Shown here: piece after piece, positions 1 through 57,385 of the stretch
How positions within the stretch are numbered: the first letter of the stretch is position 1
Layout: every line of letters starts with the position of its first letter
NCBI GenBank assembly: GCA_013329215.1
Contig: DUKS01000012.1
Coordinates: forward strand, 1-57,385
Source: Nanobdellota archaeon
GTDB taxonomy: Archaea; Nanobdellota; Nanobdellia; SCGC-AAA011-G17; GW2011-AR17
Direction of reading: 5' to 3'
Length of the DNA stretch: 57,385 nucleotides
Position numbers and translations under genes: made by a program
The notes under the pieces: model-generated
The model's input: the letters and a program-made list of their open reading frames with translations, nothing else
Told to the model about the DNA's origin: nothing
Database searches by the model: none

Positions 1-885
1 GTCGGAAGCAGCAGGGCAGTAGTGGGGTACAGGATTAAAAACCTTGAAAAAGATGGGGTTATAGAAAGCTATATCACCGCAATCAACCTTGGAAAGCTCG
101 GCTACACAAGCTACAAGATTTATTTCAAGCTTTTCAACCTCAATGACAGGGCTGAAAAGGAGTTCTATTCCTTCATGAAAGAGGCAAAATGCGTCATACA
201 CTGCCTTAAGACAGAAGGCGCATTTGACTGTTCAATTGTTGTAGCCGTAAGCAGCATAAAGGAGCTTGACGATTTTCTCACAGAATTGAAAAACCAGTTT
301 TCCGCAATAATCAGGGATTACCAGATAAGCCTTGTCGTGATGTCAAGGATATTCAAGCTTAGCAAGATTCTGATTGGAAAGGAATCAAAAGAGCCAAAGG
401 CGGAAAGGTTCTCAGGCAGCAAGGAAGACATGGCTCTTGATGAAAAGGACAAGGCAATACTTCAGGCAATTGCAAACAATGCGAACATGCCAATTGTGGA
501 GATTGCAAATAAAACAAACCTAAGCATTGACATTGTAAAATACAGGATGAGGAAAATGCAGGAGACAGGCATTGTAAACACGTTTAGGGCAATATATGAC
601 ACTTCAAAGCTGGGCTTCCACCATTATGTCATACTGCTGAAAACAAGGAAGATTACAAAAACAGGCGAGGAGATGATAAACAGCTGGGCAAAGATGCACC
701 ATTCTGTCATGTACATCACAAAAAGGATTGGAAACTGGGATTATGAGCTTAATGTTGCATTGGCTTCAATAGATGATTTCAGCGAATTCATAGGAGAGAT
801 GAAAAAGCAGCTTTCGGAGATGCTTGAGTCATACGATACAATAATCAATACGAAGATAATAAAGCTAAATTATTTTCCGCTATGA
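1..885 (+). CDS. Lrp/AsnC-family transcriptional regulator with two tandem HTH+RAM modules; 5' end runs off the window
   Basis: Frame is open from nt 1. First module is partial (..YRIKNLEKDGVIESY..). Second HTH is LDEKDKAILQAIANNANMPIVEIANKTNLSIDIVKYRMRKMQETGIV, followed by a RAM-like segment. Confidence 0.8.
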   Translation, partial: VGSSRAVVGYRIKNLEKDGVIESYITAINLGKLGYTSYKIYFKLFNLNDRAEKEFYSFMKEAKCVIHCLKTEGAFDCSIVVAVSSIKELDDFLTELKNQFSAIIRDYQISLVVMSRIFKLSKILIGKESKEPKAERFSGSKEDMALDEKDKAILQAIANNANMPIVEIANKTNLSIDIVKYRMRKMQETGIVNTFRAIYDTSKLGFHHYVILLKTRKITKTGEEMINSWAKMHHSVMYITKRIGNWDYELNVALASIDDFSEFIGEMKKQLSEMLESYDTIINTKIIKLNYFPL

Positions 886-2021
886 CCGGCTTCTTGTTTA
901 ACAGCATGTTTCTGCCTTGGATTAGGCACGCATTTTCTGCGCGCAGCTTCATACAATCCCTTAAAGGGCAATGGGCTAACATAAGCAAGCGGCTCTGCGC
1001 CTGAAAAAACCCTGTCAAAATCCCTTGCCCTGATACCCATGTTTTCTATTATTCCCCTGCATTCCCGGGCCGCCTTCTTTTCAATCAGCCTTATTGCTTC
1101 CCTTGTATATCCCCACTCATTGCCTATCTCTTCCAGTGTCATCCCATAATAAATCCTGCTGATAAGCACAAGCTTAGACTCTGCCCTATTAAGTTGCCTG
1201 ATTGCATCAAAAATAATGCCTGCTGCCTCAATATCGCCGCACTCCGCCTCGGGCATATGGCGCAAATCAGGAACGGTTTCAGCAAGCGTTGATTCTGTGC
1301 CGGGATTCGGGGGTGTGTCAAGGGAAAGCAGCGTTTTGACCTTGGAAGAGTCTATCGCCACAAACACCTGTTCTTCCAGCAGGCCTGTTGCAGCGCATAT
1401 CTGCCCCATGTGCATCCCAAAGTTGTCGTAATTTATCTCGGGGTTTTTGGCAAAAAACTTCTCTATCGCCTGCAGCTGCCTTTGCCTATTCAGGGGGATA
1501 ACGATCGTATGCCTCTTTTCAATCACCCCCCTTAGAATGTATGCCCTTACCCAGTGCCCTGCATAGGATACAAATTTAACATCGAACGTATAATCAAAAT
1601 CCTCAGCTGCCCTCGTAATGCCTGCGTTGCCATCCTGTATCCTGTCAAGAAGCGAAAGCCCCCTGTATTTTTTTGCAAAAGCAACAACAATCCTGAGGTT
1701 TGCAGTTATAAGCGAATCCTTTAATAGGCGCGCCGCTGTTTTTAAGCGCACAACTTCATCATAAAGCGATTTCAGCTCGTTGCCTTCCCTGCCAAGATAC
1801 GGCTTTCCTGAGGCAACAGCATGCTCAAGACCCGCGCTGAAGTTTTTTATCACAAGCCACCTTGTGCCGGGAACTGCATAGCCTGCTGACCTTATCAGAG
1901 CATCAAACTCATCGTTAATGGGATTAAGCTTCCTGCCTATTTCAGCCTCCTCTTCATGGCTTAAAACAGGATATTGTTCAATCTGCCTCCTGTACACCCT
2001 TTCAATTGCAGCCTCGTCCAT
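870..2021 (-). CDS. Bacterial-type RNA polymerase sigma-70 family factor (regions 1.2, 2, 3, 4 recognisable) with a ~65-aa C-terminal tail
   Basis: Region 1.2-like YRRQIEQYPVLSHEEEAEIGRKL. Region 2: LITANLRIVVAFAKKYRGLSLLDRIQDGNAGITRAAEDFD..KFVSYAGHWVRAYILRGV. Region 4.2 HTH: MTLEEIGNEWGYTREAIRLIEKKA. Confidence 0.85.
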   Translation of the reverse strand: MDEAAIERVYRRQIEQYPVLSHEEEAEIGRKLNPINDEFDALIRSAGYAVPGTRWLVIKNFSAGLEHAVASGKPYLGREGNELKSLYDEVVRLKTAARLLKDSLITANLRIVVAFAKKYRGLSLLDRIQDGNAGITRAAEDFDYTFDVKFVSYAGHWVRAYILRGVIEKRHTIVIPLNRQRQLQAIEKFFAKNPEINYDNFGMHMGQICAATGLLEEQVFVAIDSSKVKTLLSLDTPPNPGTESTLAETVPDLRHMPEAECGDIEAAGIIFDAIRQLNRAESKLVLISRIYYGMTLEEIGNEWGYTREAIRLIEKKAARECRGIIENMGIRARDFDRVFSGAEPLAYVSPLPFKGLYEAARRKCVPNPRQKHAVKQEAGHSGK

Positions 2022-2045
2022 TGTAAATGTGAGTTAAAGCTATGG

Positions 2046-2054
2046 TTTTATAAA
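2046..2054 (-). promoter_or_regulatory. TATA-like box upstream of the sigma-70 gene
   Basis: TTTATAAAA on the minus strand, centred ~29 nt upstream of the ATG at 2021. A near-perfect palindrome AAGAAAGCG-T-CGCTTTCTT (2062-2080) sits just upstream. Confidence 0.45.
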
Positions 2055-2082
2055 GCTTTGCAAGAAAGCGTCGCTTTCTTTA

Positions 2083-2107
2083 GCGCACAAAGCTACGCTT
2101 TGTACGC
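2083..2107 (-). terminator. Hairpin directly downstream of the PAC2-like gene
   Basis: ACAAAGC-TAC-GCTTTGT 7-bp stem extended by 3 further pairs, 10 nt after the stop at 2117. Function as a terminator is inferred only. Confidence 0.3.
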
Positions 2108-2116
2108 TGCAAGAAC

Positions 2117-2863
2117 TCATCCAAAATAGCTCATCTGAGGATTTTTTGCCTTTTCATCAACAGCCATTTCAGGCATAAGCGCCTCGTCCTCTATATTGTC
2201 TATTTCCTCTGCTATCTTGTCAAGGTCTATTTTGAAGCCGTACTTCCTGTTTAATACAGCGAGAATCTCCTTTGCGCCTTTTACGCCCAAATAAACAGGG
2301 TGCGCAAATGTCTGCGCCAATAATACAGCTGAAAGCATGCCTTTTTCCTTTGCAAGTCCTGCCAATAGGCCTGTAACCCCTATTATCGGGCCGACAACGC
2401 CGTAAATCCGTATGTTGCAGTCCGGGAATGATTTGATGTAATTCCTGTTGTTGCCTGACACATACACCTTTGGCTTTCTTGGGATTTTTCCAAGCCCTAT
2501 TCCGCCCATTGTGATTATTTCCTTTACTTTCAGCTCTTTCGCAATGTCCAGAAGCTTATAGCAGAAGTCATAGCACGCTTCCTCATTCACAGGCTGCGCA
2601 TCGCCTGAAACAAGTACGAATTCCTTGTTTTTTACTTTCTTGTAATACAGCCTCACTGACGGCATCTCAAGCAATCCCTGCTCTGTTACAAAAACAGAGT
2701 GCGGAAAGCGGCTTGACTCTATTTCCAACAGTTTCTCAGGCTTCAGGTGGTCTATAAGGAAGTCTATTGCGATTTTCCCCACATTCCCTATGCCCGGAAA
2801 TCCTGAAATCAGGATAGGCGCTTTTGTTTTCGCTTTTTTGAAAGTTTTAATCCTAAACTCCAT
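2117..2863 (-). CDS. PAC2-family proteasome assembly chaperone-like protein
   Basis: N-terminal ILISGFPGIGNVGKIAIDFLIDHL and ~250-aa size fit archaeal PAC2/PbaA-B proteins. Motif-level recognition only. Confidence 0.6.
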   Translation of the reverse strand: MEFRIKTFKKAKTKAPILISGFPGIGNVGKIAIDFLIDHLKPEKLLEIESSRFPHSVFVTEQGLLEMPSVRLYYKKVKNKEFVLVSGDAQPVNEEACYDFCYKLLDIAKELKVKEIITMGGIGLGKIPRKPKVYVSGNNRNYIKSFPDCNIRIYGVVGPIIGVTGLLAGLAKEKGMLSAVLLAQTFAHPVYLGVKGAKEILAVLNRKYGFKIDLDKIAEEIDNIEDEALMPEMAVDEKAKNPQMSYFG

Positions 2864-2904
2864 AACGAAAGAAAATATCAGGCGTGGTTTATAAAGCTGC
2901 TGGA

Positions 2905-3537
2905 TTATGCAAGCGCCCTGTACTTCACGTAAGAATAAACAAGGGTATAAATGGAAACCAGCAGAACAGGCGCCGCCAAAAGCCAGATTGCATAATCCGG
3001 AAACAAAAGCCCTGCAAGCGAAACAACCGCAGCAGCCTTGAACAGCCTTGCCCCAAGCGCGTGAGTCCTGCCCCAGACCTTATCGCTGCTCATTGTCCAT
3101 GGAGTCCTTATGCCGATAAACCAGTTTCTCTTTGCCTTTCCCATCATAACGCCGCAGAAATATATCATGATTGCAAACGCAGGCACCATCATCTGCATCA
3201 TGTTAAAGCGCAAGCCGAGGTTCCAGCCCAGCACAAGCAGGAGCATGTAAAACATGAAAGACACGAGCACTGCTATGAACCATTCAAAATAATTCCTGAA
3301 CTTTTCAATGTTCTTTCTCAGCGGGTCCAGCAATGGAAGCGCAAGAAACAGCAGAAACAGGGCGAGCGAGATTATCGGCATTATAAACAATCCCCAGAAT
3401 GCAGGCATATAGCCGTTGACATTCCCGCCTGCGTCCCAGTGCGATGCAACCTTTTCAGGCATCCATGGATAGAAGTATGCAGCCAGCAGGAAAGACGCTG
3501 TAATAACAGCAAGTGTGAATATACGCGCGTATCGCAT
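2905..3537 (-). CDS. SdpI/DUF1648-like integral membrane protein
   Basis: DUF1648-like YFYPWMPEKVASHWDAGGNVNGY followed by several hydrophobic helices. The ORF extends to 3810, but that part overlaps the GNAT gene and lies upstream of the TATA at ~3581-3590. ATG 3537 (or 3570) is preferred. Confidence 0.6.
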   Translation of the reverse strand: MRYARIFTLAVITASFLLAAYFYPWMPEKVASHWDAGGNVNGYMPAFWGLFIMPIISLALFLLFLALPLLDPLRKNIEKFRNYFEWFIAVLVSFMFYMLLLVLGWNLGLRFNMMQMMVPAFAIMIYFCGVMMGKAKRNWFIGIRTPWTMSSDKVWGRTHALGARLFKAAAVVSLAGLLFPDYAIWLLAAPVLLVSIYTLVYSYVKYRALA

Positions 3538-3610
3538 GCGAAATCTTAGGGCTCTATTCTTAATAACCATTTCGCAAAAGCTTTTATAGGGAGATTCCGT
3601 GGTACAGCAT

Positions 3611-4093
3611 ATGATAAAGATAAGAAAAGCCGGGCTGAAGGACATCCGTGCGCTCGTTGAGATGTGGGAAGAGTTTGAAAAGGAGCATGATGAGATGGTC
3701 TTGAAAAGGGGCCTGTCCTTAAAGGAGCTGCTTAAGAAGAAGCCAAATGCCAGGGCTGTGTACATCAAGTACCTCAAAAAAGCTATTTCAAAAAAAGGAA
3801 TTGTGCTCATTGCAGAGGCGGATAAGAAAGCAATCGGCTATCTTGAAGGCTCAATCAAGAAAAATGACCTGTTTGCCAGAAGGCTGGGCAGCATATGGGA
3901 CCTTTTTGTCAGAAAAGGGTTCAGGAAGCAGGGCATAAGCTCAATGCTGAAAGACCGGGCAATTTTCTTGTTCAGAAAAAAAGGCGTTAAGTTCTCTGAG
4001 ATGTACGTGCATGTTTCCAACACCAATGCCCATCAAATCTACAGGAAGTGGGGATTTTACGATGAAAGCATAAGGATGATGAAAAAGCTATAG
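3611..4093 (+). CDS. GNAT-family N-acetyltransferase
   Basis: Acetyl-CoA binding-like VRKGFRKQGISSMLL..NTNAHQIYRKWGF. ATG 3611 lies ~25 nt downstream of CTTTTATAG (leaderless); an alternative GTG is at 3599. Confidence 0.75.
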   Translation: MIKIRKAGLKDIRALVEMWEEFEKEHDEMVLKRGLSLKELLKKKPNARAVYIKYLKKAISKKGIVLIAEADKKAIGYLEGSIKKNDLFARRLGSIWDLFVRKGFRKQGISSMLKDRAIFLFRKKGVKFSEMYVHVSNTNAHQIYRKWGFYDESIRMMKKL

Positions 4094-4630
4094 ATTCCTG
4101 TAATGCTTCACCAGCTCATTCAGCGTCCACGGCAGGCATTGCCCTTTCCTGATGCCGAGCTTTTCCGCGTGCCTATATATTTTCTTTATTGCTCCCTTGT
4201 CATCTTTTGCCATCACTTCTATTTCCATGAACTCGGGAATGAACTCAAACTCCGCATGGTACTTGTCAAACTCAAACAGCACTCCGGGAAGAGAATAGCT
4301 TACTCTTGTCTTTTTCACGTCCCTCCACTGCTCCAGGCTAAGTGATTCAAGAATTGTTTTCATTGTTTTGAAATCAGACACTTCAAGCTCAAGCTCTTCA
4401 CGTATTTTTATGCCGGGGTTATCAACAGGATTTTTCAATGTAAGGTATGTCTTATTTCCTTTTGTCCGCAGCCTCAATGTTCTTGCCGCATTCCGGATGG
4501 ACTTGTCAGGAAAGTCAAAAGAAACAGCGTGTATCTCACCTTCAAAGTATTTCCTGGCGCCCATCGCAAGCAGCTTTTTCACTACCGCGCCCCTGTCAAC
4601 GCCCAGCACCTTCACCTCTACTTCATGCAT
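4088..4630 (-). CDS. CYTH-domain protein (class IV adenylate cyclase / triphosphate tunnel metalloenzyme family)
   Basis: N-terminal EVEVKV (ExExK), LRLRT, ELELEV and FMEIEV strands typical of the CYTH tunnel fold. Confidence 0.7.
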   Translation of the reverse strand: MHEVEVKVLGVDRGAVVKKLLAMGARKYFEGEIHAVSFDFPDKSIRNAARTLRLRTKGNKTYLTLKNPVDNPGIKIREELELEVSDFKTMKTILESLSLEQWRDVKKTRVSYSLPGVLFEFDKYHAEFEFIPEFMEIEVMAKDDKGAIKKIYRHAEKLGIRKGQCLPWTLNELVKHYRNL

Positions 4631-4683
4631 GATTAAAAATACAGAACAATATGGCAGTTATAAAACTTATGCCTGAGAAATAG

Positions 4684-5304
4684 TTAAGGCCTGCTTATCA
4701 GTATAGCCCTTGCAGGGGCGCTGTCACAGCCTTTTATTCTTAAAGGCAACCCTGCAAATATGTATTCTCCGGGCGGGACTTTGCTTAAGTCAAGGCCCTC
4801 AAACAAAGTCATGCTGCTTAGGATTAAATTGTGCACATTCTGGTTACCTGAATGGAATTTCTGGACAGAAAGCGAATCAATGCCAAGCGTTTTAATTCCT
4901 TTTTTTGCAAGATACCCGGCGCCTTCTTCGCTTAAGTAAATAAAATCAGCATAGAATTGTTTAAACCCGCGCAATGAATTCCTGGTTTTCAGGAGGATTA
5001 TATCCCCCGCGCGAATGTCAAGCGCCTGCAGGTCGGCAGCAAGTATACAAGAGCTGCATGCTGTCAGGTCAAGCACTTTTGCATTGCCATAAAAGGAATC
5101 CAATGGCAGTTTTTCAACAGCATTGCCAGTATTCTCAATGTGCCTTAATGAATCGGCATGCGTGCCTGAATGGCTTCCCATTTTTATTTCAGAAACATTC
5201 GCACCCGAACCGGGTATAGATTTTGCTGTTCTTATTTTTATCTCCGGATTATCAGGGTAGGCAATGGTTTCCCCAGAAAGCTCTAACGAAATGTCATAAA
5301 TCAT
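4684..5304 (-). CDS. Putative cyclase / arylformamidase-family hydrolase
   Basis: HxGTHxDxxxH-type motif SHSGTHADSLRH. ~200-aa size. Confidence 0.65.
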   Translation of the reverse strand: MIYDISLELSGETIAYPDNPEIKIRTAKSIPGSGANVSEIKMGSHSGTHADSLRHIENTGNAVEKLPLDSFYGNAKVLDLTACSSCILAADLQALDIRAGDIILLKTRNSLRGFKQFYADFIYLSEEGAGYLAKKGIKTLGIDSLSVQKFHSGNQNVHNLILSSMTLFEGLDLSKVPPGEYIFAGLPLRIKGCDSAPARAILISRP

Positions 5305-6182
5305 TTCGGCTGCCTGTGCCCCCCAAACTCTTCCCTCAGCGCAGCTATAAGCTTTGACGAAAATGAAGGGGCCTGTAATGACCTTATCCTGGCGTCGTAA
5401 GCAGAAATAATGGAATCAAAATCCACACCCCTCTCACTTGCCTCTTGTATGGCCCAGCCCCCGCTTTCACCGCCGCCGATTTTACCGTTATAAGCAGAAA
5501 GCCTGGCATCCCTTTCAAGGCATCTTGTGATTAACTCCAATACCCATGAGCGTATAACACTGCCGTGTTCCCAGGCTTTGGAAACCTGCGCTAAGTCAAT
5601 CCCGGGCTCTGTTTGCAAAAGCCCGAAGCCTTCTGCATAAGCCTGCAGCATTCCATATTCAATTGCATTATGCACCATCTTCACAAAGTGCCCTGCACCG
5701 CTTTTCCCGATATAATGCACGCCATCTTTTGCAGCCATTGCCATAAACGCAGGCAGGGCAAAATCAAACGCTTCCCTTTCGCCACCGACTGTAAAGCTTG
5801 CCCCGTTTGCGGCTCCTTCCAGGCCGCCGCTCGTACCTGAATCCAGATAGCACAAGCCTTTCGCCCTAAGCTCTTCTGCGCGCCTAACAGAATCCCTGTA
5901 AAAAGAATTGCCCGCGTCTACTATAACATCCCCTTTGCTTAAGTAAGGGGCAATTCCGCCGAGCGTATCATCAACCACGCCGGCCGGCACCATCAGAAAT
6001 ATCAGCCTTCTTGGGGCCAGCTGTGCAACCATATCCGGCAGGGAATCTGCCTTATTTATTCCTGCAATGCTGTTTAATGCTGCACGGTCTGTATCATATC
6101 CAGTCACAGAATTGCCTGCATTAACAAGCTGCGATGCAAGCCTTCCGCCCATCCTCCCCAAACCTGCAATGCCAATTTTCAT
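5301..6182 (-). CDS. 6-phosphogluconate dehydrogenase (decarboxylating)-like, short form
   Basis: N-terminal Rossmann IGIAGLGRMGGRLA. GTSGG..GHFVKMVHNAIEYGMLQAYAEGF is typical of Gnd/YqeC-type enzymes. ATGA overlap with the downstream gene. Confidence 0.75.
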   Translation of the reverse strand: MKIGIAGLGRMGGRLASQLVNAGNSVTGYDTDRAALNSIAGINKADSLPDMVAQLAPRRLIFLMVPAGVVDDTLGGIAPYLSKGDVIVDAGNSFYRDSVRRAEELRAKGLCYLDSGTSGGLEGAANGASFTVGGEREAFDFALPAFMAMAAKDGVHYIGKSGAGHFVKMVHNAIEYGMLQAYAEGFGLLQTEPGIDLAQVSKAWEHGSVIRSWVLELITRCLERDARLSAYNGKIGGGESGGWAIQEASERGVDFDSIISAYDARIRSLQAPSFSSKLIAALREEFGGHRQPK

Positions 6183-6183
6183 C

Positions 6184-7065
6184 TTACTTCAACCTCGAAA
6201 TTGCATAAGCGTACGCACCGATTATGCCTATGTCCTCGCCAAATTTTGTTGCGGTTATCTCAGGCACTGAATTTATGGTATATTGCTTTATTTCGCCATT
6301 AGGAGGGATTATGCTCTTAAACTGCTTTATGCCAAGCGTGCCCATTACGACAATAGCATCTGCAGGGAATGCATTCAGCATATTTCCAATGCCATGCGCA
6401 GTATAGCTTTTTGCAGTTTCAACAATTGCTATAGCCCATTTGCTGCCTTTTTTCGCACTTTCAAACACATCCTGGCAGGAAACAGCCATGCCCTGCTTTT
6501 TTGCCGTTTCCTCAATGCCATAGCCAGAAGCCTGCGCCACCCAGCAGCCCAACCGGCCGCAAGAGCATTTGTTTGCCAAAGAAGGGCTGCGCTCAAGCAT
6601 ATCATGCCCAAATTCCCCGCATGAGCCATGCATGGGCCTTCCATTAATTACAATGCCTGCGCCAATCCCTGTGCTTAATGCAAGAAGATAAAAATTTTCA
6701 GGTCTGTTGCCAAAATAAAGTTCAGCCATCACAGCCATATTCAGGTCATTATCAACAAAAACCGGCTCTTCACCAGCACCCAGCCCCGCCCTAATATCCA
6801 AAGGAGCATTAATGTGAAGAGGAGGGGCAGACTGAAGAATGCCGTTTTTAACCGGCCCCGGAAAGCCCATTGAAACGGCATCTATTTTCTGGTTTGCTTT
6901 GCTCCGCAACTGCTTTGAAACAGATTTAATCTGCTCCAATAGTTTTGATGGGTTCCCCCTTTCACTAGCTACCTGCACTTGGCAGATCATCTCATAAGGA
7001 TTGGCTTTTTTGATTAAGGCGCCTTTTATCTTTGTGCCGCCGATGTCATAGCATTCTATTATCAT
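6184..7065 (-). CDS. ROK-family sugar kinase (glucokinase-like)
   Basis: DIGGTKIKGALI N-terminus. ROK signature LSTGIGAGIVINGRPMHG..GEFGH and zinc motif CSCGRLGC. Confidence 0.8.
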   Translation of the reverse strand: MIIECYDIGGTKIKGALIKKANPYEMICQVQVASERGNPSKLLEQIKSVSKQLRSKANQKIDAVSMGFPGPVKNGILQSAPPLHINAPLDIRAGLGAGEEPVFVDNDLNMAVMAELYFGNRPENFYLLALSTGIGAGIVINGRPMHGSCGEFGHDMLERSPSLANKCSCGRLGCWVAQASGYGIEETAKKQGMAVSCQDVFESAKKGSKWAIAIVETAKSYTAHGIGNMLNAFPADAIVVMGTLGIKQFKSIIPPNGEIKQYTINSVPEITATKFGEDIGIIGAYAYAISRLK

Positions 7066-7085
7066 ATTTGGCCCCGGTAATAATA

Positions 7086-7099
7086 ATGAGGCCGCGAGG
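7086..7099. repeat. 14-nt exact copy of the tRNA-Pro 3' end (second copy at 7179-7192)
   Basis: ATGAGGCCGCGAGG occurs at 7086-7099 and again at 7179-7192, where it covers the tRNA acceptor/T-stem 3' end. Confidence 0.9.
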
Positions 7100-7179
7100 C
7101 ACGTTCGCTCCTGCTCTCTGCCTCACGGCATTCCTTCTTTCTGTGCCTGCAAATTAATGCCTGCACTTCCCCGTTTGTA

Positions 7180-7252
7180 TGAGGCCGCGAGGATTTGAAC
7201 CCCGGTTACAAACACCCCAAGCTTGTGTCCTACCAAGCTAGACTACGGCCCC
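7180..7252 (-). tRNA. tRNA-Pro (anticodon GGG), 73 nt, no encoded CCA, no intron
   Basis: Hand-folded cloverleaf from GGGGCCGTAGTCTAGCTTGGTAGGACACAAGCTTGGGGTGTTTGTAACCGGGGTTCAAATCCTCGCGGCCTCA. 7-bp acceptor; anticodon stem CAAGC/GTTTG; loop TTGGGGT with G37; T-loop TTCAAAT. Confidence 0.9.
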
Positions 7253-7375
7253 GTATTTCTTCCTTCAGCCCATCTGTGGGCTACGAGCATAAGCGAGTAT
7301 GCCCGCAACACGATCAAGCGGAATGCCGCTTGCTACGGCTACAGCCCCATAATGCTTTTTGTTATATGACTCTAT

Positions 7376-7924
7376 TTAAAAAGCTTGCCTCTTCACAATC
7401 AGCGGCACTTTGCCTGTGAAATCAATGACTGTCGAAGGATTGTTTGCAAGCGTCCCGGCATCTATAATAAAATCAGCCTTTTCAGTGACCATGGGCGATA
7501 TCTTTTTAACATCCACGGCGGGTGCAGTGCCTGAAATGTTCACGCTCGCGCAGACCAGAGGCAGCTTTGCCTTTTCAAAAGCTTTCATTACAGGGTGCTC
7601 AAACAGCCTTACTCCTATAGCTGATGAAAAGCCCTTTGCCTCTTTCTTCGGCTTAAGCACATAAGTGAAAGGCCCGGGCAGCTTGTCCAGAAAAGCCTTT
7701 TTTACATTAAAGTTTGCATCAATCCATTTCTTGGAAGGCGCAACAACAGACAAAAGTGCGTCCGGCCTTTTTGCCGCGTTCAGCCTTTCAACAGCTTCCG
7801 GCAAAAGCGCGTTGCACGCAATGCAGTAAACAGTGTCAGTCGGTATGATAACCAAAGCGCCTTTTTTAACCGCTTTAACAACATCCGCCCCGCCTGCATC
7901 CTCAACAGGTAATGTCTTTGCCAT
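7376..7924 (-). CDS. L-threonylcarbamoyladenylate synthase, YrdC/Sua5-type (single YrdC domain)
   Basis: IIPTDTVYCIACNA, PGPFTYVL, VCASVNISG and STVIDFTG match conserved YrdC-domain blocks. Confidence 0.8.
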   Translation of the reverse strand: MAKTLPVEDAGGADVVKAVKKGALVIIPTDTVYCIACNALLPEAVERLNAAKRPDALLSVVAPSKKWIDANFNVKKAFLDKLPGPFTYVLKPKKEAKGFSSAIGVRLFEHPVMKAFEKAKLPLVCASVNISGTAPAVDVKKISPMVTEKADFIIDAGTLANNPSTVIDFTGKVPLIVKRQAF

Positions 7925-7965
7925 AGGTATAGAGTTTATAAGAGTGTATATATAAAGATTACTTC

Positions 7966-8700
7966 TTACAGCGCCTGGAGCTTTTTAACAGTGCCGAAAT
8001 CAAGCGTTTCGCCGTTTCCGCCTGCAACAAGTACTTCAAAACCCGAGATATCTGAAAGGAACGGGCTGAGCAGTTCCTCTTTCAGAACGTCAGAGCCTTC
8101 AACAGCCATGTTAAATGATGGCATGACGATAATGCCTTTCCCATTCCATTTTCCCTTAAGGAAGCACTTGAACTTCTCTGCCCTGCTTCCCTCCCTTAGG
8201 CTGACAGCAGGATGCTCGTGCCCTATCATTATTGTTTTAGCTTTAGCCAGAGCTTCTTTCTTTGGTATCTTGTCGCCGTGGCACACAAGAATATCATTTA
8301 CAAGCTCATAATCCTTTACAGCAATATCTCTCTTGTTTGCAATCGGCCCCAAAATAGTATCGTGGTTACCCCTGACTAAAATAATGTTCCCGCATTTTTC
8401 CAGAAGAAAATCAAGAACTCCAAGCGTGTTCCGCCATTCTGTTTCTGATATTGTGCCGAACTCGTGCTTTAAGTCGCCATTGATTATTATCTTTTCCACT
8501 TCAAGCTTTTCCGTTTCAAGCATCCTAAACAGCTTTTCAAGCCTTGCGATAGTGTCCCTGTACTGCATTCTCGGCACCAAAACCCCCTGCTTGTTGACAG
8601 CTTCCTCATAGCCCATGTGCACATCAGAGATTACAAGTGTTTTATCAAAGTATAATGCAAGATCGATTGCAAATATTCCTTTAAAGATTTCAAATGCCAT
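7966..8700 (-). CDS. Calcineurin-like metallophosphoesterase (archaeal ICC/MJ0037-like)
   Basis: Motifs ISDVHMG, INGDLKHEFG, VRGNHD, GHEHP. Confidence 0.75.
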   Translation of the reverse strand: MAFEIFKGIFAIDLALYFDKTLVISDVHMGYEEAVNKQGVLVPRMQYRDTIARLEKLFRMLETEKLEVEKIIINGDLKHEFGTISETEWRNTLGVLDFLLEKCGNIILVRGNHDTILGPIANKRDIAVKDYELVNDILVCHGDKIPKKEALAKAKTIMIGHEHPAVSLREGSRAEKFKCFLKGKWNGKGIIVMPSFNMAVEGSDVLKEELLSPFLSDISGFEVLVAGGNGETLDFGTVKKLQAL

Positions 8701-9052
8701 TCGTTATTCTCCGTATATAGTTCGCCAGCCCCTCTATCTGCCTCAGTTCTGTCTTGAACAATAGCAGCCTCAGCCTGTCATTTATCCTAACGCCTTTCTG
8801 CTGCAGCTCGTGCTTCACATTATGGTAAAGCTTTTTTCCTTCCTCATCCAGGTCAGTGAGTATTATAGCCTCTTTTGCCGTTATTGATTCAACAAGCCTG
8901 TAAAGAGGCTTGCCATTCAGGATGATTATATTGGAAACACCGAGCTCTTCAAGAGCCTTTTTGTCATTGCTTCCTTCGACTATTACAAGCGTGTTGTTCT
9001 CTTTGATTGTTTCAATCTCTTTCAATACATCTTCAATAACCTGCATGTCCAT
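8690..9052 (-). CDS. Small Toprim-domain protein
   Basis: VIVEGSNDKKALEELG ... ILTDLDEEGKKL (Toprim E and DxD motifs). 11-nt overlap with the phosphoesterase gene. Confidence 0.7.
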   Translation of the reverse strand: MDMQVIEDVLKEIETIKENNTLVIVEGSNDKKALEELGVSNIIILNGKPLYRLVESITAKEAIILTDLDEEGKKLYHNVKHELQQKGVRINDRLRLLLFKTELRQIEGLANYIRRITNGI

Positions 9053-9089
9053 AACAGGCTAAAGCAAATAAAGCGTTAAAAATCTATCG

Positions 9090-9740
9090 CTATACTGAAT
9101 CCAGTGTACGTGCCCCATCATAACGCTCAGAGTCCCTGAAAAGCATATTCACCCTCGAGCCGCTGTCTTCAAAAGAAACATCAACCGGGTATATCATGAA
9201 TGACCAGAAGCAGGTGCCCCATCTCTGGAAATACCTTTCATCCGGCTGGAACAGGTATATGCGTCTTTTTCCTTCAAATTTCCCAAAGCCGGCCCTTGCT
9301 TTTTCAATCACATTCCTGAAATCAAAACCCGCGCCTGAATCCTTTACGCTTGCAACAATCCCTGTTTCTCCCTCAAATGCCATAAATTGGACAGGCAATT
9401 CAGGATTTTCCCTGTTGCCATGGTAAAACGCATTCTCCAAAGCCATTGCTATCGGGCTCATGTCAGGAGATGCCTCTGCCAGTACGGCATTCTCTCCCCT
9501 TCTTGCGCGGATGCGGTCCATTACTCTTAGGTCTCCATTATAATGCTTGCTTACAATAGCCCATAATCGCCGCCCTAAGCCAACTTCTTGAGGAGACGGC
9601 ACATGGTCATATTTTACAGGCGGAGCAAATTCCTTGGGGCATCTCGGGTCCATTGCAGGCACTATTACATCATATCTCAGAGTATTCGTTACATGAATCT
9701 CCCTAAGCATGTCCTCAAGCGTCTTGTCCACGAATGCCAT
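9090..9740 (-). CDS. Hypothetical protein with a possible GHKL (histidine-kinase-like ATPase) fold, RsbW/SpoIIAB-like C-terminal half
   Basis: N-box-like ALENAFYHGN. G1-like VKDSGAGFDF. Distal WGTCFWSFMIYPVDVSFEDSGSRVNMLF resembles the G2/C-terminal strands of anti-sigma serine kinases. Pattern-level only. Confidence 0.35.
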   Translation of the reverse strand: MAFVDKTLEDMLREIHVTNTLRYDVIVPAMDPRCPKEFAPPVKYDHVPSPQEVGLGRRLWAIVSKHYNGDLRVMDRIRARRGENAVLAEASPDMSPIAMALENAFYHGNRENPELPVQFMAFEGETGIVASVKDSGAGFDFRNVIEKARAGFGKFEGKRRIYLFQPDERYFQRWGTCFWSFMIYPVDVSFEDSGSRVNMLFRDSERYDGARTLDSV

Positions 9741-9882
9741 TTGTTCCCCTCAAATTATTACCTTTTATCCCCCATATTTAAAGTTTCTGATAGAAAAATC
9801 GTTTAAAAAGGCAGGCAGGCAGGCAGTTAATCGCCGAACAATGCCATAAATTATATAAACAAGCCAGAAGGATAGAATACAA

Positions 9883-11100
9883 ATGCAAAAGCGGTTATTA
9901 TTCGGTATAATGCTTGCTGTAATAATGCTTGCGGGCATTGCAATGGCAGAAGAGCAGTGCTCTGCATCTGAAGAGGCGTGCGCTGCAGCACCGCCTAGCG
10001 GATACTCTGAAACAGGGAGCAGCCTGTTTACGCCAGCTTCAGGCGATGCAATCTGCATAATATACTTCTACGGCGACGGGTGCCCGAACTGCGCAAAGCT
10101 TCACCCTTATATCGAGGAAGTAAAGGCAAAGTACGGGGGCAAGATAGCTGTCTACGAATATGAGATATACCACAATGTAAAGAATTACCAGATGTACAGC
10201 AGCTACTGCGGGATACAGGAAATACCGCTTGAAAAAAGGGGGGTCCCGTTCCTTGCGGTAGGCAATGCATATTACATGGGAGTCACGCAGATACAAACAA
10301 ATCTTGAGCCGAAGATAAAAGAGATGCTGGAATCAGGCGAAAGAATCTGCCCTCTTCCTGAAGCTGGCGTGTGCGGCGATGTAAAGCCGGGGACTGACTC
10401 AAACACGGCAATAAAGGATTTCAAGGAAAAGATTTCATGGGGCGTTGTCGTAACAGCAGGCCTGGTTGACGGAATAAACCCGTGCGCGTTTGCGGTGCTG
10501 ATATTCCTTTTGACATTCCTGCTTGAAGTTTCAAACAGCAGGAGAAGGATGCTGAAGATAGGGCTTGTGTACACAGGCGCTGTGTATGTTTCATACTTCC
10601 TTGCAGGGCTGGGCATATTGAGCGTAATACAGGTAAGCGGATTCGCAGGCTGGATTGTAAAAGCGGCTGCTGCTGTCGCAATATTTGCAGGGCTCGTGAA
10701 CATAAAGGATTATTTCTGGTACGGAAAAGGGTTTACGCTTGCGATACCTGAATCAAAGAGGGGATTGATTGAGAAATGGACAAAAAGGGCAAACATCCCG
10801 GCTGCGGTTGTGCTGGGATTCCTTGTCTCAATGTTTGAGCTGCCGTGCACAGGCGGCGTGTACCTTGCAATACTTGCAATGCTCGGCAATTCAGTGACAA
10901 CTGCGCAGGCAGTCATCTATCTGCTTGTCTACAATGTGCTGTTTGTCCTTCCGCTGCTGGCCATCACAGGGCTTGTGGTGCTTGGTATGAAGGCAGAGCA
11001 CCTTGAGAAGTGGAGAACCTCAAGGAGAAACCTGATGAAGCTGGGGCTTGGATTGCTGCTTCTGCTATTGGGAATAGCAATGCTGATGGGGTGGATATGA
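9883..11100 (+). CDS. Secreted thioredoxin-like domain fused to a CcdA/DsbD-type thiol-disulfide transporter membrane domain
   Basis: Signal peptide. CPNC in IYFYGDGCPNCAKL. DsbD-family motifs GINPCAFAVLIFLL and ELPCTGGVYLAIL within ~6 TM helices. Confidence 0.75.
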   Translation: MQKRLLFGIMLAVIMLAGIAMAEEQCSASEEACAAAPPSGYSETGSSLFTPASGDAICIIYFYGDGCPNCAKLHPYIEEVKAKYGGKIAVYEYEIYHNVKNYQMYSSYCGIQEIPLEKRGVPFLAVGNAYYMGVTQIQTNLEPKIKEMLESGERICPLPEAGVCGDVKPGTDSNTAIKDFKEKISWGVVVTAGLVDGINPCAFAVLIFLLTFLLEVSNSRRRMLKIGLVYTGAVYVSYFLAGLGILSVIQVSGFAGWIVKAAAAVAIFAGLVNIKDYFWYGKGFTLAIPESKRGLIEKWTKRANIPAAVVLGFLVSMFELPCTGGVYLAILAMLGNSVTTAQAVIYLLVYNVLFVLPLLAITGLVVLGMKAEHLEKWRTSRRNLMKLGLGLLLLLLGIAMLMGWI

Positions 11101-11110
11101 AGGAGAAAAG

Positions 11111-11305
11111 ATGGCAAAATACGAAATTATTGTGCACGAAGGATGCATTGGGTGCGGCAACTGCGAGGCTGTTTGCCCGAAATCATTCAAGCTGAAGGAC
11201 TGCGTATCACACCCTGTTAAAAGGCTTGTTGAAAAACTGGCATGCGAGAAAGAGGCTGAAGAACAGTGCCCTGTGCAGGTTATTGAAGTGAAGGAAGCCA
11301 AATAA
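11111..11305 (+). CDS. Small 4Fe-4S ferredoxin
   Basis: CIGCGNCEAVCP plus distal CP (EEQCPVQ). 64 aa. Confidence 0.75.
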   Translation: MAKYEIIVHEGCIGCGNCEAVCPKSFKLKDCVSHPVKRLVEKLACEKEAEEQCPVQVIEVKEAK

Positions 11306-11314
11306 GGTGAATGA

Positions 11315-11731
11315 ATGAAATATATAACTGCAATCGTGCTCATGGCAGTGCTTGTCCTTGCATACGGTTGCGCGCAAAAAGCAATACCGGAAAGCCAATA
11401 TCCGGCTGCTGATGAAAAAGCTGAAAACATTCTCCAGGGCATCAGCAAAGAAGACTATGCGATGCTGAGCAGGGACCTGTCAGAAACATTAAAGCAAAGC
11501 ACGGATGCGGAATATTTCAGCAGGCTAAGCAAATTCATAAAAGAAAACAGCGGGGAATATGTTTCAAAATCGCTTGCCGCAAGCAAGGATGAAAACAGCA
11601 TGCACACGCGGGGCTATGACTGCCAGTTCAGCATGGAATCAGTGTACTTCACAATCACGTTCAATGCAGATTACAGCAAAGTGGAAGGCATATACTTTGA
11701 TTCTGAAAACATGAGGAAGGCGCTTGAATAA
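11315..11731 (+). CDS. Hypothetical lipoprotein
   Basis: Signal plus lipobox-like LAYGC at the N-terminus. No recognised domain. Confidence 0.45.
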   Translation: MKYITAIVLMAVLVLAYGCAQKAIPESQYPAADEKAENILQGISKEDYAMLSRDLSETLKQSTDAEYFSRLSKFIKENSGEYVSKSLAASKDENSMHTRGYDCQFSMESVYFTITFNADYSKVEGIYFDSENMRKALE

Positions 11732-11999
11732 AATGGAACGGCTCGGCACAAGATATTTCATCATAACTGGAATGAGCATTGCATTCATAATAACTGCAGT
11801 GACAGGGCTGATAAAATTCCCAGGGCTTGTTGAGCTGCTCGGGCTGAGGCGGGTAAGCTTTCCGCTCGGCTACATAAGCACAATACATGACTGGTCAAGC
11901 ATTGCGCTGATAGCATTTATAATAGCGCATGTAATACTGAACTTCAGGTGGTTTGTTTGCGCTACAAAGATGATTTTTGAAAAAGAGGAAAAAAGATGA
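11724..11999 (+). CDS. DUF4405-like small membrane protein (MsrQ/cytochrome-b-like helper)
   Basis: Two TM helices with conserved-looking His (STIHDW, IIAHVILNFRWF). Overlaps both neighbours. Confidence 0.45.
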   Translation: MNKMERLGTRYFIITGMSIAFIITAVTGLIKFPGLVELLGLRRVSFPLGYISTIHDWSSIALIAFIIAHVILNFRWFVCATKMIFEKEEKR

Positions 12000-12616
12000 A
12001 AGCAGCCGCGATTATCATAATAATAGCATTGGTATTGGGAGGATGTGCAATGAAACCGAAAAGCCTTGGAGCAGTTGAAGTAAGGGATTATCAGGGAGAG
12101 AAGCTTGACTCTGCTTTTTCTTTGAGGGAAAACTCAATAAAAGGGCCGCAGCACATAGACATAGAGAACTATACGCTGAAAGTGGGCGGCCTTGTTGAAG
12201 CGCCAAAAGAGTATTCATATGATGAGGTTTTGAAGCATAAGGCTTACACCAAAGTCATAAGGCTGTACTGCGTTGAAGGGTGGGACGCAAACCTTTTGTG
12301 GGAAGGCGTGCTGCTAAGCGGCCTTATTGATGAAGCAAAGGCAAAGAAAGAGGCAAACACAGTGATATTCCATGCATATGACGGATACACAAGCTCTTTG
12401 CCGCTTGACTACATAAAGAGCAGGAACATATTGCTTGCATACAAGGTAAACAACATAACGCTTCCAGACGAGCGCGGGTTTCCGTTTGAAGTCATTGCAG
12501 AGGACAAGCTGGGCTACAAATGGGTAAGGTGGGTCACTGAAATAGAGCTTTCAGACAACCCGGATTACAAAGGCACGTGGGAATCAAAAGGGTACAGCAA
12601 TAAAGCTGACGTATAA
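11996..12616 (+). CDS. Molybdopterin-dependent oxidoreductase-fold protein (sulfite oxidase/MsrP-like catalytic domain)
   Basis: LYCVEGWDANLLWEGVLL, HAYDGYTSSLPLDY, LAYKVNN..LPDERGFPFEVIAEDKLGYKWVRWV are typical of the Oxidored_molyb fold. Confidence 0.65.
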   Translation: MKAAAIIIIIALVLGGCAMKPKSLGAVEVRDYQGEKLDSAFSLRENSIKGPQHIDIENYTLKVGGLVEAPKEYSYDEVLKHKAYTKVIRLYCVEGWDANLLWEGVLLSGLIDEAKAKKEANTVIFHAYDGYTSSLPLDYIKSRNILLAYKVNNITLPDERGFPFEVIAEDKLGYKWVRWVTEIELSDNPDYKGTWESKGYSNKADV

Positions 12617-12629
12617 GAGAGGATGTAAC

Positions 12630-12893
12630 ATGAAAAGGCTTATTATGTTTTACGGCACAGAGTGCAGCCACTGCCACGCCATGGAGCCGCTTGTTGAAAA
12701 GCTTGAGAAGGAGAAAAAAATAAAAGTTAAACGGCTCGAGATATGGCACAACGATGCAAATGCTGCGCTGCTGAACAGGCTAAGCGCAGGCAAATGCATG
12801 CAAATACCTTTTTTCTTCAATGAAAAAACAGGCAAACACATATGCGGCCCCGCCGCTTATGAAGAGCTTAAGCAATGGGCAGCAGAAAAATGA
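12630..12893 (+). CDS. Thioredoxin/glutaredoxin-fold protein
   Basis: CSHC active-site motif in FYGTECSHCHAMEP. 87 aa. Confidence 0.7.
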   Translation: MKRLIMFYGTECSHCHAMEPLVEKLEKEKKIKVKRLEIWHNDANAALLNRLSAGKCMQIPFFFNEKTGKHICGPAAYEELKQWAAEK

Positions 12894-13756
12894 AACCCGA
12901 ATGGCTGACGATAAGGCCGCCTAAAAAGCCGCTCGATGAAATGAAAGGCATATTGAAAAGCAGGAAGCTGCATACTGTGTGCGAGGAAAGCCACTGCCCG
13001 AACATGCCTGTTTGCTGGGACAATAAGACAGCAACTTTCCTGATAATGGGAAACACATGCACTAGGCACTGCAGGTTCTGCGCTGTAAAATCCGGAAAGC
13101 CAAAGCCGCTTAACATGAATGAGCCTGAAGGCATTGCAAAAGCTGCAAAAGAAATGGGGCTGGAATACGCAGTTATCACTTCTGTTGACAGGGACGACCT
13201 TCCTGACAAAGGAGCCGCGCATTTTGCCGAATGCATAAGAATGCTGAAGAAAGGAGGCATTGCAGTTGAAGCGCTGATCCCGGACTATGGGGAAAATGAG
13301 CTCAGGAAAGTTGCCAGCGCATGCCCGGATATGATAGCGCATAACCTTGAGGTTGTTGAGCGGCTGCAGGGCAGTGTAAGGGACAAAAGGGCGGGCTATC
13401 AAGAATCTTTAAATACACTAAAGTGCATTAAAAGGCTGTGCAGCAGCCAGTGCACAAAATCATCGCTGATGCTCGGCATTGGCGAAACAAAAAAAGAGGT
13501 TATAGAAGCAATGGAAGAACTGGGAAAAGCAGGAGTTGGCCTTGTAACGCTTGGGCAGTACCTTGCGCCCGGAAAGAGCTTCCCGAAAGTTGAAAGGTAT
13601 GTGACGCCTGAAGAATTTGCCGAATACAAAAGAGAAGGGGAGCGCATGGGCCTTGCTGTTGAGTCAGGGCCTTTCGTGAGAAGCTCGTTCAATGCAAAAG
13701 GCATGTGGCTGCAAAGCAAAAATAGAGAAGATGCTAGAGGTAAAAAATGCCTTTGA
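12890..13756 (+). CDS. lipA: Lipoyl synthase
   Basis: CEESHCPNMPVC auxiliary cluster motif and radical-SAM CTRHCRFCAV. ATGA overlap with the upstream gene; an alternative ATG is at 12875. Confidence 0.9.
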   Translation: MKPEWLTIRPPKKPLDEMKGILKSRKLHTVCEESHCPNMPVCWDNKTATFLIMGNTCTRHCRFCAVKSGKPKPLNMNEPEGIAKAAKEMGLEYAVITSVDRDDLPDKGAAHFAECIRMLKKGGIAVEALIPDYGENELRKVASACPDMIAHNLEVVERLQGSVRDKRAGYQESLNTLKCIKRLCSSQCTKSSLMLGIGETKKEVIEAMEELGKAGVGLVTLGQYLAPGKSFPKVERYVTPEEFAEYKREGERMGLAVESGPFVRSSFNAKGMWLQSKNREDARGKKCL

Positions 13757-14808
13757 CAAAAATCGCCGAGTTTGATGTAAAAAAGCTTGAGATTCTGTCT
13801 CCAGAAGGAAAAGCAGATGAGAAGCTGATGCCGCGGCTTTCAAAAAAAGACATTGCTGAAATGTACAGGCTGATGGTTTTGTCAAGGGCTTTTGACGAAA
13901 AGGCAATAGCCCTTCAAAGGCAGGGCAGGCTTGGGACTTATGTGCCCCAGCTCGGGCAGGAAGCTTCTATAATAGGCCCTGCATACGCGCTTTCAAAGAA
14001 AGACTGGCTTGTCCCGTCATTCAGGGAAACAGGCGCCATGATTGCCCACGGATGCAGCGTTGAAATGATGATGAGGTACTGGGCCGGCGATGAAAGAGGC
14101 TCGCTAATGCCAAAAGGGGCAAGAGTGCTTCCTGTTGCAATACCTGTATCAACGCAGCTTCCGCATGCGGCCGGGATTGCATGGGGCATGAAAAAGCTGA
14201 AAGAAAGGTCGGCAGTAATGGCTTACTTTGGAGACGGCGGGACATCGCCCGGGGATTTTCACGAGGCAATGAACCTTGCAGGAGTTTTCAGGCTTCCTGT
14301 TGTTTTTGTCTGCCAGAACAACCATTATGCAATATCACTGCCTGTAGAGAGGCAGACTGCGTCAAAGACAATTGCGCAGAAGGCAATAGGATACGGCATT
14401 CAGGGCGTGCAGGTTGACGGAAATGACATATTCGCCGCATACTCGGCGGCAAAAAAAGCGCTTGAAGACGCAAAAAACGGCATTCCGACGCTGATAGAAT
14501 GCTTAACTTACAGGATGGGGGACCATACAACTTCTGATGATTCAAAACGGTACAGGGATGAAAAAGAAGTGAAGGAATGGGCAAAAAAAGACCCTGTTGC
14601 AAGGCTTGAAAAATACATGGCAGACCGAAAAATGCTTAATGCGGCATTAAAGGAAAAGATAATCAAAAAATGCAGGGCAATAATAGAGAAGGCGGTTGGG
14701 GATGTTGAATCAAGCCCGCCTGACGCTGAAGACATCTTCAGGTATACATACGCGGAAATGGATGAAAGCCTTAAAGAGCAGGCTGAAGGATTCAGGAGGC
14801 GGGTGTAA
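13747..14808 (+). CDS. 2-oxoacid (pyruvate/branched-chain) dehydrogenase E1 alpha subunit, TPP-dependent
   Basis: YFGDGGTSPGDFHEAMNLAGVFRLPVVFVCQNNHYAIS TPP-binding block. YRMGDHTTSDD. Confidence 0.85.
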   Translation: MPLTKIAEFDVKKLEILSPEGKADEKLMPRLSKKDIAEMYRLMVLSRAFDEKAIALQRQGRLGTYVPQLGQEASIIGPAYALSKKDWLVPSFRETGAMIAHGCSVEMMMRYWAGDERGSLMPKGARVLPVAIPVSTQLPHAAGIAWGMKKLKERSAVMAYFGDGGTSPGDFHEAMNLAGVFRLPVVFVCQNNHYAISLPVERQTASKTIAQKAIGYGIQGVQVDGNDIFAAYSAAKKALEDAKNGIPTLIECLTYRMGDHTTSDDSKRYRDEKEVKEWAKKDPVARLEKYMADRKMLNAALKEKIIKKCRAIIEKAVGDVESSPPDAEDIFRYTYAEMDESLKEQAEGFRRRV

Positions 14809-14809
14809 T

Positions 14810-15775
14810 ATGCCGAGGATGGCAATGGTGGAAGCGCTGAACCTTGCATTAAAGCAGGAAATGAAAAAAGACAAAAGAGTCCTGCTCCTGGGTGAAGACG
14901 TGGGAAAGGACGGCGGGGTTTTCAGGGCCAGTGACGGGCTGCTTAAGAAATTCGGCGCGGAAAGGGTGATAGACACGCCTGTCTCCGAGTCAGGAATAGT
15001 TGGCGCTTCAATAGGGCTTGCAATAGCCGGGTTTAAGCCTGTGGCAGAGATACAGTTCTCCGGATTTTTGCCCCCTGCATTTGACCAGCTTCTTACCCAT
15101 GCAGCAAGGATGCGAAACAGGTCAAGGGGAAGGTATGCAGTGCCAATGGTTGTAAGGTGCCCGTACGGCGGCGGAGTAAGGGCCCTGGAGCACCATTCTG
15201 AAAGCTTTGAAGCAGCATACGCGCACATCCCCGGGCTGAAAGTTGTAATCCCGTCAAGGCCGTATGATGCAAAAGGGCTGTTGGCAAGCGCAATAAGGGG
15301 CCCGGACCCGGTCCTGTTTATGGAGCCGAAAAAAGTTTACAGGTCTGTGAAGGAGGAAGTGCCTGAAAAAGAATACTTAATACCGCTCGGGAAAGCAAAC
15401 ATAGTAAGGCACGGAAGCGATGTTACTGTCATTGCATGGGGCGCGATGGTAAAAACAGCATTGGAAGCTGCAGAGCAGTCGCAATATGACATTGAGGTTA
15501 TTGACCTGCGGACAATAAAGCCGTTTGACAAAAAAGCAATACTTGAGTCAGCCGGAAAAACAGGAAGGGTTATTGTCCTGCATGAAGCAGTAAAAACAGG
15601 GGGCTGGGGCGCTGAGATAGCTGCAAGCATAGCGGAATCAGGCATAAGGCTGAAAGCGCCTGTAAAAAGAGTTGCAAGCCCTGATGTCATAGTTCCGCTG
15701 CTTAAGTCAGAAGATTTCTTTTTTCCAAATGCAAAAACAGTTTTAAGCGCAGCTGAGGAGATGATGAGAAAATGA
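14810..15775 (+). CDS. 2-oxoacid dehydrogenase E1 beta subunit
   Basis: LLGEDVGKDGGVFRAS, DTPVSESGIVGASIGLA, RCPYGGG. ATG 14810 lies 1 nt after the E1alpha stop; the longer track ORF (14696) overlaps E1alpha. Confidence 0.85.
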   Translation: MPRMAMVEALNLALKQEMKKDKRVLLLGEDVGKDGGVFRASDGLLKKFGAERVIDTPVSESGIVGASIGLAIAGFKPVAEIQFSGFLPPAFDQLLTHAARMRNRSRGRYAVPMVVRCPYGGGVRALEHHSESFEAAYAHIPGLKVVIPSRPYDAKGLLASAIRGPDPVLFMEPKKVYRSVKEEVPEKEYLIPLGKANIVRHGSDVTVIAWGAMVKTALEAAEQSQYDIEVIDLRTIKPFDKKAILESAGKTGRVIVLHEAVKTGGWGAEIAASIAESGIRLKAPVKRVASPDVIVPLLKSEDFFFPNAKTVLSAAEEMMRK

Positions 15776-16815
15776 TGTATGAGTTCAGGTTCCCGGATGT
15801 CGGGGAAGGGATAAAGGAAGGCGAGATTGTCGAATGGCTTGTAAAGGAAGGCGGCAAGGTAAGGCAGGACCAGCCTGTTGCAAGGGTTGAGACAGACAAG
15901 GCCGTTGTTGAGCTTCCGTCTCCTGTTGCGGGAAAAATAAAAAAGCTTTACTTTAAAAAAGGGGACGCAGTAAAAGTGGGGCAGGCAATCGCAGCCATAG
16001 AAACAGCGGGCGCAAAGCAGGCAAAAAAAGAGGCAGTTGGCGTTGTCGGCAGGATAGAGGAAGCAGAAGAGGGCGAAAGCATATTTGAAAGGGCTGAAAA
16101 AGCAACTGCAAGGGCAGTTGTAAAGCCCAAATATGACATTTACGGCCCTGTGAGCAGGGTGCCTTTCCGCGGAGTGAGAAAATCAACTGCAGTGCACATG
16201 TCAGAGGCTGTCTCAAGAGCGGCCCACGTAACCCAGACAGACGAAGCCGATATAACGAAGCTTGCCGAATTAAGGGAACAGGGCAATGCAAAATCAAGCG
16301 TGCGCATTACATTCCTGCCTTACATAATAAAGGCGTGCATAAAGGCATTAAAAGAGCACCCTTACCTGAATTCATCGCTTGACGAAAGCGGGCAGGAGAT
16401 AGTGCAGAAAAAATACTATAACATCGGGTTTGCGGTTTCAACAGGGGAAGGGCTGCTTGTGCCTGTCATAAAAGGGGCGGACAACAAAAGCCTTGCAGAT
16501 ATTGCAAAAGAAGTTGCAGAGCTCGCTGAAAAAGCAAGAAGCAGGAAAATAGACCTTGCAGACATGAAAGGAAGCACGTTCACAGTAACAAACATCGGCT
16601 CTGTGGGGGGCATTTTTGCAACCCCCATTGTAAATTACCCCGAGTCTGCAATACTTGCGCTCGGCAGAATCAGCAGGAAGCCTGTTGTATTCAACGGAAG
16701 GATAGAAGCAAGGAGCATTCTGCCTCTCTCGCTCTCGTTTGACCACAGGGTGCTTGACGGTGCAGAGGCTGCAGGCTTCCTTAATGATGTCATAAAATAC
16801 CTGGAGAACCCTTAG
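15772..16815 (+). CDS. Dihydrolipoamide acyltransferase (E2): lipoyl domain plus catalytic domain, no recognisable peripheral-subunit-binding domain
   Basis: Lipoyl-lysine motif VETDKAVVELPSP. Catalytic SFDHRVLDGAEAAGFL. The ~45-aa linker lacks a PSBD-like sequence. Confidence 0.85.
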   Translation: MMYEFRFPDVGEGIKEGEIVEWLVKEGGKVRQDQPVARVETDKAVVELPSPVAGKIKKLYFKKGDAVKVGQAIAAIETAGAKQAKKEAVGVVGRIEEAEEGESIFERAEKATARAVVKPKYDIYGPVSRVPFRGVRKSTAVHMSEAVSRAAHVTQTDEADITKLAELREQGNAKSSVRITFLPYIIKACIKALKEHPYLNSSLDESGQEIVQKKYYNIGFAVSTGEGLLVPVIKGADNKSLADIAKEVAELAEKARSRKIDLADMKGSTFTVTNIGSVGGIFATPIVNYPESAILALGRISRKPVVFNGRIEARSILPLSLSFDHRVLDGAEAAGFLNDVIKYLENP

Positions 16816-16816
16816 T

Positions 16817-17533
16817 ATGTGGCGTATAATTGAAAGCGGCAGCGAAAGCCCTGAAATGAACATGGCTGTTGACGAATCCATACTGCATTCGGTCTCAAAA
16901 GGCGCCAGGCCGACAATCAGGCTCTACGCATGGGACCAGCCTGCCGTTTCCATAGGCATTGCGCAGGATGCCTCAATAGTGAAGGGAAAAATCAGTATTG
17001 TAAGAAGGCCGACAGGAGGCAATGCTGTTTTCCACCATAAGAAGGATTTCACATATTCTGTTGCAGCGCCAAAAAAGCTTTTCTGCAATGATTTTTCAAC
17101 TGCGTATGAAAGCATAAGCAGGTGCGTCCTTGATGCAATCAACTGCGTCTCGCAAAAAAAGGCGGCTATTGCCGAAAAGAGGGATATAGTCATATGCAAA
17201 AAGAAAGTGTGCGGCAATGCAATGGACTTTTCAGGGAAGAATGCCTTCCTGCTTCACGGCGCAGTATTTTACAATGATTCATCAGAGGAGATTGCAAGGC
17301 TGTTCAATGAAAAGCCAAAAGCGGCATTTCTTTCAGGATATGCAAAAAGCAGCGCGGAATTTTATAGTGCACTGAAGAAATCATTTGAAAAGTTCGCAGG
17401 GGACTACTGCTATGAAAAGCTGAGCACAGAAGAAAAAAAGCAGGCAAAAAAGCTTGCAAAAGAAAAATATTCAGACCCAAACTGGCATGCTCCCGCCAAA
17501 AAAGGGACAATATGCGCAGGTGACCTGAAATAA
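16817..17533 (+). CDS. lplA: Lipoate-protein ligase A-family protein
   Basis: RLYAWDQPAVSIGIAQD, VRRPTGGNAVFHHK, KVCGNA (BPL/LplA catalytic-domain blocks). Confidence 0.75.
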   Translation: MWRIIESGSESPEMNMAVDESILHSVSKGARPTIRLYAWDQPAVSIGIAQDASIVKGKISIVRRPTGGNAVFHHKKDFTYSVAAPKKLFCNDFSTAYESISRCVLDAINCVSQKKAAIAEKRDIVICKKKVCGNAMDFSGKNAFLLHGAVFYNDSSEEIARLFNEKPKAAFLSGYAKSSAEFYSALKKSFEKFAGDYCYEKLSTEEKKQAKKLAKEKYSDPNWHAPAKKGTICAGDLK

Positions 17534-17548
17534 GAAAGGAGGACTAAA

Positions 17549-18130
17549 ATGTATGAGACAAAACCGTTGAAATTTGACCCAAAGTCGCTTAAGGGCATAT
17601 CTGAAAAACAGATTACCCTGCACCATGACAAGCATTATGCAGCATATGTTGCGGCAAGGAACAAAATTGAGGAAAAGCTTGCAAACGGAGAGCTGGACTG
17701 CATAAGGGAGCTTAAGAAAAATGAAAGCCACAACGCGTCGGGCCAGGTTCTGCATGAGATATATTTTGCCAACCTCGGGGGAAATGGCGGGGTGCCGGAA
17801 AAGCCGCTTATGGACATGATAAGCCGGTGCTTCGGGAGCTTTGAAAACTGGAAAAAGGAATTCACGGCATGCACAACTGCCGCAAGAGGATGGGTTTTGC
17901 TTTGCTATGACTGGACAGACGGAAAGCTGCACAACTATGCTGTTGACTTCCATGATGAGGGCGCTGTCTGGAACGCCGCGCCTGTAATGGCCCTTGACCT
18001 GTGGGAGCACGCATATTACCTTGATTACGGCCCTGACAAGGCAAAGTATATAGAGGCGTTTTTTGCAAACCTCGACTGGAAAGATGTAGGGGAAAGGCTT
18101 AAAAAATATGCAAGGGAGGCAAAAAAATGA
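17549..18130 (+). CDS. sod: Fe/Mn superoxide dismutase
   Basis: LHHDKHYAAYV and DLWEHAYYLDY metal-ligand motifs. Confidence 0.9.
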   Translation: MYETKPLKFDPKSLKGISEKQITLHHDKHYAAYVAARNKIEEKLANGELDCIRELKKNESHNASGQVLHEIYFANLGGNGGVPEKPLMDMISRCFGSFENWKKEFTACTTAARGWVLLCYDWTDGKLHNYAVDFHDEGAVWNAAPVMALDLWEHAYYLDYGPDKAKYIEAFFANLDWKDVGERLKKYAREAKK

Positions 18131-18453
18131 AAGTAAAATTTATTCCAATAGAGACCCTCCTTGAAATGAAGGAGAACAATGCGGGATTCAGGCTTGTTGA
18201 AGTGCTTTCAGAGGATAGCTTTGCAGAAGGGCACATTCCGGGCGCAATTAATATGCCAGCAGACAGGATTAAAGGGATGGCAGGAAAGATGCTGAAGAAA
18301 ACCGATACAATAGTTGTGTACTGTGGGGGCTACCACTGCCCTGCCAGCACAAATGCCGCAAAAATCCTGATGTCAATGGGCTATAAGAAAGTGCTTGATT
18401 ACAAGGCCGGCAAGAAAGGATGGAAAGATGCAGGGCTTGAGCTTGAAAAATAA
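18127..18453 (+). CDS. Rhodanese-domain sulfurtransferase
   Basis: Single rhodanese domain with active-site loop VVYCGGYHCPAS. Confidence 0.75.
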   Translation: MKVKFIPIETLLEMKENNAGFRLVEVLSEDSFAEGHIPGAINMPADRIKGMAGKMLKKTDTIVVYCGGYHCPASTNAAKILMSMGYKKVLDYKAGKKGWKDAGLELEK

Positions 18454-19792
18454 GGGCAGCAAAGCTATACTCATAACAGCGCTGCTTGCAATAATCCTTG
18501 TACTGGGCTATTCAGCTTTTTACCGCTATATATCCCCACCCGCCCCAAGCATAGAATCATTTGGCGAAGTTGGGATTAAGCTTATAGCAGACGGGCTTGC
18601 GTCTCCGGCAGACATAGCATTCCCGGATGACGAGACAGGAAGGCTGTTTGTCGCTGACAGGCCGGGCATTGTAAAGCTGATAAACAGCGACGGTTCTGTG
18701 CAGGATGAGCCATTTCTTGACATCACAGGCAGGGTAGCAAGCCTAAGCCCCTCATATGATGAGCGCGGCCTTCTCGGGATTGCATTTCACCAGAAATTCA
18801 GGGAAAACGGCAGGCTCTATGTATTTTATAATGCCGAACTTCGCAATGAAGCGCCGGCAGGATGGGACTCAACAATACGGGTTTCTGAATTCAGAGCAAA
18901 TGAGCCAAACAAGGCAGACCCCGCATCAGAGCGGATAATTATGGAGCTGGACAAGCCTTATATGAACCACAACGGCGGGCAGATTATATTCGGCCCTGAC
19001 GGATTCCTTTATGTTTCGACAGGAGACGGAGGAAATGCAAACGACGTTGGCACAGGGCATAATGCTCCCATCGGAAACGGCCAGGACACATTTTCACTGC
19101 TTGGTAAAATACTGCGCATTGATGTGGACAGCAGGAACAGCGGAAAGGAATATGGGATACCAAAAGACAACCCATTCAGTGACGGAAAAGAAGGGCTTGA
19201 AGAAATATACGCCTATGGCTTCAGGAATCCATGGAGGATGTCATTTGATGAAAAAGGGAGGCTGTTTGCAGGGGATGCAGGCCAGAACCTGTGGGAAGAG
19301 ATAGACCTTGTGGATAAAGGCGGAAACTACGGCTGGAATATCCGCGAAGGGGCGCACTGCTTTGACATTAACAATGCCGACAAATCTCCTGAAACATGCG
19401 CTTCAACAGGCTATCGCGGGGAACCTCTTTTGGAACCGGTTATAGAATATCCCAATGCAAACCAAAAAGACGGGCTCGGGCGCACAAATGTAGGGGGATT
19501 TATGTACACAGGCAATGCAATTCCGGAGTTGCGCAACAAATTCATTTTTGCGGACTGGAGCATTGGCTTTATCAATGGCGATGGGACATTGTTTGCAGCA
19601 GAGCCGCAGGAAAAAGGGCTGTGGCTGTTCAAAGAGCTTAAAATAGCAGGAAAGGCAAACGGGAGGCTGGGGGAGTTTATACTTTCATTGGGCCGCGATT
19701 CAGGGAATGAGCTGTATCTTCTGGCAACAGAAAACGCAGGGCCCGGCGGCAGCGCAGGCAGGGTTTACAAGCTCGCCCCCGCAATTGCGTAA
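18428..19792 (+). CDS. PQQ-dependent soluble sugar (glucose/sorbosone) dehydrogenase-like beta-propeller, membrane-anchored or secreted
   Basis: HNGGQIIFGPDGFLYVSTGDGG and YAYGFRNPWRMSFD. N-terminal TM helix after the ATG at 18428; the track ORF starts at 18395. Confidence 0.75.
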   Translation: MQGLSLKNKGSKAILITALLAIILVLGYSAFYRYISPPAPSIESFGEVGIKLIADGLASPADIAFPDDETGRLFVADRPGIVKLINSDGSVQDEPFLDITGRVASLSPSYDERGLLGIAFHQKFRENGRLYVFYNAELRNEAPAGWDSTIRVSEFRANEPNKADPASERIIMELDKPYMNHNGGQIIFGPDGFLYVSTGDGGNANDVGTGHNAPIGNGQDTFSLLGKILRIDVDSRNSGKEYGIPKDNPFSDGKEGLEEIYAYGFRNPWRMSFDEKGRLFAGDAGQNLWEEIDLVDKGGNYGWNIREGAHCFDINNADKSPETCASTGYRGEPLLEPVIEYPNANQKDGLGRTNVGGFMYTGNAIPELRNKFIFADWSIGFINGDGTLFAAEPQEKGLWLFKELKIAGKANGRLGEFILSLGRDSGNELYLLATENAGPGGSAGRVYKLAPAIA

Positions 19793-19825
19793 AGCTTATA
19801 ACCCCCCAAGAAGTGCCTTATAGCC

Positions 19826-20551
19826 ATGAATTTCCTTGAGCGACTGACAAGAAGGAATACGCTGTACTACCCGGGCTGCCTTGCGAAGTTTGCCGCCAAA
19901 GAGATTTCTGATAAATACCAGAAGATTCTGAAACAGATAGGCGCAGAATTTATAATGCTGCCCAATGCAGAGCTGTGCTGCGGCAGCCCGCTGATTAACT
20001 CAGGCCATCCGGATATTGCCAGGGAAATGGCTGAAAAGAATTTTAAAATATTCAAAGAGCATGGTGTGAAAAAAATTATTACAAACTGCCCGGGCTGCTA
20101 CAAGGTGTTTGCAAAAGATTATCCTAAACTCGTTCAGGGCTGGGACATTGAGACTGAGCATACTGTTGTGACATTGCTGAGGCATTTTGAGAAAAACCCG
20201 CCAAAAGTGGAAAAAAGGATAACAGCAGCATACCATGACCCGTGCCACCTTGGAAGGCATATGGGCTTGTATGAAGAGCCAAGAAAACTGCTTAGCCTGC
20301 TCGGCGTTGATTTGAAGGAAATGCCGCTTTCAGGAAAAGAGTCATTATGCTGCGGGGGCGGAAGCGGAGTGAAAACAAACTATCCTGAGCTTGCAAATTC
20401 TGTTGCAAAAGAAAGGCTCGAGATGGCCAAAAAAGTTGCAAACCTTGTGATCACGCCCTGCCCGATGTGCTTTAAGCATATGGATGAGAATGCAGAAGGA
20501 ATCAATGTAATTGAAATGAGCGAGCTGATTGACACAGGTGAAACAAAATGA
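19826..20551 (+). CDS. Cysteine-rich (CCG-domain) Fe-S oxidoreductase, LutA/GlpC-like
   Basis: Two CCG-type motifs: CCGSP..NCPGC and CCGGG..PCPMC. Confidence 0.7.
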   Translation: MNFLERLTRRNTLYYPGCLAKFAAKEISDKYQKILKQIGAEFIMLPNAELCCGSPLINSGHPDIAREMAEKNFKIFKEHGVKKIITNCPGCYKVFAKDYPKLVQGWDIETEHTVVTLLRHFEKNPPKVEKRITAAYHDPCHLGRHMGLYEEPRKLLSLLGVDLKEMPLSGKESLCCGGGSGVKTNYPELANSVAKERLEMAKKVANLVITPCPMCFKHMDENAEGINVIEMSELIDTGETK

Positions 20552-21810
20552 CTGACGTTGCAAAGCTCGTAGAAGAAAGGGCAAAGGGAAGGGATGCAAT
20601 ACTGCAGTTCGCGCTTGAGTATAAGGCAAAAAGGGAGAATGCGCTTTCAGGAGAAAATGAGGAAGAGCTGAAGAACAGGCTTGAGGCGATAAGAAAGAAT
20701 TCAATAACAAACCTTAGTGCGCTGAAATCAAGGGCAATTGCAAGCCTTGCCGCAAACGGGTTTGTTGTACATGAGGCAAAAAATGCAGAAGAGGCTGTTG
20801 AAAAGGCCAAAGAGGCCATCGGCAAAGAGAAGCTAATTGTTAAATCAAAGTCAAACACGCTTGATGAAATAAAAATAGAGGAAGCGCTTGAAGGCAGGGA
20901 AGTCGTTGAAACAGACCTCGGTGACTTTATGAACCAGGTTGCGGGCAACAAAGACATGCATCCTGTGATGCCTGCATTGAACTTGACGCCGAGGGACATG
21001 GCAAACGCGATACGGGAAAAGTTCAAGGAAGTTGTCGAGGCAAAGCCTGAGGCGATTGCCGGCTTCGCAAGGGAATACCTGCGGGAGAAGCTCATAAAAG
21101 CGAAGGTCGGGATTTCAGGCGCAAATGCAGTAACTGCCCAGGGCAATGTTATAATGCTTGAGAATGAGGGAAATATCTCGCTTGTTTCAAGAATGCCCGA
21201 CACGCACATAATTGTTGTCGGCATTGACAGGATTGTTGAAAATGTTGAAGAGGCAATGCATGTTGCAAAATGCAGTGCGATATGGGGCACTGGCCAGAAA
21301 TGGACTTCATATGTAAGCGTCATATCAGGGCCAAGCAAGACAGCCGATGTGCAGAACAAGCTTGTCGTCGGGGCGCAGGGGGCAAAAGAAGTGCACATAA
21401 TACTTCTGGATAACGGGAGAACGCAGATGATAAACGAGGGATTCGGGGAGCTTTTGCAGTGCATTGGCTGCGGCGCATGCCTGAACTTCTGCCCGGCTTT
21501 TCATCAGGTGCAGAATGGGTTTGGATGCGATGCGCTCGGAGGAATAAAAGGCGTTGTAACGCAAATGTTCCGCAAAGGAAAGCAGGCTGCTTTTGAATGC
21601 GGCGCATTCTACTGCCTGACCTGCCTGTCATGCAAGTTCAACTGCCCTGCAAAAATCGGCTTTGGAAAATATTTGCTTAAAACCAGGGAGCTTCTTGTTA
21701 AAGAAGGGCTTGAGCCTGAAGCTTCAAAAAAGATGGCTGAAAAGGCAAAAGCAACAGGCAACCCGTTCGGGAGCAGCTCTGAAAATCCGAAGGAATTGTA
21801 CTGCTGCTAA
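20548..21810 (+). CDS. LUD-domain plus 4Fe-4S protein, LutB-like
   Basis: Ferredoxin motifs CIGCGACLNFCP and CLTCLSCKFNCP C-terminal to a LUD-like domain. ATGA overlap with the LutA-like gene. Confidence 0.7.
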   Translation: MTDVAKLVEERAKGRDAILQFALEYKAKRENALSGENEEELKNRLEAIRKNSITNLSALKSRAIASLAANGFVVHEAKNAEEAVEKAKEAIGKEKLIVKSKSNTLDEIKIEEALEGREVVETDLGDFMNQVAGNKDMHPVMPALNLTPRDMANAIREKFKEVVEAKPEAIAGFAREYLREKLIKAKVGISGANAVTAQGNVIMLENEGNISLVSRMPDTHIIVVGIDRIVENVEEAMHVAKCSAIWGTGQKWTSYVSVISGPSKTADVQNKLVVGAQGAKEVHIILLDNGRTQMINEGFGELLQCIGCGACLNFCPAFHQVQNGFGCDALGGIKGVVTQMFRKGKQAAFECGAFYCLTCLSCKFNCPAKIGFGKYLLKTRELLVKEGLEPEASKKMAEKAKATGNPFGSSSENPKELYCC

Positions 21811-22505
21811 TCTTTTTTCATATAAAATGCTCTCTTATCCCCGCCAAACTTTTCAATAGCATACCTCAGCATTGTCCTCGGCATCTGCCTGTAATGCTTC
21901 TTTAGAAAATTCTCTTCTGCATTCAAATCCCTTTTTCCGATTTCCCTCAGCATCCAGCCGGCCGCCTTGTGAATTAAGTCGTGCGTGTCTTTGAGCAAAA
22001 GCTCTGCAATTGCCAAAGAGTCCCTGAAATCATTCTCTTTGATAAAGGCGAATGTTGAAAGCACAGCAATTCTCCTCTCCCAGAGCATTGGTGACTTTGC
22101 AAGCCGGTAAAGCGGCTTCCTGCCCTTGTCCAAAAGGTATTCGCCAAGAATCTTTGGCGCTGAAAGGTCAACCAGGTCCCAGTTGTTTATGTTTTTGGTA
22201 TTGGCAAGATAAAGCTTAACAATAGCCTCTTTCTTTTTTTCATCCGCTTTCTTAAACTGGCATGCCAGTATGAGCAGCGCAGTCAGCCTGTGTTCGTGTA
22301 TCCTGCTGTTCAAAAGCCCCTGGATCTCAGGAAGCGAAAGTTCCCTGTATTTTGCAGCCACCTTTCTCTGCAATGGGACAACAATCCCAAAGAACACATC
22401 CCCTTCACTGTACTCACCTTTCCCAGTCTTGAAAAACCAGGCGTAGTCTTTCGCCTTTTTGGGGTCTGCAAGCTTTTGCATTTCCTTCTTAAGATGTGAA
22501 AGCAT
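21807..22505 (-). CDS. DNA alkylation repair protein (AlkD/AlkC-like HEAT-repeat glycosylase family)
   Basis: DPKKAKDYAWFFKTGKGEYSEGDVFFGI, HEHRLTALLIL and NNWDLVDLSAP match the family's conserved blocks. Confidence 0.7.
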   Translation of the reverse strand: MLSHLKKEMQKLADPKKAKDYAWFFKTGKGEYSEGDVFFGIVVPLQRKVAAKYRELSLPEIQGLLNSRIHEHRLTALLILACQFKKADEKKKEAIVKLYLANTKNINNWDLVDLSAPKILGEYLLDKGRKPLYRLAKSPMLWERRIAVLSTFAFIKENDFRDSLAIAELLLKDTHDLIHKAAGWMLREIGKRDLNAEENFLKKHYRQMPRTMLRYAIEKFGGDKRAFYMKKD

Positions 22506-22579
22506 GATATTGAGAACAAAGCCAGCAATATAAATGTAGTGGGAAAAAGATTTAAAGAACAGATGCGCCTAATAAAGCA

Positions 22580-25078
22580 ATGAAAAAAGCGCTTATCGCC
22601 ATGTTATGCCTTGCACTGCTTGTTTCTGCGGCATTTGCGCTTGAAGAAACCATAACAGGCAACATTGTAAAGCTGCCGTTATTGAAAAATCTTGTTGCAA
22701 AAAACAATGCAGCGCCTGCGGAGCAGCCGCCTTCTGAAGATGAGATGGAATTGAGAGAGGGCACATTCTCAGCAAACATAAAACGCACTGAAAGGTATTA
22801 TGGGAAGCAGGCATTCGTTGTTTCTGACAAAGACTGGCACAATGTTTTATCCCTGGTTCCTGTTTCACTTTGGTATGAGGGCGGGGAGCTGAAAAAATAC
22901 CCTGTATTGATTTACCACGAGGAAGACAACGGGTTTGACGCTGATTCTGCCATAACGTTCCTCAGGCAATATAATTCAAAGAAGGTTGTCCTTGTCGGCG
23001 ATACACCTGAAGAGCTTGACAATATACTGATAGCGGATGGCTACACTTATTTGCTTGAAGCGGATGTTGAGCCTGTCGCGCCTGAATTTGCTCCCCTGAC
23101 TGGAAGGCCGATAGCAAACATCCCGCCCCCAAGGAGAGATGAATTGATATCTCCTGTAAGAGGAATTGACCTAACTCCTGACTGGCTTACAAGAATCAGC
23201 CCTGATGATTACACAAGGTACTGGAGCAGATATAATACAGTTGTTGTTTGCGAAGATAATTACCAGTTGGGGCTGCTGGCTTCTGTTTACGCATCATACC
23301 TGAATGCACCTTTGTTTTTTGAAGGGAGAGTGCCTTCTGATGTGAGCCTTGCAAGGAAAAGAATTGTCACGGTTGGAAGAACAAGCTATACCGGAGCAGA
23401 AAGCTATAACCTTGCCCAGATTGAGCAAAAACTTGCAAGGGATTATCCAACAGACAAGATAATTCTTGTAAATTACAATGATTTGGCGATAAGGGAAACA
23501 AGGCCATTGTATATGCCATATACTACTATGCTAAATCGCGCAGAGATAGAAGAGCTGTATTCAAAAACATCCCTCTCGGCGCCGTTCCTTGCAGCCGGCA
23601 AGAATGAATTTATCATTACAACTGATAATACTGACAAAAATGGGGTGAAAGTGATAATGGAATGGAAAATCGCGAGGTACGGCCTTGACCCCAAATACCT
23701 GACAATAATGGCATCACCTCCGGCAATACAGATGGATGAGAACGTTGGGGCAAGGGAGGATTACACAGAAGTAGACAACCATATATACGGCGATATGAAT
23801 GTCATGGGGGTTGTTGACGGGCTGCAGGACCTCGCAGTCGGAAGAATCTTCAGCCTTACGCCCTCGGACGTTTCCTCATACGTTGCAAGGGACCTTTTCA
23901 TTGAATATTTTGGGCGGGACCGGGCTTTTGCTTCATTGTGGCCGGCTGCAATGATACCGAAGAAAGCGGACGGGAAGGCGACCGACAAGGCATTCAGGAA
24001 TGCAGGGTTTAGGCAGGAAAGCGTTTATACAGATGAAGGCACAACCGGAATTGAAGCTGAAAGAGACATGAACCATAAGTCGTATATCGCCTACCTTGCC
24101 CACGGCACCGTCCTGGGATGGGGCGGAGGGATACAGACAGACACGCTAAGAAGCTATAACATACATATGGACCCGGCAATCGTATTCAGCGTTGCATGCG
24201 ATACCTGCGCTTATTCTTTGGCCAATGCATATGCGAGCGGGTTGTTCTGCGCAAACATACTGAAGCATGGCGCAATCGCCCACATCGGAGCCGTGGACGG
24301 TGAAAGCGTCGAACTCAAGAGCAGCTCTATTATTGCCAATGAATTGTTAAATGGCAAGGATATAGGGCAGGCCATGCTCAGGTACAAGCAGATATTCGAG
24401 GCTTACGGGCATTTAAAGAAGGAAACCCAAAAAATAGCCTATCCCTCCGGAAGGGAAGAACTGCCTTATGAGCCGGTCTATGTACTGCTCGGCGACCCAA
24501 CAATCAGGCTTACAGAAAGCCCGTATGAAACAGATGAAGTTGCAATCACAGAAGAGGACGCAACATTCACAGACAAAATAATAAGAATACGCATAGAACA
24601 GGCAGATGATAACTTTATGATAACCTGCGACAGAGACGGAGGCGCAGAATGCAGCAGGGGAGAATTCACATTTTACGAAAACCCAGTGAGCAAAGCCTAT
24701 GTTGACGGCATAAGAAAGGTGGAAGATGAGCTGGACCCGGAATTTGTGCCTGTTTTTGGCGACATGATATACCTTGAAACAGATGGATTTACGGAGATAG
24801 CATCGCTAAAATTAAAAATAACATATGCAGACGGCAGAAGCGAGAGCCACAGCTTAACCAGGCATGGCGACTTATTTTACAAATGCTCCTCAACATGCCT
24901 CTCAAGCACAGAAGATTTGATTGCGCAGGTATACGACCTTAAGACAGGCGGCAACAGGCACAGGATTTTCCTGAATTTCAATAAAAGAGGCATTGGCGCA
25001 GACAAAATAATACCAGGGTACAGCTATGAGCTTGAGCTTAAAACTGAAACCGCCACCGGGACAAGGAGGTTTGACTAG
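22580..25078 (+). CDS. Large secreted protein: N-terminal cell-wall-binding-repeat-like region and a putative clan-CD (gingipain C25-like) cysteine peptidase core
   Basis: Signal peptide MKKALIAMLCLALLVSAAFA. Candidate His/Cys dyad contexts YLAHGTVLGWGG and VFSVACDTCAY. Weak, pattern-level. Confidence 0.35.
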   Translation: MKKALIAMLCLALLVSAAFALEETITGNIVKLPLLKNLVAKNNAAPAEQPPSEDEMELREGTFSANIKRTERYYGKQAFVVSDKDWHNVLSLVPVSLWYEGGELKKYPVLIYHEEDNGFDADSAITFLRQYNSKKVVLVGDTPEELDNILIADGYTYLLEADVEPVAPEFAPLTGRPIANIPPPRRDELISPVRGIDLTPDWLTRISPDDYTRYWSRYNTVVVCEDNYQLGLLASVYASYLNAPLFFEGRVPSDVSLARKRIVTVGRTSYTGAESYNLAQIEQKLARDYPTDKIILVNYNDLAIRETRPLYMPYTTMLNRAEIEELYSKTSLSAPFLAAGKNEFIITTDNTDKNGVKVIMEWKIARYGLDPKYLTIMASPPAIQMDENVGAREDYTEVDNHIYGDMNVMGVVDGLQDLAVGRIFSLTPSDVSSYVARDLFIEYFGRDRAFASLWPAAMIPKKADGKATDKAFRNAGFRQESVYTDEGTTGIEAERDMNHKSYIAYLAHGTVLGWGGGIQTDTLRSYNIHMDPAIVFSVACDTCAYSLANAYASGLFCANILKHGAIAHIGAVDGESVELKSSSIIANELLNGKDIGQAMLRYKQIFEAYGHLKKETQKIAYPSGREELPYEPVYVLLGDPTIRLTESPYETDEVAITEEDATFTDKIIRIRIEQADDNFMITCDRDGGAECSRGEFTFYENPVSKAYVDGIRKVEDELDPEFVPVFGDMIYLETDGFTEIASLKLKITYADGRSESHSLTRHGDLFYKCSSTCLSSTEDLIAQVYDLKTGGNRHRIFLNFNKRGIGADKIIPGYSYELELKTETATGTRRFD

Positions 25079-25899
25079 TGAAGCAGATTACAGCAATAAT
25101 CGCAATGCTGGCTATATTAAGCAGTATGGCCTCTGCACTAACATGCAGCATTGATGCAAAAAGCGAAGTCAGGGCAGGGGAAGAACTGTATTTTGCCTAT
25201 ACAATAAGCTCAGAAGCCGGCAGTGGAGTTATATACATCCCGGAAATTTCATGCCAAAGCAATATGCCTTCAAGCGCGCTCGAAAAATCATTGGGCAGGG
25301 CTGACGCCAAAGGGAAGATCAGCGGAAGATACAGCATGGGAACTGTTAATGCCGTTATAAAATCCCAGGAATGCACCGCAAGAATAGGAATAACAGCCCC
25401 CGCCGAAGCAGCCTGCGAAAAGAAAATAATGATAAGGGCAGACCCTGAGATTGACATCAGGTTAACGGCATGCAGCAATAATGCATGCACAACTAAAAGG
25501 TCCTCTTTTGTAAAAGGAAGCGCAGTATATCTTCAGGCGCCTTCAAAAGTATCCGCTTCTGCCACAGCTTCAATTGCATTCCCTGACAAGATAATAAAAA
25601 CAATTGCATTGCCGGGAAGCTTCATAGCAACCCAATCAGGCGAATACATGATAGAATATACTGCAACAAAACCAGGGTATAAGGAAACGAAGGGTACGGC
25701 AAGCATATTTGTAATAGAGCAGGCATATACAGTGCCTTATGCAGACTTTTCTTCAAAAGCAGGGCAGGCAGTCGTCAGGCCTGTGTTCAGGGAGCCTTCT
25801 GCCTTAGCCGCGCCGGCTGCAGCAAAAGCCACTGCAAAGAAATCAACCTTCAGGGGGCTTCTGAGCAGGATTACAGGGTATTTTGCAATGATATTCTGA
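25078..25899 (+). CDS. Secreted hypothetical protein with a C-terminal hydrophobic anchor
   Basis: GTG start overlapping the upstream stop (TAGTG). Signal peptide. C-terminal ..KKSTFRGLLSRITGYFAMIF. Confidence 0.45.
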   Translation: MKQITAIIAMLAILSSMASALTCSIDAKSEVRAGEELYFAYTISSEAGSGVIYIPEISCQSNMPSSALEKSLGRADAKGKISGRYSMGTVNAVIKSQECTARIGITAPAEAACEKKIMIRADPEIDIRLTACSNNACTTKRSSFVKGSAVYLQAPSKVSASATASIAFPDKIIKTIALPGSFIATQSGEYMIEYTATKPGYKETKGTASIFVIEQAYTVPYADFSSKAGQAVVRPVFREPSALAAPAAAKATAKKSTFRGLLSRITGYFAMIF

Positions 25900-25907
25900 A
25901 TCAAGCC

Positions 25908-26270
25908 ATGCCCAAAAGCCTTTTTAACCCCAAACAGCATATATTCCTCATGCCTAAAAAATCCCTCTGGGAGATTCTTGTCCCGAAGTATTCAAATCAG
26001 GGCAGGCAGTATCCTCTTAAGCACCACCATTTGTGGGATGAAAAAGTAAGGGAGATTGCAGGCGGCATAACAATACTGAAAAGCGCAAAAGGGCAGTGGG
26101 TAAACACCAAAGGGAAACTGTTTGCAGAAAAAATGATTCCTGTGCGGGTGTATTGCAGCAAAAAAGAGATTGGAAAGATAATACGGCTTACTCTGGAGCA
26201 TTACAACCAGGAGGCAGCCATGGCTTATGAGCTGAGCTCAAACGTAAAGGTTGTGAAGCGTAGCACGTAG
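25908..26270 (+). CDS. Hypothetical protein
   Basis: 120-aa ORF with no competing frame and no recognised motif. Confidence 0.4.
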   Translation: MPKSLFNPKQHIFLMPKKSLWEILVPKYSNQGRQYPLKHHHLWDEKVREIAGGITILKSAKGQWVNTKGKLFAEKMIPVRVYCSKKEIGKIIRLTLEHYNQEAAMAYELSSNVKVVKRST

Positions 26271-26416
26271 GCGGTAGCTACTGCCCACCAGCCACTACCT
26301 ACGTGCCATATGCCATCTCCACCACAGAAATCCTTTTATACCATTAGTCTTTTTGCTATATTCGAGGCAACGAAATTAACATTTCGAGCCTCACTTCGTA
26401 AATACTCGTGAGGCAA

Positions 26417-28717
26417 ATGGAAACTTTAATCTGGACTGAGAAATACCGCCCGAGGGACTTTAATGAAATAAAAGGCCAGGGCGACATAATAAAAACAATA
26501 CATGCAATGGTTGAAAAGCAGAATCTTCCCCATCTGCTGTTCTCAGGGCCTGCAGGCGTCGGGAAAACCACATTGTCATTAATAATCGCAAGAAAGCTCT
26601 TTGGAGAAAGCTGGAAGCAGAACTTTTTGGAATTAAACGCAAGCGTAGCCCCGGAAACCCCCATACTAATTAAAGAGCGAGGCAGGGTAAAGAGAACTAA
26701 TTTCGGAAAACTTGCTGAAGCCTGCTTTAAAGATAGCAATCCGAAATATGCATATCCGGAAAGCCTGGAAATTCTTTCAATTAATAAAGAACATAAGATT
26801 AAGTTTATGCCTGTAAAAAATATTTCAAGACATAAAGTCGGCAGAATAGCCAAGATTTCATATGAGGGAGGGTATATAAGAACCAGCTTGAATCATTCAG
26901 TAATTGTCTTGGACAAAGAGGGAAACCTGTCATCAAAGGAAGTTGCCTGCCTAAAAACAGGAGACCATTTGATAACTTTTAAAGATGCAGTGGATTCCGG
27001 CATGATGCGCATACCAGTGGATGAATTTGCGCCAAAAACGCATAATCAGTTAAGAAGCGGGCTAATAGAAAATCCCCGCGTAAAAACTATCATCGATTAC
27101 ATGGAAGTTGACAACAGCAATTCATGGCTAATGGGCTTATACCTTGCAGAGGGATGCACCAGTTTCAAAGGCAAAACAAGCGGACAAACGATTTTTACAG
27201 TCAGATACCCGCATGAGGAGCAAATCGCCCAAAAAGTCGCAGGCTTTGCCAAGGAAAAGTGGGGCATACCTTCTTACATCGTAAAAGGGAAATCAGGATT
27301 TAACCGGAATATTGAATCATCAATACAGGTAAGATTATTAAATACGCAATTAGCCAGATTCTTCAAAAATAATTTTTATGATGCAATGGGCATAAAGCGG
27401 GCGCCTTTCAAAAGGGTGCCTTGTTTTATGTTTGATGCCCCCTTAGAGTCAAAGTGGGCTTTTCTTCAGGGCTATATGGGCGATGCCTGCGGCGACTGGG
27501 AAAGTTATCTGAGATATAGCTCTGCCTCTCAGGAGAATTTAATAGATATAGCATGGCTTGGAAGGCTTTCTGGGTTGGACACATCTGTTTTTAACGAAGA
27601 AGCAAGGATAGTATGGAAACGGCCTTCTTTTTCGTATTTAAAAACAGAGCTTCTGCCTGCTGAATTGCTGATAGAATTGGCAAACAAGCTGGGCGAAAGA
27701 AAAGGGTTTAACGCCAAATACCTTCTTAGGCATCACCTTTATTGCAAAAAAGCAAAACGCATATCTAAAGATGCATTCCATAAAATCTTAACGCTTATTG
27801 AGTCAAAATCGTCTTTAGATGCGGGGGAGAGGGATATGCTTAAAAAATTTGGTAAGCTCATAGAGTCTCCCCTTTCAATTATTCAAATTAAGAAAATATC
27901 TATAGATGAAACATATCATGATTTCGTGTATGATGTCAGTGTGCCGGGCGCTGAAATGTTCTGGGGAGGCACAACACCCGTGCTTTTGCACAATAGTGAC
28001 GACCGCGGGATAGACGTCGTAAGGAACACAATAAAGGACTTTGCAAAGACAAGGGCAATAGGCAATTTCCCGTTCAAGATAATATATCTCGACGAATGCG
28101 ACAGCCTTACAAAAGAGGCGCAGCAGGCATTAAGAAGGACGATGGAGAATTTCGTGTCAGGCACTAGATTTATTTTAAGTTGCAACTATTCAAGCAAGAT
28201 AATTGATGCGATACAGAGCAGGTGCGCTGTTTTCAAGTTCAGGCCTTTGGAGGCAAACGAGCTTCTGCCTGTCATAAACGACATTGCGAAAAAAGAGTCG
28301 CTGGACATTGATGAGGCAGCGAAGAAAGCATTGTGCGAAATGGCCGACGGCGATGTGAGAAAAGTGGTCAACATACTCCAGAGCTGCGCTGCATTGACCA
28401 GCAAAGTGACTGAGAAGTCTGTTTACAGCATTGCGTCGCTTGCAGAGCCCAAGGAAATAGCTGATGTGCTTAACGCGGCTGTTAAAGGCGACTTTTCAAA
28501 CGCAAGGAGCATGCTGCTGGACACGCAGCTCAAATACGGGCTTTCCGGCATTGACATAATCAAGCAAATCCAAAAAGAAGTATGGAAGCTTAACATCCCT
28601 GACAAGGAAAAGCTGGGCATGATTGAAAAGTGCGGCGAGATTGAGTTCAGGATGGTTGAGGGGGCTGACGAGTTTGTGCAGCTGGAAGCGCTGATTGCAT
28701 CATTCATCCGCAGGTAA
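26417..28717 (+). CDS. rfcS: Replication factor C small subunit, interrupted by one intein
   Basis: WTEKYRP, Walker A GPAGVGKTT, ELNA|S...HN|SDDRGIDVVR, Walker B YLDECD, SRC motif QSRCAVFKF. The spliced product would be ~315 aa. Confidence 0.92.
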   Translation: METLIWTEKYRPRDFNEIKGQGDIIKTIHAMVEKQNLPHLLFSGPAGVGKTTLSLIIARKLFGESWKQNFLELNASVAPETPILIKERGRVKRTNFGKLAEACFKDSNPKYAYPESLEILSINKEHKIKFMPVKNISRHKVGRIAKISYEGGYIRTSLNHSVIVLDKEGNLSSKEVACLKTGDHLITFKDAVDSGMMRIPVDEFAPKTHNQLRSGLIENPRVKTIIDYMEVDNSNSWLMGLYLAEGCTSFKGKTSGQTIFTVRYPHEEQIAQKVAGFAKEKWGIPSYIVKGKSGFNRNIESSIQVRLLNTQLARFFKNNFYDAMGIKRAPFKRVPCFMFDAPLESKWAFLQGYMGDACGDWESYLRYSSASQENLIDIAWLGRLSGLDTSVFNEEARIVWKRPSFSYLKTELLPAELLIELANKLGERKGFNAKYLLRHHLYCKKAKRISKDAFHKILTLIESKSSLDAGERDMLKKFGKLIESPLSIIQIKKISIDETYHDFVYDVSVPGAEMFWGGTTPVLLHNSDDRGIDVVRNTIKDFAKTRAIGNFPFKIIYLDECDSLTKEAQQALRRTMENFVSGTRFILSCNYSSKIIDAIQSRCAVFKFRPLEANELLPVINDIAKKESLDIDEAAKKALCEMADGDVRKVVNILQSCAALTSKVTEKSVYSIASLAEPKEIADVLNAAVKGDFSNARSMLLDTQLKYGLSGIDIIKQIQKEVWKLNIPDKEKLGMIEKCGEIEFRMVEGADEFVQLEALIASFIRR
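26642..27994 (+). mobile_element. 451-aa intein with a LAGLIDADG homing-endonuclease domain inside rfcS
   Basis: Starts with Ser (SVAPETPILI, block A). Block B TSLNHSV. LAGLIDADG motifs WLMGLYLAEGCT and AFLQGYMGDACGD. Ends VLLHN followed by the +1 Ser of the extein SDDRGID. Confidence 0.85.
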
Positions 28718-28738
28718 AACTGCAAAAAGGGGCATATT

Positions 28739-29956
28739 ATGTGGAAATTTTTAAGAAGCTTGTTTGAAGCCAGGGAAGAGAAGGCAAAAGTTGATTTCTT
28801 TGAGCTGGAAAAGTTCATTGCAGAAAGAATGTGGAAGGATGCAAGGCAGGATGCTGAAGCGCTGAACAATGCGCGGCAGAAACTTGAAGAAGGGCTTGAA
28901 AAGCTGCAGCAAAAGAGCATTGACGATGCAAAGGTCCAGGAAAGGATAAAGGATGTTGTAAAAGGCAACAGGAACGCGTTTGCCATAACATTAAGGATAC
29001 TATTGCAGCAGACAGCGCCGCCGGCATCATACAGCACAAAATCAGTGATTGAGTTCTGCAGGCGATTCAATGAAGCGATGGAGGATTTTAACAAGAAAAC
29101 AATAAGGAATTATTTCATAATGAAAAACCTTATCGGCGAAGAGCTTGAAGAGATAAGAAAAGGCCTGAAAGAGACAGAAACCATTGCAAGAAGAATGCAG
29201 AAAAACGCTGAAAAAGGCGAGATGGCGCTGCTTGAGGATATACAGAAGAGGCTGGCTGACATTTACAGGCACCTGGAAGAGAAAGAAGAAAGGGAAAGCA
29301 GGCTTGAATTGCTTGAAAAAAAGGCAAAAGACCTCCTTGAAAAAGAGAAGGAAGCAACAGAAGCAATTGAAAAATTAAAGGACAGCCCAGAATTCACAGA
29401 GCTTGCAAAAGACAAGGCAGGGCTCCAGGAGGCTATGAAGGAGCTTGAGGCTGTAAAGAACAGGCTCAGGTCTGAGTTCTCAGAGGTCTCAAGGCCGCTT
29501 AAAAAGTTTGAAAAAGCATATCCAAGCAGGATGATAAGCGAATATGTTGAGGGCCCTGTTGAAGCAATACGGAAAGATGATGCATTAAAGATGGCAGGCC
29601 TGCTGCATTCTGCCGCAGAATCGCTCGGGAAAGGGGAAATAGAATCAAAGAACCTTGAAAAGGAAACACAGAAAGTCCAGGAGCTGGGCAGCAGGCTTGG
29701 CGAAATGCGAAGCAGCATGCTCGCTGTTGAGGCAAAGCTGGATGAGTTTGCTGAAAAGATAAAGCGCAACAGGGCTGAGGAAGAAAGGGGCCTGAAGATA
29801 GCTGCGCTTAATGCAATTGAAAAAGAGCTGGCTGAAACAGAAACCGCAATAGAAGACATGAAAGAGCGGGCCATTGGAAAAGACATTGAGGCGATAAAAA
29901 CAGACCTGAAGAAAGCAGGGTTTGATGCGGAGCTGGAAAATGTACCTTATGAATGA
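28739..29956 (+). CDS. Long coiled-coil protein of unknown function, embedded between the RFC subunit genes
   Basis: 405 aa, highly charged with heptad-like E/K/L-rich sequence throughout. Its stop overlaps the rfcL start (ATGAATGA). Confidence 0.55.
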   Translation: MWKFLRSLFEAREEKAKVDFFELEKFIAERMWKDARQDAEALNNARQKLEEGLEKLQQKSIDDAKVQERIKDVVKGNRNAFAITLRILLQQTAPPASYSTKSVIEFCRRFNEAMEDFNKKTIRNYFIMKNLIGEELEEIRKGLKETETIARRMQKNAEKGEMALLEDIQKRLADIYRHLEEKEERESRLELLEKKAKDLLEKEKEATEAIEKLKDSPEFTELAKDKAGLQEAMKELEAVKNRLRSEFSEVSRPLKKFEKAYPSRMISEYVEGPVEAIRKDDALKMAGLLHSAAESLGKGEIESKNLEKETQKVQELGSRLGEMRSSMLAVEAKLDEFAEKIKRNRAEEERGLKIAALNAIEKELAETETAIEDMKERAIGKDIEAIKTDLKKAGFDAELENVPYE

Positions 29957-31118
29957 CTGCACGCCCTGCAGCGTGTCCGGGTTCTCAGGCAGGGGGCCTG
30001 AATTCAGGCAGATTGCTGATTTTGTCAGGAATTACAAAGGGGGCGCGCTGCTTGTCCACGGGCAGACAGGCTCAGGTAAGACAGATTTTGTGCACAAGCT
30101 TGCAAAGGACATGGGGCTTGAGATTCTTGAGCTGAACGCTTCTGACATGAGAAACAAGGAAGCCCTGCTGAAGACCGCAAAAAATGCAGCGATGCAGATG
30201 AGCCTGTTTTCAGACGGAAAAATAATACTTATTGATGAGGTTGACGCGCTGTCAGGCACAGACAGGGGCGCTGTTTCCGCAATAGCAGACATCATAAAAG
30301 AAACAAAATGGCCCATAATACTCACTGCAAATGATGAAATGAATGAAAGGGTGCACGACCTGAAGAAAAAGTGCAGGTTCATGGAGCTTCCTCCGCCAAC
30401 GCATAATGAAATGGTGGGCATACTTAAGGAAGCGTGCACCAAAAACAGCGTGTGCTTTGAGGAAAGCGCGCTGCAGATGCTCGCAAGGCAGTCCGACGGG
30501 GACGTGAGGGCTTCGCTGATAGACCTGTATGTTGCGTCTTTTGCAGGCAGCATAAAAGACGTGTCCGGCCTTTCAGGCAGGATGAGGAACAGGGATGTTT
30601 CAGAGTCAATGAAAATAATATTCAACACAAGCGACCCGCAGATTGCGGTTTCTGCATTTGACAATACGGATATGCAGCTTAATGACTGCATGATGTGGGT
30701 TGAGGAAAATATGCCGAAAGAATACTCGGGAGTAGAACTGTCGGCAGGCTACGACGCACTGTCAAAGGCGGACGTCTTCCTGGGAAGAATAAGGAGATGG
30801 CAGCACTGGCGCTTCCTTGTATACGCAAACGCATTGCTTACGGCAGGAATTGCGCTTTCAAAAAGCAGCAGCCACAGGAAAGCAGGGGATGTCAAGTACG
30901 CGAGAAGCTCAAGGCCGCTGAAATACTGGATAATGAACGCAAAGAACGGCAAGAAAAAGGCGATCGCGGAAAAGCTTGCGAAAGCATGCCACACTTCAAA
31001 GAGAAAAGCTTTAAAATCAATGATGCCATACTTCAGGCTGCAGTTCAGCAATAATCCCAAAGCAATATCAGAAGAGCTTAAGCTTGAGGAAGATGAGGCT
31101 GAATGGATAACTGATTAA
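29949..31118 (+). CDS. rfcL: Replication factor C large subunit
   Basis: LLVHGQTGSGKT (Walker A), ELNASDMRN, ILIDEVDAL (Walker B), PIILTAND. Start chosen at the ATG overlapping the upstream stop. Confidence 0.85.
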   Translation: MNDCTPCSVSGFSGRGPEFRQIADFVRNYKGGALLVHGQTGSGKTDFVHKLAKDMGLEILELNASDMRNKEALLKTAKNAAMQMSLFSDGKIILIDEVDALSGTDRGAVSAIADIIKETKWPIILTANDEMNERVHDLKKKCRFMELPPPTHNEMVGILKEACTKNSVCFEESALQMLARQSDGDVRASLIDLYVASFAGSIKDVSGLSGRMRNRDVSESMKIIFNTSDPQIAVSAFDNTDMQLNDCMMWVEENMPKEYSGVELSAGYDALSKADVFLGRIRRWQHWRFLVYANALLTAGIALSKSSSHRKAGDVKYARSSRPLKYWIMNAKNGKKKAIAEKLAKACHTSKRKALKSMMPYFRLQFSNNPKAISEELKLEEDEAEWITD

Positions 31119-31182
31119 CGGAGGTAGAAGATGGTCTACGAGCGAATGCGAAGTGGACCTTTGAACGACAGGAGGAGTGAAA

Positions 31183-31470
31183 ATGAAAGTAAGCGATTTA
31201 AAGCCCAGGATGGGAAAAGTGGACATTGAAATTGAAGTCACTGAAATAGGCGAGCCGCGGGAGTTCCAGAAATTCGGAAGCGCAGGCAGGGTTGCAACAG
31301 CGACTGCAAAGGACGAAACAGGCGAGATAAAGCTGTCGCTGTGGAACGAGGAGATAGACCTTGTGAAGAAAGGCTCAAAGATAAAGATAACAAACGGCTA
31401 TGTCAATGAGTTCCAGGGCGAGATGCAGCTCACTGCAGGCAGGTTTGGAAAGCTGGAAGTCGTTAGCTAA
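31183..31470 (+). CDS. Single OB-fold ssDNA-binding protein (short SSB/RPA-like)
   Basis: MKVSDLKP..VDIEIEVTEIGEPREF..GRVATATAKDETGEIKLSLWNEE..ITNGYVNEFQGEMQL is the classic archaeal OB-fold pattern. GGAGG lies 8 nt upstream. Confidence 0.75.
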   Translation: MKVSDLKPRMGKVDIEIEVTEIGEPREFQKFGSAGRVATATAKDETGEIKLSLWNEEIDLVKKGSKIKITNGYVNEFQGEMQLTAGRFGKLEVVS

Positions 31471-31522
31471 TGGCTGGTAGAGAGTAGGTGGTAGCTACGG
31501 ACTAAAGGCTGCCTGCTACAGG

Positions 31523-31960
31523 CTATTTATTATTTACTTCTGTCCAGCCGTCGGTGTATGCAACTCTCTTTGTCTTTTTGGTTTTCTTCAGGACCTTCAA
31601 GGGGTGGAACAATTCATAAATATTCTCTTTTATTCTTTTCATAAAGAAAAGCCTTGCTTTAAACGATTGTTTCGGCGCCGCCTTCATCTGCCGCGCTTTT
31701 TGCTTTGCAACAGCGTCAAACTCCTTAACCATATGCCTGCCAACATCTTTCTTAGCCTGTTTTCTTGCATCCATCAGATTTCTATCTCCAATCTCAAAAT
31801 GCTTTTTTGAAATCTCATCAAGGTTTTTCATCCTGAGCCATGCATAAGCAAGCGCAAGATGCTTTTTGGCATTAAGCAAAAAGCGCTTGAACGGAAGTGC
31901 AATATAGCGCCTTGCAAGCAGCGCAACCCTCTTTTTTGCCGGCTTATCCCTCTGGTCCAT
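31523..31960 (-). CDS. Basic (K/R-rich) hypothetical protein
   Basis: 145-aa ORF. CTATATAAAAC box ~25-30 nt upstream of the ATG. No recognised domain. Confidence 0.4.
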   Translation of the reverse strand: MDQRDKPAKKRVALLARRYIALPFKRFLLNAKKHLALAYAWLRMKNLDEISKKHFEIGDRNLMDARKQAKKDVGRHMVKEFDAVAKQKARQMKAAPKQSFKARLFFMKRIKENIYELFHPLKVLKKTKKTKRVAYTDGWTEVNNK

Positions 31961-32034
31961 GCCAATATATACTGCTTTATTGTTTTATATAGATAGCGAT
32001 AGGTTTTTATGATTAAAGCCGCACTTAATCTGCA

Positions 32035-32397
32035 TTGAAAACAATATCTGTCAGGCATAAAGGCAAAATAATCTGCACTGCAATGCACTGCAATAATTTA
32101 TTAACAAGAAGCCTGGGCCTTATGCTCAGGAAAAAGCAATCCGCCCTGTTAGAGCTTCCTGCTGAAAGCAGGGCATTTGCAGGCATTCACACTTTCTTCA
32201 TGCTGTTTCCGATTGATGTCGCATGGCTGGACAGCAAATGCGTTATTGTTTCTGTTAAACAGCGCATAAGGCCGTGCAGGATAGCGCAAGCTGAGAAGCC
32301 TGCAAAATACATACTTGAAACGCCGGCAGGAGCTATAAGCCTGAAACAAGGGCAAAAACTTGCTTTCCTGCATTCCGGACATCTCAGAAACCTTTAA
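32035..32397 (+). CDS. DUF192-family protein
   Basis: LTRSLGLMLRK, FPIDVAWLD and YILETPAG match DUF192 blocks. Apparent TTG start. Confidence 0.6.
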   Translation: MKTISVRHKGKIICTAMHCNNLLTRSLGLMLRKKQSALLELPAESRAFAGIHTFFMLFPIDVAWLDSKCVIVSVKQRIRPCRIAQAEKPAKYILETPAGAISLKQGQKLAFLHSGHLRNL

Positions 32398-32452
32398 ATA
32401 TCTACAGCCCATAAGTACTATTAATAATTGTTATTAAAACAGAGGTGAAAAA

Positions 32453-32869
32453 ATGGCAAACAAAAAAGGCGCAGAGCTGTCGCTGAACTTTATCATAATA
32501 GCGGCGATTGTGCTTGTTGTGCTCATAGTCGCGATACTGTTCTTTACAGGAGCAAGCGGCAAGCTGCTCAAGCAAAAGGCAGAAGTAACAAAGCTAAGCA
32601 CGCAGGAATACAACCTTGCGCTGACTATATGCAGAAGCTCATGCTCGGCAAAAGCAGAGGCAGCCTATGACAACCCCAGTTTTACAGAGGGGCTGGTTAA
32701 GGCAGGGTACACATCATGTGAAGACCTCGTAGAACTTGAGCCATTTGCAGACGAGTGCTCAAAGAGCTGCAAGGAGCCGGCAGGCACGCCCGAAGCGCCC
32801 GTACCTGCGGAAGGCTGCACAGGCAAAAACAGGGCAGACTGCAAGGCCCCGTGCAAATGGGAGCTATAA
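32453..32869 (+). CDS. Type IV pilin-like protein (class III signal peptide), Cys-rich ectodomain
   Basis: MANKKG|AELSLNFIIIAAIVLVVLIVAILFF prepilin-type N-terminus. 8 Cys in the C-terminal part. GAGGTGA SD upstream and a strong oligo-T tract downstream. Confidence 0.7.
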   Translation: MANKKGAELSLNFIIIAAIVLVVLIVAILFFTGASGKLLKQKAEVTKLSTQEYNLALTICRSSCSAKAEAAYDNPSFTEGLVKAGYTSCEDLVELEPFADECSKSCKEPAGTPEAPVPAEGCTGKNRADCKAPCKWEL

Positions 32870-32872
32870 AGC

Positions 32873-32900
32873 TTTCTTTCTTTTTATTTTTAATTTTTTC
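32873..32900 (+). terminator. Oligo-T tract (archaeal-type terminator) after the pilin-like gene
   Basis: TTTCTTTCTTTTTATTTTTAATTTTTTC begins 4 nt after the stop. Confidence 0.55.
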
Positions 32901-32963
32901 TGCCCCTGCCGCGAAAATTGATTGACAAAAGCCTTATTAAGTCTCCCGCATATTAATTTTTAC

Positions 32964-33152
32964 ATGAAACTCAACAAAAAAGGTGTAGAGCTTTCAATGA
33001 CCATGATTGTGATTATTGCCCTTCTCCTGATAGTGCTGATTGTAGCAATACTCATATTCAGCGGCGGCATGGAAAGCTTTGTCGGAAAGCTGAAGGGCGT
33101 AAACGCAGAAATCTGGGCTGCAAAGCCTAACTTCACAGGCATGGGAAAGTGA
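32964..33152 (+). CDS. Small type IV pilin-like protein (class III signal peptide)
   Basis: MKLNKKG|VELSMTMIVIIALLLIVLIVAILIF. 62 aa from ATG 32964. Confidence 0.6.
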   Translation: MKLNKKGVELSMTMIVIIALLLIVLIVAILIFSGGMESFVGKLKGVNAEIWAAKPNFTGMGK

Positions 33153-33159
33153 AACGCCA

Positions 33160-34974
33160 ATGGCATTAAGCAGGAAAGGAAGCACTGAATCATTAAGCAC
33201 GCTTATAGGCGTGATAGTGGCTATTCTGATAATCGTGCCTGTCGGCATCGCATTCTACCATTATATTGCTGCCGAAACAAACATGGAAAAAACACTGGCT
33301 ATGCTTGTGAAAAGGACAGGCAGCCTTGATGATGGGGAGAAAGGCGCAATAGTCGGCTATATAGATGAAGGGTACATCCTGATAGGATTCCAGAAAGATG
33401 CAACTGACTTCGGCTCAAACAGGTTCTGGTGGTCATGCGGTGAAGGCTTCTGGAACAGGTATACAATGCTCTGGAACATAAAAAAGCCCGCATCATGCAA
33501 GGACAAGGCATGCCTCTGCGCCTGCAAATTCGTCGACGTGTGGGGGGCAGAGCCTGTACTGCAGCCGAGCGCTTGCGAGCAGGGCATGTGCGTGCCTTAT
33601 GAAGAGGATTTTGATGAAGTAATGCACGGCGGGCCTGCATGCGAATTCGGGCCGTGGATAGACACTGAGAACAACCCTGTCGTTGAGATACATTATGAGA
33701 AGAAAGGCGACATAACAGGAATATGCGAGCATGAAGAGTGCGTTTCAAGCGACCTAGACAAGGCAAGAAAGGTGTTTACAGAGTTCTACAACTCATACAT
33801 GGAATGCAGAAACTACAATTCAAATGACTGCATATGCGACAAGGTGTATGTTGAGGAAATGCCGCGCAATTATGAGATAGCGCTTGACGGAAACGGCGTA
33901 AAGACAACAATAAAGCTTGTAGACACTGAAAGCAAGGCAATGAGCTCAAGGCTTGTCGAGCCAGATACGTTCGGAGTGTATAATCCCGCTACAGACGAAG
34001 CAAGGGAAAGAAGCTCACTGCGCATAATATCATTCCTGCCTTCAATAAACCCGACAGAAGCCAGCGATATACGGCCTGACAGCACAAGGCTGCCTGTTAT
34101 ATTGTTCAAGGCAAAGAACGGAGCTGTAAGCATGGTGCAGGGAAGGCTTGAGGACGCAATTGCAAAAGGAAAAGACTACTGCACCGCAGAAAAAGCAGAG
34201 CCCTGCAGTTTTGGGATTGGAGGCGAGACATTATATGGCCTATGCGTTAATACCAGCTGCGACATGCCGTTTTGGGCAGAAACAGAAGCATTGCCCGAAG
34301 GAAAATGCGGCAGGGAAGGCTATGTCTGCTGCAAGGAAAAAAACCCGTGCGAATTCTCCGGAGGCCTGTGCAGAGAGGGCTGCGCGCAGGGTGAAATAGA
34401 GCTCAAGCACCCGGCTTACGGAAGCATGGCTTGCCAGCTTGACAATCAAGTGTGCTGCGCGCCGGCGGGAACAGCGCTTCCGGGCGGAAACCAGTGCCAG
34501 TCTAACTTCGGCGTATGCAGGAAAGGCCTGTGCAGGGCTGACACAGAATACAGGGATTCCGATTACAGGTGTGACAGCTCTGAAGAAGTTTGCTGCATGG
34601 TGCAGGGGCAGCTTTCCGAGTATAAATCAGACATTGCATTAACAAGGCAGGAAGAAGAAACAAGAACAAGGATTGCAAATGCGCCGCCCGCGCCGGAGCA
34701 GTGCGCGAATGCCGGAGACGAGTTTTGCGGCCCCTCGCCCTGCGACTTAAGCACGCAAACGCCGCTTGAAGGCAAGATATGCCCCGGAGCCAGCCCCTAC
34801 TGCTGCAGGCAGGGTTCCCAGTGCGAAAAAATGGCAGGAGGCACATGCAAAAACGTATGTGAAGAAAGGCTTAATGAAGAAATGGCGTCTGGTTCCTTAT
34901 TCACTTCGCCGCCTTGCGGCTCCGGAGAGGTATGCTGCGTTGAAACTATTATTCCTCTCGGCACAGGAGGTTAA
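33160..34974 (+). CDS. Large pilin-like/surface protein with a class III signal peptide and five C-terminal six-cysteine repeat modules
   Basis: MALSRKG|STESLSTLIGVIVAILIIVPVGIAF. ~47 Cys in total. Repeats span aa 349-593, each ending in CC. Confidence 0.65.
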   Translation: MALSRKGSTESLSTLIGVIVAILIIVPVGIAFYHYIAAETNMEKTLAMLVKRTGSLDDGEKGAIVGYIDEGYILIGFQKDATDFGSNRFWWSCGEGFWNRYTMLWNIKKPASCKDKACLCACKFVDVWGAEPVLQPSACEQGMCVPYEEDFDEVMHGGPACEFGPWIDTENNPVVEIHYEKKGDITGICEHEECVSSDLDKARKVFTEFYNSYMECRNYNSNDCICDKVYVEEMPRNYEIALDGNGVKTTIKLVDTESKAMSSRLVEPDTFGVYNPATDEARERSSLRIISFLPSINPTEASDIRPDSTRLPVILFKAKNGAVSMVQGRLEDAIAKGKDYCTAEKAEPCSFGIGGETLYGLCVNTSCDMPFWAETEALPEGKCGREGYVCCKEKNPCEFSGGLCREGCAQGEIELKHPAYGSMACQLDNQVCCAPAGTALPGGNQCQSNFGVCRKGLCRADTEYRDSDYRCDSSEEVCCMVQGQLSEYKSDIALTRQEEETRTRIANAPPAPEQCANAGDEFCGPSPCDLSTQTPLEGKICPGASPYCCRQGSQCEKMAGGTCKNVCEERLNEEMASGSLFTSPPCGSGEVCCVETIIPLGTGG

Positions 34975-34975
34975 A

Positions 34976-35575
34976 ATGAGAGAATTCATTCTTCGCGCAA
35001 GGACAGCAAAAACGTCCGCTGATTTCGATACAAACAACCTCCCTGCCGCGGGCAGGATGGACTCTGTGTGCGCGTCTGTTTCAAATGCGCTGAACATTGC
35101 AAACACATTAAGAAAAGATACCGCAATCCATGTTGTAATGGAAGGGGGCCCTGAGCCGCCGAAGCTTTTGAGCTTTTACGGCGACAGGCTGAAAGGCATG
35201 GCATGGGACGAAAAAAGCATCGGAGAGTTCATAAAGAACGCCCTTGCAAAAGGAAAAGGCATGGAGGTTGGGGAAAAGAGAGAATTCTGCGACGGGCTTC
35301 TTGTTGAGAAAAAAAGCTTTGAGGCGCTGGTCAAGGAAAAGATAAAAGAGGGGAAGCAGGTTTTGTACCTGCACCAGGAAGGGAAAGACATAAGGGAAGC
35401 AAAGCTTCACGAGGATATTGTTGTTGTGTTCGGAGATTACATAGGAATGCCGCGGGCAACCGAAGGCTTGTTGGACAGGCTGGGCGCCGAAAGAGTTTCC
35501 CTGGGCCCCAAAATGCTGTTTGCAGCGCACTGCATCATAGTCGCGCATAACGAGCTTGACAGAAAGTTTGGCTGA
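34976..35575 (+). CDS. trmY: tRNA (pseudouridine54-N1)-methyltransferase TrmY-like (DUF358/SPOUT)
   Basis: MREFILRARTAKTSADFDTNNLPAAGRMDSVCASVSNAL... and C-terminal SLGPKMLFAAHCIIVAHNELD resemble Mj1640-type TrmY. The longer track ORF (34766) overlaps the upstream gene. Confidence 0.65.
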   Translation: MREFILRARTAKTSADFDTNNLPAAGRMDSVCASVSNALNIANTLRKDTAIHVVMEGGPEPPKLLSFYGDRLKGMAWDEKSIGEFIKNALAKGKGMEVGEKREFCDGLLVEKKSFEALVKEKIKEGKQVLYLHQEGKDIREAKLHEDIVVVFGDYIGMPRATEGLLDRLGAERVSLGPKMLFAAHCIIVAHNELDRKFG

Positions 35576-35613
35576 GAAAAAAGCTTATAATATAGTAAAG
35601 CGTCTTATTTCCC

Positions 35614-35997
35614 ATGAAAAAGAGGATTATATTAATAATGGCGATAATATCGCTTCTTGCCGCGGGCTGCTCGCAGTATAATGCGCAGCCTTACACAGCA
35701 CCTTCCGCCCCCGCGGTTTCGGAAGCCGCGCCAGGCACAGGAAGCACGGAAGCAGAAACAAATGCAGTAACAATAAGCAGCTTTGCATTCAACCCGCAGG
35801 AAATCACGATAAAAGCAGGAGGCTCAATAACCTGGACGAATCTCGACTCCGCGCCCCATACAGTTAAGTTCGAAGGTTTTGAATCAGAAAGGATGGGCAA
35901 CGGAGGCAGGTATGAGCATGCATTCATGGAGCCTGGAGAATATGATTATATCTGTAGCATTCACCCGTCAATGAAAGGGAAGGTGATTGTGCAATGA
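35614..35997 (+). CDS. Blue-copper (cupredoxin, plastocyanin/amicyanin-like) lipoprotein
   Basis: Lipobox LLAAGC. Type-1 Cu ligands in SAPHTV and YICSIHPSMKG. Confidence 0.8.
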   Translation: MKKRIILIMAIISLLAAGCSQYNAQPYTAPSAPAVSEAAPGTGSTEAETNAVTISSFAFNPQEITIKAGGSITWTNLDSAPHTVKFEGFESERMGNGGRYEHAFMEPGEYDYICSIHPSMKGKVIVQ

Positions 35998-36260
35998 GCG
36001 GAGAAAAATTTGACGCAGGCATGGCACCAAAGAAATGCATCTGCATTTCATGCCCCACATACAAGGATTGCGGGGAATTGGCATTCTGCCTGTCAAAAAA
36101 AGAGGCATGCAAGGCAATAACTGAAGAAAAAGGCTGCCTGTGCCAGTCCTGCCCTGTGCATGAAGCAATGAGTTTCAGGCACGCATATTATTGTACAAGC
36201 GGCGGAGAAAAGCACCAGACAACAAAAACAGAGAAGGCCCGCTACGCAAGAAAGCAGTAA
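35994..36260 (+). CDS. DUF2769-like Cys-rich small protein (paralog 1)
   Basis: CICISCPTYKDCG..FCL..C..EEKGCLCQSCPVH..YYC. Confidence 0.6.
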   Translation: MSGEKFDAGMAPKKCICISCPTYKDCGELAFCLSKKEACKAITEEKGCLCQSCPVHEAMSFRHAYYCTSGGEKHQTTKTEKARYARKQ

Positions 36261-36274
36261 AGGTGAAATAAAAT

Positions 36275-36490
36275 ATGGCAGGAAAAGAACCAAGGTGCAT
36301 TTGCGGCTCATGCCCCAGCTTTAATGAATGCGGCGCAAAGGCGTTCTGCTTTGATGAAACAGGGAAAAGCAAGTGCATAAAAGAAGAAAAAGGCTGCTTG
36401 TGCCCGTCATGCCCTGTGCAGGATAAATTTAAGTTCAGCCACACATATTACTGCATAAGGGGAAGCGACAAAAAGCAGGGCAAAAAATGA
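36275..36490 (+). CDS. DUF2769-like Cys-rich small protein (paralog 2)
   Basis: CICGSCPSFNECG..FCF..C..EEKGCLCPSCPVQ..YYC, colinear with paralog 1. Confidence 0.6.
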   Translation: MAGKEPRCICGSCPSFNECGAKAFCFDETGKSKCIKEEKGCLCPSCPVQDKFKFSHTYYCIRGSDKKQGKK

Positions 36491-37269
36491 AATGGAAATG
36501 CTCTGTCTGCGGATATGTGCATGAAGGCAAAAGCCCGCCGAAGGAATGCCCGCAGTGCAGCTCCGGCGCAGGAGAATTTGTAAGGGATGCGCCAGGGAAA
36601 AAGCTGGCTTATGACGGAAAAAAATTCGATGTCCTGCTGATTAACGGAAGCTCGCACAATGCGCACAACACAAGCCTGCTTGCAGACATTGCAGAAGGCG
36701 AACTGAAAAAAAGAAAAATAAGCTGCAGGCGCTTTGACCTGAACAGGCTGCAGATATACCACTGCTGGTGCTGCTACAGCATGGAAGACAAGGCATGCAC
36801 TTACCCGTGCAGGAACCAGCTTGACGATGCGCCCGCCCTGCATGAAATGCTTCTTCAGGCAAAAGCTGTCATCGTAGTAAGCCCCATAAACTGGAACAAC
36901 ATGTCTGCGCGGCTCAAGGATTTCCTTGACAGGCTGACATGCATAGAGAACATGCCCCTGCTGGGGAAGAAAGCGCCGTGCATAGGAAAGATTGCCGCTG
37001 TTCTCATAAACGGGCATGAAGACGGCGCAATGAAGACAGCAATGGACATTTTCCTTTATTTCGAGCAGATGGGATTCATTCTTGCCCCGTTCGGCTTTGC
37101 GTACAGGACACACGGCGGGCAGTTCAATGCAAAGGAAGACAATGGCTTCTTCAGGGGGGACAGGAAAATAAAAAAGGATATCGAAGGCGTTGTCCATAAT
37201 GTTGCAGAGATGATTAAGCTCGGCATTGAAAAAAAAGCAGAAGGCAGGATAAAAGAGGTGTGCGAGTAA
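36487..37269 (+). CDS. Rubredoxin-like zinc ribbon fused to a flavodoxin-like FMN reductase / iron-sulfur flavoprotein
   Basis: WKCSVCGYVHEG..PKECPQC, then VLLINGSSHNAHNTS and the compact Cys cluster HCWCCYSMEDKACTYPC. Confidence 0.65.
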   Translation: MKWKCSVCGYVHEGKSPPKECPQCSSGAGEFVRDAPGKKLAYDGKKFDVLLINGSSHNAHNTSLLADIAEGELKKRKISCRRFDLNRLQIYHCWCCYSMEDKACTYPCRNQLDDAPALHEMLLQAKAVIVVSPINWNNMSARLKDFLDRLTCIENMPLLGKKAPCIGKIAAVLINGHEDGAMKTAMDIFLYFEQMGFILAPFGFAYRTHGGQFNAKEDNGFFRGDRKIKKDIEGVVHNVAEMIKLGIEKKAEGRIKEVCE

Positions 37270-37482
37270 ATGCTGAACAATATCTCATATTACCTGATTC
37301 TCGGCAGGCCCCTGATATTCTATCTCGGGCTTTTGACTTTAACTTCGCTTCTTACAACAGCAACGCTCGGAGCGCTTGTGATTAAGGGCAGGATAAAATT
37401 CAAATACCATAAGGCGCTTGCAATAACCACAGTCTGCATAGCGCTTACGCACGGAACGCTGGCGTTCCTGGCCTATCTGTAA
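37270..37482 (+). CDS. Small two-helix membrane protein
   Basis: 70 aa with two hydrophobic helices. Starts immediately after the upstream stop. Confidence 0.4.
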   Translation: MLNNISYYLILGRPLIFYLGLLTLTSLLTTATLGALVIKGRIKFKYHKALAITTVCIALTHGTLAFLAYL

Positions 37483-37593
37483 CTGCATAAAATCAGTAAA
37501 CTATTTTCACTTCGTTCAAAAGTTCACCCACTACGTTCGTAAACTATAAAAAACACCAGCCTATATCATATCTGTCAAAAAGGGGATGATACC

Positions 37594-38172
37594 ATGAAAA
37601 CAACCGAAAACCTGTCAAAAGCATTTGCAGGCGAGTCAATGGCAAGGAACCGCTACACGTTTTTTGCAGCTATAGCAAGAAAAGAGGGATACGAGCAGAT
37701 AGCCGAGATATTCACAATGACTGCCGACAACGAAAAAGAGCACGGAAGCTGGTTCTTCAGGATGGCTAACGAGCTCAAGAAAGGCGACAAAAAGCTTGCA
37801 GAGATTAAGGTTGAAGCGCCTGTGAATACTGCATTGGGAACAACAGCAGACAACCTCATGGAAGCAATACACGGTGAAAACATGGAGCATACAAAGCTTT
37901 ATCCTGAATATGCAGACACAGCAGAAAAAGAGGGATTCAAGGCAATCGCGGCAAGAATCAGGGCTATTGCAAAGGCAGAATCGCACCATGAAGAGAGGTA
38001 TGCAAAGCTTTTGGCTGAGCTGAAAGCAGGGACTTTGTTCAAAAAGAACGAGCCAGTTGCGTGGATGTGCAGGGAATGCGGGTATGTGCATATAGGGAAA
38101 GAGCCGCCTGCAAAGTGCCCGTCATGCGACCATGCAAAGGGATTTTACCAGATAAAGTGCGAGAGCTATTAA
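37594..38172 (+). CDS. rbr: Rubrerythrin
   Basis: Di-iron four-helix motifs (FAGESMARNRY, EKEH, ENMEH, ESHHEERY) plus a C-terminal rubredoxin CRECG..CPSC. Confidence 0.9.
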   Translation: MKTTENLSKAFAGESMARNRYTFFAAIARKEGYEQIAEIFTMTADNEKEHGSWFFRMANELKKGDKKLAEIKVEAPVNTALGTTADNLMEAIHGENMEHTKLYPEYADTAEKEGFKAIAARIRAIAKAESHHEERYAKLLAELKAGTLFKKNEPVAWMCRECGYVHIGKEPPAKCPSCDHAKGFYQIKCESY

Positions 38173-38222
38173 AAAGCTGAAGGGTTAGATATATAAATTC
38201 CCCCGCCCACAAAATAAGTGGC

Positions 38223-38600
38223 ATGAAAGCGCTGGGCAAAAGAGGGGAAGCTGAAGAGCTGGAAACACTTACACTGTTTGATGTTGTGCTTGGGATTGTG
38301 GTTGCAACTTTTCTGGTAATTGCCGCGCTGTCGTTCAGCAGCATTTCATCATTCGGCAGGCTGTACCTTGAAAAAGACGTGTCTCTTCTCACAAGCGCGG
38401 TGCTGTCATCCCCCGGGCAGATTACGCTGAAATACCCTATAGGAGAAGATTACAGAGTGCAGATGTGCGAACCTGAAACCAATATATGCAATCATGTGAA
38501 AGTTGTGCATGACCCCACGCTTCTTGGCGTATTAAAGAAAGACAGGCTGGTATTCGGCTCAAGCCCTGCAACAGACCTTAGCCTGGAGAGGGAAGAATGA
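38223..38600 (+). CDS. Pilin-like protein (class III signal peptide)
   Basis: MKALGKRG|EAEELETLTLFDVVLGIVVATFLVIAALSF. TATA-like GATATATAAA ~28 nt upstream. Confidence 0.5.
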   Translation: MKALGKRGEAEELETLTLFDVVLGIVVATFLVIAALSFSSISSFGRLYLEKDVSLLTSAVLSSPGQITLKYPIGEDYRVQMCEPETNICNHVKVVHDPTLLGVLKKDRLVFGSSPATDLSLEREE

Positions 38601-39172
38601 GAATAGGCAAAAAGGCCAGCTATGACTTCAGCAGGAAGGCAATCTATTTTATAGTTGTCCTGTTTGTGCTTACGTTCATATTCCTTTACATGCACGGCGC
38701 CATTGTAAATTACAACAAGATTGCGGTGCAGAAAGAGGCTGCAATAGCAGGGGTTGTGCTTGCGCAGGAAGCGATAATGTCGCCCAAGTGCTTTGCATAC
38801 GTGGACGCGGCAACAGGCAGGGCTTATCCGGGCATGATAGACCTTGAAAAATTCAACAGCGAAGGCAAGCAGCGCTGCATGGAATACCTGAACATCCCTT
38901 ATAAAATAACGCTTTTGTCATTTGGGAACGTGCCCGAGCTGCAGTCTGACGGAAAAACAATAGCAAAAGGCAGCCAGGAAGAGCTTAAAGAAAAAGTTGT
39001 AAGAAGCGTGCTGATAATGAACAAAGGCCAGGTTACAAGAGGCTCAATGACATTTGAGCTTAATGACTATTTCATAGATGACAGCAAGAAAGAAAACTCA
39101 GAGCCTTATGAGGAAATATCAAGGCAGTCTGAGGAATTTTATGAGAATGTGGGGGCAACTGTGTCTATCTAA
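38597..39172 (+). CDS. N-terminally anchored hypothetical protein (pilin-like operon member)
   Basis: One N-terminal TM helix (AIYFIVVLFVLTFIFLY). ATGA overlap with the upstream gene. Confidence 0.45.
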   Translation: MRIGKKASYDFSRKAIYFIVVLFVLTFIFLYMHGAIVNYNKIAVQKEAAIAGVVLAQEAIMSPKCFAYVDAATGRAYPGMIDLEKFNSEGKQRCMEYLNIPYKITLLSFGNVPELQSDGKTIAKGSQEELKEKVVRSVLIMNKGQVTRGSMTFELNDYFIDDSKKENSEPYEEISRQSEEFYENVGATVSI

Positions 39173-39177
39173 GCAAA

Positions 39178-39756
39178 ATGAAAACGAACAGAAAAAAAGG
39201 GCAGACAGAGGATATATTCGCAGATCTTGTCATCGCGTTAATCCTGATTGTAGCGACAATAGCAATAATCGCTACAAAAGAGTATTTTCAGGGCAACAGC
39301 GTGCCTGTAAAAACACAAAAAGACGTAACAGGGCTCTATGGCACTGACATAGTGACATTGATGCGGACACCTGTGCCTGAATTTTACCTGCGCGATACAA
39401 TATGGCGTGAGTCTGAGGTAAAATTCGGAGAGATGCTGGCAATAATCGGCGAAGGGAACAAAGAAAAATACCCATGGGTATTCTCAAAGCAGATTGCGGG
39501 ATTTTCCCCAAACTACGGGTTTGTGGTGCAGGAAGGCGGCAAATGCACTGCAAGCTTTGAAGAGGCGCTTGGCATTTACATGCGCTTTTTATGGCAGGTT
39601 GCATTGTACAACGATAAAGGGGAGCAGGTATTCTGGTGCTCGCCAAAGGGCGTCAAGTTCACAAACGAGCGCGACCCTTACTGCCAGCTCATAAGGACAA
39701 AGCTGCCAACAGAGACAGGAAATACAATAACTGCTGAAATAGGGGTGTGCCCATGA
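39178..39756 (+). CDS. Pilin-like protein (class III signal peptide)
   Basis: MKTNRKKG|QTEDIFADLVIALILIVATIAIIA. Confidence 0.5.
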   Translation: MKTNRKKGQTEDIFADLVIALILIVATIAIIATKEYFQGNSVPVKTQKDVTGLYGTDIVTLMRTPVPEFYLRDTIWRESEVKFGEMLAIIGEGNKEKYPWVFSKQIAGFSPNYGFVVQEGGKCTASFEEALGIYMRFLWQVALYNDKGEQVFWCSPKGVKFTNERDPYCQLIRTKLPTETGNTITAEIGVCP

Positions 39757-41141
39757 ACAGAAAAGCGGTTGCTGTGCTTGCTATATCCGCAATCGGGTTC
39801 CTTGTGGCGATTATATTATTCTATAACAAGGCCATCAACCTTGTCCCGGGCCCGCCTGCCGAATACCTCGGCGAAACCCAGGTCAAGGTGTATGGAGCAT
39901 ACATTGAGGGGGAAAGGCAGCTGCTTTACATTGACATGGCTGCAGAATATGCATTTGACGCTGCAGGCGGGGCTGAAAAGCTAAGCGCAGCGAATGACGG
40001 ATTCCTGGTAAGGTTCGGGCTTGAATTCTCAGGATACCTGGACAAGTTTAACAGCATGTTTAACGCAGGCTTAAACATTTCAAATTACACATTTTATGCT
40101 GACAATACGGGAATATGGGGGGTCTGCAACAAGGACCTGAACCTGACAACAGAGCTTTACGATTATAAGTTCAGGCCTAACTTCAGGGTTGCTGCAAAGA
40201 ACAGGCTGCCGCAGGAAGTGCAGCAGCACTATGAAGAGCAGGCTCAGGAAGCTCCTGCAGAGGAGCCTGTGCAGGAAGTGCCGGCAGAGGAAGAAACGCC
40301 AGTAGAGCTTGTTTCCGGCAATGTAAAATTCGTTGTAATGAGCGATATCCACACATTCCCGGAGGGTGGCCGGGCTTTAAGGATAGCGGCCGCAGATGCT
40401 GTAAAAGCATTAAACCCGGACCTGGTGGTTATGACCGGCGACATTGTGTCAGGCGACCCGGATACAACACTTGAATCAAGAGTAACAGCAATGTGGAGCC
40501 TGTTTGACACTGAAACAAGAAGCAGGCTGGGCAGCATACCTATTGCAGCCCTCGGCGGGAACCATGACATGTATACATCCCAACTATTGGAGGGATACAC
40601 AAATTACTGGAATGAACATCGGCCCGCCCTTGATGTAACAGGCAATTACCCGCTTTATTATTCATTTGACTTCAACAATGTGCATTTTGTCATGCTTAAG
40701 AGCAACAGGGCGCGTATGGAAGAGTCGCAGCTCGAATGGCTCGCAGATGACCTCGGCAATGCAAAATCCGAAGGCAAGGCTTCATTGGTGTTTTCCCATT
40801 ACGCCCTTGCCGCCATGAAACTAAACGACCCGGATGTGCTGCAGCCAAATGCAAGGCTTAAGGACATCTTAAAGCAGAACAATATTATAGCATTCATACA
40901 TGGCGACACGCATGTCTTTTTCAGGGGACTGACAGACGGGATTAATGTAATAAATCTAGCGTCTGTTGCCGGCGTAAAAAGAAAGCTGGCCGGCGCAGAA
41001 ACGAACACGCCGCGTATGATAATGGTCGGGGAAATAAGCAACGGGCAATTAAGCACTTATGAGCTCATAGAGCCGGATTATCTCACGCAAAGGTTTGACG
41101 AAAGCGTGATTGCGGGCATAAGGCCACCAGGCTTTAGCTAG
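39753..41141 (+). CDS. Membrane-anchored extracytoplasmic calcineurin-like metallophosphoesterase
   Basis: N-terminal TM helix. Motifs VVMSDIH, MTGDIVSGD, GGNHD, FSHYAL, IHGDTH. ATGA overlap with the upstream gene. Confidence 0.7.
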   Translation: MNRKAVAVLAISAIGFLVAIILFYNKAINLVPGPPAEYLGETQVKVYGAYIEGERQLLYIDMAAEYAFDAAGGAEKLSAANDGFLVRFGLEFSGYLDKFNSMFNAGLNISNYTFYADNTGIWGVCNKDLNLTTELYDYKFRPNFRVAAKNRLPQEVQQHYEEQAQEAPAEEPVQEVPAEEETPVELVSGNVKFVVMSDIHTFPEGGRALRIAAADAVKALNPDLVVMTGDIVSGDPDTTLESRVTAMWSLFDTETRSRLGSIPIAALGGNHDMYTSQLLEGYTNYWNEHRPALDVTGNYPLYYSFDFNNVHFVMLKSNRARMEESQLEWLADDLGNAKSEGKASLVFSHYALAAMKLNDPDVLQPNARLKDILKQNNIIAFIHGDTHVFFRGLTDGINVINLASVAGVKRKLAGAETNTPRMIMVGEISNGQLSTYELIEPDYLTQRFDESVIAGIRPPGFS

Positions 41142-42348
41142 CCGCCCTTCTTTTGATTTTCCTTGCAACGCCAAAAACAGGGAACCCTATTGTCAGCGCA
41201 GCCAGAATGTCTGACAAAGGCCTGCCAAGCCCGAGCATTGCATATAGGCCCCTTACAATGGAATAGCCTGAAGCGAGATACTCTCCGATAATGTCAATTA
41301 ACCCGCCATTTACCTTATCTATCTGCTGCCCGCTCTTTTTCTCCAGGGCCTGCTTTTCAATATCATCCGCCTTTGCAAGTATCTCTGCCCTATCATTAAA
41401 GTAATCAGCATCTGCAAGGCCTGTTTCAATCCTGCTGCAGATATCCTCCGCAGTTCCGTAATGCCCCAATGAGATTTCTGCTTCCGCCTGTGTAATTAAG
41501 ACGGAATATTCCTGCCCCATATCTTCCTGAAGCCTCTCACTAAAGGAGTCCGTCATTTCAATCATGCGCGAAGAATAATACTTGTGCCCGCCCCTTAACT
41601 TAAAAGCAAGCCTTTGGCCGCATGCGTGTGCCTCACCATATTTTTCAGACAAGAGGTATGTTTCGCATTCGGCTAATTCATCCAGTGCTTCACAGTAAGA
41701 AGAATTCTGCGATGCATTCCAGTCTGTATAAGCATGTATCCCTGTGCATACAGCTGTGCCCAGCAGACCGGCAGCAGCAAGCCCGAGAAGCGGGTATTTC
41801 AGGCGCGCCATTGCTGGATTAAACCCACCCCCGCCTTCTCTATCGCTTCTTCCCGCGCCATGCTGCGCCCTGTACCTTGATGAAAAGTCGTTTGCAATGT
41901 CTTCTATCGGCTTTGAACTGTCTATGGTGTATCCTGCTTTGCCTGCCAATGCATCCGCAAACAATATAGCTTTCAGCTGCTGGATATTCCTTGCTTTCAG
42001 CACAAGCGATTTCGAGCCTCTTGCTTCAAGCTCGCGGATGTAAACAGCAGCCGCCATTTTGTCCGCTGCATCAGGATCGCCTGCGCTAATGCCTGAAGAA
42101 GATATCGCAACCGGTGTTTCACAACAGGCATAAAGCAGACCTCCCCCCAAATCATGCCGGCTGCAGCCTGCGTAATCCGCGCATATAACCTCTTTCACGC
42201 TATAAGCGCCAACCATTCTGCCGAGCACGCCGCGGTCCATTGACCCGACAAAATAATCCAGCAGCAGCTGCTTGTCAAGGCTCAACCCCGTGTTTTTTGG
42301 CCTGCGTTTTCCTGCGATTATCTGTGCCGCACAGTCAACATCCCGCAT
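41134..42348 (-). CDS. Hypothetical membrane protein: ~200-aa cytoplasmic N-domain, a TM helix, ~150-aa outside domain and a C-terminal hydrophobic segment. Last gene of the E1/JAB operon.
   Basis: ATG 42348 overlaps the AsnC-like gene stop by 14 nt. TM YPLLGLAAAGLLGTAVCTGIHAY. The longer track ORF (to 42492) overlaps the regulator gene. Confidence 0.5.
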   Translation of the reverse strand: MRDVDCAAQIIAGKRRPKNTGLSLDKQLLLDYFVGSMDRGVLGRMVGAYSVKEVICADYAGCSRHDLGGGLLYACCETPVAISSSGISAGDPDAADKMAAAVYIRELEARGSKSLVLKARNIQQLKAILFADALAGKAGYTIDSSKPIEDIANDFSSRYRAQHGAGRSDREGGGGFNPAMARLKYPLLGLAAAGLLGTAVCTGIHAYTDWNASQNSSYCEALDELAECETYLLSEKYGEAHACGQRLAFKLRGGHKYYSSRMIEMTDSFSERLQEDMGQEYSVLITQAEAEISLGHYGTAEDICSRIETGLADADYFNDRAEILAKADDIEKQALEKKSGQQIDKVNGGLIDIIGEYLASGYSIVRGLYAMLGLGRPLSDILAALTIGFPVFGVARKIKRRAAS

Positions 42349-42760
42349 CTTCCTGCTTAACCTCCTCAACAATAAAATGCGTACGTTTTGAACTGCAAAG
42401 CCTTGCAGCCTGCTCCTCAAATTCATAATATGCTCCCATATTGCGGAATATCGCCGTTGCCATGACAGCAAACCTGCCTGAAGACACTGCAAGCGAGTTG
42501 GTGTTCCGGCTCTTTTTTAAAAATGACAAAAGCCTCCTGCTTTTCGGGTGGAACAGCATGAGCGCGTGCACTTCAAAACCGAGCGCCTTAAAATCAGGGA
42601 GAGTTGTGTATTTCAGCATCTTAGCCTCCGCGCGCTTAAGCGCCCTCATTGCAGTTTGCCTTGACATGCCCAGCTTGCTTGCAATCCCGGACAGCCTCTG
42701 CCTGGGGTCACGCCTAAGCTCCCTTACTACCTCATTCTCATAACCGTTCAATTGCACCAC
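42335..42760 (-). CDS. Lrp/AsnC-type HTH regulator inside the E1/JAB operon
   Basis: HTH RLSGIASKLGMSRQTAMRALKRAEA followed by a RAM-like beta-alpha-beta (FEVHALMLF..). Apparent GTG start overlapping the E1-like gene by 23 nt. Confidence 0.6.
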   Translation of the reverse strand: MVQLNGYENEVVRELRRDPRQRLSGIASKLGMSRQTAMRALKRAEAKMLKYTTLPDFKALGFEVHALMLFHPKSRRLLSFLKKSRNTNSLAVSSGRFAVMATAIFRNMGAYYEFEEQAARLCSSKRTHFIVEEVKQEDAGC

Positions 42761-44081
42761 CCTGTTTATGGCATTTGCAGCCTCTGATTATATTGCATGC
42801 GCACTGCCTTTCGGCAGGCAGGTAAGACACTTTTTCTGTAAGCTGTTTTTTTGAGAAATACAGCATCTGCCTCCCGGAACTTTCAAGCCCGGTTAAAGAA
42901 GCACCCAGCTCGGCCGCCATCATCGCGCCCGCAAACGCATTGCACATAACAATGTTCGATTCCTGCATTGTATTGCAGGCCTGCGGCTGCGTGCTTGCCT
43001 GTTCAACATTTCCTCTTCTGCATTCCAGGCAAATGTTGTGATTGTATATGTCAAGCCTTGCCGTAAAAGGGCCAACGCCGGCATCGATTAAAACAATGTT
43101 GTTTGCAACAGCATACCTGCTCAAAAGCTCCCTTGCGCCCCAATTGTCAACGCACGAGAGCACAGCAGAATATTTTTTGCCTGCAGTTTTTGCTTCATTC
43201 TCATCAAAAAACCTGCCGAACGCGCGCATATTCGCTCCAAGCAGGCTTTCGAGCCTTTGCTTAAGCACAGCAGCCTTATTCCTGCCTATTGCATCATAGT
43301 ACAGCACCTGCCTGTTTAGGTTTGTCGCATCAATATCATCGCCGTCATAAACATCAAAAGGAATCCTGAGGCAGGCAAGGTTCAAAGCAGCGTACGTGCC
43401 TATCCCGCCTGCGCCAACAACAAGCACCCGCCCGCTTTTCAGCCTGGGAAACGAAACAGCCTTTTCTGCCCTTACAGAATCCGCTATTGACATTTTTCTG
43501 AAAAACCTGCCTTTCGCAAAAAGATTATAGTTTAAAACTCCGGAAACAGCCTCATCCCCTTCAAGCCCAAGAAGCGCTTTTCTTATTTCGTCCAGTGCAA
43601 TTGCAGCGATTAAGCCTGACGAAAACGAGCCCTGCTCTTTTCCATTATACCTGCGCATGGCTGCTGTTTCCAGGCAAGCATGGCCTTTTTCCCCACTGTA
43701 GCCTGCATATATTGATGCGGAAATATCATCGCTCGAAGCGCTTACAAAAAGCCTTGCCTTCCCTGCATATTCACATGCAGCTTGTTTTGAGGCTTCATTG
43801 TTTGTGAAATCAGCAACAACATCAGCAGGCCCTATGCTTCCGGCGTTTGCGGCAGTATTCAGGCGTATTTCCGGGTTTATTTCACTAATGAGTCTTTCAA
43901 GCGGTTTTTTAAACAAGTGCCGCTGCCTATGATTTTGCTGCACCAGTGTTATGTTTCCTATCCCCAGGCCAGCCATGTACAGCAATGCGTAATCACTTAC
44001 CATTGAATCCCCCACCAGCACAACACGGCTGTTTCTAAGTATAGCCTGGTCAAAAACAGATGACTGCCTTGTATAGTCCAT
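42738..44081 (-). CDS. E1-like (ThiF/MoeB/UBA superfamily) enzyme with tandem domains: degenerate N-terminal and intact C-terminal adenylation domain
   Basis: C-terminal half: RVLVVGAGGIGTYAALNLA, DGDDIDATNLNRQ, SCVDNWGAR, CLEC ... CACNIIRGCKC. N-terminal half: same fold pattern but GDSMVS replaces GxGxxG, and LVQQNHRQRHLF replaces DxDxxxxSNLxRQ. Confidence 0.8.
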   Translation of the reverse strand: MDYTRQSSVFDQAILRNSRVVLVGDSMVSDYALLYMAGLGIGNITLVQQNHRQRHLFKKPLERLISEINPEIRLNTAANAGSIGPADVVADFTNNEASKQAACEYAGKARLFVSASSDDISASIYAGYSGEKGHACLETAAMRRYNGKEQGSFSSGLIAAIALDEIRKALLGLEGDEAVSGVLNYNLFAKGRFFRKMSIADSVRAEKAVSFPRLKSGRVLVVGAGGIGTYAALNLACLRIPFDVYDGDDIDATNLNRQVLYYDAIGRNKAAVLKQRLESLLGANMRAFGRFFDENEAKTAGKKYSAVLSCVDNWGARELLSRYAVANNIVLIDAGVGPFTARLDIYNHNICLECRRGNVEQASTQPQACNTMQESNIVMCNAFAGAMMAAELGASLTGLESSGRQMLYFSKKQLTEKVSYLPAERQCACNIIRGCKCHKQGGAIERL

Positions 44082-44082
44082 A

Positions 44083-45081
44083 TTAGTTCACATTTGTAAC
44101 CCTGCTAATGCCCGGGGCTCCTGTTATTCTCTGTCTCTCAAACCGGCTGTCTGTGAGGAAAGCATACGGCTTTGCATTGCTCCTGTATTCCTCTGTGAGC
44201 ACAGCCCTTGCCTTTTCCATCAATGCCTCAAGCTGCAGCTTCGGATTGTCAGGATGCAGCCTTTTTATTGAGCCATAATCATACCTGCCTGTGCATATGC
44301 ACTGCAATGGCTTTCCGGCAGCAGGAAGCGAAGGGTGGCTGTAAGGGTTAAGCACATAGAGCTTGCCAAAGTCAACCGAATCCGCGTTCATGAATACAGG
44401 GGCGCCCACTTCTGCCTCTCCAAAGCTGTAGTAAGCGCCGTTCTTTCTCTCATAAAGGATGTAAGGCTGTATTTTTGTGAAAACATAGAAGCGACTGTCC
44501 ATTATCCTAAAGCCCACCTGCTTTTCATTGTCATAAAAAATCCCTTCTGCAATGCTGTCCAAAGCCATACGCAGGGGGCTGCCTGCCGCGCGTTTCCTTA
44601 TTTTTTTCTTATAATCCGCTTCAATATCACTTACTGCTGCTATGTGCGACAAGCCAAGATTAAAATTTCTTCCTCTAACAAAAATATCCCCCCGGCTGGA
44701 TTCAAAAAGCGGATACACCATAGAATTAAGAAAAAGCAGTTCCTTCTTTGGCAGGACATGCTCTGCTATCGCACCGCCGCCCACAGCGCCCGAAAGCTGC
44801 GTGATAACAAGCAGCGCAGGCTGCAAATGCGGGCTTTGTGTTCCGGATTCTGCCTTTGTCCTTATTGCGGAAAGCAGGCCCGAATGCATCCCTGATTTTG
44901 CCAGATAATCCTGCTCAAGCATCGGGATTGTTGTTTTTTGCACAAGCCCGATTCTGCATCCGAAAAAGTCCATATACGCGCCCCCATAGCCATTGCATGC
45001 CTGATAAACAGCAGGATAGACAATAACGCACGGGCCTTCTGAAAAATACCTGAAGAATGTGTCAGGAACAGGCATGCCCAT
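44083..45081 (-). CDS. Hypothetical protein; the C-terminal ~140 aa is a candidate E2 (UBC-like) domain
   Basis: YVLNPYSHPSLPAAGKPLQCICTGRY resembles the E2 HPN-loop-Cys signature. It is preceded by beta-strand-like segments (FYVFTKI, YILYERKNG, YYSFGEAEV) and followed by a helix. Inference only. Confidence 0.3.
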   Translation of the reverse strand: MGMPVPDTFFRYFSEGPCVIVYPAVYQACNGYGGAYMDFFGCRIGLVQKTTIPMLEQDYLAKSGMHSGLLSAIRTKAESGTQSPHLQPALLVITQLSGAVGGGAIAEHVLPKKELLFLNSMVYPLFESSRGDIFVRGRNFNLGLSHIAAVSDIEADYKKKIRKRAAGSPLRMALDSIAEGIFYDNEKQVGFRIMDSRFYVFTKIQPYILYERKNGAYYSFGEAEVGAPVFMNADSVDFGKLYVLNPYSHPSLPAAGKPLQCICTGRYDYGSIKRLHPDNPKLQLEALMEKARAVLTEEYRSNAKPYAFLTDSRFERQRITGAPGISRVTNVN

Positions 45082-46465
45082 CACCCGGATTAAGTGTTTT
45101 CATATTCTCTGCAAGCTGTTTTGATTTTCCAATGCACCTGCCCGCATACTCTCCTGTGCTGATTATGCCTAATGCCTCATTCACAGCATCCTTGTGTATT
45201 TGCTCCAACACCCCCGATTCCTCCAGCCTTGCAATGCATTCTTCAACCTTGTCCAGCCTTTTTTCATAGTCTGCTGCGTTCCCGTCAAACACACCGGACA
45301 ATGCGGCAAACATGTCCACTACAGCCTTGTCAGCATCCATATGATTTCTGTGGCCATGCCTGTAAAAGTCAACTGAACCGAGGAAAAGCTGCACATACAA
45401 AAGGTGCAGTTCCCTTGCGCCATTAAAGTATTCATTGTTTGACTTGTAAGGTGCCTGGGAAACAATTGCTTCCTGCTTTTCCCCCGGATTTAATATGCCT
45501 TCAAGCCGTTTTTTGGCAGGTAGCCTGCTGCAGGCAGGAATATGCCTTGCTGTTTCTTCCTGCGAAATGGATTCAACAGACTTTATGCGCGACGCAAAGC
45601 GCAATGCAGATTCCCGGTCTCCAAGATTAATCCTGAAAATGCCATGGCTGCTTTTGAGCTCAACGCTGTTATCCCTTGCTATTGCTTCAAATGCAGGCCT
45701 CTCCCTCTCCGCCATTGCAAGCGGCTGCGCAAACTGCAGCTTTCTTTTGAATAGCTCTGTGTCTTTCAGCCTGGCGGCATGCTCTCTTTGATTGTCAAGC
45801 GAGAAAGAATATTTTTCCCCAATCTCCGCAAGATGCTCCTGCGGCAGGCAAACATTCGGCATTGAGCAGGCTGCCAGCCCAAGCCCGGCTTTTGTGTGCT
45901 TCAATTCCCCGCCCTTAATGCTGAACAGCTCTGCAAGATATTTGCCATTGCCTTTCGTATAAGCCCCTGCATTTATCACTATGCTTAAGAACGAAGAAGG
46001 CAGAACCTCTTCAACTGATTTTATGCAGTATTCGGTTCCCGCCTCAAGCATTATGCGCCTGCCCTGCATTGTCTGCGCATTAAACAGGTCCAGGCACGGG
46101 CCGCCTGCATTAAAATCCCAGCGCCCGGCCTTTTCATTATGCTTTTTCATTGCAGCAAGCTTTGACTTTATATGTTCGTGGTCTGTATGCGAATGAAAAA
46201 GCCCGTGCACGCCGTGGCTGTGCCACATGCCAACAAGGTGTGCGCCTGCCTTGTATAGGTCCATGCACGGGAACTCTGATGCAGAAGCCCTTGATATTGA
46301 GCCGTACTGCTCGGGAAAAAAGAAGCCCGTAATCCTGCCGCTGCCTTTTTCTGAATAGAGATACCCCATGCATTCTATATCTTTTCCAGCAAAGCCTGAG
46401 ATTTCCCTTGCATAAAGGCACATTTCGGCGAATACAGCCGCTTCCAGATTCACGTATTCTTTCAT
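45062..46465 (-). CDS. JAB/MPN (JAMM) metalloprotease with a ~370-aa C-terminal extension of unknown function
   Basis: Upstream Glu in KDIECMGYLY and a complete HSH-x7-S-x2-D (WHSHGVHGLFHSHTD, nt 46181-46222). ATG 46465 forms an ATGA overlap with the upstream stop. Confidence 0.8.
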   Translation of the reverse strand: MKEYVNLEAAVFAEMCLYAREISGFAGKDIECMGYLYSEKGSGRITGFFFPEQYGSISRASASEFPCMDLYKAGAHLVGMWHSHGVHGLFHSHTDHEHIKSKLAAMKKHNEKAGRWDFNAGGPCLDLFNAQTMQGRRIMLEAGTEYCIKSVEEVLPSSFLSIVINAGAYTKGNGKYLAELFSIKGGELKHTKAGLGLAACSMPNVCLPQEHLAEIGEKYSFSLDNQREHAARLKDTELFKRKLQFAQPLAMAERERPAFEAIARDNSVELKSSHGIFRINLGDRESALRFASRIKSVESISQEETARHIPACSRLPAKKRLEGILNPGEKQEAIVSQAPYKSNNEYFNGARELHLLYVQLFLGSVDFYRHGHRNHMDADKAVVDMFAALSGVFDGNAADYEKRLDKVEECIARLEESGVLEQIHKDAVNEALGIISTGEYAGRCIGKSKQLAENMKTLNPGDGHACS

Positions 46466-46887
46466 CTGCACCCTACATCATCGTAGCGCTTTACAGCCAT
46501 GTCAAGGCAGTCATAAGCTATGCCGTCAGCTGTATGCCGCTGGTCAATATAGCCCGCAACCCTGTCATCAAGGCGTATGATTTCTGTTTCAGCGCCTATG
46601 CGCTTTTTTTTGGTGTTGTCTGCATTATACACGCGCACTTCGCAAAATGTGTTTGCGCCGTTGTGCGCTGCAAGGTATTCTTTTATTTCAGGAGCGGCCC
46701 CTTCCTGGCTGTTGCCTGCAATTTCTTCAATGACTTCCCTGAACGTGGCTTTTCTCAGCCTGTCATCAAGCTCTGCATAAACAGCCCTTGACTCGTAATC
46801 AGCTTTTTCAGCTGCGTCTTTCGCGCCCGCCGCCTTTTGCCTGTTCACTTCTGTGTTCACTATGCCCACAAGTTTGTTCTCACCCAT
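46462..46887 (-). CDS. Hypothetical protein, first gene of the E1/JAB operon
   Basis: 141 aa from ATG 46887, with AGGAG 9 nt upstream; alternatives are ATG 46896 and TTG 46917. No recognised motif. C-terminus is ..KRYDDVGCR. Confidence 0.45.
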   Translation of the reverse strand: MGENKLVGIVNTEVNRQKAAGAKDAAEKADYESRAVYAELDDRLRKATFREVIEEIAGNSQEGAAPEIKEYLAAHNGANTFCEVRVYNADNTKKKRIGAETEIIRLDDRVAGYIDQRHTADGIAYDCLDMAVKRYDDVGCR

Positions 46888-46931
46888 CTTTTTCATCTCC
46901 TGAGCCGAAGCCCGCAATTACCCTGTATTCG

Positions 46932-46941
46932 TTTTTAATAA
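46932..46941 (-). promoter_or_regulatory. TATA-like box of the E1/JAB operon
   Basis: Minus-sense CCTTATTAAAAAC, ~40-50 nt upstream of the candidate start codons. Confidence 0.4.
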
Positions 46942-46963
46942 GGATTGCCGAAAAAAAACATCA

Positions 46964-47043
46964 GGATTTTCAGCAGAATGGAAAAATCCCGCAGAACTTC
47001 CGTAAAAACAACGGGAATTTCCTGCCTTTGCATTGGAAATTCC
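46964..47043. promoter_or_regulatory. Two related inverted repeats upstream of the E1/JAB operon
   Basis: GGAATTTCC-N12-GGAAATTCC (47014-47043, perfect 9-bp arms) and GGATTTT-N12-AAAATCC (46964-46989). Confidence 0.5.
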
Positions 47044-47081
47044 GGTTATGGCGAAAAGCGCCTCTGAGAATAAAGATTTGC

Positions 47082-47726
47082 TTACCTATAGCATTTTTTC
47101 AAGTTTTTTTTTAATTTCCTGAAGTCTTTTTCAACTGTCTTTTCCGCCTTTTTCACGTCCTTCTCAACATCTTCAACTTCCTCAAGCTCATGCAAGTGGT
47201 GCTTGCCTGTGGGCTTTTCATAGAACGGAATTGCCTTGACTAGCCTTGGCGCCCTTGCAACCGGCCTCATAATCCTTAAAACGCGCTCTGTCCTGCTTAT
47301 CTTGCCTGCGGCTTCCGCCTCTTTTATCAGCTTCTCGCTTTCGCCAAACAGCTTTGCAAACTCTTCCCTACCCTGGACAATCGTGTGCAGTATTGACTGG
47401 CCTTCCTTGACCTCTGCAGAGAACCTTGCAAGGAAAACAACTTCCTCAACAAGCCTGAATACCAGGACGAACGGAAAAACAGCTATTATGTCAATCCAGC
47501 ATTCCTTAAAGAAGGTCTTGAAGTTTCTTATCCTGTTGTACTTGAACCCGAGGTCCACGATGAATAAAGAGATTATGGCATAATCCCCAATCTCAAGGTA
47601 AAGTGCATAATGCTCTGCAAACTCCTTGAAAAAGATGTTAATTATTATGATGCCTGCGAGCAGGATTAATGCATAAGGTATAGCCCTGTCCACGAAGGAT
47701 TCCACCTTGTGAAGCCATAGTTTCAT
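47082..47726 (-). CDS. Membrane protein resembling an isolated voltage-sensor (S1-S4-like) domain, with no pore domain
   Basis: Three TM helices including the S3-like WIDIIAVFPFVLVF. An Arg-every-third segment RVLRIMRPVARAPRLVK appears after a ~45-aa insert. Charged C-terminal tail. Confidence 0.35.
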   Translation of the reverse strand: MKLWLHKVESFVDRAIPYALILLAGIIIINIFFKEFAEHYALYLEIGDYAIISLFIVDLGFKYNRIRNFKTFFKECWIDIIAVFPFVLVFRLVEEVVFLARFSAEVKEGQSILHTIVQGREEFAKLFGESEKLIKEAEAAGKISRTERVLRIMRPVARAPRLVKAIPFYEKPTGKHHLHELEEVEDVEKDVKKAEKTVEKDFRKLKKNLKKCYR

Positions 47727-47999
47727 GTTATTCTGAAAGGTAATAAATGCTTATTAAGGTATCGCTGACGTAGAAAAGGCGGCCCGTAAAAATGTCCACA
47801 TTTCTGGACAAGGTTTTTTATAGAACCTGTGCAAACAGCCCTTCTAATGCAAAAGAGGTATTTTCGCTCCGCTCAAGACCTTGCTTCGCCGCCGTTCGCA
47901 AGGTATTACATTGACACGCCTATCTGGCGGGACTTCTATGAGAATAGAACAGACAGGTTCAGGCCGCTGGGAGAATGAGCGTTCCAGTTATCCTTAGTA

Positions 48000-48578
48000 T
48001 TACGACAGCTTCAGCGTCCTCTGCTCTGTGAAAATGACATTCTTGTTTTTTAAGAAAGCAACAATCCTTGCCTCGCTTTCTGCAGGCACCAAAATGGAGC
48101 CCCTTCCCGCAACTTTCCCTTTTATTTCCGCAAGCAGGCCCTCGCCTTTTTTTCTCCCGTATAATGCGTATGAAAACATCACTTTCTCAGAAGCGGTCTT
48201 ACCTGCAAGCAAATAGGTTATAAGAAAGTAAGGCGCAACGCCGAGAAGCTCTTTTATTGATTTATTATGCCTTACGCTGAATCCCTCGTGAAGCACTGAA
48301 AGAAGCACTGGCTGAAACAGCTCCTCTGCAAACATCGGCTCTGTATGAAGGCTGATGCCTAACGAATCTGCCGCCTTTTTTGCCGTGTATAAAATGTTTT
48401 CCGCAGCCCTGTAATTCTTTTCCCTGAAAAAGCCGATTACATCTATGTCATTAGGATGCTCCTTTCCTTTCACTGCAGAGCCGAATATGAAAATGTCAGC
48501 AAGCAGCTTTTCTTTTTTTAGCAAGCTCTGCAATTCGTTTAAAAGCTTCTTCCTCTGTTGGGATGTCAATTGCTCCAT
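48000..48578 (-). CDS. Minimal nucleotidyltransferase (MNT)-domain protein
   Basis: FIFGSAVKGKEHPNDIDVIGF (GS..D.D motif). Confidence 0.65.
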   Translation of the reverse strand: MEQLTSQQRKKLLNELQSLLKKEKLLADIFIFGSAVKGKEHPNDIDVIGFFREKNYRAAENILYTAKKAADSLGISLHTEPMFAEELFQPVLLSVLHEGFSVRHNKSIKELLGVAPYFLITYLLAGKTASEKVMFSYALYGRKKGEGLLAEIKGKVAGRGSILVPAESEARIVAFLKNKNVIFTEQRTLKLS

Positions 48579-48894
48579 TTTTAAAAGCCTCCGTTACCTT
48601 TTCCCTTACTATTTCAAGCTCTTCCCTTGAAAGCTCCCTTGTATAAGTTCTCCTGTAAGTGCTGAACAGCCTGTCTGTAATGTCGTAAAGCGCAGGAATA
48701 TGCGCCTTAAGCATTTCAAACCGCTCATTGTGATCATTTGGAGCATGCTTCAGCTTTTCCTGCAGCGCCAGGTCATCAACTGCAAAAAGCGCCTTGAAAT
48801 AGTTTGAGCCTGACTCTGCGCGCATCCCCATCTTTTCCGCCAATAATGCAATGAGGAAATAGTTCCTTGCCTTTTCTTTAAGCACTTCAGCCAT
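48496..48894 (-). CDS. Helical HEPN-like partner of the MNT protein
   Basis: All-helical 132 aa. Candidate R-x6-H (RFEMLKAH). 83-nt overlap with the MNT gene. Assignment is tentative. Confidence 0.4.
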   Translation of the reverse strand: MAEVLKEKARNYFLIALLAEKMGMRAESGSNYFKALFAVDDLALQEKLKHAPNDHNERFEMLKAHIPALYDITDRLFSTYRRTYTRELSREELEIVREKVTEAFKNGAIDIPTEEEAFKRIAELAKKRKAAC

Positions 48895-48895
48895 G

Positions 48896-49009
48896 TGTTA
48901 ATAGTTAACATATCTCCTATTTAAAGCTTTTCTTTGTTAATTGTTAGCAAAATGTTAATAGTTAACATATAAGGGCTTAAAATAGGCTTATTGTTAATTG
49001 TTAACAAAA
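48896..49009. repeat. Tandem 57-bp unit x2 carrying four TGTTAA-N3-TTAACA palindromes and two oppositely oriented TATA-like boxes
   Basis: TGTTAATAGTTAACATAT at 48896-48913 and 48953-48970 (identical). TTGTTAATTGTTA(G/A)CAAAA at 48934-48952 and 48991-49009. The 20-nt spacers are inverted relative to each other (CCTATTTAAAGC vs GCTTAAAATAGG). Confidence 0.85.
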
Positions 49010-49058
49010 CAGGAAAATGAGATAAGCAGATACTGCAAACTAACAGCCAAAAATAAAT

Positions 49059-49330
49059 TGCGGCGGAAGCCCGGAATTGTCTCATACTTTAACAATGGTT
49101 AATCCCTCGCTTTCCTCGGCCCTGCTAACCCGCAAGCGTTATCACAGTTGGTTAAGGCTGCTCCATTCCTGGCCTGACCTGATTCCCGAAAGCAACGACC
49201 CTGCAGGACAAGGTGTCAACGTACGGCAAGGGACCAAGGCCAAAGCATGACCCGCTCCCAGGCGATAGCCCCTTCATAGGTTCGTTTAAGGTGATAGGGT
49301 AGAACCAACACCCCGGCATATCCACCGCAT
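49059..49330 (-). ncRNA. ffs: Signal recognition particle RNA (archaeal 7S-type), ends approximate
   Basis: Minus-sense CAGGTCAGGCCAGGAATGGAGCAGCC (nt 49156-49181) matches the universal helix-8 motif with a GGAA tetraloop. The 5' GCGGTGGA pairs with the 3' TTCCGCCGC. TATA box lies ~25 nt upstream. Confidence 0.8.
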
Positions 49331-49345
49331 TCTAGAACGTGATTG

Positions 49346-49359
49346 GAGGGTTTATATAG
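49346..49359 (-). promoter_or_regulatory. BRE/TATA of the SRP RNA gene (14 nt identical to the dph5 promoter)
   Basis: Minus-sense CTATATAAACCCTC. An identical 14-mer lies at 55317-55330. Confidence 0.55.
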
Positions 49360-49379
49360 GTTATGGTGCGGGAAGGAAT

Positions 49380-49413
49380 AAAGCCCCTAAGGGCAAACCC
49401 CTTAGAAACCCCT
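49380..49413. repeat. 34-nt hairpin repeat, copy A
   Basis: AAAGCCCCTAAGGGCAAACCCCTTAGAAACCCCT, 33/34 identical to 55387-55420. Internal stem CTAAGGG(G/C)/CCCCTTAG. Overlaps the last 4 codons of the 49402-50211 gene. Confidence 0.9.
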
Positions 49414-50211
49414 AATAGCTTCTGCTGCCCTGCATACATAGCTTTGCACTTTTTCCATGACCAGCCATTCCCTGTCTTCTGTCCTTAATCTGCCCTGCGC
49501 GTCTATGCAGAACGGCTCGCTTACCCTTTCATGGAGTTTCTGCATCTTTTCAAGCACATTGCCGCCTGAAAACCCGCCTGCAACCCCGATTCTTGTGTTT
49601 GGCAGTTTTTGCCCAAGTGCCAGCATCAGACCTGTGCATTGCCCTACATCAAACTCTTTTCCCTTGCCGCCTGAAGGGTCAACGAGCATATAGTCTGCAA
49701 ATCCTGCATATTCATTTGCTTTTGCAGCTATGGATTCTATGTCAAGGCCGCTGTTTTTTGTGTAAGCCTGCATTGCCCTTTGCGGAATCTGGAATATCAT
49801 AACCATTTCAGGCATTGCTTTTTTAATTGCCTCAACCTGCCTAAGCTCTGGCCAGTCCATGTTTATCTGCACTGCAGAGCAATGTTCCCCATACATCCTG
49901 CCGATTGAGAACAGCTCTGCCAGCTCATCAGCCAATTTGCCCCTGTTTTCGGTGGAGTAATGCATTACAGGCATGCATCCGCCCGGCACTCCCCTCAGCA
50001 GCGAAACAAGATTATCTGCAGAAGGGGACATTGTTCCTCCCTTTGCCCTGTCTGCAAGCCTTTTATTTGACGCGGCAATTCCGAACATAGGCTTGTATGC
50101 GCCAAGCCTGCTGTCCCTGCCCAAAAAGCCTTCGCATGCAAAGATTTGCCCTGCCTGCCTCACCTCGCCTATCGTCTTAAACCCTGTTATTCCAATGTAT
50201 GATTTGTTCAT
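49402..50211 (-). CDS. TIM-barrel protein resembling phosphoribosylanthranilate isomerase (TrpF-like)
   Basis: LVDPSGGKGKEFD and IGVAGGFSGGNV resemble the TrpF phosphate-binding blocks. No other trp genes are nearby. Confidence 0.45.
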   Translation of the reverse strand: MNKSYIGITGFKTIGEVRQAGQIFACEGFLGRDSRLGAYKPMFGIAASNKRLADRAKGGTMSPSADNLVSLLRGVPGGCMPVMHYSTENRGKLADELAELFSIGRMYGEHCSAVQINMDWPELRQVEAIKKAMPEMVMIFQIPQRAMQAYTKNSGLDIESIAAKANEYAGFADYMLVDPSGGKGKEFDVGQCTGLMLALGQKLPNTRIGVAGGFSGGNVLEKMQKLHERVSEPFCIDAQGRLRTEDREWLVMEKVQSYVCRAAEAIRGF

Positions 50212-50340
50212 TTTAGCCCTCCTTATTATTACGTGAAGGCAGAATGCATTAGTTAAACTTTTAGCTTATACTATATATATTAGTTAAATTCTATATATTT
50301 CAGGAAAACGTTTAAATAGTTGAATAGCGCCTCTTTTTCC

Positions 50341-51219
50341 ATGCAAAGGAAACTAATACAGCTCTCGCCTTCAACAGCAGTCGTGTCCATGCCATCTTCA
50401 TGGGTGAAAGCCAACAGGCTGAAGAAAGGGCAGCAGGTTTCTGTGGATGTGCAGGACAACAGAGTCGTGGTTGCAGCAGAAAGCAACAAGGCGGAAAATG
50501 AAGTTAAGCTTGACATCTCAAAGCTGGAAGGCAAGCTTGTCTGGATTGCAATAGACGCTGCGTACATTGCAGGGCACGATTCAATCATTATCAGCACCAA
50601 GGACGCTGCGCAGGCTGCATTGATGGGAAAAGTGGTAAGGTACTTTCCCGGCATGATGATTTTTGACGAAAGAAAGAATATGGTGCATTTCAAGTCCATT
50701 GCAGGGCAGGACAGGGAAGACGTCGGAAAAATTCTTAGCAGGATATTCAACCTGGACATATCAATGGCGGAAGACGCAGCCGGCATGATAAAATCAAGGG
50801 ACTACAGTAGCCTTGCCGGCATGAAAAAAAGGGATTATGCAATAAACAGCTACATAAGCTACTGCAACAGGCAGATAAACAAGTTTGGCTTTTCGCCATT
50901 CTCAAAAACAGGCGTTATGCACACCTACCTGAAATTATTGGAAATGCTCGCTGATGCAATGTCTGCGCTTTTTGTTGAGATTGGTGAGAATAAGGCAGGC
51001 ATTGGAACAGAGCCGGTTAATATGCTCGCAGAGCTGCTTAAGCACCTGCAGGCAATGCATGCAAGCTTCAGCAATGAAAAGCTAATCCTGTCTGAAGAGA
51101 AAAGGCAGGCTGCGCTGAAAAAAGCAAAAAGCATGCCTTCAGTTGTGCGCCACCCATACAGCAGGGTTATGGAACTTTTCTTTGACCTGGAAGAGCTTGA
51201 GCTGCAGATGAACGGCTGA
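50341..51219 (+). CDS. AbrB/SpoVT-domain plus PhoU-like regulator (archaeal phosphate-uptake-regulator type)
   Basis: MQRKLIQLSPSTAVVSMPSSWVKANRLKKGQQVSV (SpoVT-AbrB) followed by a helical PhoU-like region. TTTAAATA lies ~25 nt upstream (leaderless). Confidence 0.6.
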   Translation: MQRKLIQLSPSTAVVSMPSSWVKANRLKKGQQVSVDVQDNRVVVAAESNKAENEVKLDISKLEGKLVWIAIDAAYIAGHDSIIISTKDAAQAALMGKVVRYFPGMMIFDERKNMVHFKSIAGQDREDVGKILSRIFNLDISMAEDAAGMIKSRDYSSLAGMKKRDYAINSYISYCNRQINKFGFSPFSKTGVMHTYLKLLEMLADAMSALFVEIGENKAGIGTEPVNMLAELLKHLQAMHASFSNEKLILSEEKRQAALKKAKSMPSVVRHPYSRVMELFFDLEELELQMNG

Positions 51220-51245
51220 GTTTCAGTAAGCTTTTTATAATCAGC

Positions 51246-52196
51246 ATGCTTTACTATTATATGCAGCCCATAAGAAAGATTGAGAAAGGCGAATCAGTTG
51301 AGGGCTATGCCAGCAATCTTGCATATTCTTTGTTCAAGGGCATTACAAGGGACACAGGCCTTCCTTATACGCATGACCATCTAGCAAGGCTTGCATTATT
51401 GATAGGAGACCTTGCGCTTCCCTCAAAATACCATGACGCGTTAATAGCAGCTGCATGGCTGCATGATTCGGCAGAAGACATAGAAGGCATAGGCGTGTTT
51501 GACCCGTTTGAAAAAGAGCCTGCACGGGAAAAAGGCGCTGTTTACCTTAACGACTTGCTTGAAAATGCAGGGGACACGGGAAAATACATCTGCTTCATTG
51601 TAAACCTGATGACGCACAGGAAAGGCATGCTTTACCAGTCATATGTTTACAAGATTTTCACGTTTCCGGAAAAGCCCGCACTGCGCGACCTGCACATACT
51701 CACAGGATTGCTTAAGATGGCTGACATAAGGCTGAACACAAATCCTGATGAGAAAAAGAATGTGAACAGCTGTGTTGAGGATTATTTTACATTAAGGAAC
51801 GCTGATGAAAAATCGCTTGCAGCATTCTACAGCAAGACAAAAGTGATAGACGCATTCAGGAAGAGCGGCGCAATGGTGTTTGACGTGGGCCTGTTTGTTG
51901 AGACGCTGCTTGAGGGGTTTAAGCAGAAGCAGAGGGCCATTGCAACAGACAATATCTGCCAGTACCTGCCCCTTGCAGAGCACAGGCTTCTGGTTGAAGT
52001 CGGCAAGAATAATGCACTGTTTGACTGGCAAAAGCTCAGGAAAATGCTGAAAAGCACGTATATTGATTCGTTGAGATGCTATCCGGGAAGCCTGTATGAT
52101 GTCAAGAGAATGGGCATCAACCGCAAGGCTCCTAAGATTTCAGGCTATACGCCCCTCCTGAAAGAGATAAGGCTGGAAGCTGCAAAAGCGGAATAG
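51246..52196 (+). CDS. HD-domain protein (RelA/SpoT-hydrolase-like HD_4 type)
   Basis: AAWLHDSAEDIEG resembles the (p)ppGpp-hydrolase HD motif. The start could be ATG 51261. Confidence 0.45.
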   Translation: MLYYYMQPIRKIEKGESVEGYASNLAYSLFKGITRDTGLPYTHDHLARLALLIGDLALPSKYHDALIAAAWLHDSAEDIEGIGVFDPFEKEPAREKGAVYLNDLLENAGDTGKYICFIVNLMTHRKGMLYQSYVYKIFTFPEKPALRDLHILTGLLKMADIRLNTNPDEKKNVNSCVEDYFTLRNADEKSLAAFYSKTKVIDAFRKSGAMVFDVGLFVETLLEGFKQKQRAIATDNICQYLPLAEHRLLVEVGKNNALFDWQKLRKMLKSTYIDSLRCYPGSLYDVKRMGINRKAPKISGYTPLLKEIRLEAAKAE

Positions 52197-52462
52197 AAAG
52201 CCGCAGGGGAAACCCCTGAACCCCTTTCACAGATTTATTGACGGAAAATAAAACTGCTTTCCGGCAATGCTGAAAATTCTTATGCCTTTTGGCGAGTATT
52301 TTTAAACCATTTTCAGCGCACCTGCCGGGATTTCCGGATTGTTTGAAAGATTTGCGAAATTTTTCCAGCAATACTTATCAATAAGCGTGGATAAGCTACA
52401 TTAATGCAGATAGCATATGCCCGCAAGGTTTATATACCAATAATGGATAATATTATCTGAAA

Positions 52463-53029
52463 ATGGATAATAAGATGACAATAATAAACTATCTAGGAAA
52501 GAACAAAGGAAAGCGGCCGACAATGAATGCATTGAGCAAGGCAGTGAAAGTCCCATATGCCACATTCCACAGACTGATTAGCCATATGAAAGGGCTTGTA
52601 GTGCTTGATACAATTGGCAAGGCGAAGGTGGTTTCGCTCAATACTGGAAACCCTGCCATAAAATCATACCTTTCGGTAAGCTCTGAAGAGGAAAAAAATG
52701 ATTTCCTTGAGAGGCAGCCAATAATACGGAAGATTGCATCAGAGCTTGATACAAAAGATATTGTATTGCTCTTTGGCAGCTATGCAAAAGGCAAGGAAAA
52801 GGAAAGATCGGACATAGACATAATGGTTGTCAATACCAAAGGGGAAAGAAGCATTTCATTCTCAAAGTATGAAGTGATGTTCAGGAAAAAAATCAATGCG
52901 CTGTTTGTTGCAAAACCAGAATTAAGGCAAATGCTCAGGGAAGAAGGGGAAAATGTGGGGAAGCAGGCGCTTGAAAGCCATATCCTGCTTAACAATTCAG
53001 AAGGGTTTTGGGAGTGTGTGTATGGATGA
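52463..53029 (+). CDS. Winged-helix plus minimal nucleotidyltransferase (MNT) protein
   Basis: LLFGSYAKGKEKERSDIDIMVV. N-terminal wHTH-like segment. TATA ~27 nt upstream. Confidence 0.7.
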   Translation: MDNKMTIINYLGKNKGKRPTMNALSKAVKVPYATFHRLISHMKGLVVLDTIGKAKVVSLNTGNPAIKSYLSVSSEEEKNDFLERQPIIRKIASELDTKDIVLLFGSYAKGKEKERSDIDIMVVNTKGERSISFSKYEVMFRKKINALFVAKPELRQMLREEGENVGKQALESHILLNNSEGFWECVYG

Positions 53030-53537
53030 GTATAAGGAATTCTTCAGCGAAATGCTGGGAAAACAGCTTATAACAAAATCAGATTCCCTCTTCAAGATAA
53101 AGCTTTTTCTTAAGAAAGGCGAGAACAGCCTTTTAATAGCGAAGCATAACAAAGATATAAAACCGAATAAAGGGGAAGCGGGCAAGATTTACTGGAATTA
53201 CTGGGCAATAATCATCTCTTATTATTCAATGCTTTACTGCGCAAAAGCGCTGATTCTTTCAAAAGGGTATGAAGTGCATACGCATGACGCATGCCAAGCT
53301 GCATTGGGCTATCTGTGCGTGCCGAATGAGATGGAAGAAGAGGATTTGGAAATGCTGAACCAGTCATACAAGATATTCGAGGATGAATACGTGAAGTATT
53401 TTGAGGATGCAAAAGCGGAAAGTAGGATTGCAAGGTATTCGGCCATAAAGGCTTACAGCGAAAGAAGGCTTGATGAAATCTTTGAGAATGCAAGGAAGTT
53501 TGTGGCGAAAGTGGCTTTGGTTTTGCAAGAGTATTGA
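53022..53537 (+). CDS. HEPN-domain protein (partner of the MNT)
   Basis: SYYSMLYCAKALILSKGYEVHTHDACQAAL is typical of archaeal HEPN partners. 8-nt overlap with the MNT gene. Confidence 0.6.
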   Translation: MDEYKEFFSEMLGKQLITKSDSLFKIKLFLKKGENSLLIAKHNKDIKPNKGEAGKIYWNYWAIIISYYSMLYCAKALILSKGYEVHTHDACQAALGYLCVPNEMEEEDLEMLNQSYKIFEDEYVKYFEDAKAESRIARYSAIKAYSERRLDEIFENARKFVAKVALVLQEY

Positions 53538-53540
53538 GAG

Positions 53541-54146
53541 CTACTTCAATACATAAAACTTCTCAGAAAAAGGAGCCCAAACTGAAGAATCCTTTGTTTT
53601 CGTGAATTCTGCAATAGTCGCTGCGCATTCAAACGGGCTTTTTTGCTCTGTATGAACTTCAATATCATATATTTTTCCTTCATGCACGTGCGGGAACTGC
53701 ATTTCGGCTATACCTACAGCCCTGTCTCTTCTTGCTATCTCCCTTCGCTTCAGGGTTTCAAGCGGGCAGTGCACGCCTACAAATAATATATCAAAAGGTG
53801 CCAGCGTTGTTACGCAATCATCAATTATTGGCTGCCACCATAGCACGTGATCCAGAATATAATTCAATCCGTGTCTAATGCCGGTTGAAATTGAAGAATG
53901 ATAACCGCTTATGACTTCTGTCGCCAACTTTTTTGATTTTCGTATCACCTCTTCATTGTCGGCGCCTAATATTCTGGTCAATCCTCTAAGGTGCTCAATG
54001 CGTTCCGCATTTTGTTTCGCCCAATTATCGCTATAGTTATCCACAGAAGTATAAGTGTATGAAGGCAAAAGCATCTCCAGCTCCCTTGCTATTGAAGTCT
54101 TGCCTGAGCTTGATGTTCCGTTCAGCAGGATTGAGGGCTTTCCCAT
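53541..54146 (-). CDS. P-loop kinase, chloramphenicol-phosphotransferase-like (CPT family)
   Basis: ILLNGTSSSGKTSIARELE Walker A. ~200-aa size. Confidence 0.55.
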   Translation of the reverse strand: MGKPSILLNGTSSSGKTSIARELEMLLPSYTYTSVDNYSDNWAKQNAERIEHLRGLTRILGADNEEVIRKSKKLATEVISGYHSSISTGIRHGLNYILDHVLWWQPIIDDCVTTLAPFDILFVGVHCPLETLKRREIARRDRAVGIAEMQFPHVHEGKIYDIEVHTEQKSPFECAATIAEFTKTKDSSVWAPFSEKFYVLK

Positions 54147-54199
54147 AAGAAATAGCTCAAAAATAGGGCTATATAAAGATTAGCTATTTGAGTTCAAAA

Positions 54200-54541
54200 T
54201 TAGGTTTTCTCAGCTTCCCGCTCTGCATGCCGCTTGTTCAGCTTCTCAATCTTAGCTTCAAGCGCCGTTTCTATGTCCACGTTTAATGTCTTTGCAAGAA
54301 GAAGCGTTGTTATGAGCACATCTGCAAATTCCCCCTGCAGGCTTTCTGCTGAATGATTGTCCAGCTTGCTCTTCCTCTGCACTGCATTATGCGCAAGAAC
54401 CTCATTTGACAGCTCGCCAAGCTCTTCTGCAAGCTTTACAGTCCTTGAAAGGATGCGCTTTTCCTCATCAGTATAATTATAATATGTCTTTAGCCTTCCA
54501 TCCTGCATCTCTATGAATTTTAGAAGCTGTTTTAGTTCCAT
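54200..54541 (-). CDS. MazG-like nucleotide pyrophosphohydrolase
   Basis: KLAEELGELSNEV ... EFADVLITTLLLAK (EExxE / ExxD helices). Confidence 0.65.
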   Translation of the reverse strand: MELKQLLKFIEMQDGRLKTYYNYTDEEKRILSRTVKLAEELGELSNEVLAHNAVQRKSKLDNHSAESLQGEFADVLITTLLLAKTLNVDIETALEAKIEKLNKRHAEREAEKT

Positions 54542-54542
54542 T

Positions 54543-55298
54543 TTACTTCACTTCAAAGCCCTTCAAATACTCTTCTTCCATGAAGTGGAGCTTGCCGGGG
54601 ACAATTAAACACTGCGGGAACTTGCTGAGCTTTTCCTTTATTATTTGCTTTGCAGTTGCGTATACGATTTCCTCGTCTTCAAACCCCAATCTTGCGCACG
54701 CAACGCACATTGTCTCTTCTGTGAAGAATTTCTCCTTTCTTTTTTCCTCAACCTTCAAAAGAAAATCAACTGCCTCTTTCGCAGACATTGTCTTGTTCTC
54801 TTCTACTTTCAAATCCAAAAGAAATAAAGTGTGCATTCCTGCATTTTCCTTCAGAACATCATAAGGCGCCTCAATATCCTTGTTTTCAAACGGTATTGAA
54901 GTTATCTTGCCGAACTTGTATAATGACAATCCGGTGTCTCCCACTGCTGTAAGGATTGATGCGTTATGTATCAGATAGAGCTTGATGCCTGCTTTTCTCG
55001 CCCTTAAAGCCAAATCAACGTGAGTTGTTGCTGAAAACACGTCTCCTACAACCAGAAAAGCAACATCATTCTCAACAGCTTTCTTCAGTATTTCCTCTTC
55101 TGCCTGCTTTTCAACAATATCCCTTGTTGCAGGTATTAGTTTCTTGCCGTAAAAGTCCTCTAATTTCTTGATTTCAGCTGGAAGTATTGAAGTGTAAGTA
55201 TCTATGTAGACGAAGTTGCAGTTCCTTACTGCTTCCAGCCCTTTTTCAGTTATGTCCTTCTCAGAGCCCAGCCCTAATCCTATTATGTATAAAGCCAT
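54543..55298 (-). CDS. dph5: Diphthine synthase
   Basis: MALYIIGLGLG..DITEKGLEAVRNCNFVYIDTYTS, FLVVGDVFSATTH, class III tetrapyrrole-methylase fold. Archaea/eukaryote-specific enzyme. Confidence 0.85.
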   Translation of the reverse strand: MALYIIGLGLGSEKDITEKGLEAVRNCNFVYIDTYTSILPAEIKKLEDFYGKKLIPATRDIVEKQAEEEILKKAVENDVAFLVVGDVFSATTHVDLALRARKAGIKLYLIHNASILTAVGDTGLSLYKFGKITSIPFENKDIEAPYDVLKENAGMHTLFLLDLKVEENKTMSAKEAVDFLLKVEEKRKEKFFTEETMCVACARLGFEDEEIVYATAKQIIKEKLSKFPQCLIVPGKLHFMEEEYLKGFEVK

Positions 55299-55316
55299 GG
55301 GTTTAGATGGTAGAGT

Positions 55317-55330
55317 GAGGGTTTATATAG
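55317..55330 (-). promoter_or_regulatory. BRE/TATA of dph5 (14 nt identical to the SRP RNA promoter)
   Basis: Minus-sense CTATATAAACCCTC, ~25-30 nt upstream of ATG 55298. Confidence 0.55.
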
Positions 55331-55386
55331 CTTTCTGCATAGTGCAGGAAGATTCGAACGTGCTGAGAAATGTTTTGGAGGTGGAG

Positions 55387-55420
55387 AAAGCCCCTAAGGG
55401 GAAACCCCTTAGAAACCCCT
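55387..55420. repeat. 34-nt hairpin repeat, copy B
   Basis: AAAGCCCCTAAGGGGAAACCCCTTAGAAACCCCT. Perfect 8-bp stem CTAAGGGG-AAA-CCCCTTAG. Intergenic, ~80 nt downstream of the GNAT gene stop. Confidence 0.9.
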
Positions 55421-55499
55421 TACGGGCGGAAGTGATAATTGCTCTCCAGAATCTCTTTTCACATAAGGCTATTTGGCAGAATATTGCCTTGCACCCGCA

Positions 55500-55949
55500 T
55501 TACAGCTTTTTCTCTAAAATTACAGCGGAGCCTGCATCTTTAATTTGCTTATATCCCAGTTTCAAATAAAGCTTTCTGGCGATATTATCTTTGAAAACTT
55601 TAAGCCTGATTTTTCTTAGCTTATATTTTTTGGTGTCTCTTTCCATCAGATACATTAAAAAAGTGCCAAGCCCTTTTCCTTGCATGGATGTAGAGACTTG
55701 GACATTATGGATATAAGAAAAATTATCTTTAAATTCAAAGTCAAAGAAAGCAACTCTTTTTGCCCCATATTCAACAATCCTGATATTTTTCTTATGGAAA
55801 TTATCCTTGAACACCTTCGGGTTCCATTCGCCCCAATGCTTGACAAAAAGGGCGTACATATTTTTTTTGGATAAGGTATAGACAAACCCATAATCTTTAT
55901 CCTCGCAATTCCTGATTTTGAATTTATAATTCTTAATATTGGCAATCAT
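55500..55949 (-). CDS. GNAT-family N-acetyltransferase
   Basis: VQVSTSMQGKGLGTFLM ... ARKLYLKLGY. Confidence 0.7.
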   Translation of the reverse strand: MIANIKNYKFKIRNCEDKDYGFVYTLSKKNMYALFVKHWGEWNPKVFKDNFHKKNIRIVEYGAKRVAFFDFEFKDNFSYIHNVQVSTSMQGKGLGTFLMYLMERDTKKYKLRKIRLKVFKDNIARKLYLKLGYKQIKDAGSAVILEKKL

Positions 55950-56312
55950 AAGAATATAAGAAACTCGAGCATATAAAAAGTTGTCGGCGCCTGCGCCCTA
56001 CTTCTCCGCTTCTCGCTCTGCGGGGATGCAGTATTCATCACAATGCCCATACACCCCAACCAACAGTTTCACGCCGGAGACCCGCCTTTGATTCTAATTA
56101 TCTTTGTTCAGTTAGCCAGCTTTGACGATACAAACCCAAAACTGCCTTCCGGAGACATTGAAAATTCAGATGCAGTCTGCCCTTTTTTGCCTATTTTTTC
56201 CGGCGCGCCCATCCGGTTTTTCAACACCTGCCGGAAATCCTGCGGATTTTGAGCCGAAGAGTTTATATTCGAAAACCCCCAGTTTTCGGATATCCAAAAA
56301 CGCACGGCGTTT

Positions 56313-57359
56313 TTGAATATGAATAAGAAACAACGAGCCACGCTTATGCAAAAAGAAGGGTATAACAGGCTGGTATCAGACATAGGAAGCCTGCTTGAAC
56401 AAGGAAGAAGGCAGGCAGTCTCGGCTCTAAACACAGCTATAACATTAACTTATTGGCACATAGGAAAAAGGGTTGTTGAATTTGAGCAGAAAGGAAAGAC
56501 AAAGGCAGAATATGGCACCAAACTGATAGAAATGCTTTCTAATGACCTTAAACAAAAATATGGCAGGGGATTTTCTGTAGATAATCTTGAGAATATGAGG
56601 CGATTCTATATTCTTTTCAAGAATTCCGAGACACTGTCTCGGAAATTGTCCTGGAGCCATTATGTAGCGCTGCTTAAGGTAAATAATGAGCCCGCACTGC
56701 AATTTTATTTAACTCATGCTGAAACGGAAAACTGGGGTACAAGAGAACTCGACAGGAATATAAACTCCTTGCTTTATGAGCGGACTGCTTTAAGCAAAGA
56801 CAAAAAAGCAGTTCTTGCAAAGGCAAGAGGCACAGCTCCAACTCCGGAAGAGGAAGTAAAAGACCCTTACGTGCTTGAATTCCTGAATCTCAAGGAAGAA
56901 AAAGAATATTCAGAAAGCCAGATAGAGCAGGCATTAATTGATAATTTGCAGGAATTCATGCTTGAGCTTGGCAGGGGATTTGCTTTTATAGCAAGGCAAA
57001 AAAGGATTTCCATCAATAATGAGCATTATTATGCTGATTTGGTGCTATACAACCGCATATTGAAATGCCTTGTAATAATAGACGTGAAAAGCGGAAAATT
57101 CACGCATGCTGATGCAGGGCAGATGAATTTTTATGTCAATTACTTCAGGGAAAATGAAATGATGGAAGGGGAAAATGAGCCCATAGGCATTGTGCTTTGC
57201 ACTGACAAGGACAATACATTTGTAAAATATGCGCTTGGCGGCATGAGCAACAGGATATTCGCGTCAAAATACCGGCTCAGCCTGCCTTCTCCTGAAGACT
57301 GGAAGAAGGTAGTTGAGAAAGCAAGAGATTCATGCAAACGAAAATTAATAAAAGAATGA
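56313..57359 (+). CDS. YhcG/DUF1016-family PDDEXK nuclease-like protein
   Basis: YWHIGKRVVEFEQ, GRGFSVDNLENMRRFY, LSWSHY, DPYVLEFLNL, and the C-terminal nuclease core ADLVLYNRILKCLVIIDVKSGK. Confidence 0.75.
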   Translation: MNMNKKQRATLMQKEGYNRLVSDIGSLLEQGRRQAVSALNTAITLTYWHIGKRVVEFEQKGKTKAEYGTKLIEMLSNDLKQKYGRGFSVDNLENMRRFYILFKNSETLSRKLSWSHYVALLKVNNEPALQFYLTHAETENWGTRELDRNINSLLYERTALSKDKKAVLAKARGTAPTPEEEVKDPYVLEFLNLKEEKEYSESQIEQALIDNLQEFMLELGRGFAFIARQKRISINNEHYYADLVLYNRILKCLVIIDVKSGKFTHADAGQMNFYVNYFRENEMMEGENEPIGIVLCTDKDNTFVKYALGGMSNRIFASKYRLSLPSPEDWKKVVEKARDSCKRKLIKE

Positions 57360-57385
57360 ATGCCGGAGGCCTGCCTTCTGCCATC

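Follow-up and report, generated by a model that had tools for sequence, protein, structure and literature searches.

The window analyzed here is a stretch of 57,385 nucleotides (positions 1 to 57,385 of contig DUKS01000012.1, GenBank assembly GCA_013329215.1) assigned to a Nanobdellota archaeon. Close to its start, on the minus strand, lies a gene for a 383-residue protein (870..2021; ATG at 2021-2019, stop codon at 872-870), which an earlier note on this DNA had described as a full-length, well-preserved sigma-70-family factor in an archaeal setting. Upstream of this gene, and 95 nt from it, a minus-strand gene (2117..2863) encodes a protein of the PAC2 proteasome-assembly-chaperone family (Pfam PAC2, 133.6 bits), whose named relatives belong to Nanoarchaeia, Nanoarchaeota or Woesearchaeota. 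On the other side, a plus-strand gene (1..885) encodes a tandem HTH-Lrp/AsnC regulator with matches to Pfam HTH_24 and AsnC_trans_reg; it converges on the sigma gene and overlaps it by 16 nt (870-885). The Lrp/AsnC gene is cut by the start of the window, and the complete gene, found in a second contig (L005), encodes 320 amino acids.

The product of the open reading frame at 870-2021 is a genuine sigma-70-family protein. Two Pfam models passed their gathering cutoffs, Sigma70_r2 (PF04542; residues 104-164, 31.4 bits against 24) and Sigma70_r4 (PF04545; residues 274-322, 32.8 bits against 24.1), as did the NCBIfam model for the sigma-70 superfamily, TIGR02937 (68.8 against a cutoff of 42.9). 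A phmmer search of PDB aligned residues 8-322 with Thermus SigA (E = 2e-26). The AlphaFold2 model has a mean pLDDT of 84.3, reaching about 94-98 in sigma domain 2. In Foldseek it matched full-length Thermus SigA chains best, and its alignments to sigma chains of Thermus and E. coli spanned about 350 columns with a probability of 1.00 and E = 1e-10. The predicted fold thus supports sigma domains 2 and 4, and all of the motifs quoted in the earlier note were found in the protein. The NCBIfam equivalog models for RpoD, RpoS, RpoH and MzaA all left the protein far below their cutoffs, with scores for the RpoD-type models of 103 against 354 (TIGR02393), 102 against 555 (NF004208) and 110 against 384.5 (TIGR02997).

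The architecture of the protein appears group-2-like, with a probable region 1.2, a helical insert, sigma-2, a sigma-3-like part and sigma-4 but no region 1.1. Region 1.2 (residues 8-31; 1929..2000) aligned to the same region of Thermus SigA, and its Pfam Sigma70_r1_2 score of 16.9 bits falls just short of the cutoff (22). Only seven residues precede it, compared with a median of 82 in homologues, and region 1.1 is therefore absent. The core of sigma domain 2, regions 2.1-2.4 (residues 104-164; 1530..1712), was delimited by the Pfam match and by column analysis. It is followed by a three-helix, region 3-like segment (residues 177-229; 1335..1493) that lies inside the continuous SigA alignment, although Pfam Sigma70_r3 had no match anywhere in the protein. 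The helices of this segment (177-192, 201-212 and 216-229) have pLDDT values of about 89-95, and, like region 1.2, the segment both aligned with SigA and was modeled as confident helices. A region 3.2-like linker (residues 230-257; 1251..1334) carries the sequence SLDTP, which pairs with SLETP in the SigA linker, and was modeled as a low-pLDDT loop, as expected of a sigma finger in the absence of polymerase. Sigma domain 4 (residues 258-327; 1041..1250), identified by Pfam Sigma70_r4 and column analysis, contains the region 4.2 helix-turn-helix TLEEIGNEWGYTREAIRLIEKKA. A tail with pLDDT values of 45-79 (residues 328-383; 870..1040) carries the C-terminus some 45 residues beyond the median homologue end. 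Full-length is thus too strong a term for the protein: region 1.1 is missing, and the C-terminal tail is extra.

The sigma gene resides in the chromosome of a DPANN archaeon, small and symbiotic in type, of the Nanoarchaeia/Woesearchaeota kind. Besides the PAC2 gene, the window carries an archaeal SRP RNA (49060-49328), the small subunit (with an intein) and large subunit of RFC, and diphthine synthase; of the archaeal markers listed earlier, trmY was not confirmed. We directly observed the PAC2-sigma-Lrp junction in three assemblies, on the 63-kb JGI contig Ga0103681_1000122 and on two ENA contigs of 6.4 kb and 2.8 kb, and the same sigma protein, which NCBI nr also contains, is encoded on two more contigs of 57.6 kb and 18 kb. 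Since at least three independent assemblies share the same gene junction, the contig is not chimeric, which settles a concern that the earlier note had raised. That the gene is an assembly or binning artefact, with a bacterial fragment fused to archaeal DNA, would have to be reconciled with identical junctions in assemblies from different samples, with one archaeal gene at a distance of 95 nt and another, on the opposite side, that overlaps it, with GC, GC3 and codon usage that match the contig, and with an archaeal promoter; we consider the chance of this negligible.

Comparison with related contigs revealed that the sigma gene, together with its promoter and adjacent hairpins, forms a 1.2-kb cassette (882..2106) that is carried by only one species-level population. 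The cassette is framed exactly by the PAC2 and Lrp/AsnC stop codons. In a blastn comparison of L005 with a syntenic relative that lacks the sigma gene (L020; Lrp 85%, MJ0043_C 93% and PAC2 76% identical), DNA homology ends 10 nt past the PAC2 stop codon and restarts at the 3′ end of the Lrp gene, placing the breakpoints at window positions 2106 and 882. The corresponding slot of L020 holds an unrelated open reading frame of 335 amino acids, while in two further relatives (L018 and L019) PAC2 directly adjoins MJ0043_C and there is no sigma gene. Because the nearest syntenic relatives do without it, the sigma gene is dispensable for the lineage. Within the population, only three polymorphisms were found in the gene, all of them non-synonymous; two (residues 327 and 372) fall in or at the C-terminal tail, and the third (residue 323) lies just upstream. 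Residues 1-322 are identical across the four known variants, a diversity too low for significance.

We also analyzed the sequence upstream of the sigma gene, for which the earlier note had reported an archaeal TATA box and a palindrome, and both are present. An archaeal promoter on the minus strand (2046..2059) consists of a BRE-like AAAGC (2055-2059) and the TATA box TTTATAAAA (2046-2054), arranged as AAAGC-TTTATAAAA-CC, with the TATA box beginning 33 nt before the sigma ATG. The identical box and spacing occur upstream of the genes for PAC2, Sua5 and CYTH, the gene at 53541-54146, and others. Thus, the sigma gene bears the consensus BRE/TATA box of its own genome at the standard leaderless distance, and its mRNA is predicted to be leaderless. 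A bacterial-type promoter was also considered; the intergenic region contains no sigma-70-type match, and window-wide the counts of such matches were not above those in shuffled sequence.

Past the stop codon of PAC2 and ahead of the sigma promoter lie two adjacent palindromes (2062..2108), one with 9-nt arms and a 1-nt gap (2062-2080) and the other with 12-nt arms and a 3-nt loop (2082-2108). RNA folding of the region gave a z-score of -3.9, and two of the three matches in the window to AAAGCN3GCTTT fall within 2062-2108 (0.43 expected). These hairpins could be a 3′-end structure of PAC2, an operator for a regulator, or both.

The composition of the sigma gene is typical of the contig in GC (0.476, against 0.462 ± 0.028), GC3 and codon usage, and its synonymous-codon fit ranks 24 of 48. 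The earlier note had offered recent transfer as one explanation for the gene. A species-specific cassette that is missing from syntenic relatives agrees with this proposal, but a gene newly come straight from a bacterium would hardly be expected to have a native promoter and typical codon usage. Since its archaeal promoter and codon usage were either brought along or have since been fully acquired, the probable source is a different archaeal genome, or a mobile element of archaea, and not a bacterium directly.

We searched for relatives of the sigma protein among about 15 billion proteins, including a word-indexed set of 5.8 billion clusters and 1.84 billion representatives that were scanned exhaustively with phmmer. 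No relatives were found in this collection between 99% and about 35% identity. Apart from the protein's own cluster, the phmmer scan gave scores no higher than about 125 bits, for matches 28-48% identical, and no close relative was found in GTDB genomes, IMG/VR or GenBank phages. Five of the top phmmer matches (P0121, P0122, P0123, P0125 and P0126) are mis-assembled and owe their inflated scores to a duplicated region 2. To look for archaeal sigma relatives, we inspected the genomic context of seven matches (P0035, P0064, P0122, P0127, P0129, P0121 and P0005); it was bacterial wherever it was informative, and none of the matches inspected proved to be archaeal.

To describe residue conservation, we used the 62 alignment columns that are at least 85% conserved among 118 homologues and counted how often each substitution is shared in 268 homologues; residues are given in E. 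coli numbering, the offset of which agrees with the E. coli chain ranges in the PDB phmmer alignment. The sigma protein retains 40 of the 62 conserved columns (65%), whereas none of the 118 homologues retains less than 77% and their median is 96%; it is the most divergent member of its sequence neighborhood. Nevertheless, it retains the sigma fold, most of the polymerase-binding motif in region 2.2 and the helix-turn-helix of region 4.2. In region 2.2, D126, Q129 and N132 correspond to D403, Q406 and N409 of E. coli, and the equivalent of E407 is D130, a conservative change. The equivalents of Y430 and W434, as well as the -35-reading R584, E585 and R588, are likewise retained. In contrast to these, the -10 and -35 readers W433, Q437, T440, R586 and Q589 are replaced by H, A, L, A and L, respectively. 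Most of these replacements are rare: W433H and Q437A are each shared by one of the 268 homologues, R586A by three and Q589L by four, whereas T440L, shared by 35, is less unusual. R451V, also at a promoter-reading position, is shared by none of the homologues and L404R by two, and the positions of L404R, L412I and R451V are invariant in the 118 homologues. The protein further carries R448H and M413T, and a two-residue deletion in sigma domain 2 after Y119 (Y394 in E. coli). Several of the replaced residues, all but invariant in the closest homologues, are ones with which bacterial sigma factors wedge the -10 element open and recognize both it and the -35 element. The earlier description of the regions as well-preserved was thus an overstatement; of the residues it had singled out for checking, those for core binding in region 2.2 are mostly kept, whereas those for -10 recognition are altered by W433H, Q437A and T440L.

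Among characterized systems, the best sequence and fold matches are bacterial group 1/2 sigma-70 factors such as Thermus SigA, E. coli RpoD and RpoS, and mycobacterial SigB. The domain order (1.2, sigma-2, sigma-3, 3.2 linker, sigma-4) is the same, and D403, Q406, N409, Y430, W434, R584, E585 and R588 are conserved in both. Unlike these bacterial factors, the protein described here has an archaeal host, no region 1.1, no Pfam region 3 match, substitutions at near-invariant positions (L404R, L412I, W433H, Q437A, R448H, R451V, R586A and Q589L), the two-residue deletion after Y394, and about 45 extra residues at the C-terminus. MzaA of the MZA anti-phage system was the top name assigned by NCBIfam and PADLOC, owing to the shared sigma-2 to sigma-4 part. 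We rejected this assignment: the score of 113.7 bits is far from the cutoff of 800, the match covers only model positions 457-702 of 726, in the C-terminal third, the N-terminal region of MzaA is missing, and the neighbors are PAC2 and Lrp/AsnC with no Mza genes. Phage sigma factors (PHROG 351) gave a profile match over residues 82-327 (E = 1.4e-36) and resemble the present gene in being small, mobile and cassette-like; however, the best GenBank phage matches are 28-34% identical, no nearer than bacterial sigma factors. A prophage or viral origin was also rejected, there being no viral genes nearby and no nearer viral homologue in GenBank phages or IMG/VR.

DPANN archaea, and Woesearchaeota above all, have been shown before to carry sigma-70 genes (Castelle et al., 2021; PMC8204110). 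That study ruled out mis-binning, found archaeal TBP, TFB and TFE but no anti-sigma factors in these archaea, and left the function of the genes unclear (Castelle et al., 2021). The sigma gene described here would be one more case of the kind already on record, and its presence in an archaeon is therefore less surprising than the earlier note had assumed. With the published family fam00359 (PMC8204110) it shares the host group, the bacterial-type sigma-70 on a verified archaeal contig and the lack of an anti-sigma factor nearby. Compared by description only, the two differ in distribution: fam00359 is described as prevalent, whereas the present gene is confined to one population.

What the sigma protein does in its host can be approached through several readings. 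Although the odds do not quite favor it, the one we tentatively prefer is that of an acquired sigma factor that is expressed by the archaeal machinery and acts as a DNA-binding regulator instead of a canonical sigma. Its gene would be transcribed by the TBP/TFB machinery, and the protein would most likely bind specific sequences at a few host genes, contacting DNA through the sigma-4 helix-turn-helix and possibly sigma-2. Bacterial sigma-70 that has lost region 1.1 through N-terminal truncation becomes able to bind DNA as a free protein; the absence of this autoinhibitory region here would help free DNA binding. On this DNA-binding reading, the protein would have no role as a canonical promoter-specificity subunit on a bacterial polymerase. 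The kept region 2.2 core-binding residues and sigma-finger-like linker, however, fit better with continued polymerase binding than with stand-alone DNA binding. One reading along that line is a true sigma factor serving a bacterial-type RNA polymerase, either that of a bacterial host or partner cell to which the protein would be delivered or one whose genes lie elsewhere, such as on a mobile element or in a virus. The complete architecture, including region 1.2 and the 3.2 linker, is in keeping with this, as are the retained D403, Q406 and N409, the conservative change of E407 to D, and the retained -35 readers R584, E585 and R588. Alternative sigma factors likewise vary at -10 and -35 reading positions, a parallel for the changed readers seen here. 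We nonetheless consider this role unlikely. L404R, L412I and R451V alter positions invariant in the 118 homologues; neither a bacterial polymerase gene on the 63-kb contig nor a signal peptide or secretion-linked neighbor is evident; and the DPANN hosts known to us are all archaea. Moreover, only archaeal transcription machinery, with no anti-sigma factors, has been reported for such genomes (PMC8204110). The suggestion in the earlier note that the protein acts on the polymerase of a bacterial partner is thus unsupported by the data that we reached.

The retained region 2.2 could instead dock on the archaeal RNA polymerase, at the clamp coiled-coil that forms the TFE/Spt5 site (archaeal clamp-binding factors are covered in PMC7289017), and modulate initiation at a subset of promoters. 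The conservation of region 2.2 in a lineage with no known bacterial polymerase is consistent with such docking, as is the apparently native promoter that drives the gene. To our knowledge, the clamp coiled-coil is conserved across all multisubunit polymerases, but we know of no precedent for a sigma factor docking on an archaeal one. The case is entirely inferential, L404R and M413T alter precisely the helix expected to contact the coiled-coil, and sister genomes do without the gene; docking of this kind is about as improbable as service to a bacterial polymerase. Slightly more remote still is a hybrid initiation or regulatory factor, a sigma scaffold re-tuned to the archaeal clamp coiled-coil or to TBP/TFB-bound promoters and redirecting DPANN transcription. 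This re-tuning would include the new DNA-reading residues and the polymorphic C-terminal tail, the latter serving as a module that binds a partner. If real, such a protein would be without precedent among sigma-type factors in acting on a polymerase of the archaeal/eukaryotic type. The gene may also have no function at all, being a recent pickup in a variable slot that is transcribed from the promoter in its cassette and will eventually decay. Its restriction to one species-level population, its absence from syntenic relatives and the retention of 65% of conserved columns, when all 118 others keep at least 77%, are in line with a neutral passenger, and so are the non-synonymous nature of all three known polymorphisms, the resemblance of the C-terminal extension of about 45 residues to read-through toward the neighboring gene, and the lack of a known partner polymerase or anti-sigma factor in DPANN (PMC8204110). 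However, the earlier concern about pseudogenisation was not borne out, as all 383 codons are intact; AlphaFold2 models every sigma domain with confidence, the structural residues and those of region 2.2 are kept, the consensus host promoter stands at standard spacing, codon usage is fully typical, and residues 1-322 are the same in all four variants, although with so little diversity overall this carries no significance. We regard a neutral passenger as a real but doubtful possibility, and the DNA-binding regulator as our provisional choice.

Transcription start depends on sigma factors in bacteria and on TBP and TFB/TFIIB in archaea and eukaryotes. DPANN sigma genes are on record, but we know of none that has been studied experimentally. 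While sigma-70 in DPANN was itself already known, new here are the 1.2-kb cassette, the orphan status of the protein, the replaced promoter-reading residues and the host BRE/TATA box. Confined to a single population and without orthologues, the gene may be no more than a passenger that the cell could do without, and the sigma families conserved across Woesearchaeota are stronger models. On the other hand, with its cassette of exact boundaries, native leaderless promoter, kept polymerase-binding motif and rewritten promoter readers, it is suitable for pull-down and DNA-binding work. A sigma gene that is kept and, as its promoter suggests, expressed in an archaeon would test how far the two initiation systems are interchangeable.

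The minus-strand ORF at 870-2021, which an earlier note had taken for a sigma-70-family gene, is intact in the ORF listing (383 codons, start ATG), and the identification was borne out by Pfam, NCBIfam, AlphaFold2 and Foldseek. Two Pfam domains exceeded their gathering scores, Sigma70_r2 (aa 104-164) and Sigma70_r4 (aa 274-322); region 1.2 (aa 8-31) scored slightly under the cutoff, region 3 was not detected by Pfam, and region 1.1 is absent. The protein passes the sigma-70 superfamily model TIGR02937. Among specific NCBIfam models, the RpoD/SigA, SigB and RpoS types ranked above RpoH and SigB/F/G, and all scores were far under the equivalog cutoffs. In phmmer searches against the PDB, aa 8-322 aligned to Thermus SigA (E = 2e-26) and aa 95-323 to E. 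coli RpoD residues 370-600. The AlphaFold2 model, built from an alignment of 118 homologues, has a mean pLDDT of 84.3 (sigma-2, 94-98; region-3-like helices, ~89-95; sigma-4, 80-90), with the 3.2 linker forming, as expected, a low-confidence loop. This predicted model supports sigma domains 2 and 4, and its top Foldseek matches are full-length sigma chains from Thermus, E. coli, cyanobacterial and mycobacterial initiation complexes.

The archaeal surroundings were recovered as the note had described them, except that trmY was absent from all Pfam scans run on the window, in which ~20 ORFs had no Pfam match at the thresholds used. The window encodes an archaeal SRP RNA (49060-49328), a PAC2 gene 95 nt from the sigma start, an Lrp/AsnC regulator, the RFC large subunit, diphthine synthase, and an RFC small subunit (26408-28717, + strand) with an intein (Intein_splicing, aa 122-529) between its AAA+ N-terminal part and the remainder. 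The nearest named relatives of diphthine synthase and PAC2 come from "Candidatus Nanoarchaeia," "Nanoarchaeota," and "Candidatus Woesearchaeota" MAGs, which makes the host a DPANN archaeon of Woesearchaeota type. The JGI contig Ga0103681_1000122 (63,385 bp) matches the window with five differing positions across 1-12021, about 12 kb; the window is therefore a near-identical population variant of that contig, not that exact record. The PAC2-sigma-Lrp junction was independently assembled in ENA ERZ5996431 and in groundwater assembly ERZ909572, and two further contigs (57.6 and 18 kb) carry the same sigma protein. In GC, GC3 and synonymous-codon fit the gene is typical for its contig (codon fit rank 24 of 48). 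Chimerism and mis-binning are thus excluded for practical purposes, and these analyses establish that a real sigma fold is present in an archaeal chromosome.

The window also holds bacterial-looking metabolic modules, at 13747-17533 (+), 19826-21810 (+) and 5301-7065 (-), with genes for 2-oxoacid dehydrogenase E1 alpha, E1 beta and E2 plus lipoate-protein ligase, LUD/CCG lactate utilization, and a ROK kinase with a 6-phosphogluconate-dehydrogenase-like gene. Oxidative-stress genes at 17549-18130, 36487-37269 and 37594-38172 (+) encode an Fe/Mn superoxide dismutase, a rubredoxin-domain FMN reductase and a rubrerythrin, and 22580-25078 (+) encodes an 832-aa protein with a peptidase C25 (gingipain-like) domain. 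Genes for nucleotidyltransferase (DUF6932/Polbeta) and HEPN domains and for a YhcG PDDEXK nuclease, kinds typical of toxin-antitoxin or defence islands, lie at 48000-48578 (-), 52953-53537 (+) and 56313-57359 (+).

Comparison with relatives revealed that the sigma gene is carried in a lineage-specific, cassette-like segment. The window has the order CYTH, GNAT, SdpI, PAC2, sigma, Lrp, PPAT/CoaE. PAC2 relatives with 73-77% identity were located on long contigs, one of which (L020) preserves the same neighborhood (Lrp 85%, MJ0043_C 93% and CYTH 79% identical) without the sigma gene; in two others (L018 and L019), also lacking it, PAC2 immediately adjoins MJ0043_C (~7740-7760). No sigma homologue lies within 7 kb in any of the three loci. 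DNA homology to L020 ends 10 nt past the PAC2 stop codon and restarts at the Lrp 3′ end, and segment 882-2106, comprising the sigma gene, its promoter and hairpins, is unique to the window's lineage. What lies between PAC2 and the next conserved gene differs from one relative to another: the sigma cassette in the window, nothing in L018 and L019, and in L020, between PAC2 and Lrp, an unrelated, opposite-strand ORF for a 335-aa membrane-anchored protein (3217-4256).

An archaeal-style TATA box with a palindrome upstream, as previously noted, was confirmed in the 95-nt spacer that follows the PAC2 stop codon. On the coding strand two adjacent inverted repeats (2082-2108 and 2062-2080) precede the promoter, AAAGC-TTTATAAAA-CC, whose TATA box (2046-2054) starts 33 nt 5′ of the ATG; no bacterial-type promoter match was found in this spacer. 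The same box occurs at -29 to -34 upstream of PAC2, Sua5, CYTH and the genes at 53541-54146 and 21807-22505, and, slightly varied, upstream of dph5 and the gene at 19826-20551. The sigma promoter thus follows the genome's own BRE/TATA consensus, which implies mostly leaderless mRNAs. The box recurs genome-wide as (A)AAGC-TTTATAWA-CC, starting 29-34 nt 5′ of start codons (e.g., 2864-2900, 7925-7960, 4631-4670 and 54147-54180). As RNA, the palindromes at 2062-2108 form two tandem hairpins (z = -3.9), and they could be a PAC2 3′-end signal (terminator), an operator, or both. Of the window's three AAAGC-N3-GCTTT matches (expectation across the window, 0.43), two fall in this spacer, where, within the palindromes, the motif resembles the BRE-like AAAGC in the consensus promoter. 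Since it has the genome's promoter consensus and codon usage, the cassette most likely originated in a different archaeal genome or in an archaeal mobile element, or has long been resident, rather than being fresh from a bacterium, and the sigma gene would be transcribed by archaeal machinery.

A word-indexed search of 5.8 billion clusters returned solely the protein's own 90% cluster, which contains four variants, and in an exhaustive phmmer search of 1.84 billion representatives nothing else fell under E = 1e-31. The next matches, 28-48% identical, scored no more than ~125 bits; several ranked high through a mis-assembled duplicated region 2, and the better ones had bacterial context wherever context could be inspected. 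GTDB genomes, IMG/VR and GenBank phages held nothing closer, and by these searches the protein is an orphan among sigmas. Its C-terminus extends ~45 aa beyond the median homologue end, overlapping the convergent Lrp gene. Within or beside this tail lie the only three sites of the gene that are polymorphic in the population, G/E323, N/T327 and H/R372 (window 1054, 1042 and 907), all non-synonymous and too few for a selection test; all four haplotype combinations are present, suggesting recombination or recurrent change.

Of 62 columns at least 85% conserved among 118 homologues, the protein retains 40 (65%), while homologues retain at least 77% (median 96%). In E. coli RpoD numbering (our mapping; offsets +275 and +277 fit the phmmer chain ranges), the hydrophobic framework is kept, as are D403, Q406 and N409 of region 2.2 (E407 is D), F427, Y430, W434, R436 and R441, and R584, E585 and R588 of region 4.2. 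In sigma-70 the tryptophan wedge at the bubble's upstream edge includes W433; position -12 is read by Q437 and T440, the extended -10 by H455 and E458, and the -35 hexamer by R584, E585, R586, R588 and Q589. Among 268 homologues, the query's residue is shared by one for W433H and Q437A, two for L404R and L412I, three for R586A, four for Q589L, nine for R448H, 33 for H455N, 35 for T440L and none for R451V; at E458R it falls outside the six commonest, and a 2-aa deletion after Y394 is shared by two. The polymerase-binding helix thus remains largely intact and the promoter-reading surface is rewritten.

Sigma-70 genes (fam00359) were previously reported in DPANN genomes, "particularly prevalent in Woesearchaeota," with mis-binning excluded via phylogeny of co-encoded proteins, no anti-sigma factors found, TBP, TFB and TFE present, and the sigma role called unclear (Castelle et al., 2021; PMC8204110). 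The phenomenon is therefore already known, and the literature searched contained no functional study of these genes. The earlier interpretation is supported in part: the sigma fold, archaeal chromosome and native promoter stand, but the gene is less surprising than was assumed. The sigma gene in the window is a new, unusually divergent member of this kind and a candidate for fam00359.

We hold the statements on identity and origin with high confidence. As no bacterial polymerase is known in the lineage and autoinhibitory region 1.1 is missing, the simplest role would be that of a sequence-specific DNA-binding regulator acting via the sigma-4 helix-turn-helix; this mechanism is tentative, with the chances clearly against it, and the full statement of a resident, archaeally expressed sigma acting so falls slightly short of an even chance. 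Its main rival, a functionless passenger, is rather unlikely. Docking on the archaeal polymerase clamp would best explain the kept region 2.2 and is nonetheless improbable, and we give an equally low probability to a canonical sigma serving a bacterial polymerase. The question of function is real and testable, but this copy is limited to one population without orthologues.

Follow-up and report, generated by a model that had tools for sequence, protein, structure and literature searches.

A common framework of six cysteines that ends in a CC doublet underlies both the vertebrate beta-defensins (PF00711, PF13841) and the C-terminal domain found in invertebrate big defensins (PF14862), with C-x4-8-C-x3-5-C-x9-13-C-x4-7-CC as the textbook beta-defensin spacing. 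Gly-x-Cys at the second cysteine (Cys2) is the beta-bulge motif of mammalian defensins, and the tick carboxypeptidase inhibitor, a beta-defensin-fold inhibitor, has two beta-defensin-type domains in one polypeptide. The trans-defensins are stated to have evolved exclusively in animals (PMC7203481). The bacterial defensins xanthusin and actifensin are cis-defensins with a CS-alpha-beta fold (PMC11561630). Among archaea, Makarova et al. (2016) suggested that each of the large signal-peptide proteins near pilin genes is "either a minor pilin or an adhesin" (PMC4858521).

An earlier note, made by reading 57,385 nucleotides of contig DUKS01000012.1 from a Nanobdellota archaeon (the whole stretch analysed, here called the window), pointed to five tandem six-cysteine modules with beta-defensin-like spacing at the end of a pilin-anchored protein, and its author knew of no such module in archaeal surface proteins. 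Our literature search brought up no report of a beta- or trans-defensin from an archaeon or any other prokaryote; the papers found describe prokaryotic cis-defensins only. Here we describe the modules, their carrier protein and the gene cluster that encodes it, and weigh what the modules may do.

Results

Five six-cysteine modules in a 604-residue protein

The target protein has 44 cysteines in total (Table 1). The module region covers aa 349-593 (nt 34204-34938), and cysteine makes up 11.7% of the C-terminal region. On translation, all 30 of the 30 module cysteines stand where the earlier note had placed them, with the five spacings that it gave. To ask how readily such a pattern arises from composition, the C-terminal 263 residues (30 Cys) were shuffled 20,000 times; at most two relaxed six-Cys...CC matches were obtained, versus the five observed. 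An additional conserved cysteine, C341, lies immediately upstream of module 1.

Modules 3 and 4 fit the beta-defensin framework in full, as had been claimed, and they are the only two with a C3-C4 loop of canonical length. Modules 1, 2 and 5 depart from it by a C3-C4 loop of 15 to 18 residues (canonical, 9 to 13), and in module 1 the C1-C2 loop, at 12 residues, likewise lies outside x4-8. Gly stands two residues before Cys2 in four of the five modules, module 4 being the one that lacks Gly-x-Cys. A sortase-like reading of the PLGTG in the C-terminal tail was considered and dropped, since its register is unlike that of LPXTG and no transmembrane segment follows.

Table 1. Positions in the window of the module-bearing gene, its parts and its clustered neighbours
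Feature	Position	Strand	Description
Gene A	32453-32869	+	138-aa pilin-like protein (MANKKG/AELS...), Cys-rich C-terminal half; conserved upstream neighbour
Gene B	32964-33152	+	62-aa minimal pilin-like protein (MKLNKKG/VELS...); conserved upstream neighbour
Target gene (gene C of the cluster)	33160-34974	+	604 aa; pilin-like carrier and five six-Cys modules; ORF translation
Prepilin-type (class III-like) N-terminus	33160-33270	+	MALSRKG/STESLSTLIGVIVAILIIVPVGIAFYHY; read from sequence
N-terminal carrier domain	33271-34182	+	aa 38-341; 14 conserved Cys, among them those of KACLCAC and DCIC motifs (alignments A1, A4, A5)
Module 1	34204-34332	+	aa 349-391; spacing 12-4-15-6-0; local HMM score 24.1 bits
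Module 2	34348-34458	+	aa 397-433; spacing 6-3-16-6-0
Module 3	34495-34596	+	aa 446-479; spacing 6-4-12-6-0; the module modelled with AlphaFold
Cys-free linker	34597-34701	+	aa 480-514 (35 aa); helix predicted, low confidence
Module 4	34702-34806	+	aa 515-549; spacing 7-4-12-6-0; type A (CDLSxQTxLEGxxCP)
Module 5	34822-34938	+	aa 555-593; spacing 7-3-18-5-0; type B (C..RLNEE.A..S.FTS..C..G..CC)
C-terminal tail	34939-34971	+	VETIIPLGTGG; a (V/I)PL(G/T)xG-type tail closes most family members
Gene D	38223-38600	+	125-aa pilin-like protein (KRG/EAEE...)
Gene E	38597-39172	+	191-aa pilin-like protein
Gene F	39178-39756	+	192-aa pilin-like protein (KKG/QTED...)
Gene G	39747-41141	+	464-aa second carrier: N-terminal anchor, ~170-aa domain, then calcineurin-like phosphoesterase

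A small family confined to Nanoarchaeota

The module HMM finds 58 copies in 14 proteins. The module-bearing proteins form a tiny family (about 13), all from Nanoarchaeota metagenome-assembled genomes (MAGs), with 2 to 10 tandem modules in each. Homologues of the target gene likewise came from Nanoarchaeota MAGs only. An exhaustive profile search with 24 modules of 1.84 billion representatives returned family members and two false positives, and no animal defensin at E <= 0.001, which is unsurprising for one domain of 40 residues; P0009 and P0011 were rejected as low-complexity false positives. This search passed over the module-bearing gene G of locus L001, which means that other weakly scoring carriers may exist. 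A word-index search with 36 modules gave no candidates. The sole short entry, P0007 (86 aa), is apparently a piece of a P0005-like protein.

The order of the cysteines and the CC doublet are invariant across the family, bar one conserved four-Cys variant in which Cys3 and one cysteine of the doublet are missing together. Two different proteins have this variant: P0012, at aa 745-775, and the L001 gene G product. Loss of the cysteines in homologues, which the earlier note had named as a finding that would speak against it, was not seen: their positions are retained in every homologue. In alignments of 24 and of 42 modules, no fewer than 90% have Gly at -2 of Cys2. Conservation within the family is highest in the type-B terminal module, where the mean identity between proteins is 66%, versus about 40 to 47% for the N-terminal domain. 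No prokaryotic Cys-rich repeat family in Pfam matches the modules at E <= 10, and neither Pfam nor NCBIfam contains them as such a family.

Sequence searches lead to beta-defensins

Scanned one by one against Pfam (E <= 10), modules of the family matched Defensin_beta_2 (PF13841), Defensin_beta (PF00711) and Defensin_big (PF14862), plus one stray zf-C3H1. The best score was that of the P0002 orthologue of module 2 against PF13841, 24.7 bits versus a gathering score of 22.2 (E 3e-5); the remaining matching modules reached 12 to 15 bits only. The five modules of the window matched no Pfam family at E <= 10, and none of them reaches a curated Pfam defensin threshold. The whole 604-aa protein gave no informative match in Pfam, NCBIfam or PDB sequences.

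We then used the module profile against 177,635 PDB sequences. It gave 17, then 8 matches, all of them beta-defensin-fold proteins: big defensin, beta-defensins, platypus defensin-like peptides (DLPs) and helianthamide. The best match was oyster big defensin (E 0.0023), with all six cysteines and the GxC motif aligned. Indeed, the GxC of the modules aligns in these searches with that of big defensin, DLPs, helianthamide and hBD106. In hhalign, with beta-defensin and control sequences that were partly entered by hand, the module profile matched a beta-defensin alignment with a probability of 93% (P 3e-7), and the controls gave 0.3% for alpha-defensins, 0.6% for cis-defensins and 6.5% for knottins. 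The E-values of the sequence searches for the beta-defensin match are marginal throughout.

Predicted fold of the modules

The earlier note had also called for a structure prediction and a comparison of folds. AlphaFold2 modelled module 3, given the alignment of 42 modules, with a pLDDT of 90.5; the model has a helix (3-6), two strands (10-13 and 34-38) and a bridge of two residues (22-23). It superposes on beta-defensins. In Foldseek, its top 14 matches all have the beta-defensin fold, with TM scores of 0.72/0.75 to AvBD3, 0.69/0.74 to hBD1 (rmsd 1.5 to 1.6 A over 36 columns) and 0.70 to hBD2 (rmsd 1.4 A); overall, the superpositions on these three range from 0.69 to 0.75 in TM and from 1.4 to 2.3 A in rmsd. 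The N-terminal domain of AvBD11 is also among the matches. With so small a domain, the Foldseek E-values do not reach significance (best, 0.28). A search of viral structures (BFVD) with the module gave no match. In the full-length model, with a mean pLDDT of 66.8, module 4 appears as three strands at a pLDDT of ~80. AlphaFold may merely recall the beta-defensin fold from the cysteine pattern, and the model is therefore not fully independent of the sequence evidence.

The module cysteines align with those of solved beta-defensins in Foldseek, HMMER and hhalign. A beta-defensin-type fold is the likely one for the modules. The pairing C1-C5, C2-C4, C3-C6 is a prediction to which this alignment and the joint loss of Cys3 and one doublet cysteine in the four-Cys variant lend indirect support; the knotted character and the three disulfides per module suggested in the earlier note are predictions as well.

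A pilin-like carrier that exchanges its cargo

The N-terminus of the target protein has the design of a prepilin: a short basic n-region leads to a [KR]G motif and a hydrophobic helix, with position +3 occupied by an acidic residue. All homologues conserve MALSRKG/STESLSTLIGVIVAILIIVPVGIAFY, and G7, T9, L12 and S13 are invariant among them. AlphaFold predicts a helix at 9-37, followed by a second helix at 41-54 and a beta-sheet. The carrier domain matches nothing in Pfam, NCBIfam or PDB; the full-length model returned only noise from Foldseek against PDB (TM <= 0.16 in near-full-length alignments), and relatives of the carrier domain were detectable only in the small Nanoarchaeota group. Pilin and class III signal models of Pfam and NCBIfam did not match genes A, B or C (E <= 10 or <= 1), and no prepilin peptidase, assembly ATPase or TadC turned up among the scanned ORFs (150 aa or longer) of the 57-kb window.

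The target gene is part of a conserved seven-gene cluster (A-G) of pilin-like proteins in groundwater Nanoarchaeota (DPANN). Prepilin-like N-termini are found on genes A to G, and their order is conserved in loci L001, L003, L009 and L010. Gene B ends 8 nt before the target gene; in L009 and L010, gene D follows the target gene immediately. In the window, the cluster contains an inserted SPOUT/redox block. The description of the protein as pilin-anchored is thus borne out to the extent that its N-terminus is pilin-like and its gene lies among six further pilin-like genes.

The N-terminal carrier domains take exchangeable C-terminal cargo: module arrays, an unrelated domain or a phosphoesterase. 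In the L001 orthologue of gene G, four Cys modules replace the phosphoesterase. Furthermore, in P0017 to P0019 the N-terminal domain of the target protein bears an unrelated, Cys-poor C-terminal domain.

Elsewhere in the window, a fusion of a secreted CPNC thioredoxin with a CcdA/DsbD-like membrane domain (9883-11100) indicates thiol-redox capacity, and oxygen-defence genes are present. A secreted C25-type peptidase is encoded at 22580-25078.

Discussion

A proposed binding or adhesion array on a pilin-like carrier

We favor the reading that beta-defensin-type modules serve as a binding or adhesion array on a pilin-like carrier, with a probability of roughly 0.55. The five repeats would be independently folding domains of ~35 to 45 residues each, with a short N-terminal turn or helix and a three-stranded antiparallel sheet pinned by the predicted disulfides. 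They would form the distal, C-terminal cargo of the carrier, which, once processed, would be anchored by its hydrophobic N-terminal helix either in the membrane or in a thin pilus, perhaps as a minor pilin or tip subunit. Displayed at the surface in this way, the disulfide-stapled modules would project outward as a stiff, protease-resistant array. Binding surfaces could be supplied by the variable inter-Cys loops and the variable copy number, and the type-B terminal module, with its acidic/aromatic RLNEE...S(Y/L)FTSP loop, is a candidate ligand-binding tip. The role in binding or adhesion, taken by itself, is a tentative suggestion at slightly less than even odds, drawn from architecture and patterns of conservation.

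The earlier note had offered a toxin- or antimicrobial-like array as an alternative, and this part of it did not hold up. DPANN archaea live attached to host cells, and host-defence peptides and venom toxins are the best-known members of the fold family (PMC7203481); modules released by proteolysis or acting in place might attack the membrane of a host or competing cell. However, the net charge of all 42 aligned modules is neutral or acidic (0 to -9; mean, -2.8), compared to +4 for hBD1 and +6 for hBD2. The modules are joined by short linkers (5 residues) that have no conserved dibasic or other processing sites, and they always reside within anchored proteins of 460 to 830 aa or the 340-aa second carrier. 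Unlike small, cationic, secreted animal peptides, they occur in tandem as parts of an archaeal protein of 604 aa. Being acidic and tethered, they are better understood as binding or adhesion modules than as membrane-disrupting peptides, and we consider a weapon highly unlikely. Inhibition of extracellular hydrolases (proteases, glycosidases), in the manner of helianthamide and the two-domain tick carboxypeptidase inhibitor, is somewhat less improbable while still quite unlikely. Helianthamide is among the matches of the module profile, the tandem layout and acidic charge are compatible with inhibition, and the window also encodes the C25-type peptidase. Against this, we saw no specific similarity to inhibitor reactive loops and no tie between the modules and a given enzyme, and both the link to pilin-like carriers and the exchange against unrelated cargo domains point to display.

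The cysteines might instead be reduced in an anoxic aquifer and bind Zn, Fe, Cu or toxic metals. This is consistent with the high cysteine content, with a groundwater source, which is often anoxic, and with the adjoining metal and redox genes; nevertheless, it is very unlikely. The predicted location is extracytoplasmic, His and CxxC-type ligand geometry are missing, and CC doublets chelate poorly. Each module has an even number of cysteines that are lost in pairs, the module 3 model is a high-confidence fit to a disulfide-stabilised fold, and the organism encodes SOD, rubrerythrin, cupredoxin and the secreted thioredoxin-CcdA fusion. A different concern is that only the six-cysteine spacing has converged and that the true fold or topology is another one, such as a novel small disulfide-rich domain. 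The marginal E-values, the failure of the window's own modules to match Pfam, C3-C4 loops that exceed beta-defensin length, the possible bias of AlphaFold, and the confinement of the family to a few archaea remote from animals all fit such a look-alike. Yet every unbiased search leads to beta-defensin-type families and to nothing else (in Pfam, bar the single stray zinc finger), and the three other six-Cys families used as profile-profile controls do not match. The GxC motif is held in common with beta-defensins, and the joint loss of Cys3 and one doublet cysteine fits a C3-C6 (or C3-C5) pairing. Taken with the pLDDT of the module 3 model and its rmsd of 1.5 A to hBD1, this makes a mere look-alike unlikely, though not negligibly so.

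Origin and meaning of the modules

An archaeal beta-defensin-type domain would reopen the question of where the fold came from. Its boldest form, that the trans-defensin fold is not an animal invention and that the archaeal modules are genuine relatives of the animal domain, we regard as improbable. If it were true, animal defensins would have a prokaryotic root, or both would go back to a shared ancient extracellular binding module. The weaker version, in which the modules are a true structural and disulfide twin of independent origin, is rather probable, and even then they would be the first domain of trans-defensin type in a prokaryote. Independent origin would amount to a clean convergence on the cysteine framework, the Gly-x-Cys motif and the fold. 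The acidic, tandem form suggests that the scaffold is used for something other than membrane attack. DPANN archaea depend on cell contact, and little is known of their contact molecules. The cluster is a concrete candidate for such machinery, with pilin-like carriers whose exchangeable heads are, so far, defensin-like arrays, a phosphoesterase and an unassigned domain.

Comparison with known systems

The cluster resembles the sets of minor pilins and tip adhesins of type IV filaments, in which small prepilin-type proteins are likewise clustered with large members that carry extra domains. Both have several conserved cysteines, from which stabilising disulfides are expected, and an N-terminal helix and sheet are predicted for the target protein. 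The archaeal cluster differs in having no Pfam pilin or class III signal match and no assembly genes in the window. Bacterial defensins are also prokaryotic, small and disulfide-rich, but they belong to another superfamily with another fold, in line with the hhalign control for cis-defensins.

The closest likeness is to beta-defensins and big defensins. They have the Gly-x-Cys before Cys2 that is also found in the archaeal modules, the two align cysteine for cysteine in HMMER and hhalign, and the predicted fold superposes with a TM of about 0.7 and an rmsd of about 1.5 A. Beta-defensins are animal and cationic, whereas the modules are archaeal and acidic; a beta-defensin is a single secreted peptide made with a signal and a propeptide, whereas the modules stand in tandem at the end of large anchored proteins. 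The C3-C4 loop has 11 to 22 residues in the archaeal family, compared to 9 to 13 in beta-defensins, and the N-terminal hydrophobic domain of big defensins is absent from the archaeal proteins. More than one beta-defensin-type domain per polypeptide is likewise seen in the double beta-defensin AvBD11 (PMC9138766). However, the animal tandem proteins are soluble and have two domains, while the archaeal ones have up to ten and carry them on a pilin-like N-terminal anchor.

RESULTS

A five-module cysteine array and its family

An earlier note on this DNA described five six-cysteine modules, each ending in a CC doublet, in the product of the target gene (gene C). These modules are real: in the translated ORF, the thirty cysteines of residues 349-593 lie exactly at the positions claimed, with inter-cysteine spacings in modules 1 to 5 of 12-4-15-6-0, 6-3-16-6-0, 6-4-12-6-0, 7-4-12-6-0, and 7-3-18-5-0 and linkers of 5, 12, 35, and 5 residues. 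A relaxed module pattern matched the C-terminal 263 residues five times, compared to at most twice by chance in 20,000 shuffles. When a module HMM was run on the six-frame ORFs of the window, it found five copies in the target ORF and none in any other. Most family members carry a short conserved tail, (V/I/E)PL(G/T/I)xG, directly after the last module (the window protein and the relatives P0003-P0006, P0008, P0010, and P0013-P0016). No transmembrane segment follows this tail, and its identity as a sortase LPXTG signal was rejected, the motif being out of register. P0012 and gene G of the homologous locus L001 have a similar motif, ETVPL, lying between their modules.

A full-length search with the target protein produced five relatives. 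An exhaustive search of 1.84 billion representatives with a profile of 24 modules added three proteins; its only other matches were two false positives of low complexity and a single fragment. Seven further proteins came from a profile of the N-terminal domain. The target gene occurs in four species, all Nanoarchaeota or Nanoarchaeia MAGs (185,579 species scanned, one genome each), and groundwater metagenomes contain the window sequence. The other window genes, such as those for RFC subunits and PAC2, are archaeal.

The family has 58 module copies in 14 proteins, 2 to 10 per protein. Conservation of the cysteines was borne out, since all six are retained across the module-bearing relatives, apart from one four-cysteine variant. 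Modules come in two distinct types, A (CxxxGGxCxxxxC(D/E)xSxQTxxxGxxCPxxxxxCC) and B (C.N.A.G.CK..C..RLNEE.A..S.FTS..C..G..CC), and the last is usually type B. Between proteins, type B modules have a mean identity of 66%, whereas the N-domains of the same proteins reach only about 40-47%. Outside type B, the module region is more divergent than the N-domain (43% versus 86% identity for P0004 and P0005).

Resemblance to beta-defensins

Neither the whole target protein nor its 245-residue module region matched anything in Pfam, NCBIfam, or PDB sequences, and window modules 1-5 scanned singly gave zero Pfam matches at E ≤ 10. Across the family, single-module Pfam scans at that cutoff returned defensin families only, except for one stray zinc-finger match. 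Defensin_beta_2 was matched by three modules, the best being the P0002 orthologue of window module 2 (24.7 bits; gathering score, 22.2; E = 3e-5); Defensin_beta and Defensin_big were matched at E = 0.15 and 0.097. Searched against all PDB sequences, the 24-module profile gave 17 matches at E ≤ 10, and all of these are proteins with the beta-defensin fold: big defensins, platypus defensin-like peptides, helianthamide, hBD1, hBD106, and defensin BvL. With a 42-module profile, the top match was oyster big defensin, at an improved E-value of 0.0023, and all eight matches had the beta-defensin fold, with the six cysteines and the Gly-x-Cys motif aligned. In profile-profile comparison, with comparison sequences partly entered by hand, a beta-defensin alignment scored a probability of 93% (P = 3e-7; 32 columns), versus 0.3% for alpha-defensins, 0.6% for cis-defensins, and 6.5% for knottins.

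AlphaFold2, given the 42-module alignment, modelled module 3 alone with a pLDDT of 90.5, predicting a short N-terminal helix, strands at 10-13 and 34-38, and a two-residue bridge at 22-23. The full-length model repeats this pattern of one helix and three strands in modules 4 and 5 (pLDDT about 80). The top 14 Foldseek matches of the module 3 model in the PDB include AvBD3, hBD1, hBD2, hBD3, AvBD11, and a sea-anemone peptide listed as an uncommon fold, which we read as defensin-like. TM scores are 0.63-0.72 for most (0.53 for hBD3), with an rmsd of 1.4-2.3 Å over 32-41 columns (2.7 Å for hBD3). None of the Foldseek E-values is significant, unavoidably so because the model has only 39 residues. 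The four-cysteine variant, present in P0012 (CTDVEGTCRRSPDAGEVLYEGATCEQSGYYCF) and L001 gene G (CTDMEGICRIGPAAGETLYTGATCERPNEFCF), has lost Cys3 (Asp in P0012) and one cysteine of the doublet, which is Phe. A Cys3-Cys6 bond would predict such a paired loss, and a Cys3-Cys5 bond may also account for it.

To the limit of computation, the profile matches, the AlphaFold model, and Foldseek thus support the beta-defensin-like interpretation put forward for the spacing, and the module is probably beta-defensin-like in fold and in working. That the cysteines are a look-alike pattern on another fold we consider unlikely. We give still less credence to an array of enzyme inhibitors, and slightly less again to thiols that bind metal.

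Least probable of all is a defensin-like weapon, the antimicrobial or toxin option of the earlier note, which the data disfavour. All 42 aligned modules are neutral to acidic, with a net charge of 0 to -9 (mean, -2.8); those of the window range from -2 to -4, versus +4 for hBD1 and +6 for hBD2, which are cationic. The linkers of the target protein hold no conserved processing sites. The module-bearing entries found are all anchored proteins of 340-830 residues, and none is a free peptide, except for P0007, which has 86 residues and seems to be a partial P0005-like protein.

Carrier, cargo, and gene cluster

The target protein begins MALSRKG/STESLSTLIGVIVAILIIVPVGIAFY, a prepilin (class III) signal design, for which AlphaFold models a long helical stretch (9-37 and then 41-54) that leads into a sheet. 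To this extent the proposed pilin-type anchor is supported; curated pilin models gave zero matches to the N-terminus. Coordinates are collected in the table.

Features of the window, with strand where assigned
Feature	Position	Content	Reading or conservation
Sigma-70-like gene	870-2021 (-)	382 aa, matching Sigma-70 regions 2 and 4	Bacterial-type sigma factor; contig otherwise archaeal
Thioredoxin fusion gene	9883-11100 (+)	405 aa; signal peptide, CPNC thioredoxin fold, CcdA/DsbD-like polytopic membrane domain	Candidate extracytoplasmic thiol-disulfide oxidoreductase
C25 peptidase gene and second gene	22580-25899 (+)	832-aa secreted protein with peptidase C25 (gingipain-like) domain, then 273-aa secreted protein with C-terminal hydrophobic tail	
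RFC small subunit gene	26408-28717 (+)	769 aa, versus 315 aa in L003 orthologue	Additional internal segment resembles an intein
Gene A	32453-32869	Prepilin-type N-terminus as in target	Conserved neighbour in L001-L004
Gene B	32964-33152 (+)	62 aa, minimal pilin; same N-terminus type plus only about 30 more residues	Conserved neighbour in L001-L004; candidate minimal major pilin
Gene C (target)	33160-34974 (+)	604 aa, 44 Cys	
Modules 1-5	34204-34938	Residues 349-593	
Tail	34939-34971	VETIIPLGTGG	
C-D block	34976-38172 (+)	SPOUT methyltransferase, cupredoxin, two DUF2769, rubredoxin-flavoprotein, small membrane protein, rubrerythrin	Read as an insertion
Genes D, E, F, G	38223-41141	Four further pilin-like genes	
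Gene G	39747-41141 (+)	Cargo: calcineurin-like phosphoesterase	Would put a phosphatase or nuclease on the surface
ThiF/JAB pair	42738-46471 (-)	Adjoining ThiF-family E1-like and JAB-domain genes	Points to a ubiquitin-like modifier system

Gene B has conserved counterparts in L001 and L003; its L010 version has 92 residues with a Cys-rich extension. Genes D-G directly follow the target gene in L009 and L010, so the ancestral unit is a seven-gene cluster, A-B-C-D-E-F-G. These two loci are without the C-D block, versions of which L001 and L003 carry. Downstream, the cluster has its conserved boundary at ThiF, as seen in L001 and L009. Among the window ORFs of at least 150 residues that were scanned, none is a pilus-assembly gene.

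Cargo differs between carriers. P0017-P0019 (L009, L010) share the target's N-domain but have an unrelated, Cys-poor C-terminal domain. This domain, of about 230 residues with conserved LYRDEDLNKDGSLKDE and DYIEIFY motifs, matched no Pfam family, giving only a faint, non-significant Amidase_3 match. In L001 the cargo of gene G is four cysteine modules, and in L003, L009, and L010 the gene lacks cargo; its phosphoesterase in the window, if truly displayed, would be of interest for a nucleotide-scavenging symbiont. The last four modules of P0012 are the same cassette as the four of L001 gene G, and therefore modules have moved between carriers.

The thioredoxin-CcdA/DsbD-like fusion, together with several oxygen-defence genes, fits an organism handling extracytoplasmic thiol chemistry, and the candidate oxidoreductase has a bearing on a secreted protein that contains 44 cysteines.

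DISCUSSION

The reading that the data support best is that the modules form a stiff array of beta-defensin-type domains with an inferred binding role. Disulfides, we infer, would staple the predicted fold, and a minor-pilin-like carrier would bear the array at its distal end, on the cell surface. The tip would likely be formed by the conserved type B module, and the variable type A modules may serve as spacers or variable binders.

The gene cluster as a whole resembles sets of minor pilins and adhesins. For large signal-peptide proteins encoded beside archaeal pilin genes, a role as minor pilin or adhesin has been suggested, and stabilising cysteines occur in many components (PMC4858521). Trans-defensins are described as exclusive to animals (PMC7203481) and bacterial defensins as cis-type only (PMC7203481, PMC11561630); we found no report of defensins in archaea or Nanoarchaeota. 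The window modules differ from beta-defensins in falling short of the Pfam threshold and in charge (not cationic), architecture (not a single peptide), and origin (not animal). We therefore class them not as beta-defensins but as a beta-defensin-like (trans-defensin-type) domain in a new setting, one that is new for such a domain in its domain of life, its architecture, and its charge.

Follow-up and report, generated by a model that had tools for sequence, protein, structure and literature searches.

The window analysed here, a 57,385-nucleotide stretch of DNA from a Nanobdellota archaeon, carries six minus-strand open reading frames between positions 46887 and 41134 (Table 1). An ORF scan recovered every gene and every junction of the operon as originally predicted, each frame overlapping or abutting the next. 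P1 and the JAB gene are joined by an ATGA overlap, read directly in the sequence at 46462-46465; a 20-nt overlap between JAB and P3, a 1-nt gap between P3 and E1, a 23-nt overlap between E1 and HTH and a 14-nt overlap between HTH and P6 complete the series. Since no fewer than four lineages of related MAGs have the identical gene set in identical order, the operon is not a product of chance.

Table 1. Genes and upstream elements of the six-gene locus (positions counted from the first letter of the window)
Feature	Position	Strand	Remarks
P1	46462-46887	minus	141 aa; candidate ubiquitin-like modifier precursor
JAB (JAMM/MPN+ metallopeptidase)	45062-46465	minus	467 aa
P3	44083-45081	minus	332 aa; candidate E2-like carrier
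E1-like enzyme	42738-44081	minus	447 aa
HTH (winged-helix regulator)	42335-42760	minus	141 aa; distantly Lrp/AsnC-like
P6	41134-42348	minus	404 aa; two hydrophobic segments flanking helical region
Archaeal TATA box TTATTAA	46935-46941	minus	preceded by conserved CAGCAA; ~50 nt upstream of P1 start
Conserved upstream element TTCTGCGGGATTTTTCC	46980-46996	minus	candidate operator

The TATA-like box proposed ahead of the operon is borne out by an alignment of the upstream regions of the window and three related genomes (L002, L005 and L013), in which the TTATTAA and CAGCAA columns are invariant; the operon proteins of these four genomes are only 38-65% identical. Invariant across the same four regions is the block TTCTG-G...TTT-C of the conserved upstream element, a candidate operator that might possibly be recognised by the operon's own HTH protein. 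This protein had been described as an AsnC-type regulator. The helix-turn-helix itself stands, passing the HTH_24 model with 23.3 bits (cut-off 21.9), but the likeness to AsnC/Lrp is distant: the AsnC-type HTH scores 19.9 against a cut-off of 27, Lrp models of NCBIfam reach E ~1e-3 over residues 8-107 and stay under their cut-offs, and a RAM (AsnC_trans_reg) domain was not detected in the protein. It is 46-50% identical in close relatives, and an HTH_24 gene also lies within two further operons (L015 and L018), the HTH being common to only part of the family.

P6 has no Pfam match, and a hydropathy scan places its two moderately hydrophobic segments at residues 186-204 and 377-395. The window genome alone has the first ~175 residues; homologues of 217-244 aa, ~40% identical, were identified only in its close group, and P6 is absent from most family members. 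The HTH and the membrane protein are accessories and not part of the core. The winged-helix protein is probably the regulator of the one conserved promoter, and the membrane protein, which has two passes, is an addition specific to the lineage, perhaps an anchor, sensor or target.

The E1-like enzyme and the JAMM peptidase

The E1-like protein matches the Pfam family ThiF (PF00899) with E=3.6e-38 and 131.5 bits (cut-off 28.1). Two separate stretches of the 447 residues are matched, and the enzyme is therefore tandem, as predicted. An inactive N-terminal adenylation domain (~1-200), in which the Gly motif is degenerate (GDSMVS) and the N-terminal (R/K)Q motif is kept, precedes an active ThiF domain (213-429). 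The recognisable features are G223-x-G-G-x-G, NLNRQ, D312, a CxxC at 351-354, the crossover-loop Cys369 (42977-42975) and a C-terminal CxC...CxCH; GxGxxG, NLNRQ, Asp312, CxxC, Cys369 and the C-terminal CxC do not vary among close relatives. All eight E1s examined carry the motifs, one of them with NIARQ for NLNRQ. According to Chambers et al., such an IAD-plus-AAD layout is a hallmark of conjugating E1s and not of the ThiF/MoeB/Cap2 homodimers. The window enzyme has this pseudo-dimer layout of a canonical E1, without the mobile helical CYS domain: 14-22 residues lead from the CxxC to the conserved Cys369, leaving no CYS/SCCH insertion.

The JAB protein shows the complete JAMM signature expected of it, E31...H82-S-H84-x7-S92-x2-D95, as in JAMM/MPN+ enzymes. 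All of these positions are invariant in a three-sequence alignment, and the HxHx7Sx2D core was found in seven of the eight JAB-position proteins examined. Pfam Prok-JAB matches the window protein at E=2.4e-5 with 24.6 bits, just below the cut-off of 25, and matches to the same family are recorded for more distant operon partners. The catalytic domain comprises approximately residues 1-110; the helical C-terminal extension of ~350 aa that follows has no Pfam match and no known homology. Judged by their sequences, both proteins are the E1-like enzyme and the JAMM peptidase that we name them, with catalytic residues among those listed.

A candidate modifier and a candidate carrier

P1 had been listed as unknown and the module as lacking a recognisable modifier gene, a view that we revise. 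P1 is the most conserved operon protein (58-65% identity in close relatives); in every relative it stays invariant as far as a C-terminal Gly or Gly-Gly and then continues in a variable tail of 1-28 residues. In the close group an invariant ...YDDVG is followed by CR, TR, SRCI, ACAYNRRSS, ICI, NGTA or a 28-aa tail, and distant homologues have a GG end with a tail of 1-11 aa; the small proteins are mutually homologous, with a common K-x-T-F-R-x-V helix. A terminal Gly or Gly-Gly with a removable, non-conserved tail is what marks a ubiquitin-like precursor, and P1 is likely a modifier of the Ubl type. Given the invariant ...DDVG and the variable tails, the module does not appear to miss its modifier. 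The mature protein is predicted to end at Gly139 (codon 46473-46471), with loss of the two-residue tail Cys-Arg (46470-46465). Profile and sequence searches with P1 gave no match in Pfam or the PDB, and hhalign gave no profile similarity to Ub or MoaD/ThiS/Urm1/SAMP. Its AlphaFold2 model is poor (pLDDT 44.9) and the corresponding Foldseek search was uninformative, so that a beta-grasp fold is a candidate that neither profiles nor model demonstrate.

P3 belongs to a family of ~173 representative sequence clusters. The predicted HPS-x9-C-x-C is present as H249, C261 and C263 (H249-P250 at 44337-44332, C263 at 44295-44293), and of the two Cys only the second is invariant. Together with G190, H249 and P250, it is kept in all 86 family sequences aligned; the motif HPxL...QxIC is nearly universal, and the N-terminal half is variable. 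Canonical UBC proteins have an HPN motif ~8-10 residues ahead of the catalytic Cys; in P3 the Asn is absent and the HP-to-Cys distance, 8-13 residues across the family, is longer. The top local alignment of P3 with a UBC profile in hhalign places the HP-Cys-helix of P3 over HPN-Cys85-alpha2 (P=0.018, Prob 2.6%), a score that two of 200 column-shuffled control profiles also reach. P3 has no match in Pfam, NCBIfam, PADLOC or the PDB, and the UQ_con, Prok-E2_A-E and UEV profiles match neither the window protein nor the consensus nor 85 of the 86 family members, the remaining one matching UEV at E=0.006. The AlphaFold2 model, built from a four-sequence alignment, is again poor (pLDDT 52.7), and Foldseek found no match for it at E<=0.001; structure prediction, suggested earlier for both the 141-aa and the 332-aa protein, thus yielded no informative match.

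We regard P3 as a candidate E2-like carrier whose likeness to E2s is motif-level with a weak profile component, the UBC fold being unproven. The original proposal of a candidate E2 fits the HP...C motif and the E1/JAB neighbourhood, and has no E2 profile behind it beyond this weak UBC similarity. Of the family searches proposed with it, ThiF matches and Prok-JAB narrowly misses; no E2 or Ubl family was matched by P3 or P1.

Gene neighbourhood and proposed function

Conservation of the gene neighbourhood extends far beyond close relatives. In all ten sampled contexts a P3-family gene adjoins E1, JAB or both, and every full-length context also encodes the small Gly-ended protein. The core of four genes (small protein, JAB, P3-like, tandem ThiF) is found in every sampled context long enough to hold it, two short contigs (L016 and L019) showing a partial set only, and it is kept despite shuffling of the gene order and divergence of P3 down to E ~1e-5. 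These four genes are co-inherited. Every named member of the family was found in a MAG of Woesearchaeota or Nanoarchaeota. Toxin-antitoxin-like genes occur nearby: PIN/RHH in L002, L004 and L005, a nucleotidyltransferase at window positions 48000-48578 and an RVT_1 gene in L001.

The confirmed E1 and JAB, the conserved neighbourhood and an E1 that is no MoeB/ThiF equivalog favour the ubiquitin-type conjugation module proposed at the outset. In our reading, which we consider reasonably probable, the operon encodes a self-contained, DPANN-specific conjugation cascade of Ubl, JAB, E2-like protein and E1, to which the HTH and membrane proteins are lineage-specific additions. P1 would be synthesised as a precursor from which the JAMM peptidase would cut the short tail after Gly139; such pre-processing of a Ubl by a JAB is experimentally established in the Bil and Bub systems. 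Acting as an intramolecular pseudo-dimer, the E1 would adenylate Gly139 and load the modifier onto the crossover-loop Cys369, from which it would pass to Cys263 of P3, the putative E2-like carrier with its HP...C active-site motif. The variable N-terminal half of P3 may select the targets to which P3 would transfer the modifier, and the JAMM peptidase could also undo the modification. A target or E3 was not identifiable. Both E1 and P3 depart from the canonical enzymes, the former by lacking a mobile Cys domain and the latter by lacking the HPN Asn.

The same components might instead serve an antiviral role, tagging virus proteins in a Bil-like defence with the HTH protein as a stress-responsive repressor and the membrane protein as effector or sensor. 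The set of Ubl, JAB, E2-like protein and IAD-AAD E1 matches the phage-protective Bil operons, the Bub preprint reports that a large share of the Bub operons of bacteria have associated transcription factors, toxin-antitoxin-like genes lie near copies of the locus, and with ~173 clusters the P3 family looks patchy and not universal. PADLOC, however, returned only generic ThiF-domain matches to Cap2 models (1e-14 for the E1 AAD), besides a very weak JAB match (E=0.019) and weak HTH matches to CasR/CARF models. The flanks, moreover, are syntenic and of a housekeeping nature (rubrerythrin, desulfoferrodoxin, DNA ligase, topoisomerase VI, eIF-1A, FtsZ, proteasome, Spt5), the locus holds the same position in four diverged genomes, no copy was found on viral contigs and its GC content is not anomalous. 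A defence module, one of the functions first suggested, is thus unlikely.

The operon is conserved among tiny DPANN archaea, and its P1 and P3 represent two protein families recognised by no database. That they are structurally new solutions recruited to an E1/JAMM core, a ~140-aa modifier without or with only part of a beta-grasp and a new Cys-carrier fold, seems distinctly unlikely to us. If they were, genome-reduced DPANN archaea would possess an independently assembled protein-tagging system, which could remodel their own or the host proteome during episymbiosis.

A sulfur-carrier pathway would use the same chemistry differently: P1, a ThiS/MoaD-type carrier trimmed by the JAB and adenylated by the E1, would receive persulfide sulfur from the P3 Cys, and the resulting thiocarboxylate would serve the thiolation of cofactors or tRNA. 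The best NCBIfam matches of the E1 are indeed the ThiF and MoeB models, its best PDB sequence match is E. coli ThiF, and Cys369 aligns with the Cys of the ThiF segment '...RNCRTAG...', which we take to be ThiF Cys184. Known sulfur-carrier systems combine a G/GG end and a short removable tail with a JAB peptidase, the carrier tail being trimmed by such an enzyme in CysO/Mec+ and QbsE/QbsD. The G/GG end, short tail and JAB of our operon also fit this pattern, found in the neighbourhoods of Iyer et al. 2006. Yet the equivalog scores lie far under their cut-offs (TIGR02356 89.5 versus 275, MoeB 59.9 versus 376, UbaA 46.2 versus 450), which rules out a MoeB/ThiF/UbaA sulfur-carrier equivalog, and the enzyme, an IAD and an AAD in tandem, carries no rhodanese domain. 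ThiS and MoaD are half as large as P1, which is matched by no profile of that kind, and P3 resembles neither rhodaneses nor cysteine desulfurases. In none of the ten contexts does the gene table note a gene of the thiamine, molybdopterin, cysteine-synthase or Ncs6 type. We therefore hold this pathway to be very unlikely. Barely plausible is a peptide or RiPP pathway in which the ThiF-like enzyme, as in MccB and PaaA, would adenylate the P1 C-terminus towards a nucleotide-peptide or heterocycle, with the JAB as maturation protease and P6 as exporter or immunity protein: the AAD matches structures of MccB and PaaA (1e-8 to 3e-10) and the operon does encode a membrane protein, but these matches are confined to the nucleotide-binding part and weaker than those to ThiF, SUMO E1 and Cap2, P1 is a 140-aa protein conserved over its full length and not a short hypervariable core peptide, its C-terminal residue is Gly and not Asn, and most family members lack P6.

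Comparison with known conjugation systems

Read as a conjugation cascade, the operon can be set beside several prokaryotic systems. The sampylation machinery (SAMP/UbaA/HvJAMM1) likewise pairs an archaeal Gly-Gly-ended modifier with a ThiF-type E1 and a JAMM protein. It works without an E2 and with UbaA, a homodimeric E1 of one domain; against the UbaA model, whose cut-off is 450, the window enzyme reaches only 46 bits. The eukaryote-like Ub-E1-E2-RING-Rpn11 operons of Caldiarchaeum subterraneum and Asgard archaea are also archaeal and combine modifier, E1, E2 and JAMM. Their proteins are readily recognised by sequence as ubiquitin, UBC and RING, whereas here the modifier and the E2-like protein match no model, a RING protein is missing and the E1 is a fused IAD-AAD.

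Type II CBASS Cap2/Cap3 and Bub (6E) share the E1/E2/JAB conjugation chemistry in prokaryotes. The locus was not assigned to type II CBASS: PADLOC finds no CD-NTase or effector among the six operon proteins, the E2-like protein and the E1 are separate genes in place of an E2-E1 fusion, and there is no DUF6527 protease. Bub acts via oxyesters without a catalytic Cys, in contrast to the invariant Cys residues of the DPANN operon.

The bacterial ubiquitination-like Bil systems (BilABCD) correspond to operon type 6d of Iyer et al. 2006, with type II from CEHH/6C. Membership was rejected, as P3 has a single invariant His, H249, which precedes the invariant Cys in the classical His-Pro style, whereas the CEHH protein BilB has its conserved His downstream; the hosts are archaeal, not bacterial, and the genomic context is housekeeping instead of defence. 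Bil-type E1s carry a mobile CYS insertion of ~80 aa, whereas the DPANN E1 has its conserved Cys in a crossover loop of ~15-20 aa. P3 has 2-4 times the size of an E2 and is detected by no E2 model, P1 cannot be recognised as a beta-grasp protein, and the 350-aa extension distinguishes the DPANN JAB from that of Bil. Neither operon encodes an E3, and both have a Zn site formed by the crossover-loop CxxC and C-terminal Cys residues. Ubl, JAB/JAMM, E2 and IAD+AAD E1 are united in one Bil operon, as are their putative counterparts here, and in Bil a JAB/JAMM peptidase uncovers the C-terminal Gly of the Ubl, as we predict for P1.

Operon layout, promoter and genomic neighborhood

The six consecutive minus-strand genes and the junctions of the original prediction match the open reading frame (ORF) listing exactly, and the operon has a GC content of 0.48-0.50, inside the range of the window. 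The TATA-like box placed ahead of it is likewise borne out by the upstream regions of four genomes, where a second block is also conserved. Both elements are invariant despite the fact that the operon proteins of these genomes are only 38-65% identical, which makes it well supported at the sequence level that one conserved promoter serves the operon. The HTH protein probably acts at the second block. From its SRP RNA and tRNA genes the window is recognized as archaeal chromosomal DNA.

Operon genes, upstream elements and RNA genes in the window
Feature	Position	Strand	Size	Remark
P1	46462-46887	-	141 aa	First gene; from ORF listing
JAB	45062-46465	-	467 aa	ATGA overlap with P1, read directly in the sequence
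P3	44083-45081	-	332 aa	20-nt overlap with JAB
E1	42738-44081	-	447 aa	1-nt gap after P3
HTH	42335-42760	-	141 aa	23-nt overlap with E1
P6	41134-42348	-	404 aa	14-nt overlap with HTH
TATA box TTATTAA	46941-46935	-		Invariant upstream in window and three related genomes
Second upstream block TTCTGCGGGATTTT	about 46996-46980	-		Invariant in upstream alignment of window and three related genomes
Archaeal SRP RNA	49060-49328	-		112 bits
tRNA-Pro(GGG)	7180-7252	-		RNA gene detection

Ten contexts drawn from across the full span of P3 similarity were compared. The core in every sufficiently long contig consists of a small protein, a JAMM protein, a P3-like protein and a tandem ThiF protein, in differing orders and with differing accessories. 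The arrangement is small-JAB-P3-E1-HTH-membrane in the window and the related loci L002-L005 and L013, small-P3-E1-JAB position-HTH_24-X in L015 and L018, small-P3-JAB-E1-X-(X)-Ser/Thr kinase in L010 and L017, and coiled-coil-small-JAB-P3-E1 in L008 and L014, continuing with a metzincin-like gene in L008 and ending in E1 in L014. The recurrence of the same four-gene core decisively answers the concern that the neighborhood might not be conserved, and operon conservation rules out a chance ORF arrangement. Genes with archaeal housekeeping functions flank the operons (rubrerythrin, DNA ligase, topoisomerase VI, eIF-1A, FtsZ, proteasome subunit, Spt5 and RNase P). Named P3-family members come from MAGs labeled 'Candidatus Woesearchaeota archaeon' and, in a genome-collection scan with the close-family alignment, 'Nanoarchaeota archaeon' and 'Candidatus Nanoarchaeia archaeon'. 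NCBI accessions exist for two of these members, both annotated as hypothetical protein.

The related loci differ in several details. In one branch the next gene after the operon encodes a Ser/Thr protein kinase (L010 13783-15660, L017 15218-end), and the post-operon protein of L008 has an HExxH motif with a weak, sub-threshold Peptidase_M10 match; both may act in the pathway as regulators or effectors. On the 261-kb contig L001 (8747-12205) JAB is split into 251 + 175 aa and E1 into 105 + 288 aa, reflecting either long-read indel error or pseudogenization. The P3 protein of L001 is identical to that of L002-L004, and an RVT_1 reverse transcriptase is encoded some 4 kb upstream.

Around the operon of the window itself, a 214-aa protein (47082-47726, -) is encoded directly upstream of the promoter on the same strand and scores 21.7 bits against Ion_trans (cut-off 25). 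Two genes upstream of the operon (48000-48894, -), the genes for a 192-aa nucleotidyltransferase (Polbeta/NTP_transf_2/DUF6932) and, upstream of it, a 132-aa helical protein that has no Pfam match overlap by about 80 nt, a pair that looks like an MNT/HEPN-type toxin-antitoxin arrangement. On the opposite strand (38223-41141, +), three small proteins whose N-termini contain hydrophobic segments, one beginning MKTNRKKGQTEDIF... and resembling an archaeal pilin signal, precede a 464-aa metallophosphoesterase whose 3' end overlaps that of P6 by 8 nt in convergent orientation. Relatives carry four small genes at this opposite-strand position.

Activating enzyme, peptidase and candidate modifier

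The reading of the 447-aa protein as a tandem ThiF/E1-like enzyme held up, with two stretches matched to ThiF (E=3.6e-38). Its C-terminal half (213-429) contains GxGGxG, NLNRQ, Asp312, CxxC and a C-terminal CxC...CxCH, all invariant among close relatives and reappearing in distant ones. In the N-terminal half the glycine motif is degenerate but the N-terminal (R/K)Q motif is kept, which identifies this half as an inactive adenylation domain (IAD) preceding the active one (AAD). Cys369, 14 residues after CxxC, aligns with the Cys of the ThiF '...RNCRTAG...' segment, which is ThiF Cys184, and a Cys 12-22 residues after CxxC is found in all eight E1s examined. Against the ThiF, MoeB and UbaA equivalog models every score lies far under the cut-off, so the enzyme is not a cofactor-pathway orthologue and MoeB/ThiF orthology is ruled out. 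The search of the window for a separate MoaD/ThiS-like ORF ending in GG yielded just one spurious antisense ORF.

JAB does possess the complete JAMM signature ascribed to it (E31, H82-x-H84, S92 and D95, invariant in a three-sequence alignment), and matches Pfam Prok-JAB at E=2.4e-5, falling short of the cut-off by less than one bit. HxHx7Sx2D occurs in 7/8 JAB-position proteins examined; the 549-aa protein at this position in L018 (9240-10889) departs from the strict motif and may represent a degenerate peptidase or a variant one. The C-terminal extension of about 350 aa matched nothing, and sequence and profile searches of the PDB with JAB gave nothing meaningful.

As to the accessories, the regulator was called AsnC-type; it passes the HTH_24 cut-off, but its Lrp/AsnC resemblance is weak. 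P6 has two moderately hydrophobic segments and no database match. Its homologs measure 217-244 aa and lack the N-terminal ~175 residues found in this genome (first ~175 codons, 41824-42348, -), a region with no Pfam match; in L002 the start codon occupies the corresponding position, overlapping the HTH gene by 14 nt. P6 is an accessory of the window's clade only.

Among the operon proteins P1 is the best conserved, with 58-65% identity compared to 49-56% for E1, 41-45% for P3 and 38-39% for JAB. Close homologs are invariant through ...K-x-YDDVG, after which the tails differ in length and sequence (CR, TR, SRCI, ACAYNRRSS, ICI, NGTA, or 28 residues). In the 28-residue case (L005 4118-4621, P0008) the predicted start of JAB is shifted to match, which may reflect either loss of a stop codon or a tail that really is longer. 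The small proteins of distant operons are homologous, sharing a K-x-T-F-R-x-V helix, a VY-x-x-x-N strand and a C-terminal Y-x-x-[IL]-[DE]-[LM]-x-[VI] strand, and end in ...NPGG/SIKSI, ...HDEGG/RKYRTLDTLFK, ...INVGG/Y, ...PRVG/I, ...HEEGG/LEKKCKE, ...GQGG/Q or ...HEEGG/RARTLEERLRR. Judged by sequence, a conserved body that ends in Gly or Gly-Gly ahead of a dispensable tail, encoded next to JAMM peptidase and E1 genes, is the signature of a ubiquitin precursor, and P1 is likely the modifier of the operon. Pre-processing of such Gly-plus-tail precursors by JAB has been demonstrated experimentally for BilA and BubAB. The original statement that no recognizable ubiquitin gene is present was literally true but overlooked this candidate. 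Comparison of the P1 family by hhalign with ubiquitin/NEDD8/SUMO and MoaD/ThiS/Urm1/SAMP profiles gave no signal, and P1 matched only HNF1 in the PDB, through low complexity or chance.

The candidate E2-like protein

A word-indexed search found only three relatives of P3. Their alignment, used as a HMMER query against 1.84 billion representatives, extended the family to 173 clusters at E<=1e-3, 89 of them at <=1e-10. Nearly all carry HP[SAF]L-x8-11-Q-x-I-C, and in an 86-sequence alignment G190, H249, P250 and C263 are the only invariant residues. A Pfam scan of these 86 members and the family consensus sequences assigned no family, one member matching UEV weakly (E=0.006). Sequence and profile searches of the PDB found no relatives of P3, and those with alignment profiles A1, A2 and A5 nothing meaningful.

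When the 86-sequence core was compared by hhalign with a small UBC profile, the best local alignment placed HPS249-251, C263 and the next helix onto HPN, Cys85 and helix alpha2 of UbcH5, with a score of 19.3 (P=0.018, probability 2.6%) that 2/200 column-shuffled UBC profiles also reached. The resemblance of P3 to UBC in the HP/Cys/helix region is suggestive, not proof. AlphaFold2 models were of low confidence for both P3 (pLDDT 52.7, 4-sequence alignment) and P1 (pLDDT 44.9, 6-sequence alignment), and Foldseek matched neither to the PDB at E<=0.001. Given such models and weak or absent profile similarity, we infer the UBC fold of P3 and the beta-grasp fold of P1 from motif, size and context.

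A proposed conjugation cascade and known systems

We consider it fairly probable that P1, JAB, E1 and P3 form a conjugation cascade with HTH and P6 as accessories. P1 would be trimmed by JAB after Gly139, which the IAD-AAD pseudo-dimer of E1 would adenylate, forming a thioester on Cys369. The modifier would then be handed to Cys263 of P3, which would conjugate it to targets picked via its variable N-terminal half, as Bil E2s are likewise proposed to recognize targets without an E3, and JAB would reverse the modification.

The same chemistry could serve a Bil-like antiviral role, to which the nearby toxin-antitoxin genes would fit; we think this unlikely, as PADLOC support is limited to ThiF-domain similarity, the context consists of syntenic housekeeping genes, and a scan of viral contigs found no relatives. 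Still less probable is a sulfur-carrier system of the CysO/Mec+ or QbsE/QbsD type, which accounts for Gly-plus-tail, JAB and E1 but leaves the tandem E1, the lack of a rhodanese domain and biosynthetic partners, and the size of P1 unexplained. MccB-like peptide modification is very improbable for a 140-aa protein conserved over its whole length, and CBASS is ruled out because no CD-NTase is present.

The proposed cascade adds a family confined, judging by its named members, to Woesearchaeota and Nanoarchaeota, with an E2-like component of ~173 sequence clusters that, like the modifier, is invisible to current domain libraries. It places the fused inactive/active E1, a eukaryote-like trait, in another deep archaeal lineage and offers a concrete four-protein system reconstitutable in E. 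coli, a handle on protein regulation in organisms not yet growable alone. If modifier or carrier has a new fold, the definition of ubiquitin-type conjugation widens. The relevance extends to ubiquitin evolution and DPANN biology, and full-text searches within our library found no literature linking DPANN archaea with E1, E2 or JAMM systems.

Complete Ubl/E1/E2/peptidase operons are known in bacteria (Bil, Bub, CBASS) and in a small number of archaea with close affinity to eukaryotes, and SAMP/UbaA operates without an E2. In the Caldiarchaeum and Asgard systems the Ub, UBC and RING proteins are recognizable by sequence, unlike in the operon described here. The closest known system is bacterial Bil, operon type 6d of Iyer et al. 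2006 with type II from CEHH/6C, which matches the operon in its four functions, in its fused IAD-AAD E1 and in the layout of the Zn site. In contrast to Bil, the host is archaeal (DPANN), E1 lacks the mobile CYS domain, the E2-like protein is much larger and has His-Pro upstream of its Cys instead of the CEHH pattern, the modifier is unrecognizable by sequence, JAB carries an extension, accessories of HTH, membrane, kinase and metzincin-like type occur in different clades, and the genomic context is not one of defense.

Follow-up and report, generated by a model that had tools for sequence, protein, structure and literature searches.

Can a single archaeal polypeptide carry both the inactive and the active adenylation domain of a ubiquitin-activating enzyme (E1), and if so, what might it activate? 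The question is raised by an E1-like gene at positions 42738..44081 on the reverse strand of a 57,385-nucleotide stretch of DNA from a Nanobdellota archaeon (contig DUKS01000012.1), which was analysed in full and is called the window below. The first-pass annotation of the window, made from the sequence alone, proposed that this gene encodes a degenerate adenylation domain followed by an intact one, the layout of eukaryotic Uba1-type E1s and of the E1s of bacterial ubiquitination-like defence operons.

The E1-like gene and its family

The E1-like open reading frame begins with an ATG and encodes 447 amino acids (aa). It contains all of the motifs quoted in the first-pass annotation: GDSMVS (aa 24–29), GAGGIG (aa 223–228), DGDDIDATNLNRQ (aa 246–258), CVDN (aa 310–313), CLEC (aa 351–354), a cysteine at position 369 within PQACNT, and CAC and CKC (aa 427–437). 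The public gene call (P0001) is 421 aa long and begins at M27. Comparison with the homologues shows that translation truly begins at M1, not M27. There are 46 full-length homologues of the 447-aa protein, every one of them from DPANN MAGs. The most distant family members (P0044–P0046, locus L086) lack the CxxC pair of the CLEC segment and sit in another gene context. When PADLOC v2 was run on the window, the protein matched only the Cap2 ‘E1-E2’ models, via its ThiF domain.

The active adenylation domain (AAD) comprises aa 206–447 (42741..43466, reverse strand) and is defined by a Pfam ThiF match and by its invariant residues. Within the whole protein, the Pfam ThiF model (PF00899) matches above its cut-off only at aa 213–429 (E = 3.6e-38). 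Residues G223, G225, G228, D246, N254, R257, Q258, K269, D312, and C369 are invariant in 46 of 46 sequences, so the C-terminal half has all the ThiF/E1 adenylation hallmarks that had been ascribed to it, with its catalytic residues kept throughout the family. The nearest sequence relatives of the AAD include ThiF, MoeB, MccB, Uba4, and the SAMP-activating UbaA model. In a comparison of the E1 family profile with PDB sequences, MccB was the top match (E = 9.5e-30) and PaaA scored too. The protein has no UFD: the ThiF match stops at aa 429 of 447, and the remainder consists of a cysteine cluster and a short tail.

The N-terminal half is a degenerate adenylation domain

We assign aa 1–205 (43467..44081, reverse strand) to an inactive adenylation domain (IAD) from hhalign comparisons, matches to PDB profiles, and degenerate motifs. 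Aligned as family profiles, the N- and C-terminal halves match each other with an hhalign probability of 99% (E = 6e-18) across 180 columns in register. Against the PDB, the N-terminal profile matches ThiF (2.9e-15) and MoeB (4e-14), and also the Uba1 IAD, NAE1, and SAE1. Pfam ThiF is likewise matched by all 18 N-terminal halves scanned (E ≤ 1), with a best value of 1.5e-17; the window protein’s own N-terminal half scores E = 4.6e-4, which is under the curated cut-off. The alignment to ThiF and MoeB begins at the ThiF-specific RYSRQ motif and spans the whole domain.

Conservation of catalytic features is another matter. G24 and G40 are the sole invariant residues of this half among 46 sequences. 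The nucleotide loop has degenerated to GDSMVS, a deletion has removed the D-x-D...NxxRQ...K block, and T93 stands in place of the catalytic aspartate. Judged by these alignments, the N-terminal half derives from a ThiF domain but has degenerated and keeps none of the catalytic residues. The loss of the nucleotide loop and catalytic block, first noticed in the window protein, extends to the whole family of 46 sequences.

One short segment of the IAD may nonetheless reach the active site. The N-terminal ‘DY(S/T)RQ’ motif aligns with the ‘RYSRQ’ of ThiF and MoeB, and its R5-Q6 pair (44064..44069, reverse strand) is a candidate arginine finger extending from the IAD to the AAD site. Position 5 is an arginine in 39 of the 46 sequences and a lysine in six, and Q6 is present in 40. 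BilD, the E1 of the bacterial Type I/II BilABCD (Bil) antiphage operons (PDB 8TYZ/8TZ0), donates Arg9 of its IAD to the AAD site (PMC10557695). By analogy with BilD, and given its conservation, Arg5 of the IAD is probably donated to the AAD active site.

Predicted fold of the tandem

An AF2 model of the 447-aa protein (pLDDT 86.9, pTM 0.90) packs the two halves as an E1 pseudo-dimer. The best whole-chain Foldseek matches to this model are UBA7 (8oif), BilD (8tyz/8tz0), UBA6, and UBA1, with E values of about 1e-17 to 1e-18 and TMq of 0.6–0.68. For BilD, TMq is 0.67–0.68 and TMt is 0.60, at ∼15% identity; by sequence, BilD (8tyz) is not among the best 60 of the 82 PDB matches of the E1 family profile. 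The half-versus-half profiles, the searches of the N-terminal half against the PDB and Pfam, and the confident AF2 model support the interpretation of the protein as a single-chain inactive-plus-active tandem, in which the IAD and AAD are predicted to form a pseudo-dimer with one active site. Neither alternative named in the first-pass annotation holds: the N-terminal half is no unrelated Rossmann enzyme, and the model is not that of a conventional MoeB carrying a foreign N-terminal domain. Two-domain E1s come first in the Foldseek ranking.

The crossover loop, its cysteines, and a likely zinc site

The crossover loop runs from CLEC (C351 and C354) to the putative catalytic cysteine C369 (42975..43031, reverse strand). 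The distance from the CxxC pair to the invariant cysteine is 10–28 residues across the 46 members and 14 residues in the window protein. DSSP analysis of the model finds only loop and short helices at aa 347–377, and the low pLDDT at aa 362–364 would fit a mobile loop. Because the loop is only 10–28 aa long across the family, it holds no CYS domain: the ∼80-aa helical unit (SCCH or helical insertion) is absent from the crossover loop in all 46 members. Of the Uba1-type or bacterial E1 architecture initially proposed, the IAD-AAD layout stands, whereas the CYS domain common to BilD and the Uba1-type E1s is missing.

C369 is the sole invariant cysteine of the family (46 of 46) and aligns with Cys184 of ThiF, making it the putative catalytic residue. 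C351 and C354 are present in 39 of the 46 sequences, as is C427; C429 is found in 29, and C435 and C437 in 20. The C-terminal cluster of C427, C429, C435, and C437 (42771..42803, reverse strand) is likely the second half of a structural zinc site, and from this pattern C427 and C429 likely complete a structural Cys4 site with the CLEC pair. The zinc site of BilD is similarly built from two crossover-loop cysteines and two cysteines near the C-terminus. The first-pass annotation had named both C369 and the CLEC region as catalytic candidates. Only C369 is retained; CLEC was rejected as a catalytic site, being a zinc ligand pair that is kept in 39 of the 46 sequences and is paired with C427/C429. 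ThiF and MoeB also have an invariant crossover-loop cysteine without passing a modifier to an E2, and this counts against an E2 cascade.

A conserved four-gene cassette

Three further genes on the reverse strand form a cassette with the E1-like gene. The first encodes a putative E2-like protein of 333 aa (44083..45084), whose probable start is M4 at 45075. The second encodes a JAB/JAMM metallopeptidase of about 467 aa (45062..46471), with a probable ATG at 46465. The third encodes a putative ubiquitin-like modifier precursor (46462..46887) of 141 aa counted from M11. All four genes overlap or abut in the window, and the stop codon of the modifier-like gene overlaps the ATG of the JAB gene. The modifier-like, E2-like, E1, and JAB genes are co-linear in the window and in loci L003–L011, L013, and L014. 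The E2-like gene adjoins the E1 gene in 15 of the 17 loci examined, and the JAB gene is kept in 13 loci. The JAB protein matches Pfam Prok-JAB with E = 2.4e-5 and 24.6 bits, just under the 25-bit cut-off. Its JAMM motif is intact (E33, H84-S-H86-x7-S94-x2-D97) and it carries a C-terminal extension of ∼330 aa.

The modifier-like protein has a terminal glycine that is invariant in 12 of 12 sequences and is followed by a tail of 0–18 aa. In the window, this residue is Gly149 (46471–46473), followed by the two-residue tail CR. The tail tracks with the peptidase gene: it is 1–18 aa long where a JAB gene is present and absent (...LRSRVG, then stop) in L007 and L084, which are exactly the two loci that yielded no JAB gene.

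The E2-like protein has a conserved C-terminal domain (aa 181–333) with Y248-x-H250-P251 and C264. An exhaustive representative search placed 398 cluster representatives in this family, and over 46 diverse members G, F, Y, H, P, and C residues are invariant, the last four arranged as Y-x-H-P-x(9-13)-C. Neither this family nor the modifier-like family had a significant match, to E2s, Ubls, or any other known family, when compared with Pfam, PADLOC, NCBIfam, and the sequences of the PDB, and the PDB profile searches with the two families returned one weak J-domain-like match (E = 0.05). Comparisons by hhalign with hand-entered reference sequences were uninformative, giving at most 0.3% for the modifier-like protein against ubiquitin, NEDD8, ThiS, and MoaD and a probability of 1.8% for the E2-like protein against UBE2D2, UBE2N, UBE2I, and UBE2L3. 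In the latter, 1.8%-probability alignment, the HP dipeptide lies opposite the HPN of E2s and the cysteine opposite their catalytic cysteine. An AF2 model of the E2-like protein built on a four-sequence alignment was unusable (pLDDT 44), and Foldseek results obtained with it were noise. We infer that the 333-aa protein with its Y-x-H-P...C signature is a putative E2, and that the ∼140-aa glycine-terminated protein is a putative ubiquitin-like β-grasp modifier.

Relationship to known E1 systems

BilD belongs to one of the closest known systems. Its architecture is IAD-AAD-CYS (PMC10557695, PMC11601596), and its operon partners are the β-grasp Ubl BilA, the UBC-fold E2 BilB, and the JAB DUB BilC. 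Like BilD, the DPANN protein is a single chain predicted to form a pseudo-dimer, with the IAD first and the AAD second, lacks both a UFD and an FCCH, has an arginine close to the start of its IAD, and appears to share a zinc site made of two crossover-loop and two C-terminal cysteines. Both systems are encoded in operons with a JAB protein, a small modifier with a short tail after its conserved glycine, and a cysteine-containing E2 (the last two putative in the DPANN cassette), and neither includes an E3. However, BilD bears its catalytic cysteine in a mobile α-helical insertion of ∼80 aa, the CYS domain, whereas the DPANN protein has a loop of 10–28 aa in its place. Lacking a CYS domain, the DPANN protein therefore does not simply have the ‘BilD architecture’. 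The two systems also differ in host (archaeal rather than bacterial), in the absence of any detectable sequence link between the DPANN putative E2 and Ubl and known families, and in the long extra regions of both the DPANN JAB and E2-like proteins.

Eukaryotic E1s (Uba1, UBA6, UBA7, and the NAE1-UBA3 and SAE1-SAE2 pairs) likewise pair an IAD with an AAD in a pseudo-dimer that has a single active site. The N-terminal profile matches their inactive domains (Uba1 IAD, NAE1, and SAE1), they provide the best full-length structural matches together with BilD, and the SUMO and NEDD8 E1s contain a structural zinc site like the one proposed here. The DPANN protein is less than half their size, however, and it lacks the FCCH and SCCH (CYS) domains as well as the UFD that recruits the E2; its putative catalytic cysteine is situated directly in the crossover loop.

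In this last respect it resembles ThiF, MoeB, UBA5, and Atg7, which have a short crossover loop with a reactive cysteine (C369 is placed like ThiF C184 and UBA5 C250) and a CxxC...CxxC-type zinc site. ThiF/MoeB and MccB are also closest to the AAD in sequence. Unlike these symmetric homodimers of active domains, the DPANN protein carries a dead partner in cis, and this fused domain is predicted to take the place of the second subunit. Archaeal precedents are the Haloferax SAMP/UbaA/HvJAMM1 system and the Caldiarchaeum subterraneum Ub-E1-E2-RING-Rpn11 operon, which share with the DPANN cassette an archaeal host and the linkage of an E1, a JAMM protein, and a small modifier. The Caldiarchaeum operon also includes an E2; the RING E3 has no counterpart in the DPANN cassette. 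The Haloferax and Caldiarchaeum E1s are single-domain ThiF-like proteins, and the Ubl and E2 proteins of these archaea are recognizable by sequence, whereas those of DPANN are not.

A proposed conjugation cycle and its alternatives

We consider it probable that the four genes, located on a DPANN chromosome, form a ubiquitin-like conjugation cassette whose activating enzyme is the E1-like protein, and that this protein works as an intramolecular pseudo-dimer in the following cycle. The IAD would neither bind ATP nor catalyze; it would act as a structural partner, taking the role of the second subunit in ThiF and MoeB, while the AAD would bind ATP-Mg. The JAB/JAMM peptidase would first trim the CR tail from the ∼140-aa modifier, exposing Gly149, which the AAD would then adenylate. 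Cys369, whose short and flexible crossover loop would be anchored by the Cys4 zinc site, would attack the adenylate to form a thioester. The modifier would pass to Cys264 of the HP...C protein, acting as an E2, and from there be joined to target amines; the JAB peptidase may reverse the conjugation. The analysis itself shows the homology of the domains, the conservation of residues, the pseudo-dimer fold as a prediction, the conserved cassette, and the association of the tail with the JAB gene; we infer all of these chemical steps, together with the E2 and β-grasp identities of the partners and the nature of the targets. There is precedent in BilABCD for both the pre-processing of a modifier by a DUB and the use of an IAD arginine (PMC10557695). 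The cassette could serve cellular regulation, quality control, or antiviral defence, the last as in Bil.

An unlikely alternative is a system that needs no E2, like those of SAMP/UbaA or the sulfur carriers. The E1 would then conjugate the modifier directly or form a thiocarboxylate, the JAB protein would process or remove the modifier, and the 333-aa protein would be a target, an adaptor, or an unrelated enzyme. Such an arrangement would account for the kinship of the AAD with ThiF, MoeB, Uba4, and the UbaA model, the alignment of C369 with ThiF C184, and the lack of detected E2 homology in the 333-aa protein; moreover, the archaeal SAMP system of Haloferax (UbaA/HvJAMM1) pairs an E1 with a JAMM peptidase and has no E2. 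It fits poorly with the domain structure, however, since the known E1s of SAMP and sulfur-carrier systems form homodimers of a single-domain chain and often carry a rhodanese domain in addition, whereas the protein studied here has an IAD and no rhodanese domain. No MoaE, ThiG, or tRNA-thiolation genes occur in any cassette examined, and the 333-aa gene is linked to the E1 gene as tightly as the modifier gene is and keeps its invariant His-Pro...Cys.

We regard it as very improbable that the enzyme adenylates and modifies a peptide in the manner of MccB/PaaA (RiPP type), in which case the small protein would be a precursor modified at its C-terminus and the JAB protein a maturation protease. 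MccB and PaaA do score against the family profile, MccB highest of all, and the small protein does bear a processed C-terminal tail. Nevertheless, MccB and PaaA are homodimers with an N-terminal RRE-type peptide clamp, whereas the N-terminal half described here is ThiF-like from residue 1, and Foldseek ranks canonical two-domain E1s first. The supposed precursor is a conserved ∼140-aa protein with an invariant glycine rather than a short peptide, and the cassette has no conserved genes for transport, immunity, or tailoring. Finally, an unrelated NAD/FAD-binding Rossmann domain fused to an ordinary homodimeric MoeB/ThiF, suggested by weak or sub-threshold Pfam matches of a few homologues to Shikimate_DH, ApbA, and NAD_binding_7, is rejected as scarcely credible: ThiF is the sole family matched by all 18 N-terminal halves (other Rossmann families match at most six members, with E ≥ 0.0015), the ThiF/MoeB alignment runs from RYSRQ through the whole domain, and the halves of the model pack as an E1 pseudo-dimer.

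Novelty and implications

Before BilD was described, E1s with an IAD and an AAD, whether in one chain or as heterodimers, had been regarded as characteristic of eukaryotes. An inactive-plus-active tandem in prokaryotes has already been published for bacterial BilD, in 2023–24 (PMC10557695), and the novelty of the DPANN tandem is accordingly lower. The DPANN family is distinct from the published tandem in its archaeal host, its lack of CYS and UFD domains, and the position of its only invariant cysteine in a short loop. A literature search, whose incomplete coverage is not proof of absence, found no description of a DPANN, Nanoarchaeota, or Woesearchaeota E1-E2-JAB system.

If functional, the protein would extend the tandem IAD-AAD layout to Archaea, besides Bacteria and eukaryotes. 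To our knowledge, a dead partner domain and a dedicated CYS domain occur together in every known canonical E1; a functional DPANN enzyme would separate the first (present) from the second (absent) and make the order of E1 evolution testable. More tentatively, DPANN may carry a complete and so far unrecognized ubiquitination-like cascade, with E2 and modifier families unlinked by sequence to known ones and with the simplest pseudo-dimeric E1, its cysteine in the ancestral short loop. The E1 would in that case be a surviving form midway between the homodimeric enzymes of the ThiF/MoeB type and canonical IAD-AAD-CYS E1s. At ∼50 kDa, a functional DPANN enzyme would in addition be a very small E1 in which to study the mechanism by which a loop cysteine can serve an asymmetric enzyme. 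The ∼150-aa HP...C domain, unannotated in its 398 representatives, and the likewise unannotated ∼140-aa glycine-terminated protein may represent new families of E2s and Ubls, respectively. Protein tagging in these ultra-small, host-dependent archaea could touch proteostasis, host interaction, or antiviral defence.

Genomic surroundings of the cassette

The 3′ end of the E1 gene is overlapped by a gene for a 141-aa winged-helix (AsnC/MarR-like) protein (42335..42760, reverse strand; Pfam HTH_24, E = 4.7e-5). Only L004 and L005, the closest loci, keep this gene (47–48% identity), and its product is a possible regulator. A mobile element or virus was considered as the source of the window and rejected; an archaeal SRP RNA and a tRNA are present, and the GC content is flat. 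In L003 and L084, the cassette lies between housekeeping genes. Toxin–antitoxin-like NTase/HEPN and PIN/RHH genes lie near the cassette in the window and in L001.

Tandem adenylation domains in an archaeal E1

The E1 gene (42738..44081, minus strand) begins with an ATG and encodes 447 aa, in agreement with the coordinates of the first-pass annotation, and every motif quoted there is present in the translation: GDSMVS (aa 24–29, within RVVLVG...LLYMAGLGIGNITLV), GAGGIG (aa 223–228), DGDDIDATNLNRQ (aa 246–258), CVDN (aa 310–313), CLEC (aa 351–354), C369 in PQACNT, and CAC...CKC (aa 427–437). The public gene call (P0001; 421 aa, 100% identical) begins at M27 and so misses both the first strand and the conserved DY(S/T)RQ motif; comparison with homologues places the true start at M1 (44081). 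The Pfam ThiF domain is found at aa 213–429 only (E = 3.6e-38), and PDB sequence matches (ThiF, SAE2, Cap2, MccB, MoeB, UBA3 and Uba1) are likewise confined to the C-terminal half.

To compare the two halves, we divided an alignment of the E1 family at residue 205. A homologue search with the E1 had returned 46 full-length relatives at 25–54% identity; all those with a source name come from metagenome-assembled genomes (MAGs) of DPANN archaea (Nanoarchaeota, Nanoarchaeia, Woesearchaeota or ‘archaeon’). In a profile–profile comparison the halves align in register from end to end over 180 columns (99% probability, E = 6e-18). The N-half profile also matches Escherichia coli ThiF (2.9e-15) and MoeB (4e-14), starting at the first residue. 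Among eukaryotic E1s it picks up the inactive domain or subunit (Uba1 residues ∼12–148, NAE1 and SAE1). Pfam ThiF was matched by all 18 N-halves scanned at E ≤ 1 (best 1.5e-17), the window E1's own N-half scoring 4.6e-4, under the cut-off.

Ten C-half residues (G223, G225, G228, D246, N254, R257, Q258, K269, D312 and C369) are identical in 46/46 sequences, as befits the intact adenylation domain originally proposed. Only G24 and G40 are invariant in the N-half. Its counterpart of the D-x-D...NLNRQ...K block carries a 7-residue deletion and retains no conserved acidic or basic residues, and Thr or Ser (‘DFTNN’) replaces the catalytic Asp of ‘CVDN’. Judged from these alignments, the N-terminal half is a degenerate copy of the ThiF/E1 domain that has lost its catalytic block, as had been claimed, and its degeneration is a property of the whole family rather than of the window copy alone.

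An AlphaFold2 model built on the 46-sequence alignment is confident overall (mean pLDDT 86.9, pTM 0.90) but weak at aa 131–140 (the N-half crossover-equivalent loop), at aa 351–380 and in the last ∼20 residues. Foldseek searches of the PDB rank single-chain two-domain E1s first, covering the whole query: UBA7 (8oif, E = 3.6e-18), bacterial BilD (8tyz_A and 8tz0, E about 1e-16 to 5e-18, TMq 0.67–0.68, TMt 0.60), and UBA6 and Uba1 (TMq 0.60–0.64). Since a ThiF/MoeB monomer covers about half of the query, these full-length matches and the high pTM support, at the level of a predicted structure, the proposed packing of the two halves as a pseudo-dimer of an inactive (IAD) and an active (AAD) adenylation domain.

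Cysteines, zinc site and arginine

According to a study that sums up Bil E1s as ‘IAD-AAD-CYS’, the cysteine of every known E1 lies either within the crossover loop itself or on a helical insertion in that loop (PMC11601596). In the earlier BilD structure, an IAD and an AAD are joined by a ∼80-aa alpha-helical CYS domain that is inserted in the crossover loop and bears the catalytic Cys417; Arg9 of the IAD lies in the active site, and the zinc site takes two cysteines from the crossover loop and two from the C-terminus (PMC10557695). In contrast, the DPANN E1 family lacks the CYS domain, with only 10–28 residues between the CxxC pair and the invariant cysteine in 46/46 members (14 in the window E1). 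The protein ends 18 residues past the ThiF match and thus has no UFD.

Two sites had been put forward for the catalytic cysteine. C369 stands as a candidate, being invariant and aligned with Cys184 of ThiF. The CLEC region does not: together with C427 (39/46) and C429 (29/46), its C351 and C354 (39/46) appear to reproduce the zinc arrangement of BilD and SUMO E1s. The ‘RYSRQ’ of ThiF/MoeB is retained at the E1 N-terminus as ‘DY(S/T)RQ’; 45/46 sequences carry R or K here, the position expected for a candidate arginine finger given by the partner domain. With C369 in a short loop and no CYS domain, the E1 is a hybrid: asymmetric and fused in cis like the canonical E1s, with its cysteine in the loop as in homodimeric enzymes of the ThiF/UBA5 type. 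The remotest relatives with the tandem layout (P0044–P0046; L086:321-1610 and flanks) lack both the CxxC zinc pair and the associated genes, the L086 gene adjoining MBL-fold/TPR and AMP-binding genes rather than a Ubl/E2/JAB cassette, and their function may differ.

A conserved cassette with a modifier-like protein, a JAB peptidase and an E2-like protein

The E1 is the last of four overlapping or abutting minus-strand genes. A modifier-like protein of ∼141 aa (46462-46887) comes first, its TGA overlapping the ATG of a JAB peptidase (45062-46471); a 333-aa E2-like protein (44083-45084) follows and meets the E1 at a TAA-T-ATG junction. Related loci came from contigs encoding E1 homologues and from species-representative genomes, the latter scanned with one peptide pattern (best 80 of 270 confirmed loci). 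Among 17 loci scanned with family HMMs, the window, L003–L009, L011, L013–L015 and L084 keep the genes for the small protein, a 333-aa-type protein and the E1 in co-linear order; L010 is cut off at its upstream end. The JAB gene is adjacent in 13/17. All full-length E1 loci are from DPANN MAGs, two being labelled ‘Methanosarcinales’ in binned assemblies.

The window JAB carries the full JAMM signature (E33 and H84-x-H86-x7-S94-x2-D97), with a Pfam score of 24.6 bits, marginally under the cut-off. Its C-terminal region of ∼330 aa (aa ∼135–469) is conserved only in close relatives (L004 and L005) and had no family match. The small protein has one invariant residue, a Gly that ends a ‘...V/I-G’ motif and is followed by 0–18 residues. 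In JAB-containing loci this Gly always bears a tail of 1–18 aa (R, CR, GK, GR, FR, ICI, NGTA and others). In L007 (4834-5178) and L084 (4793-5140), where the family HMM scan found no JAB gene in the cassette, the protein stops exactly at the Gly (‘...LRSRVG*’). BilA/BilC and eukaryotic Ubl precursors show the same tail-after-Gly behaviour (PMC10557695). This co-occurrence of tail and JAB is the strongest evidence that the small protein is the modifier and the JAB its processing enzyme. In the divergent cassette L014 (2746-4140 and 7241-8314), the HxH...S..D motif is missing from the JAB-like protein, and the gene that follows the E1 weakly matches a transglutaminase core (papain-like; E = 0.0016); another enzyme may have taken over processing there.

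The unannotated 333-aa family has 398 representatives at E ≤ 1e-3 in an exhaustive search. Its conserved part is a C-terminal domain of ∼150 aa with invariant G, F and Y-x-H-P, then an invariant C 9–13 residues on (C264 in the window protein), a pattern reminiscent of the HPN...C core in E2s. An hhalign comparison with E2 sequences pairs HP with HPN and C with the catalytic Cys, but at a probability of only 1.8%. Searches of Pfam, PDB, NCBIfam and PADLOC with this and the modifier-like family found nothing, and the structure prediction for the 333-aa protein (4-sequence alignment) reached only pLDDT 44; the labels ‘E2’ and ‘beta-grasp’ are therefore putative, drawn from the motif, the protein sizes, the order of the genes and their co-occurrence. 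The middle of the family (aa ∼143–207 of the window protein) weakly resembles a J domain (DnaJA1, E = 0.05), and a separate DnaJ-domain gene of ∼100 aa lies 2–3 genes upstream of the JAB-less cassettes (L007:3710-4006 and L084:3751-4074), which may reflect a chaperone link or chance.

Proposed conjugation cycle and alternatives

The cassette most likely encodes a conjugation cycle. Homology, residue and cassette conservation, the predicted fold and the co-occurrence of tail and JAB are what the analysis shows; the chemical steps are proposed on the model of BilABCD and the canonical E1s. The JAB would cut the modifier tail to expose Gly149, the AAD would adenylate this glycine, and C369 on the mobile crossover loop would form the thioester, from which the modifier would move to C264 of the E2-like protein and be conjugated to targets. 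Deconjugation by the JAB is also possible. The IAD would act as a dimer-like scaffold and probably supplies Arg5.

We consider it unlikely, though worth weighing, that the genes form an E2-independent SAMP-like or sulfur-carrier system; the E1 has an IAD, rhodanese or cofactor-pathway genes are lacking, and the HP...C gene is tightly linked to the cassette. There is very little chance that the E1 is a peptide-modifying enzyme of the MccB/PaaA type, its N-half being ThiF-like and not a peptide clamp. An unrelated Rossmann domain in the N-half, named at the outset as the case that would undo the tandem reading, is least probable: the alignment to ThiF/MoeB and the uniform Pfam ThiF matches directly contradict it, and other Rossmann families appeared only sporadically and weakly among the 18 N-halves.

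A prokaryotic IAD-AAD tandem has been known since BilD in 2023–24 (PMC10557695), and the architecture itself is no longer surprising. In the searchable literature, whose coverage is incomplete, we found no description of an archaeal IAD-AAD E1, of one without a CYS domain, or of the associated E2-like and modifier-like families. The CYS-less pseudo-dimer and its unannotated partner families should be noteworthy to specialists.

Genomic neighborhood

An archaeal SRP RNA (49060-49328, minus strand, 112 bits) and a tRNA-Pro(GGG) (7180-7252, minus strand) identify the window as archaeal chromosomal DNA, and GC content is flat across the E1 locus (about 0.46–0.49). Flanking genes vary between loci (Topo VI, eIF-1A and MetRS in L003; ribosomal proteins, FtsZ and Spt5 in L084), so that context decides for neither a housekeeping nor a defence role.

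Toxin–antitoxin-like genes (NTase/HEPN and PIN/RHH) occur close to the cassette in the window and in the syntenic locus L001, which has Polbeta + HEPN and PIN + RHH pairs. In the window, a nucleotidyltransferase (Polbeta, NTP_transf_2, DUF6932; 48000-48894, minus strand) overlaps a 132-aa ORF without a Pfam match; together they look like an MNT/HEPN-type pair. Both loci also carry an oxidative-stress cluster (window 35994-38172, plus strand) of two tandem Cys-rich DUF2769 paralogues, a rubredoxin-FMN reductase fusion and a rubrerythrin.

After the E1 come a winged-helix gene (42335-42760, minus strand) and, overlapping it by 158 nt, a 452-aa ORF (41134-42492, minus strand). In L004 and L005 only the C-terminal half of this ORF (aa 224–449, ending in a hydrophobic stretch) has a counterpart, a gene of 218–224 aa; the start of the window ORF is probably mis-assigned, or its N-terminal part is an addition. 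The gene immediately upstream of the cassette encodes a 214-aa protein (47082-47726, minus strand) that Pfam matches weakly to an ion-transport (voltage-sensor-like) family; the same two loci have syntenic counterparts, 64% identical.
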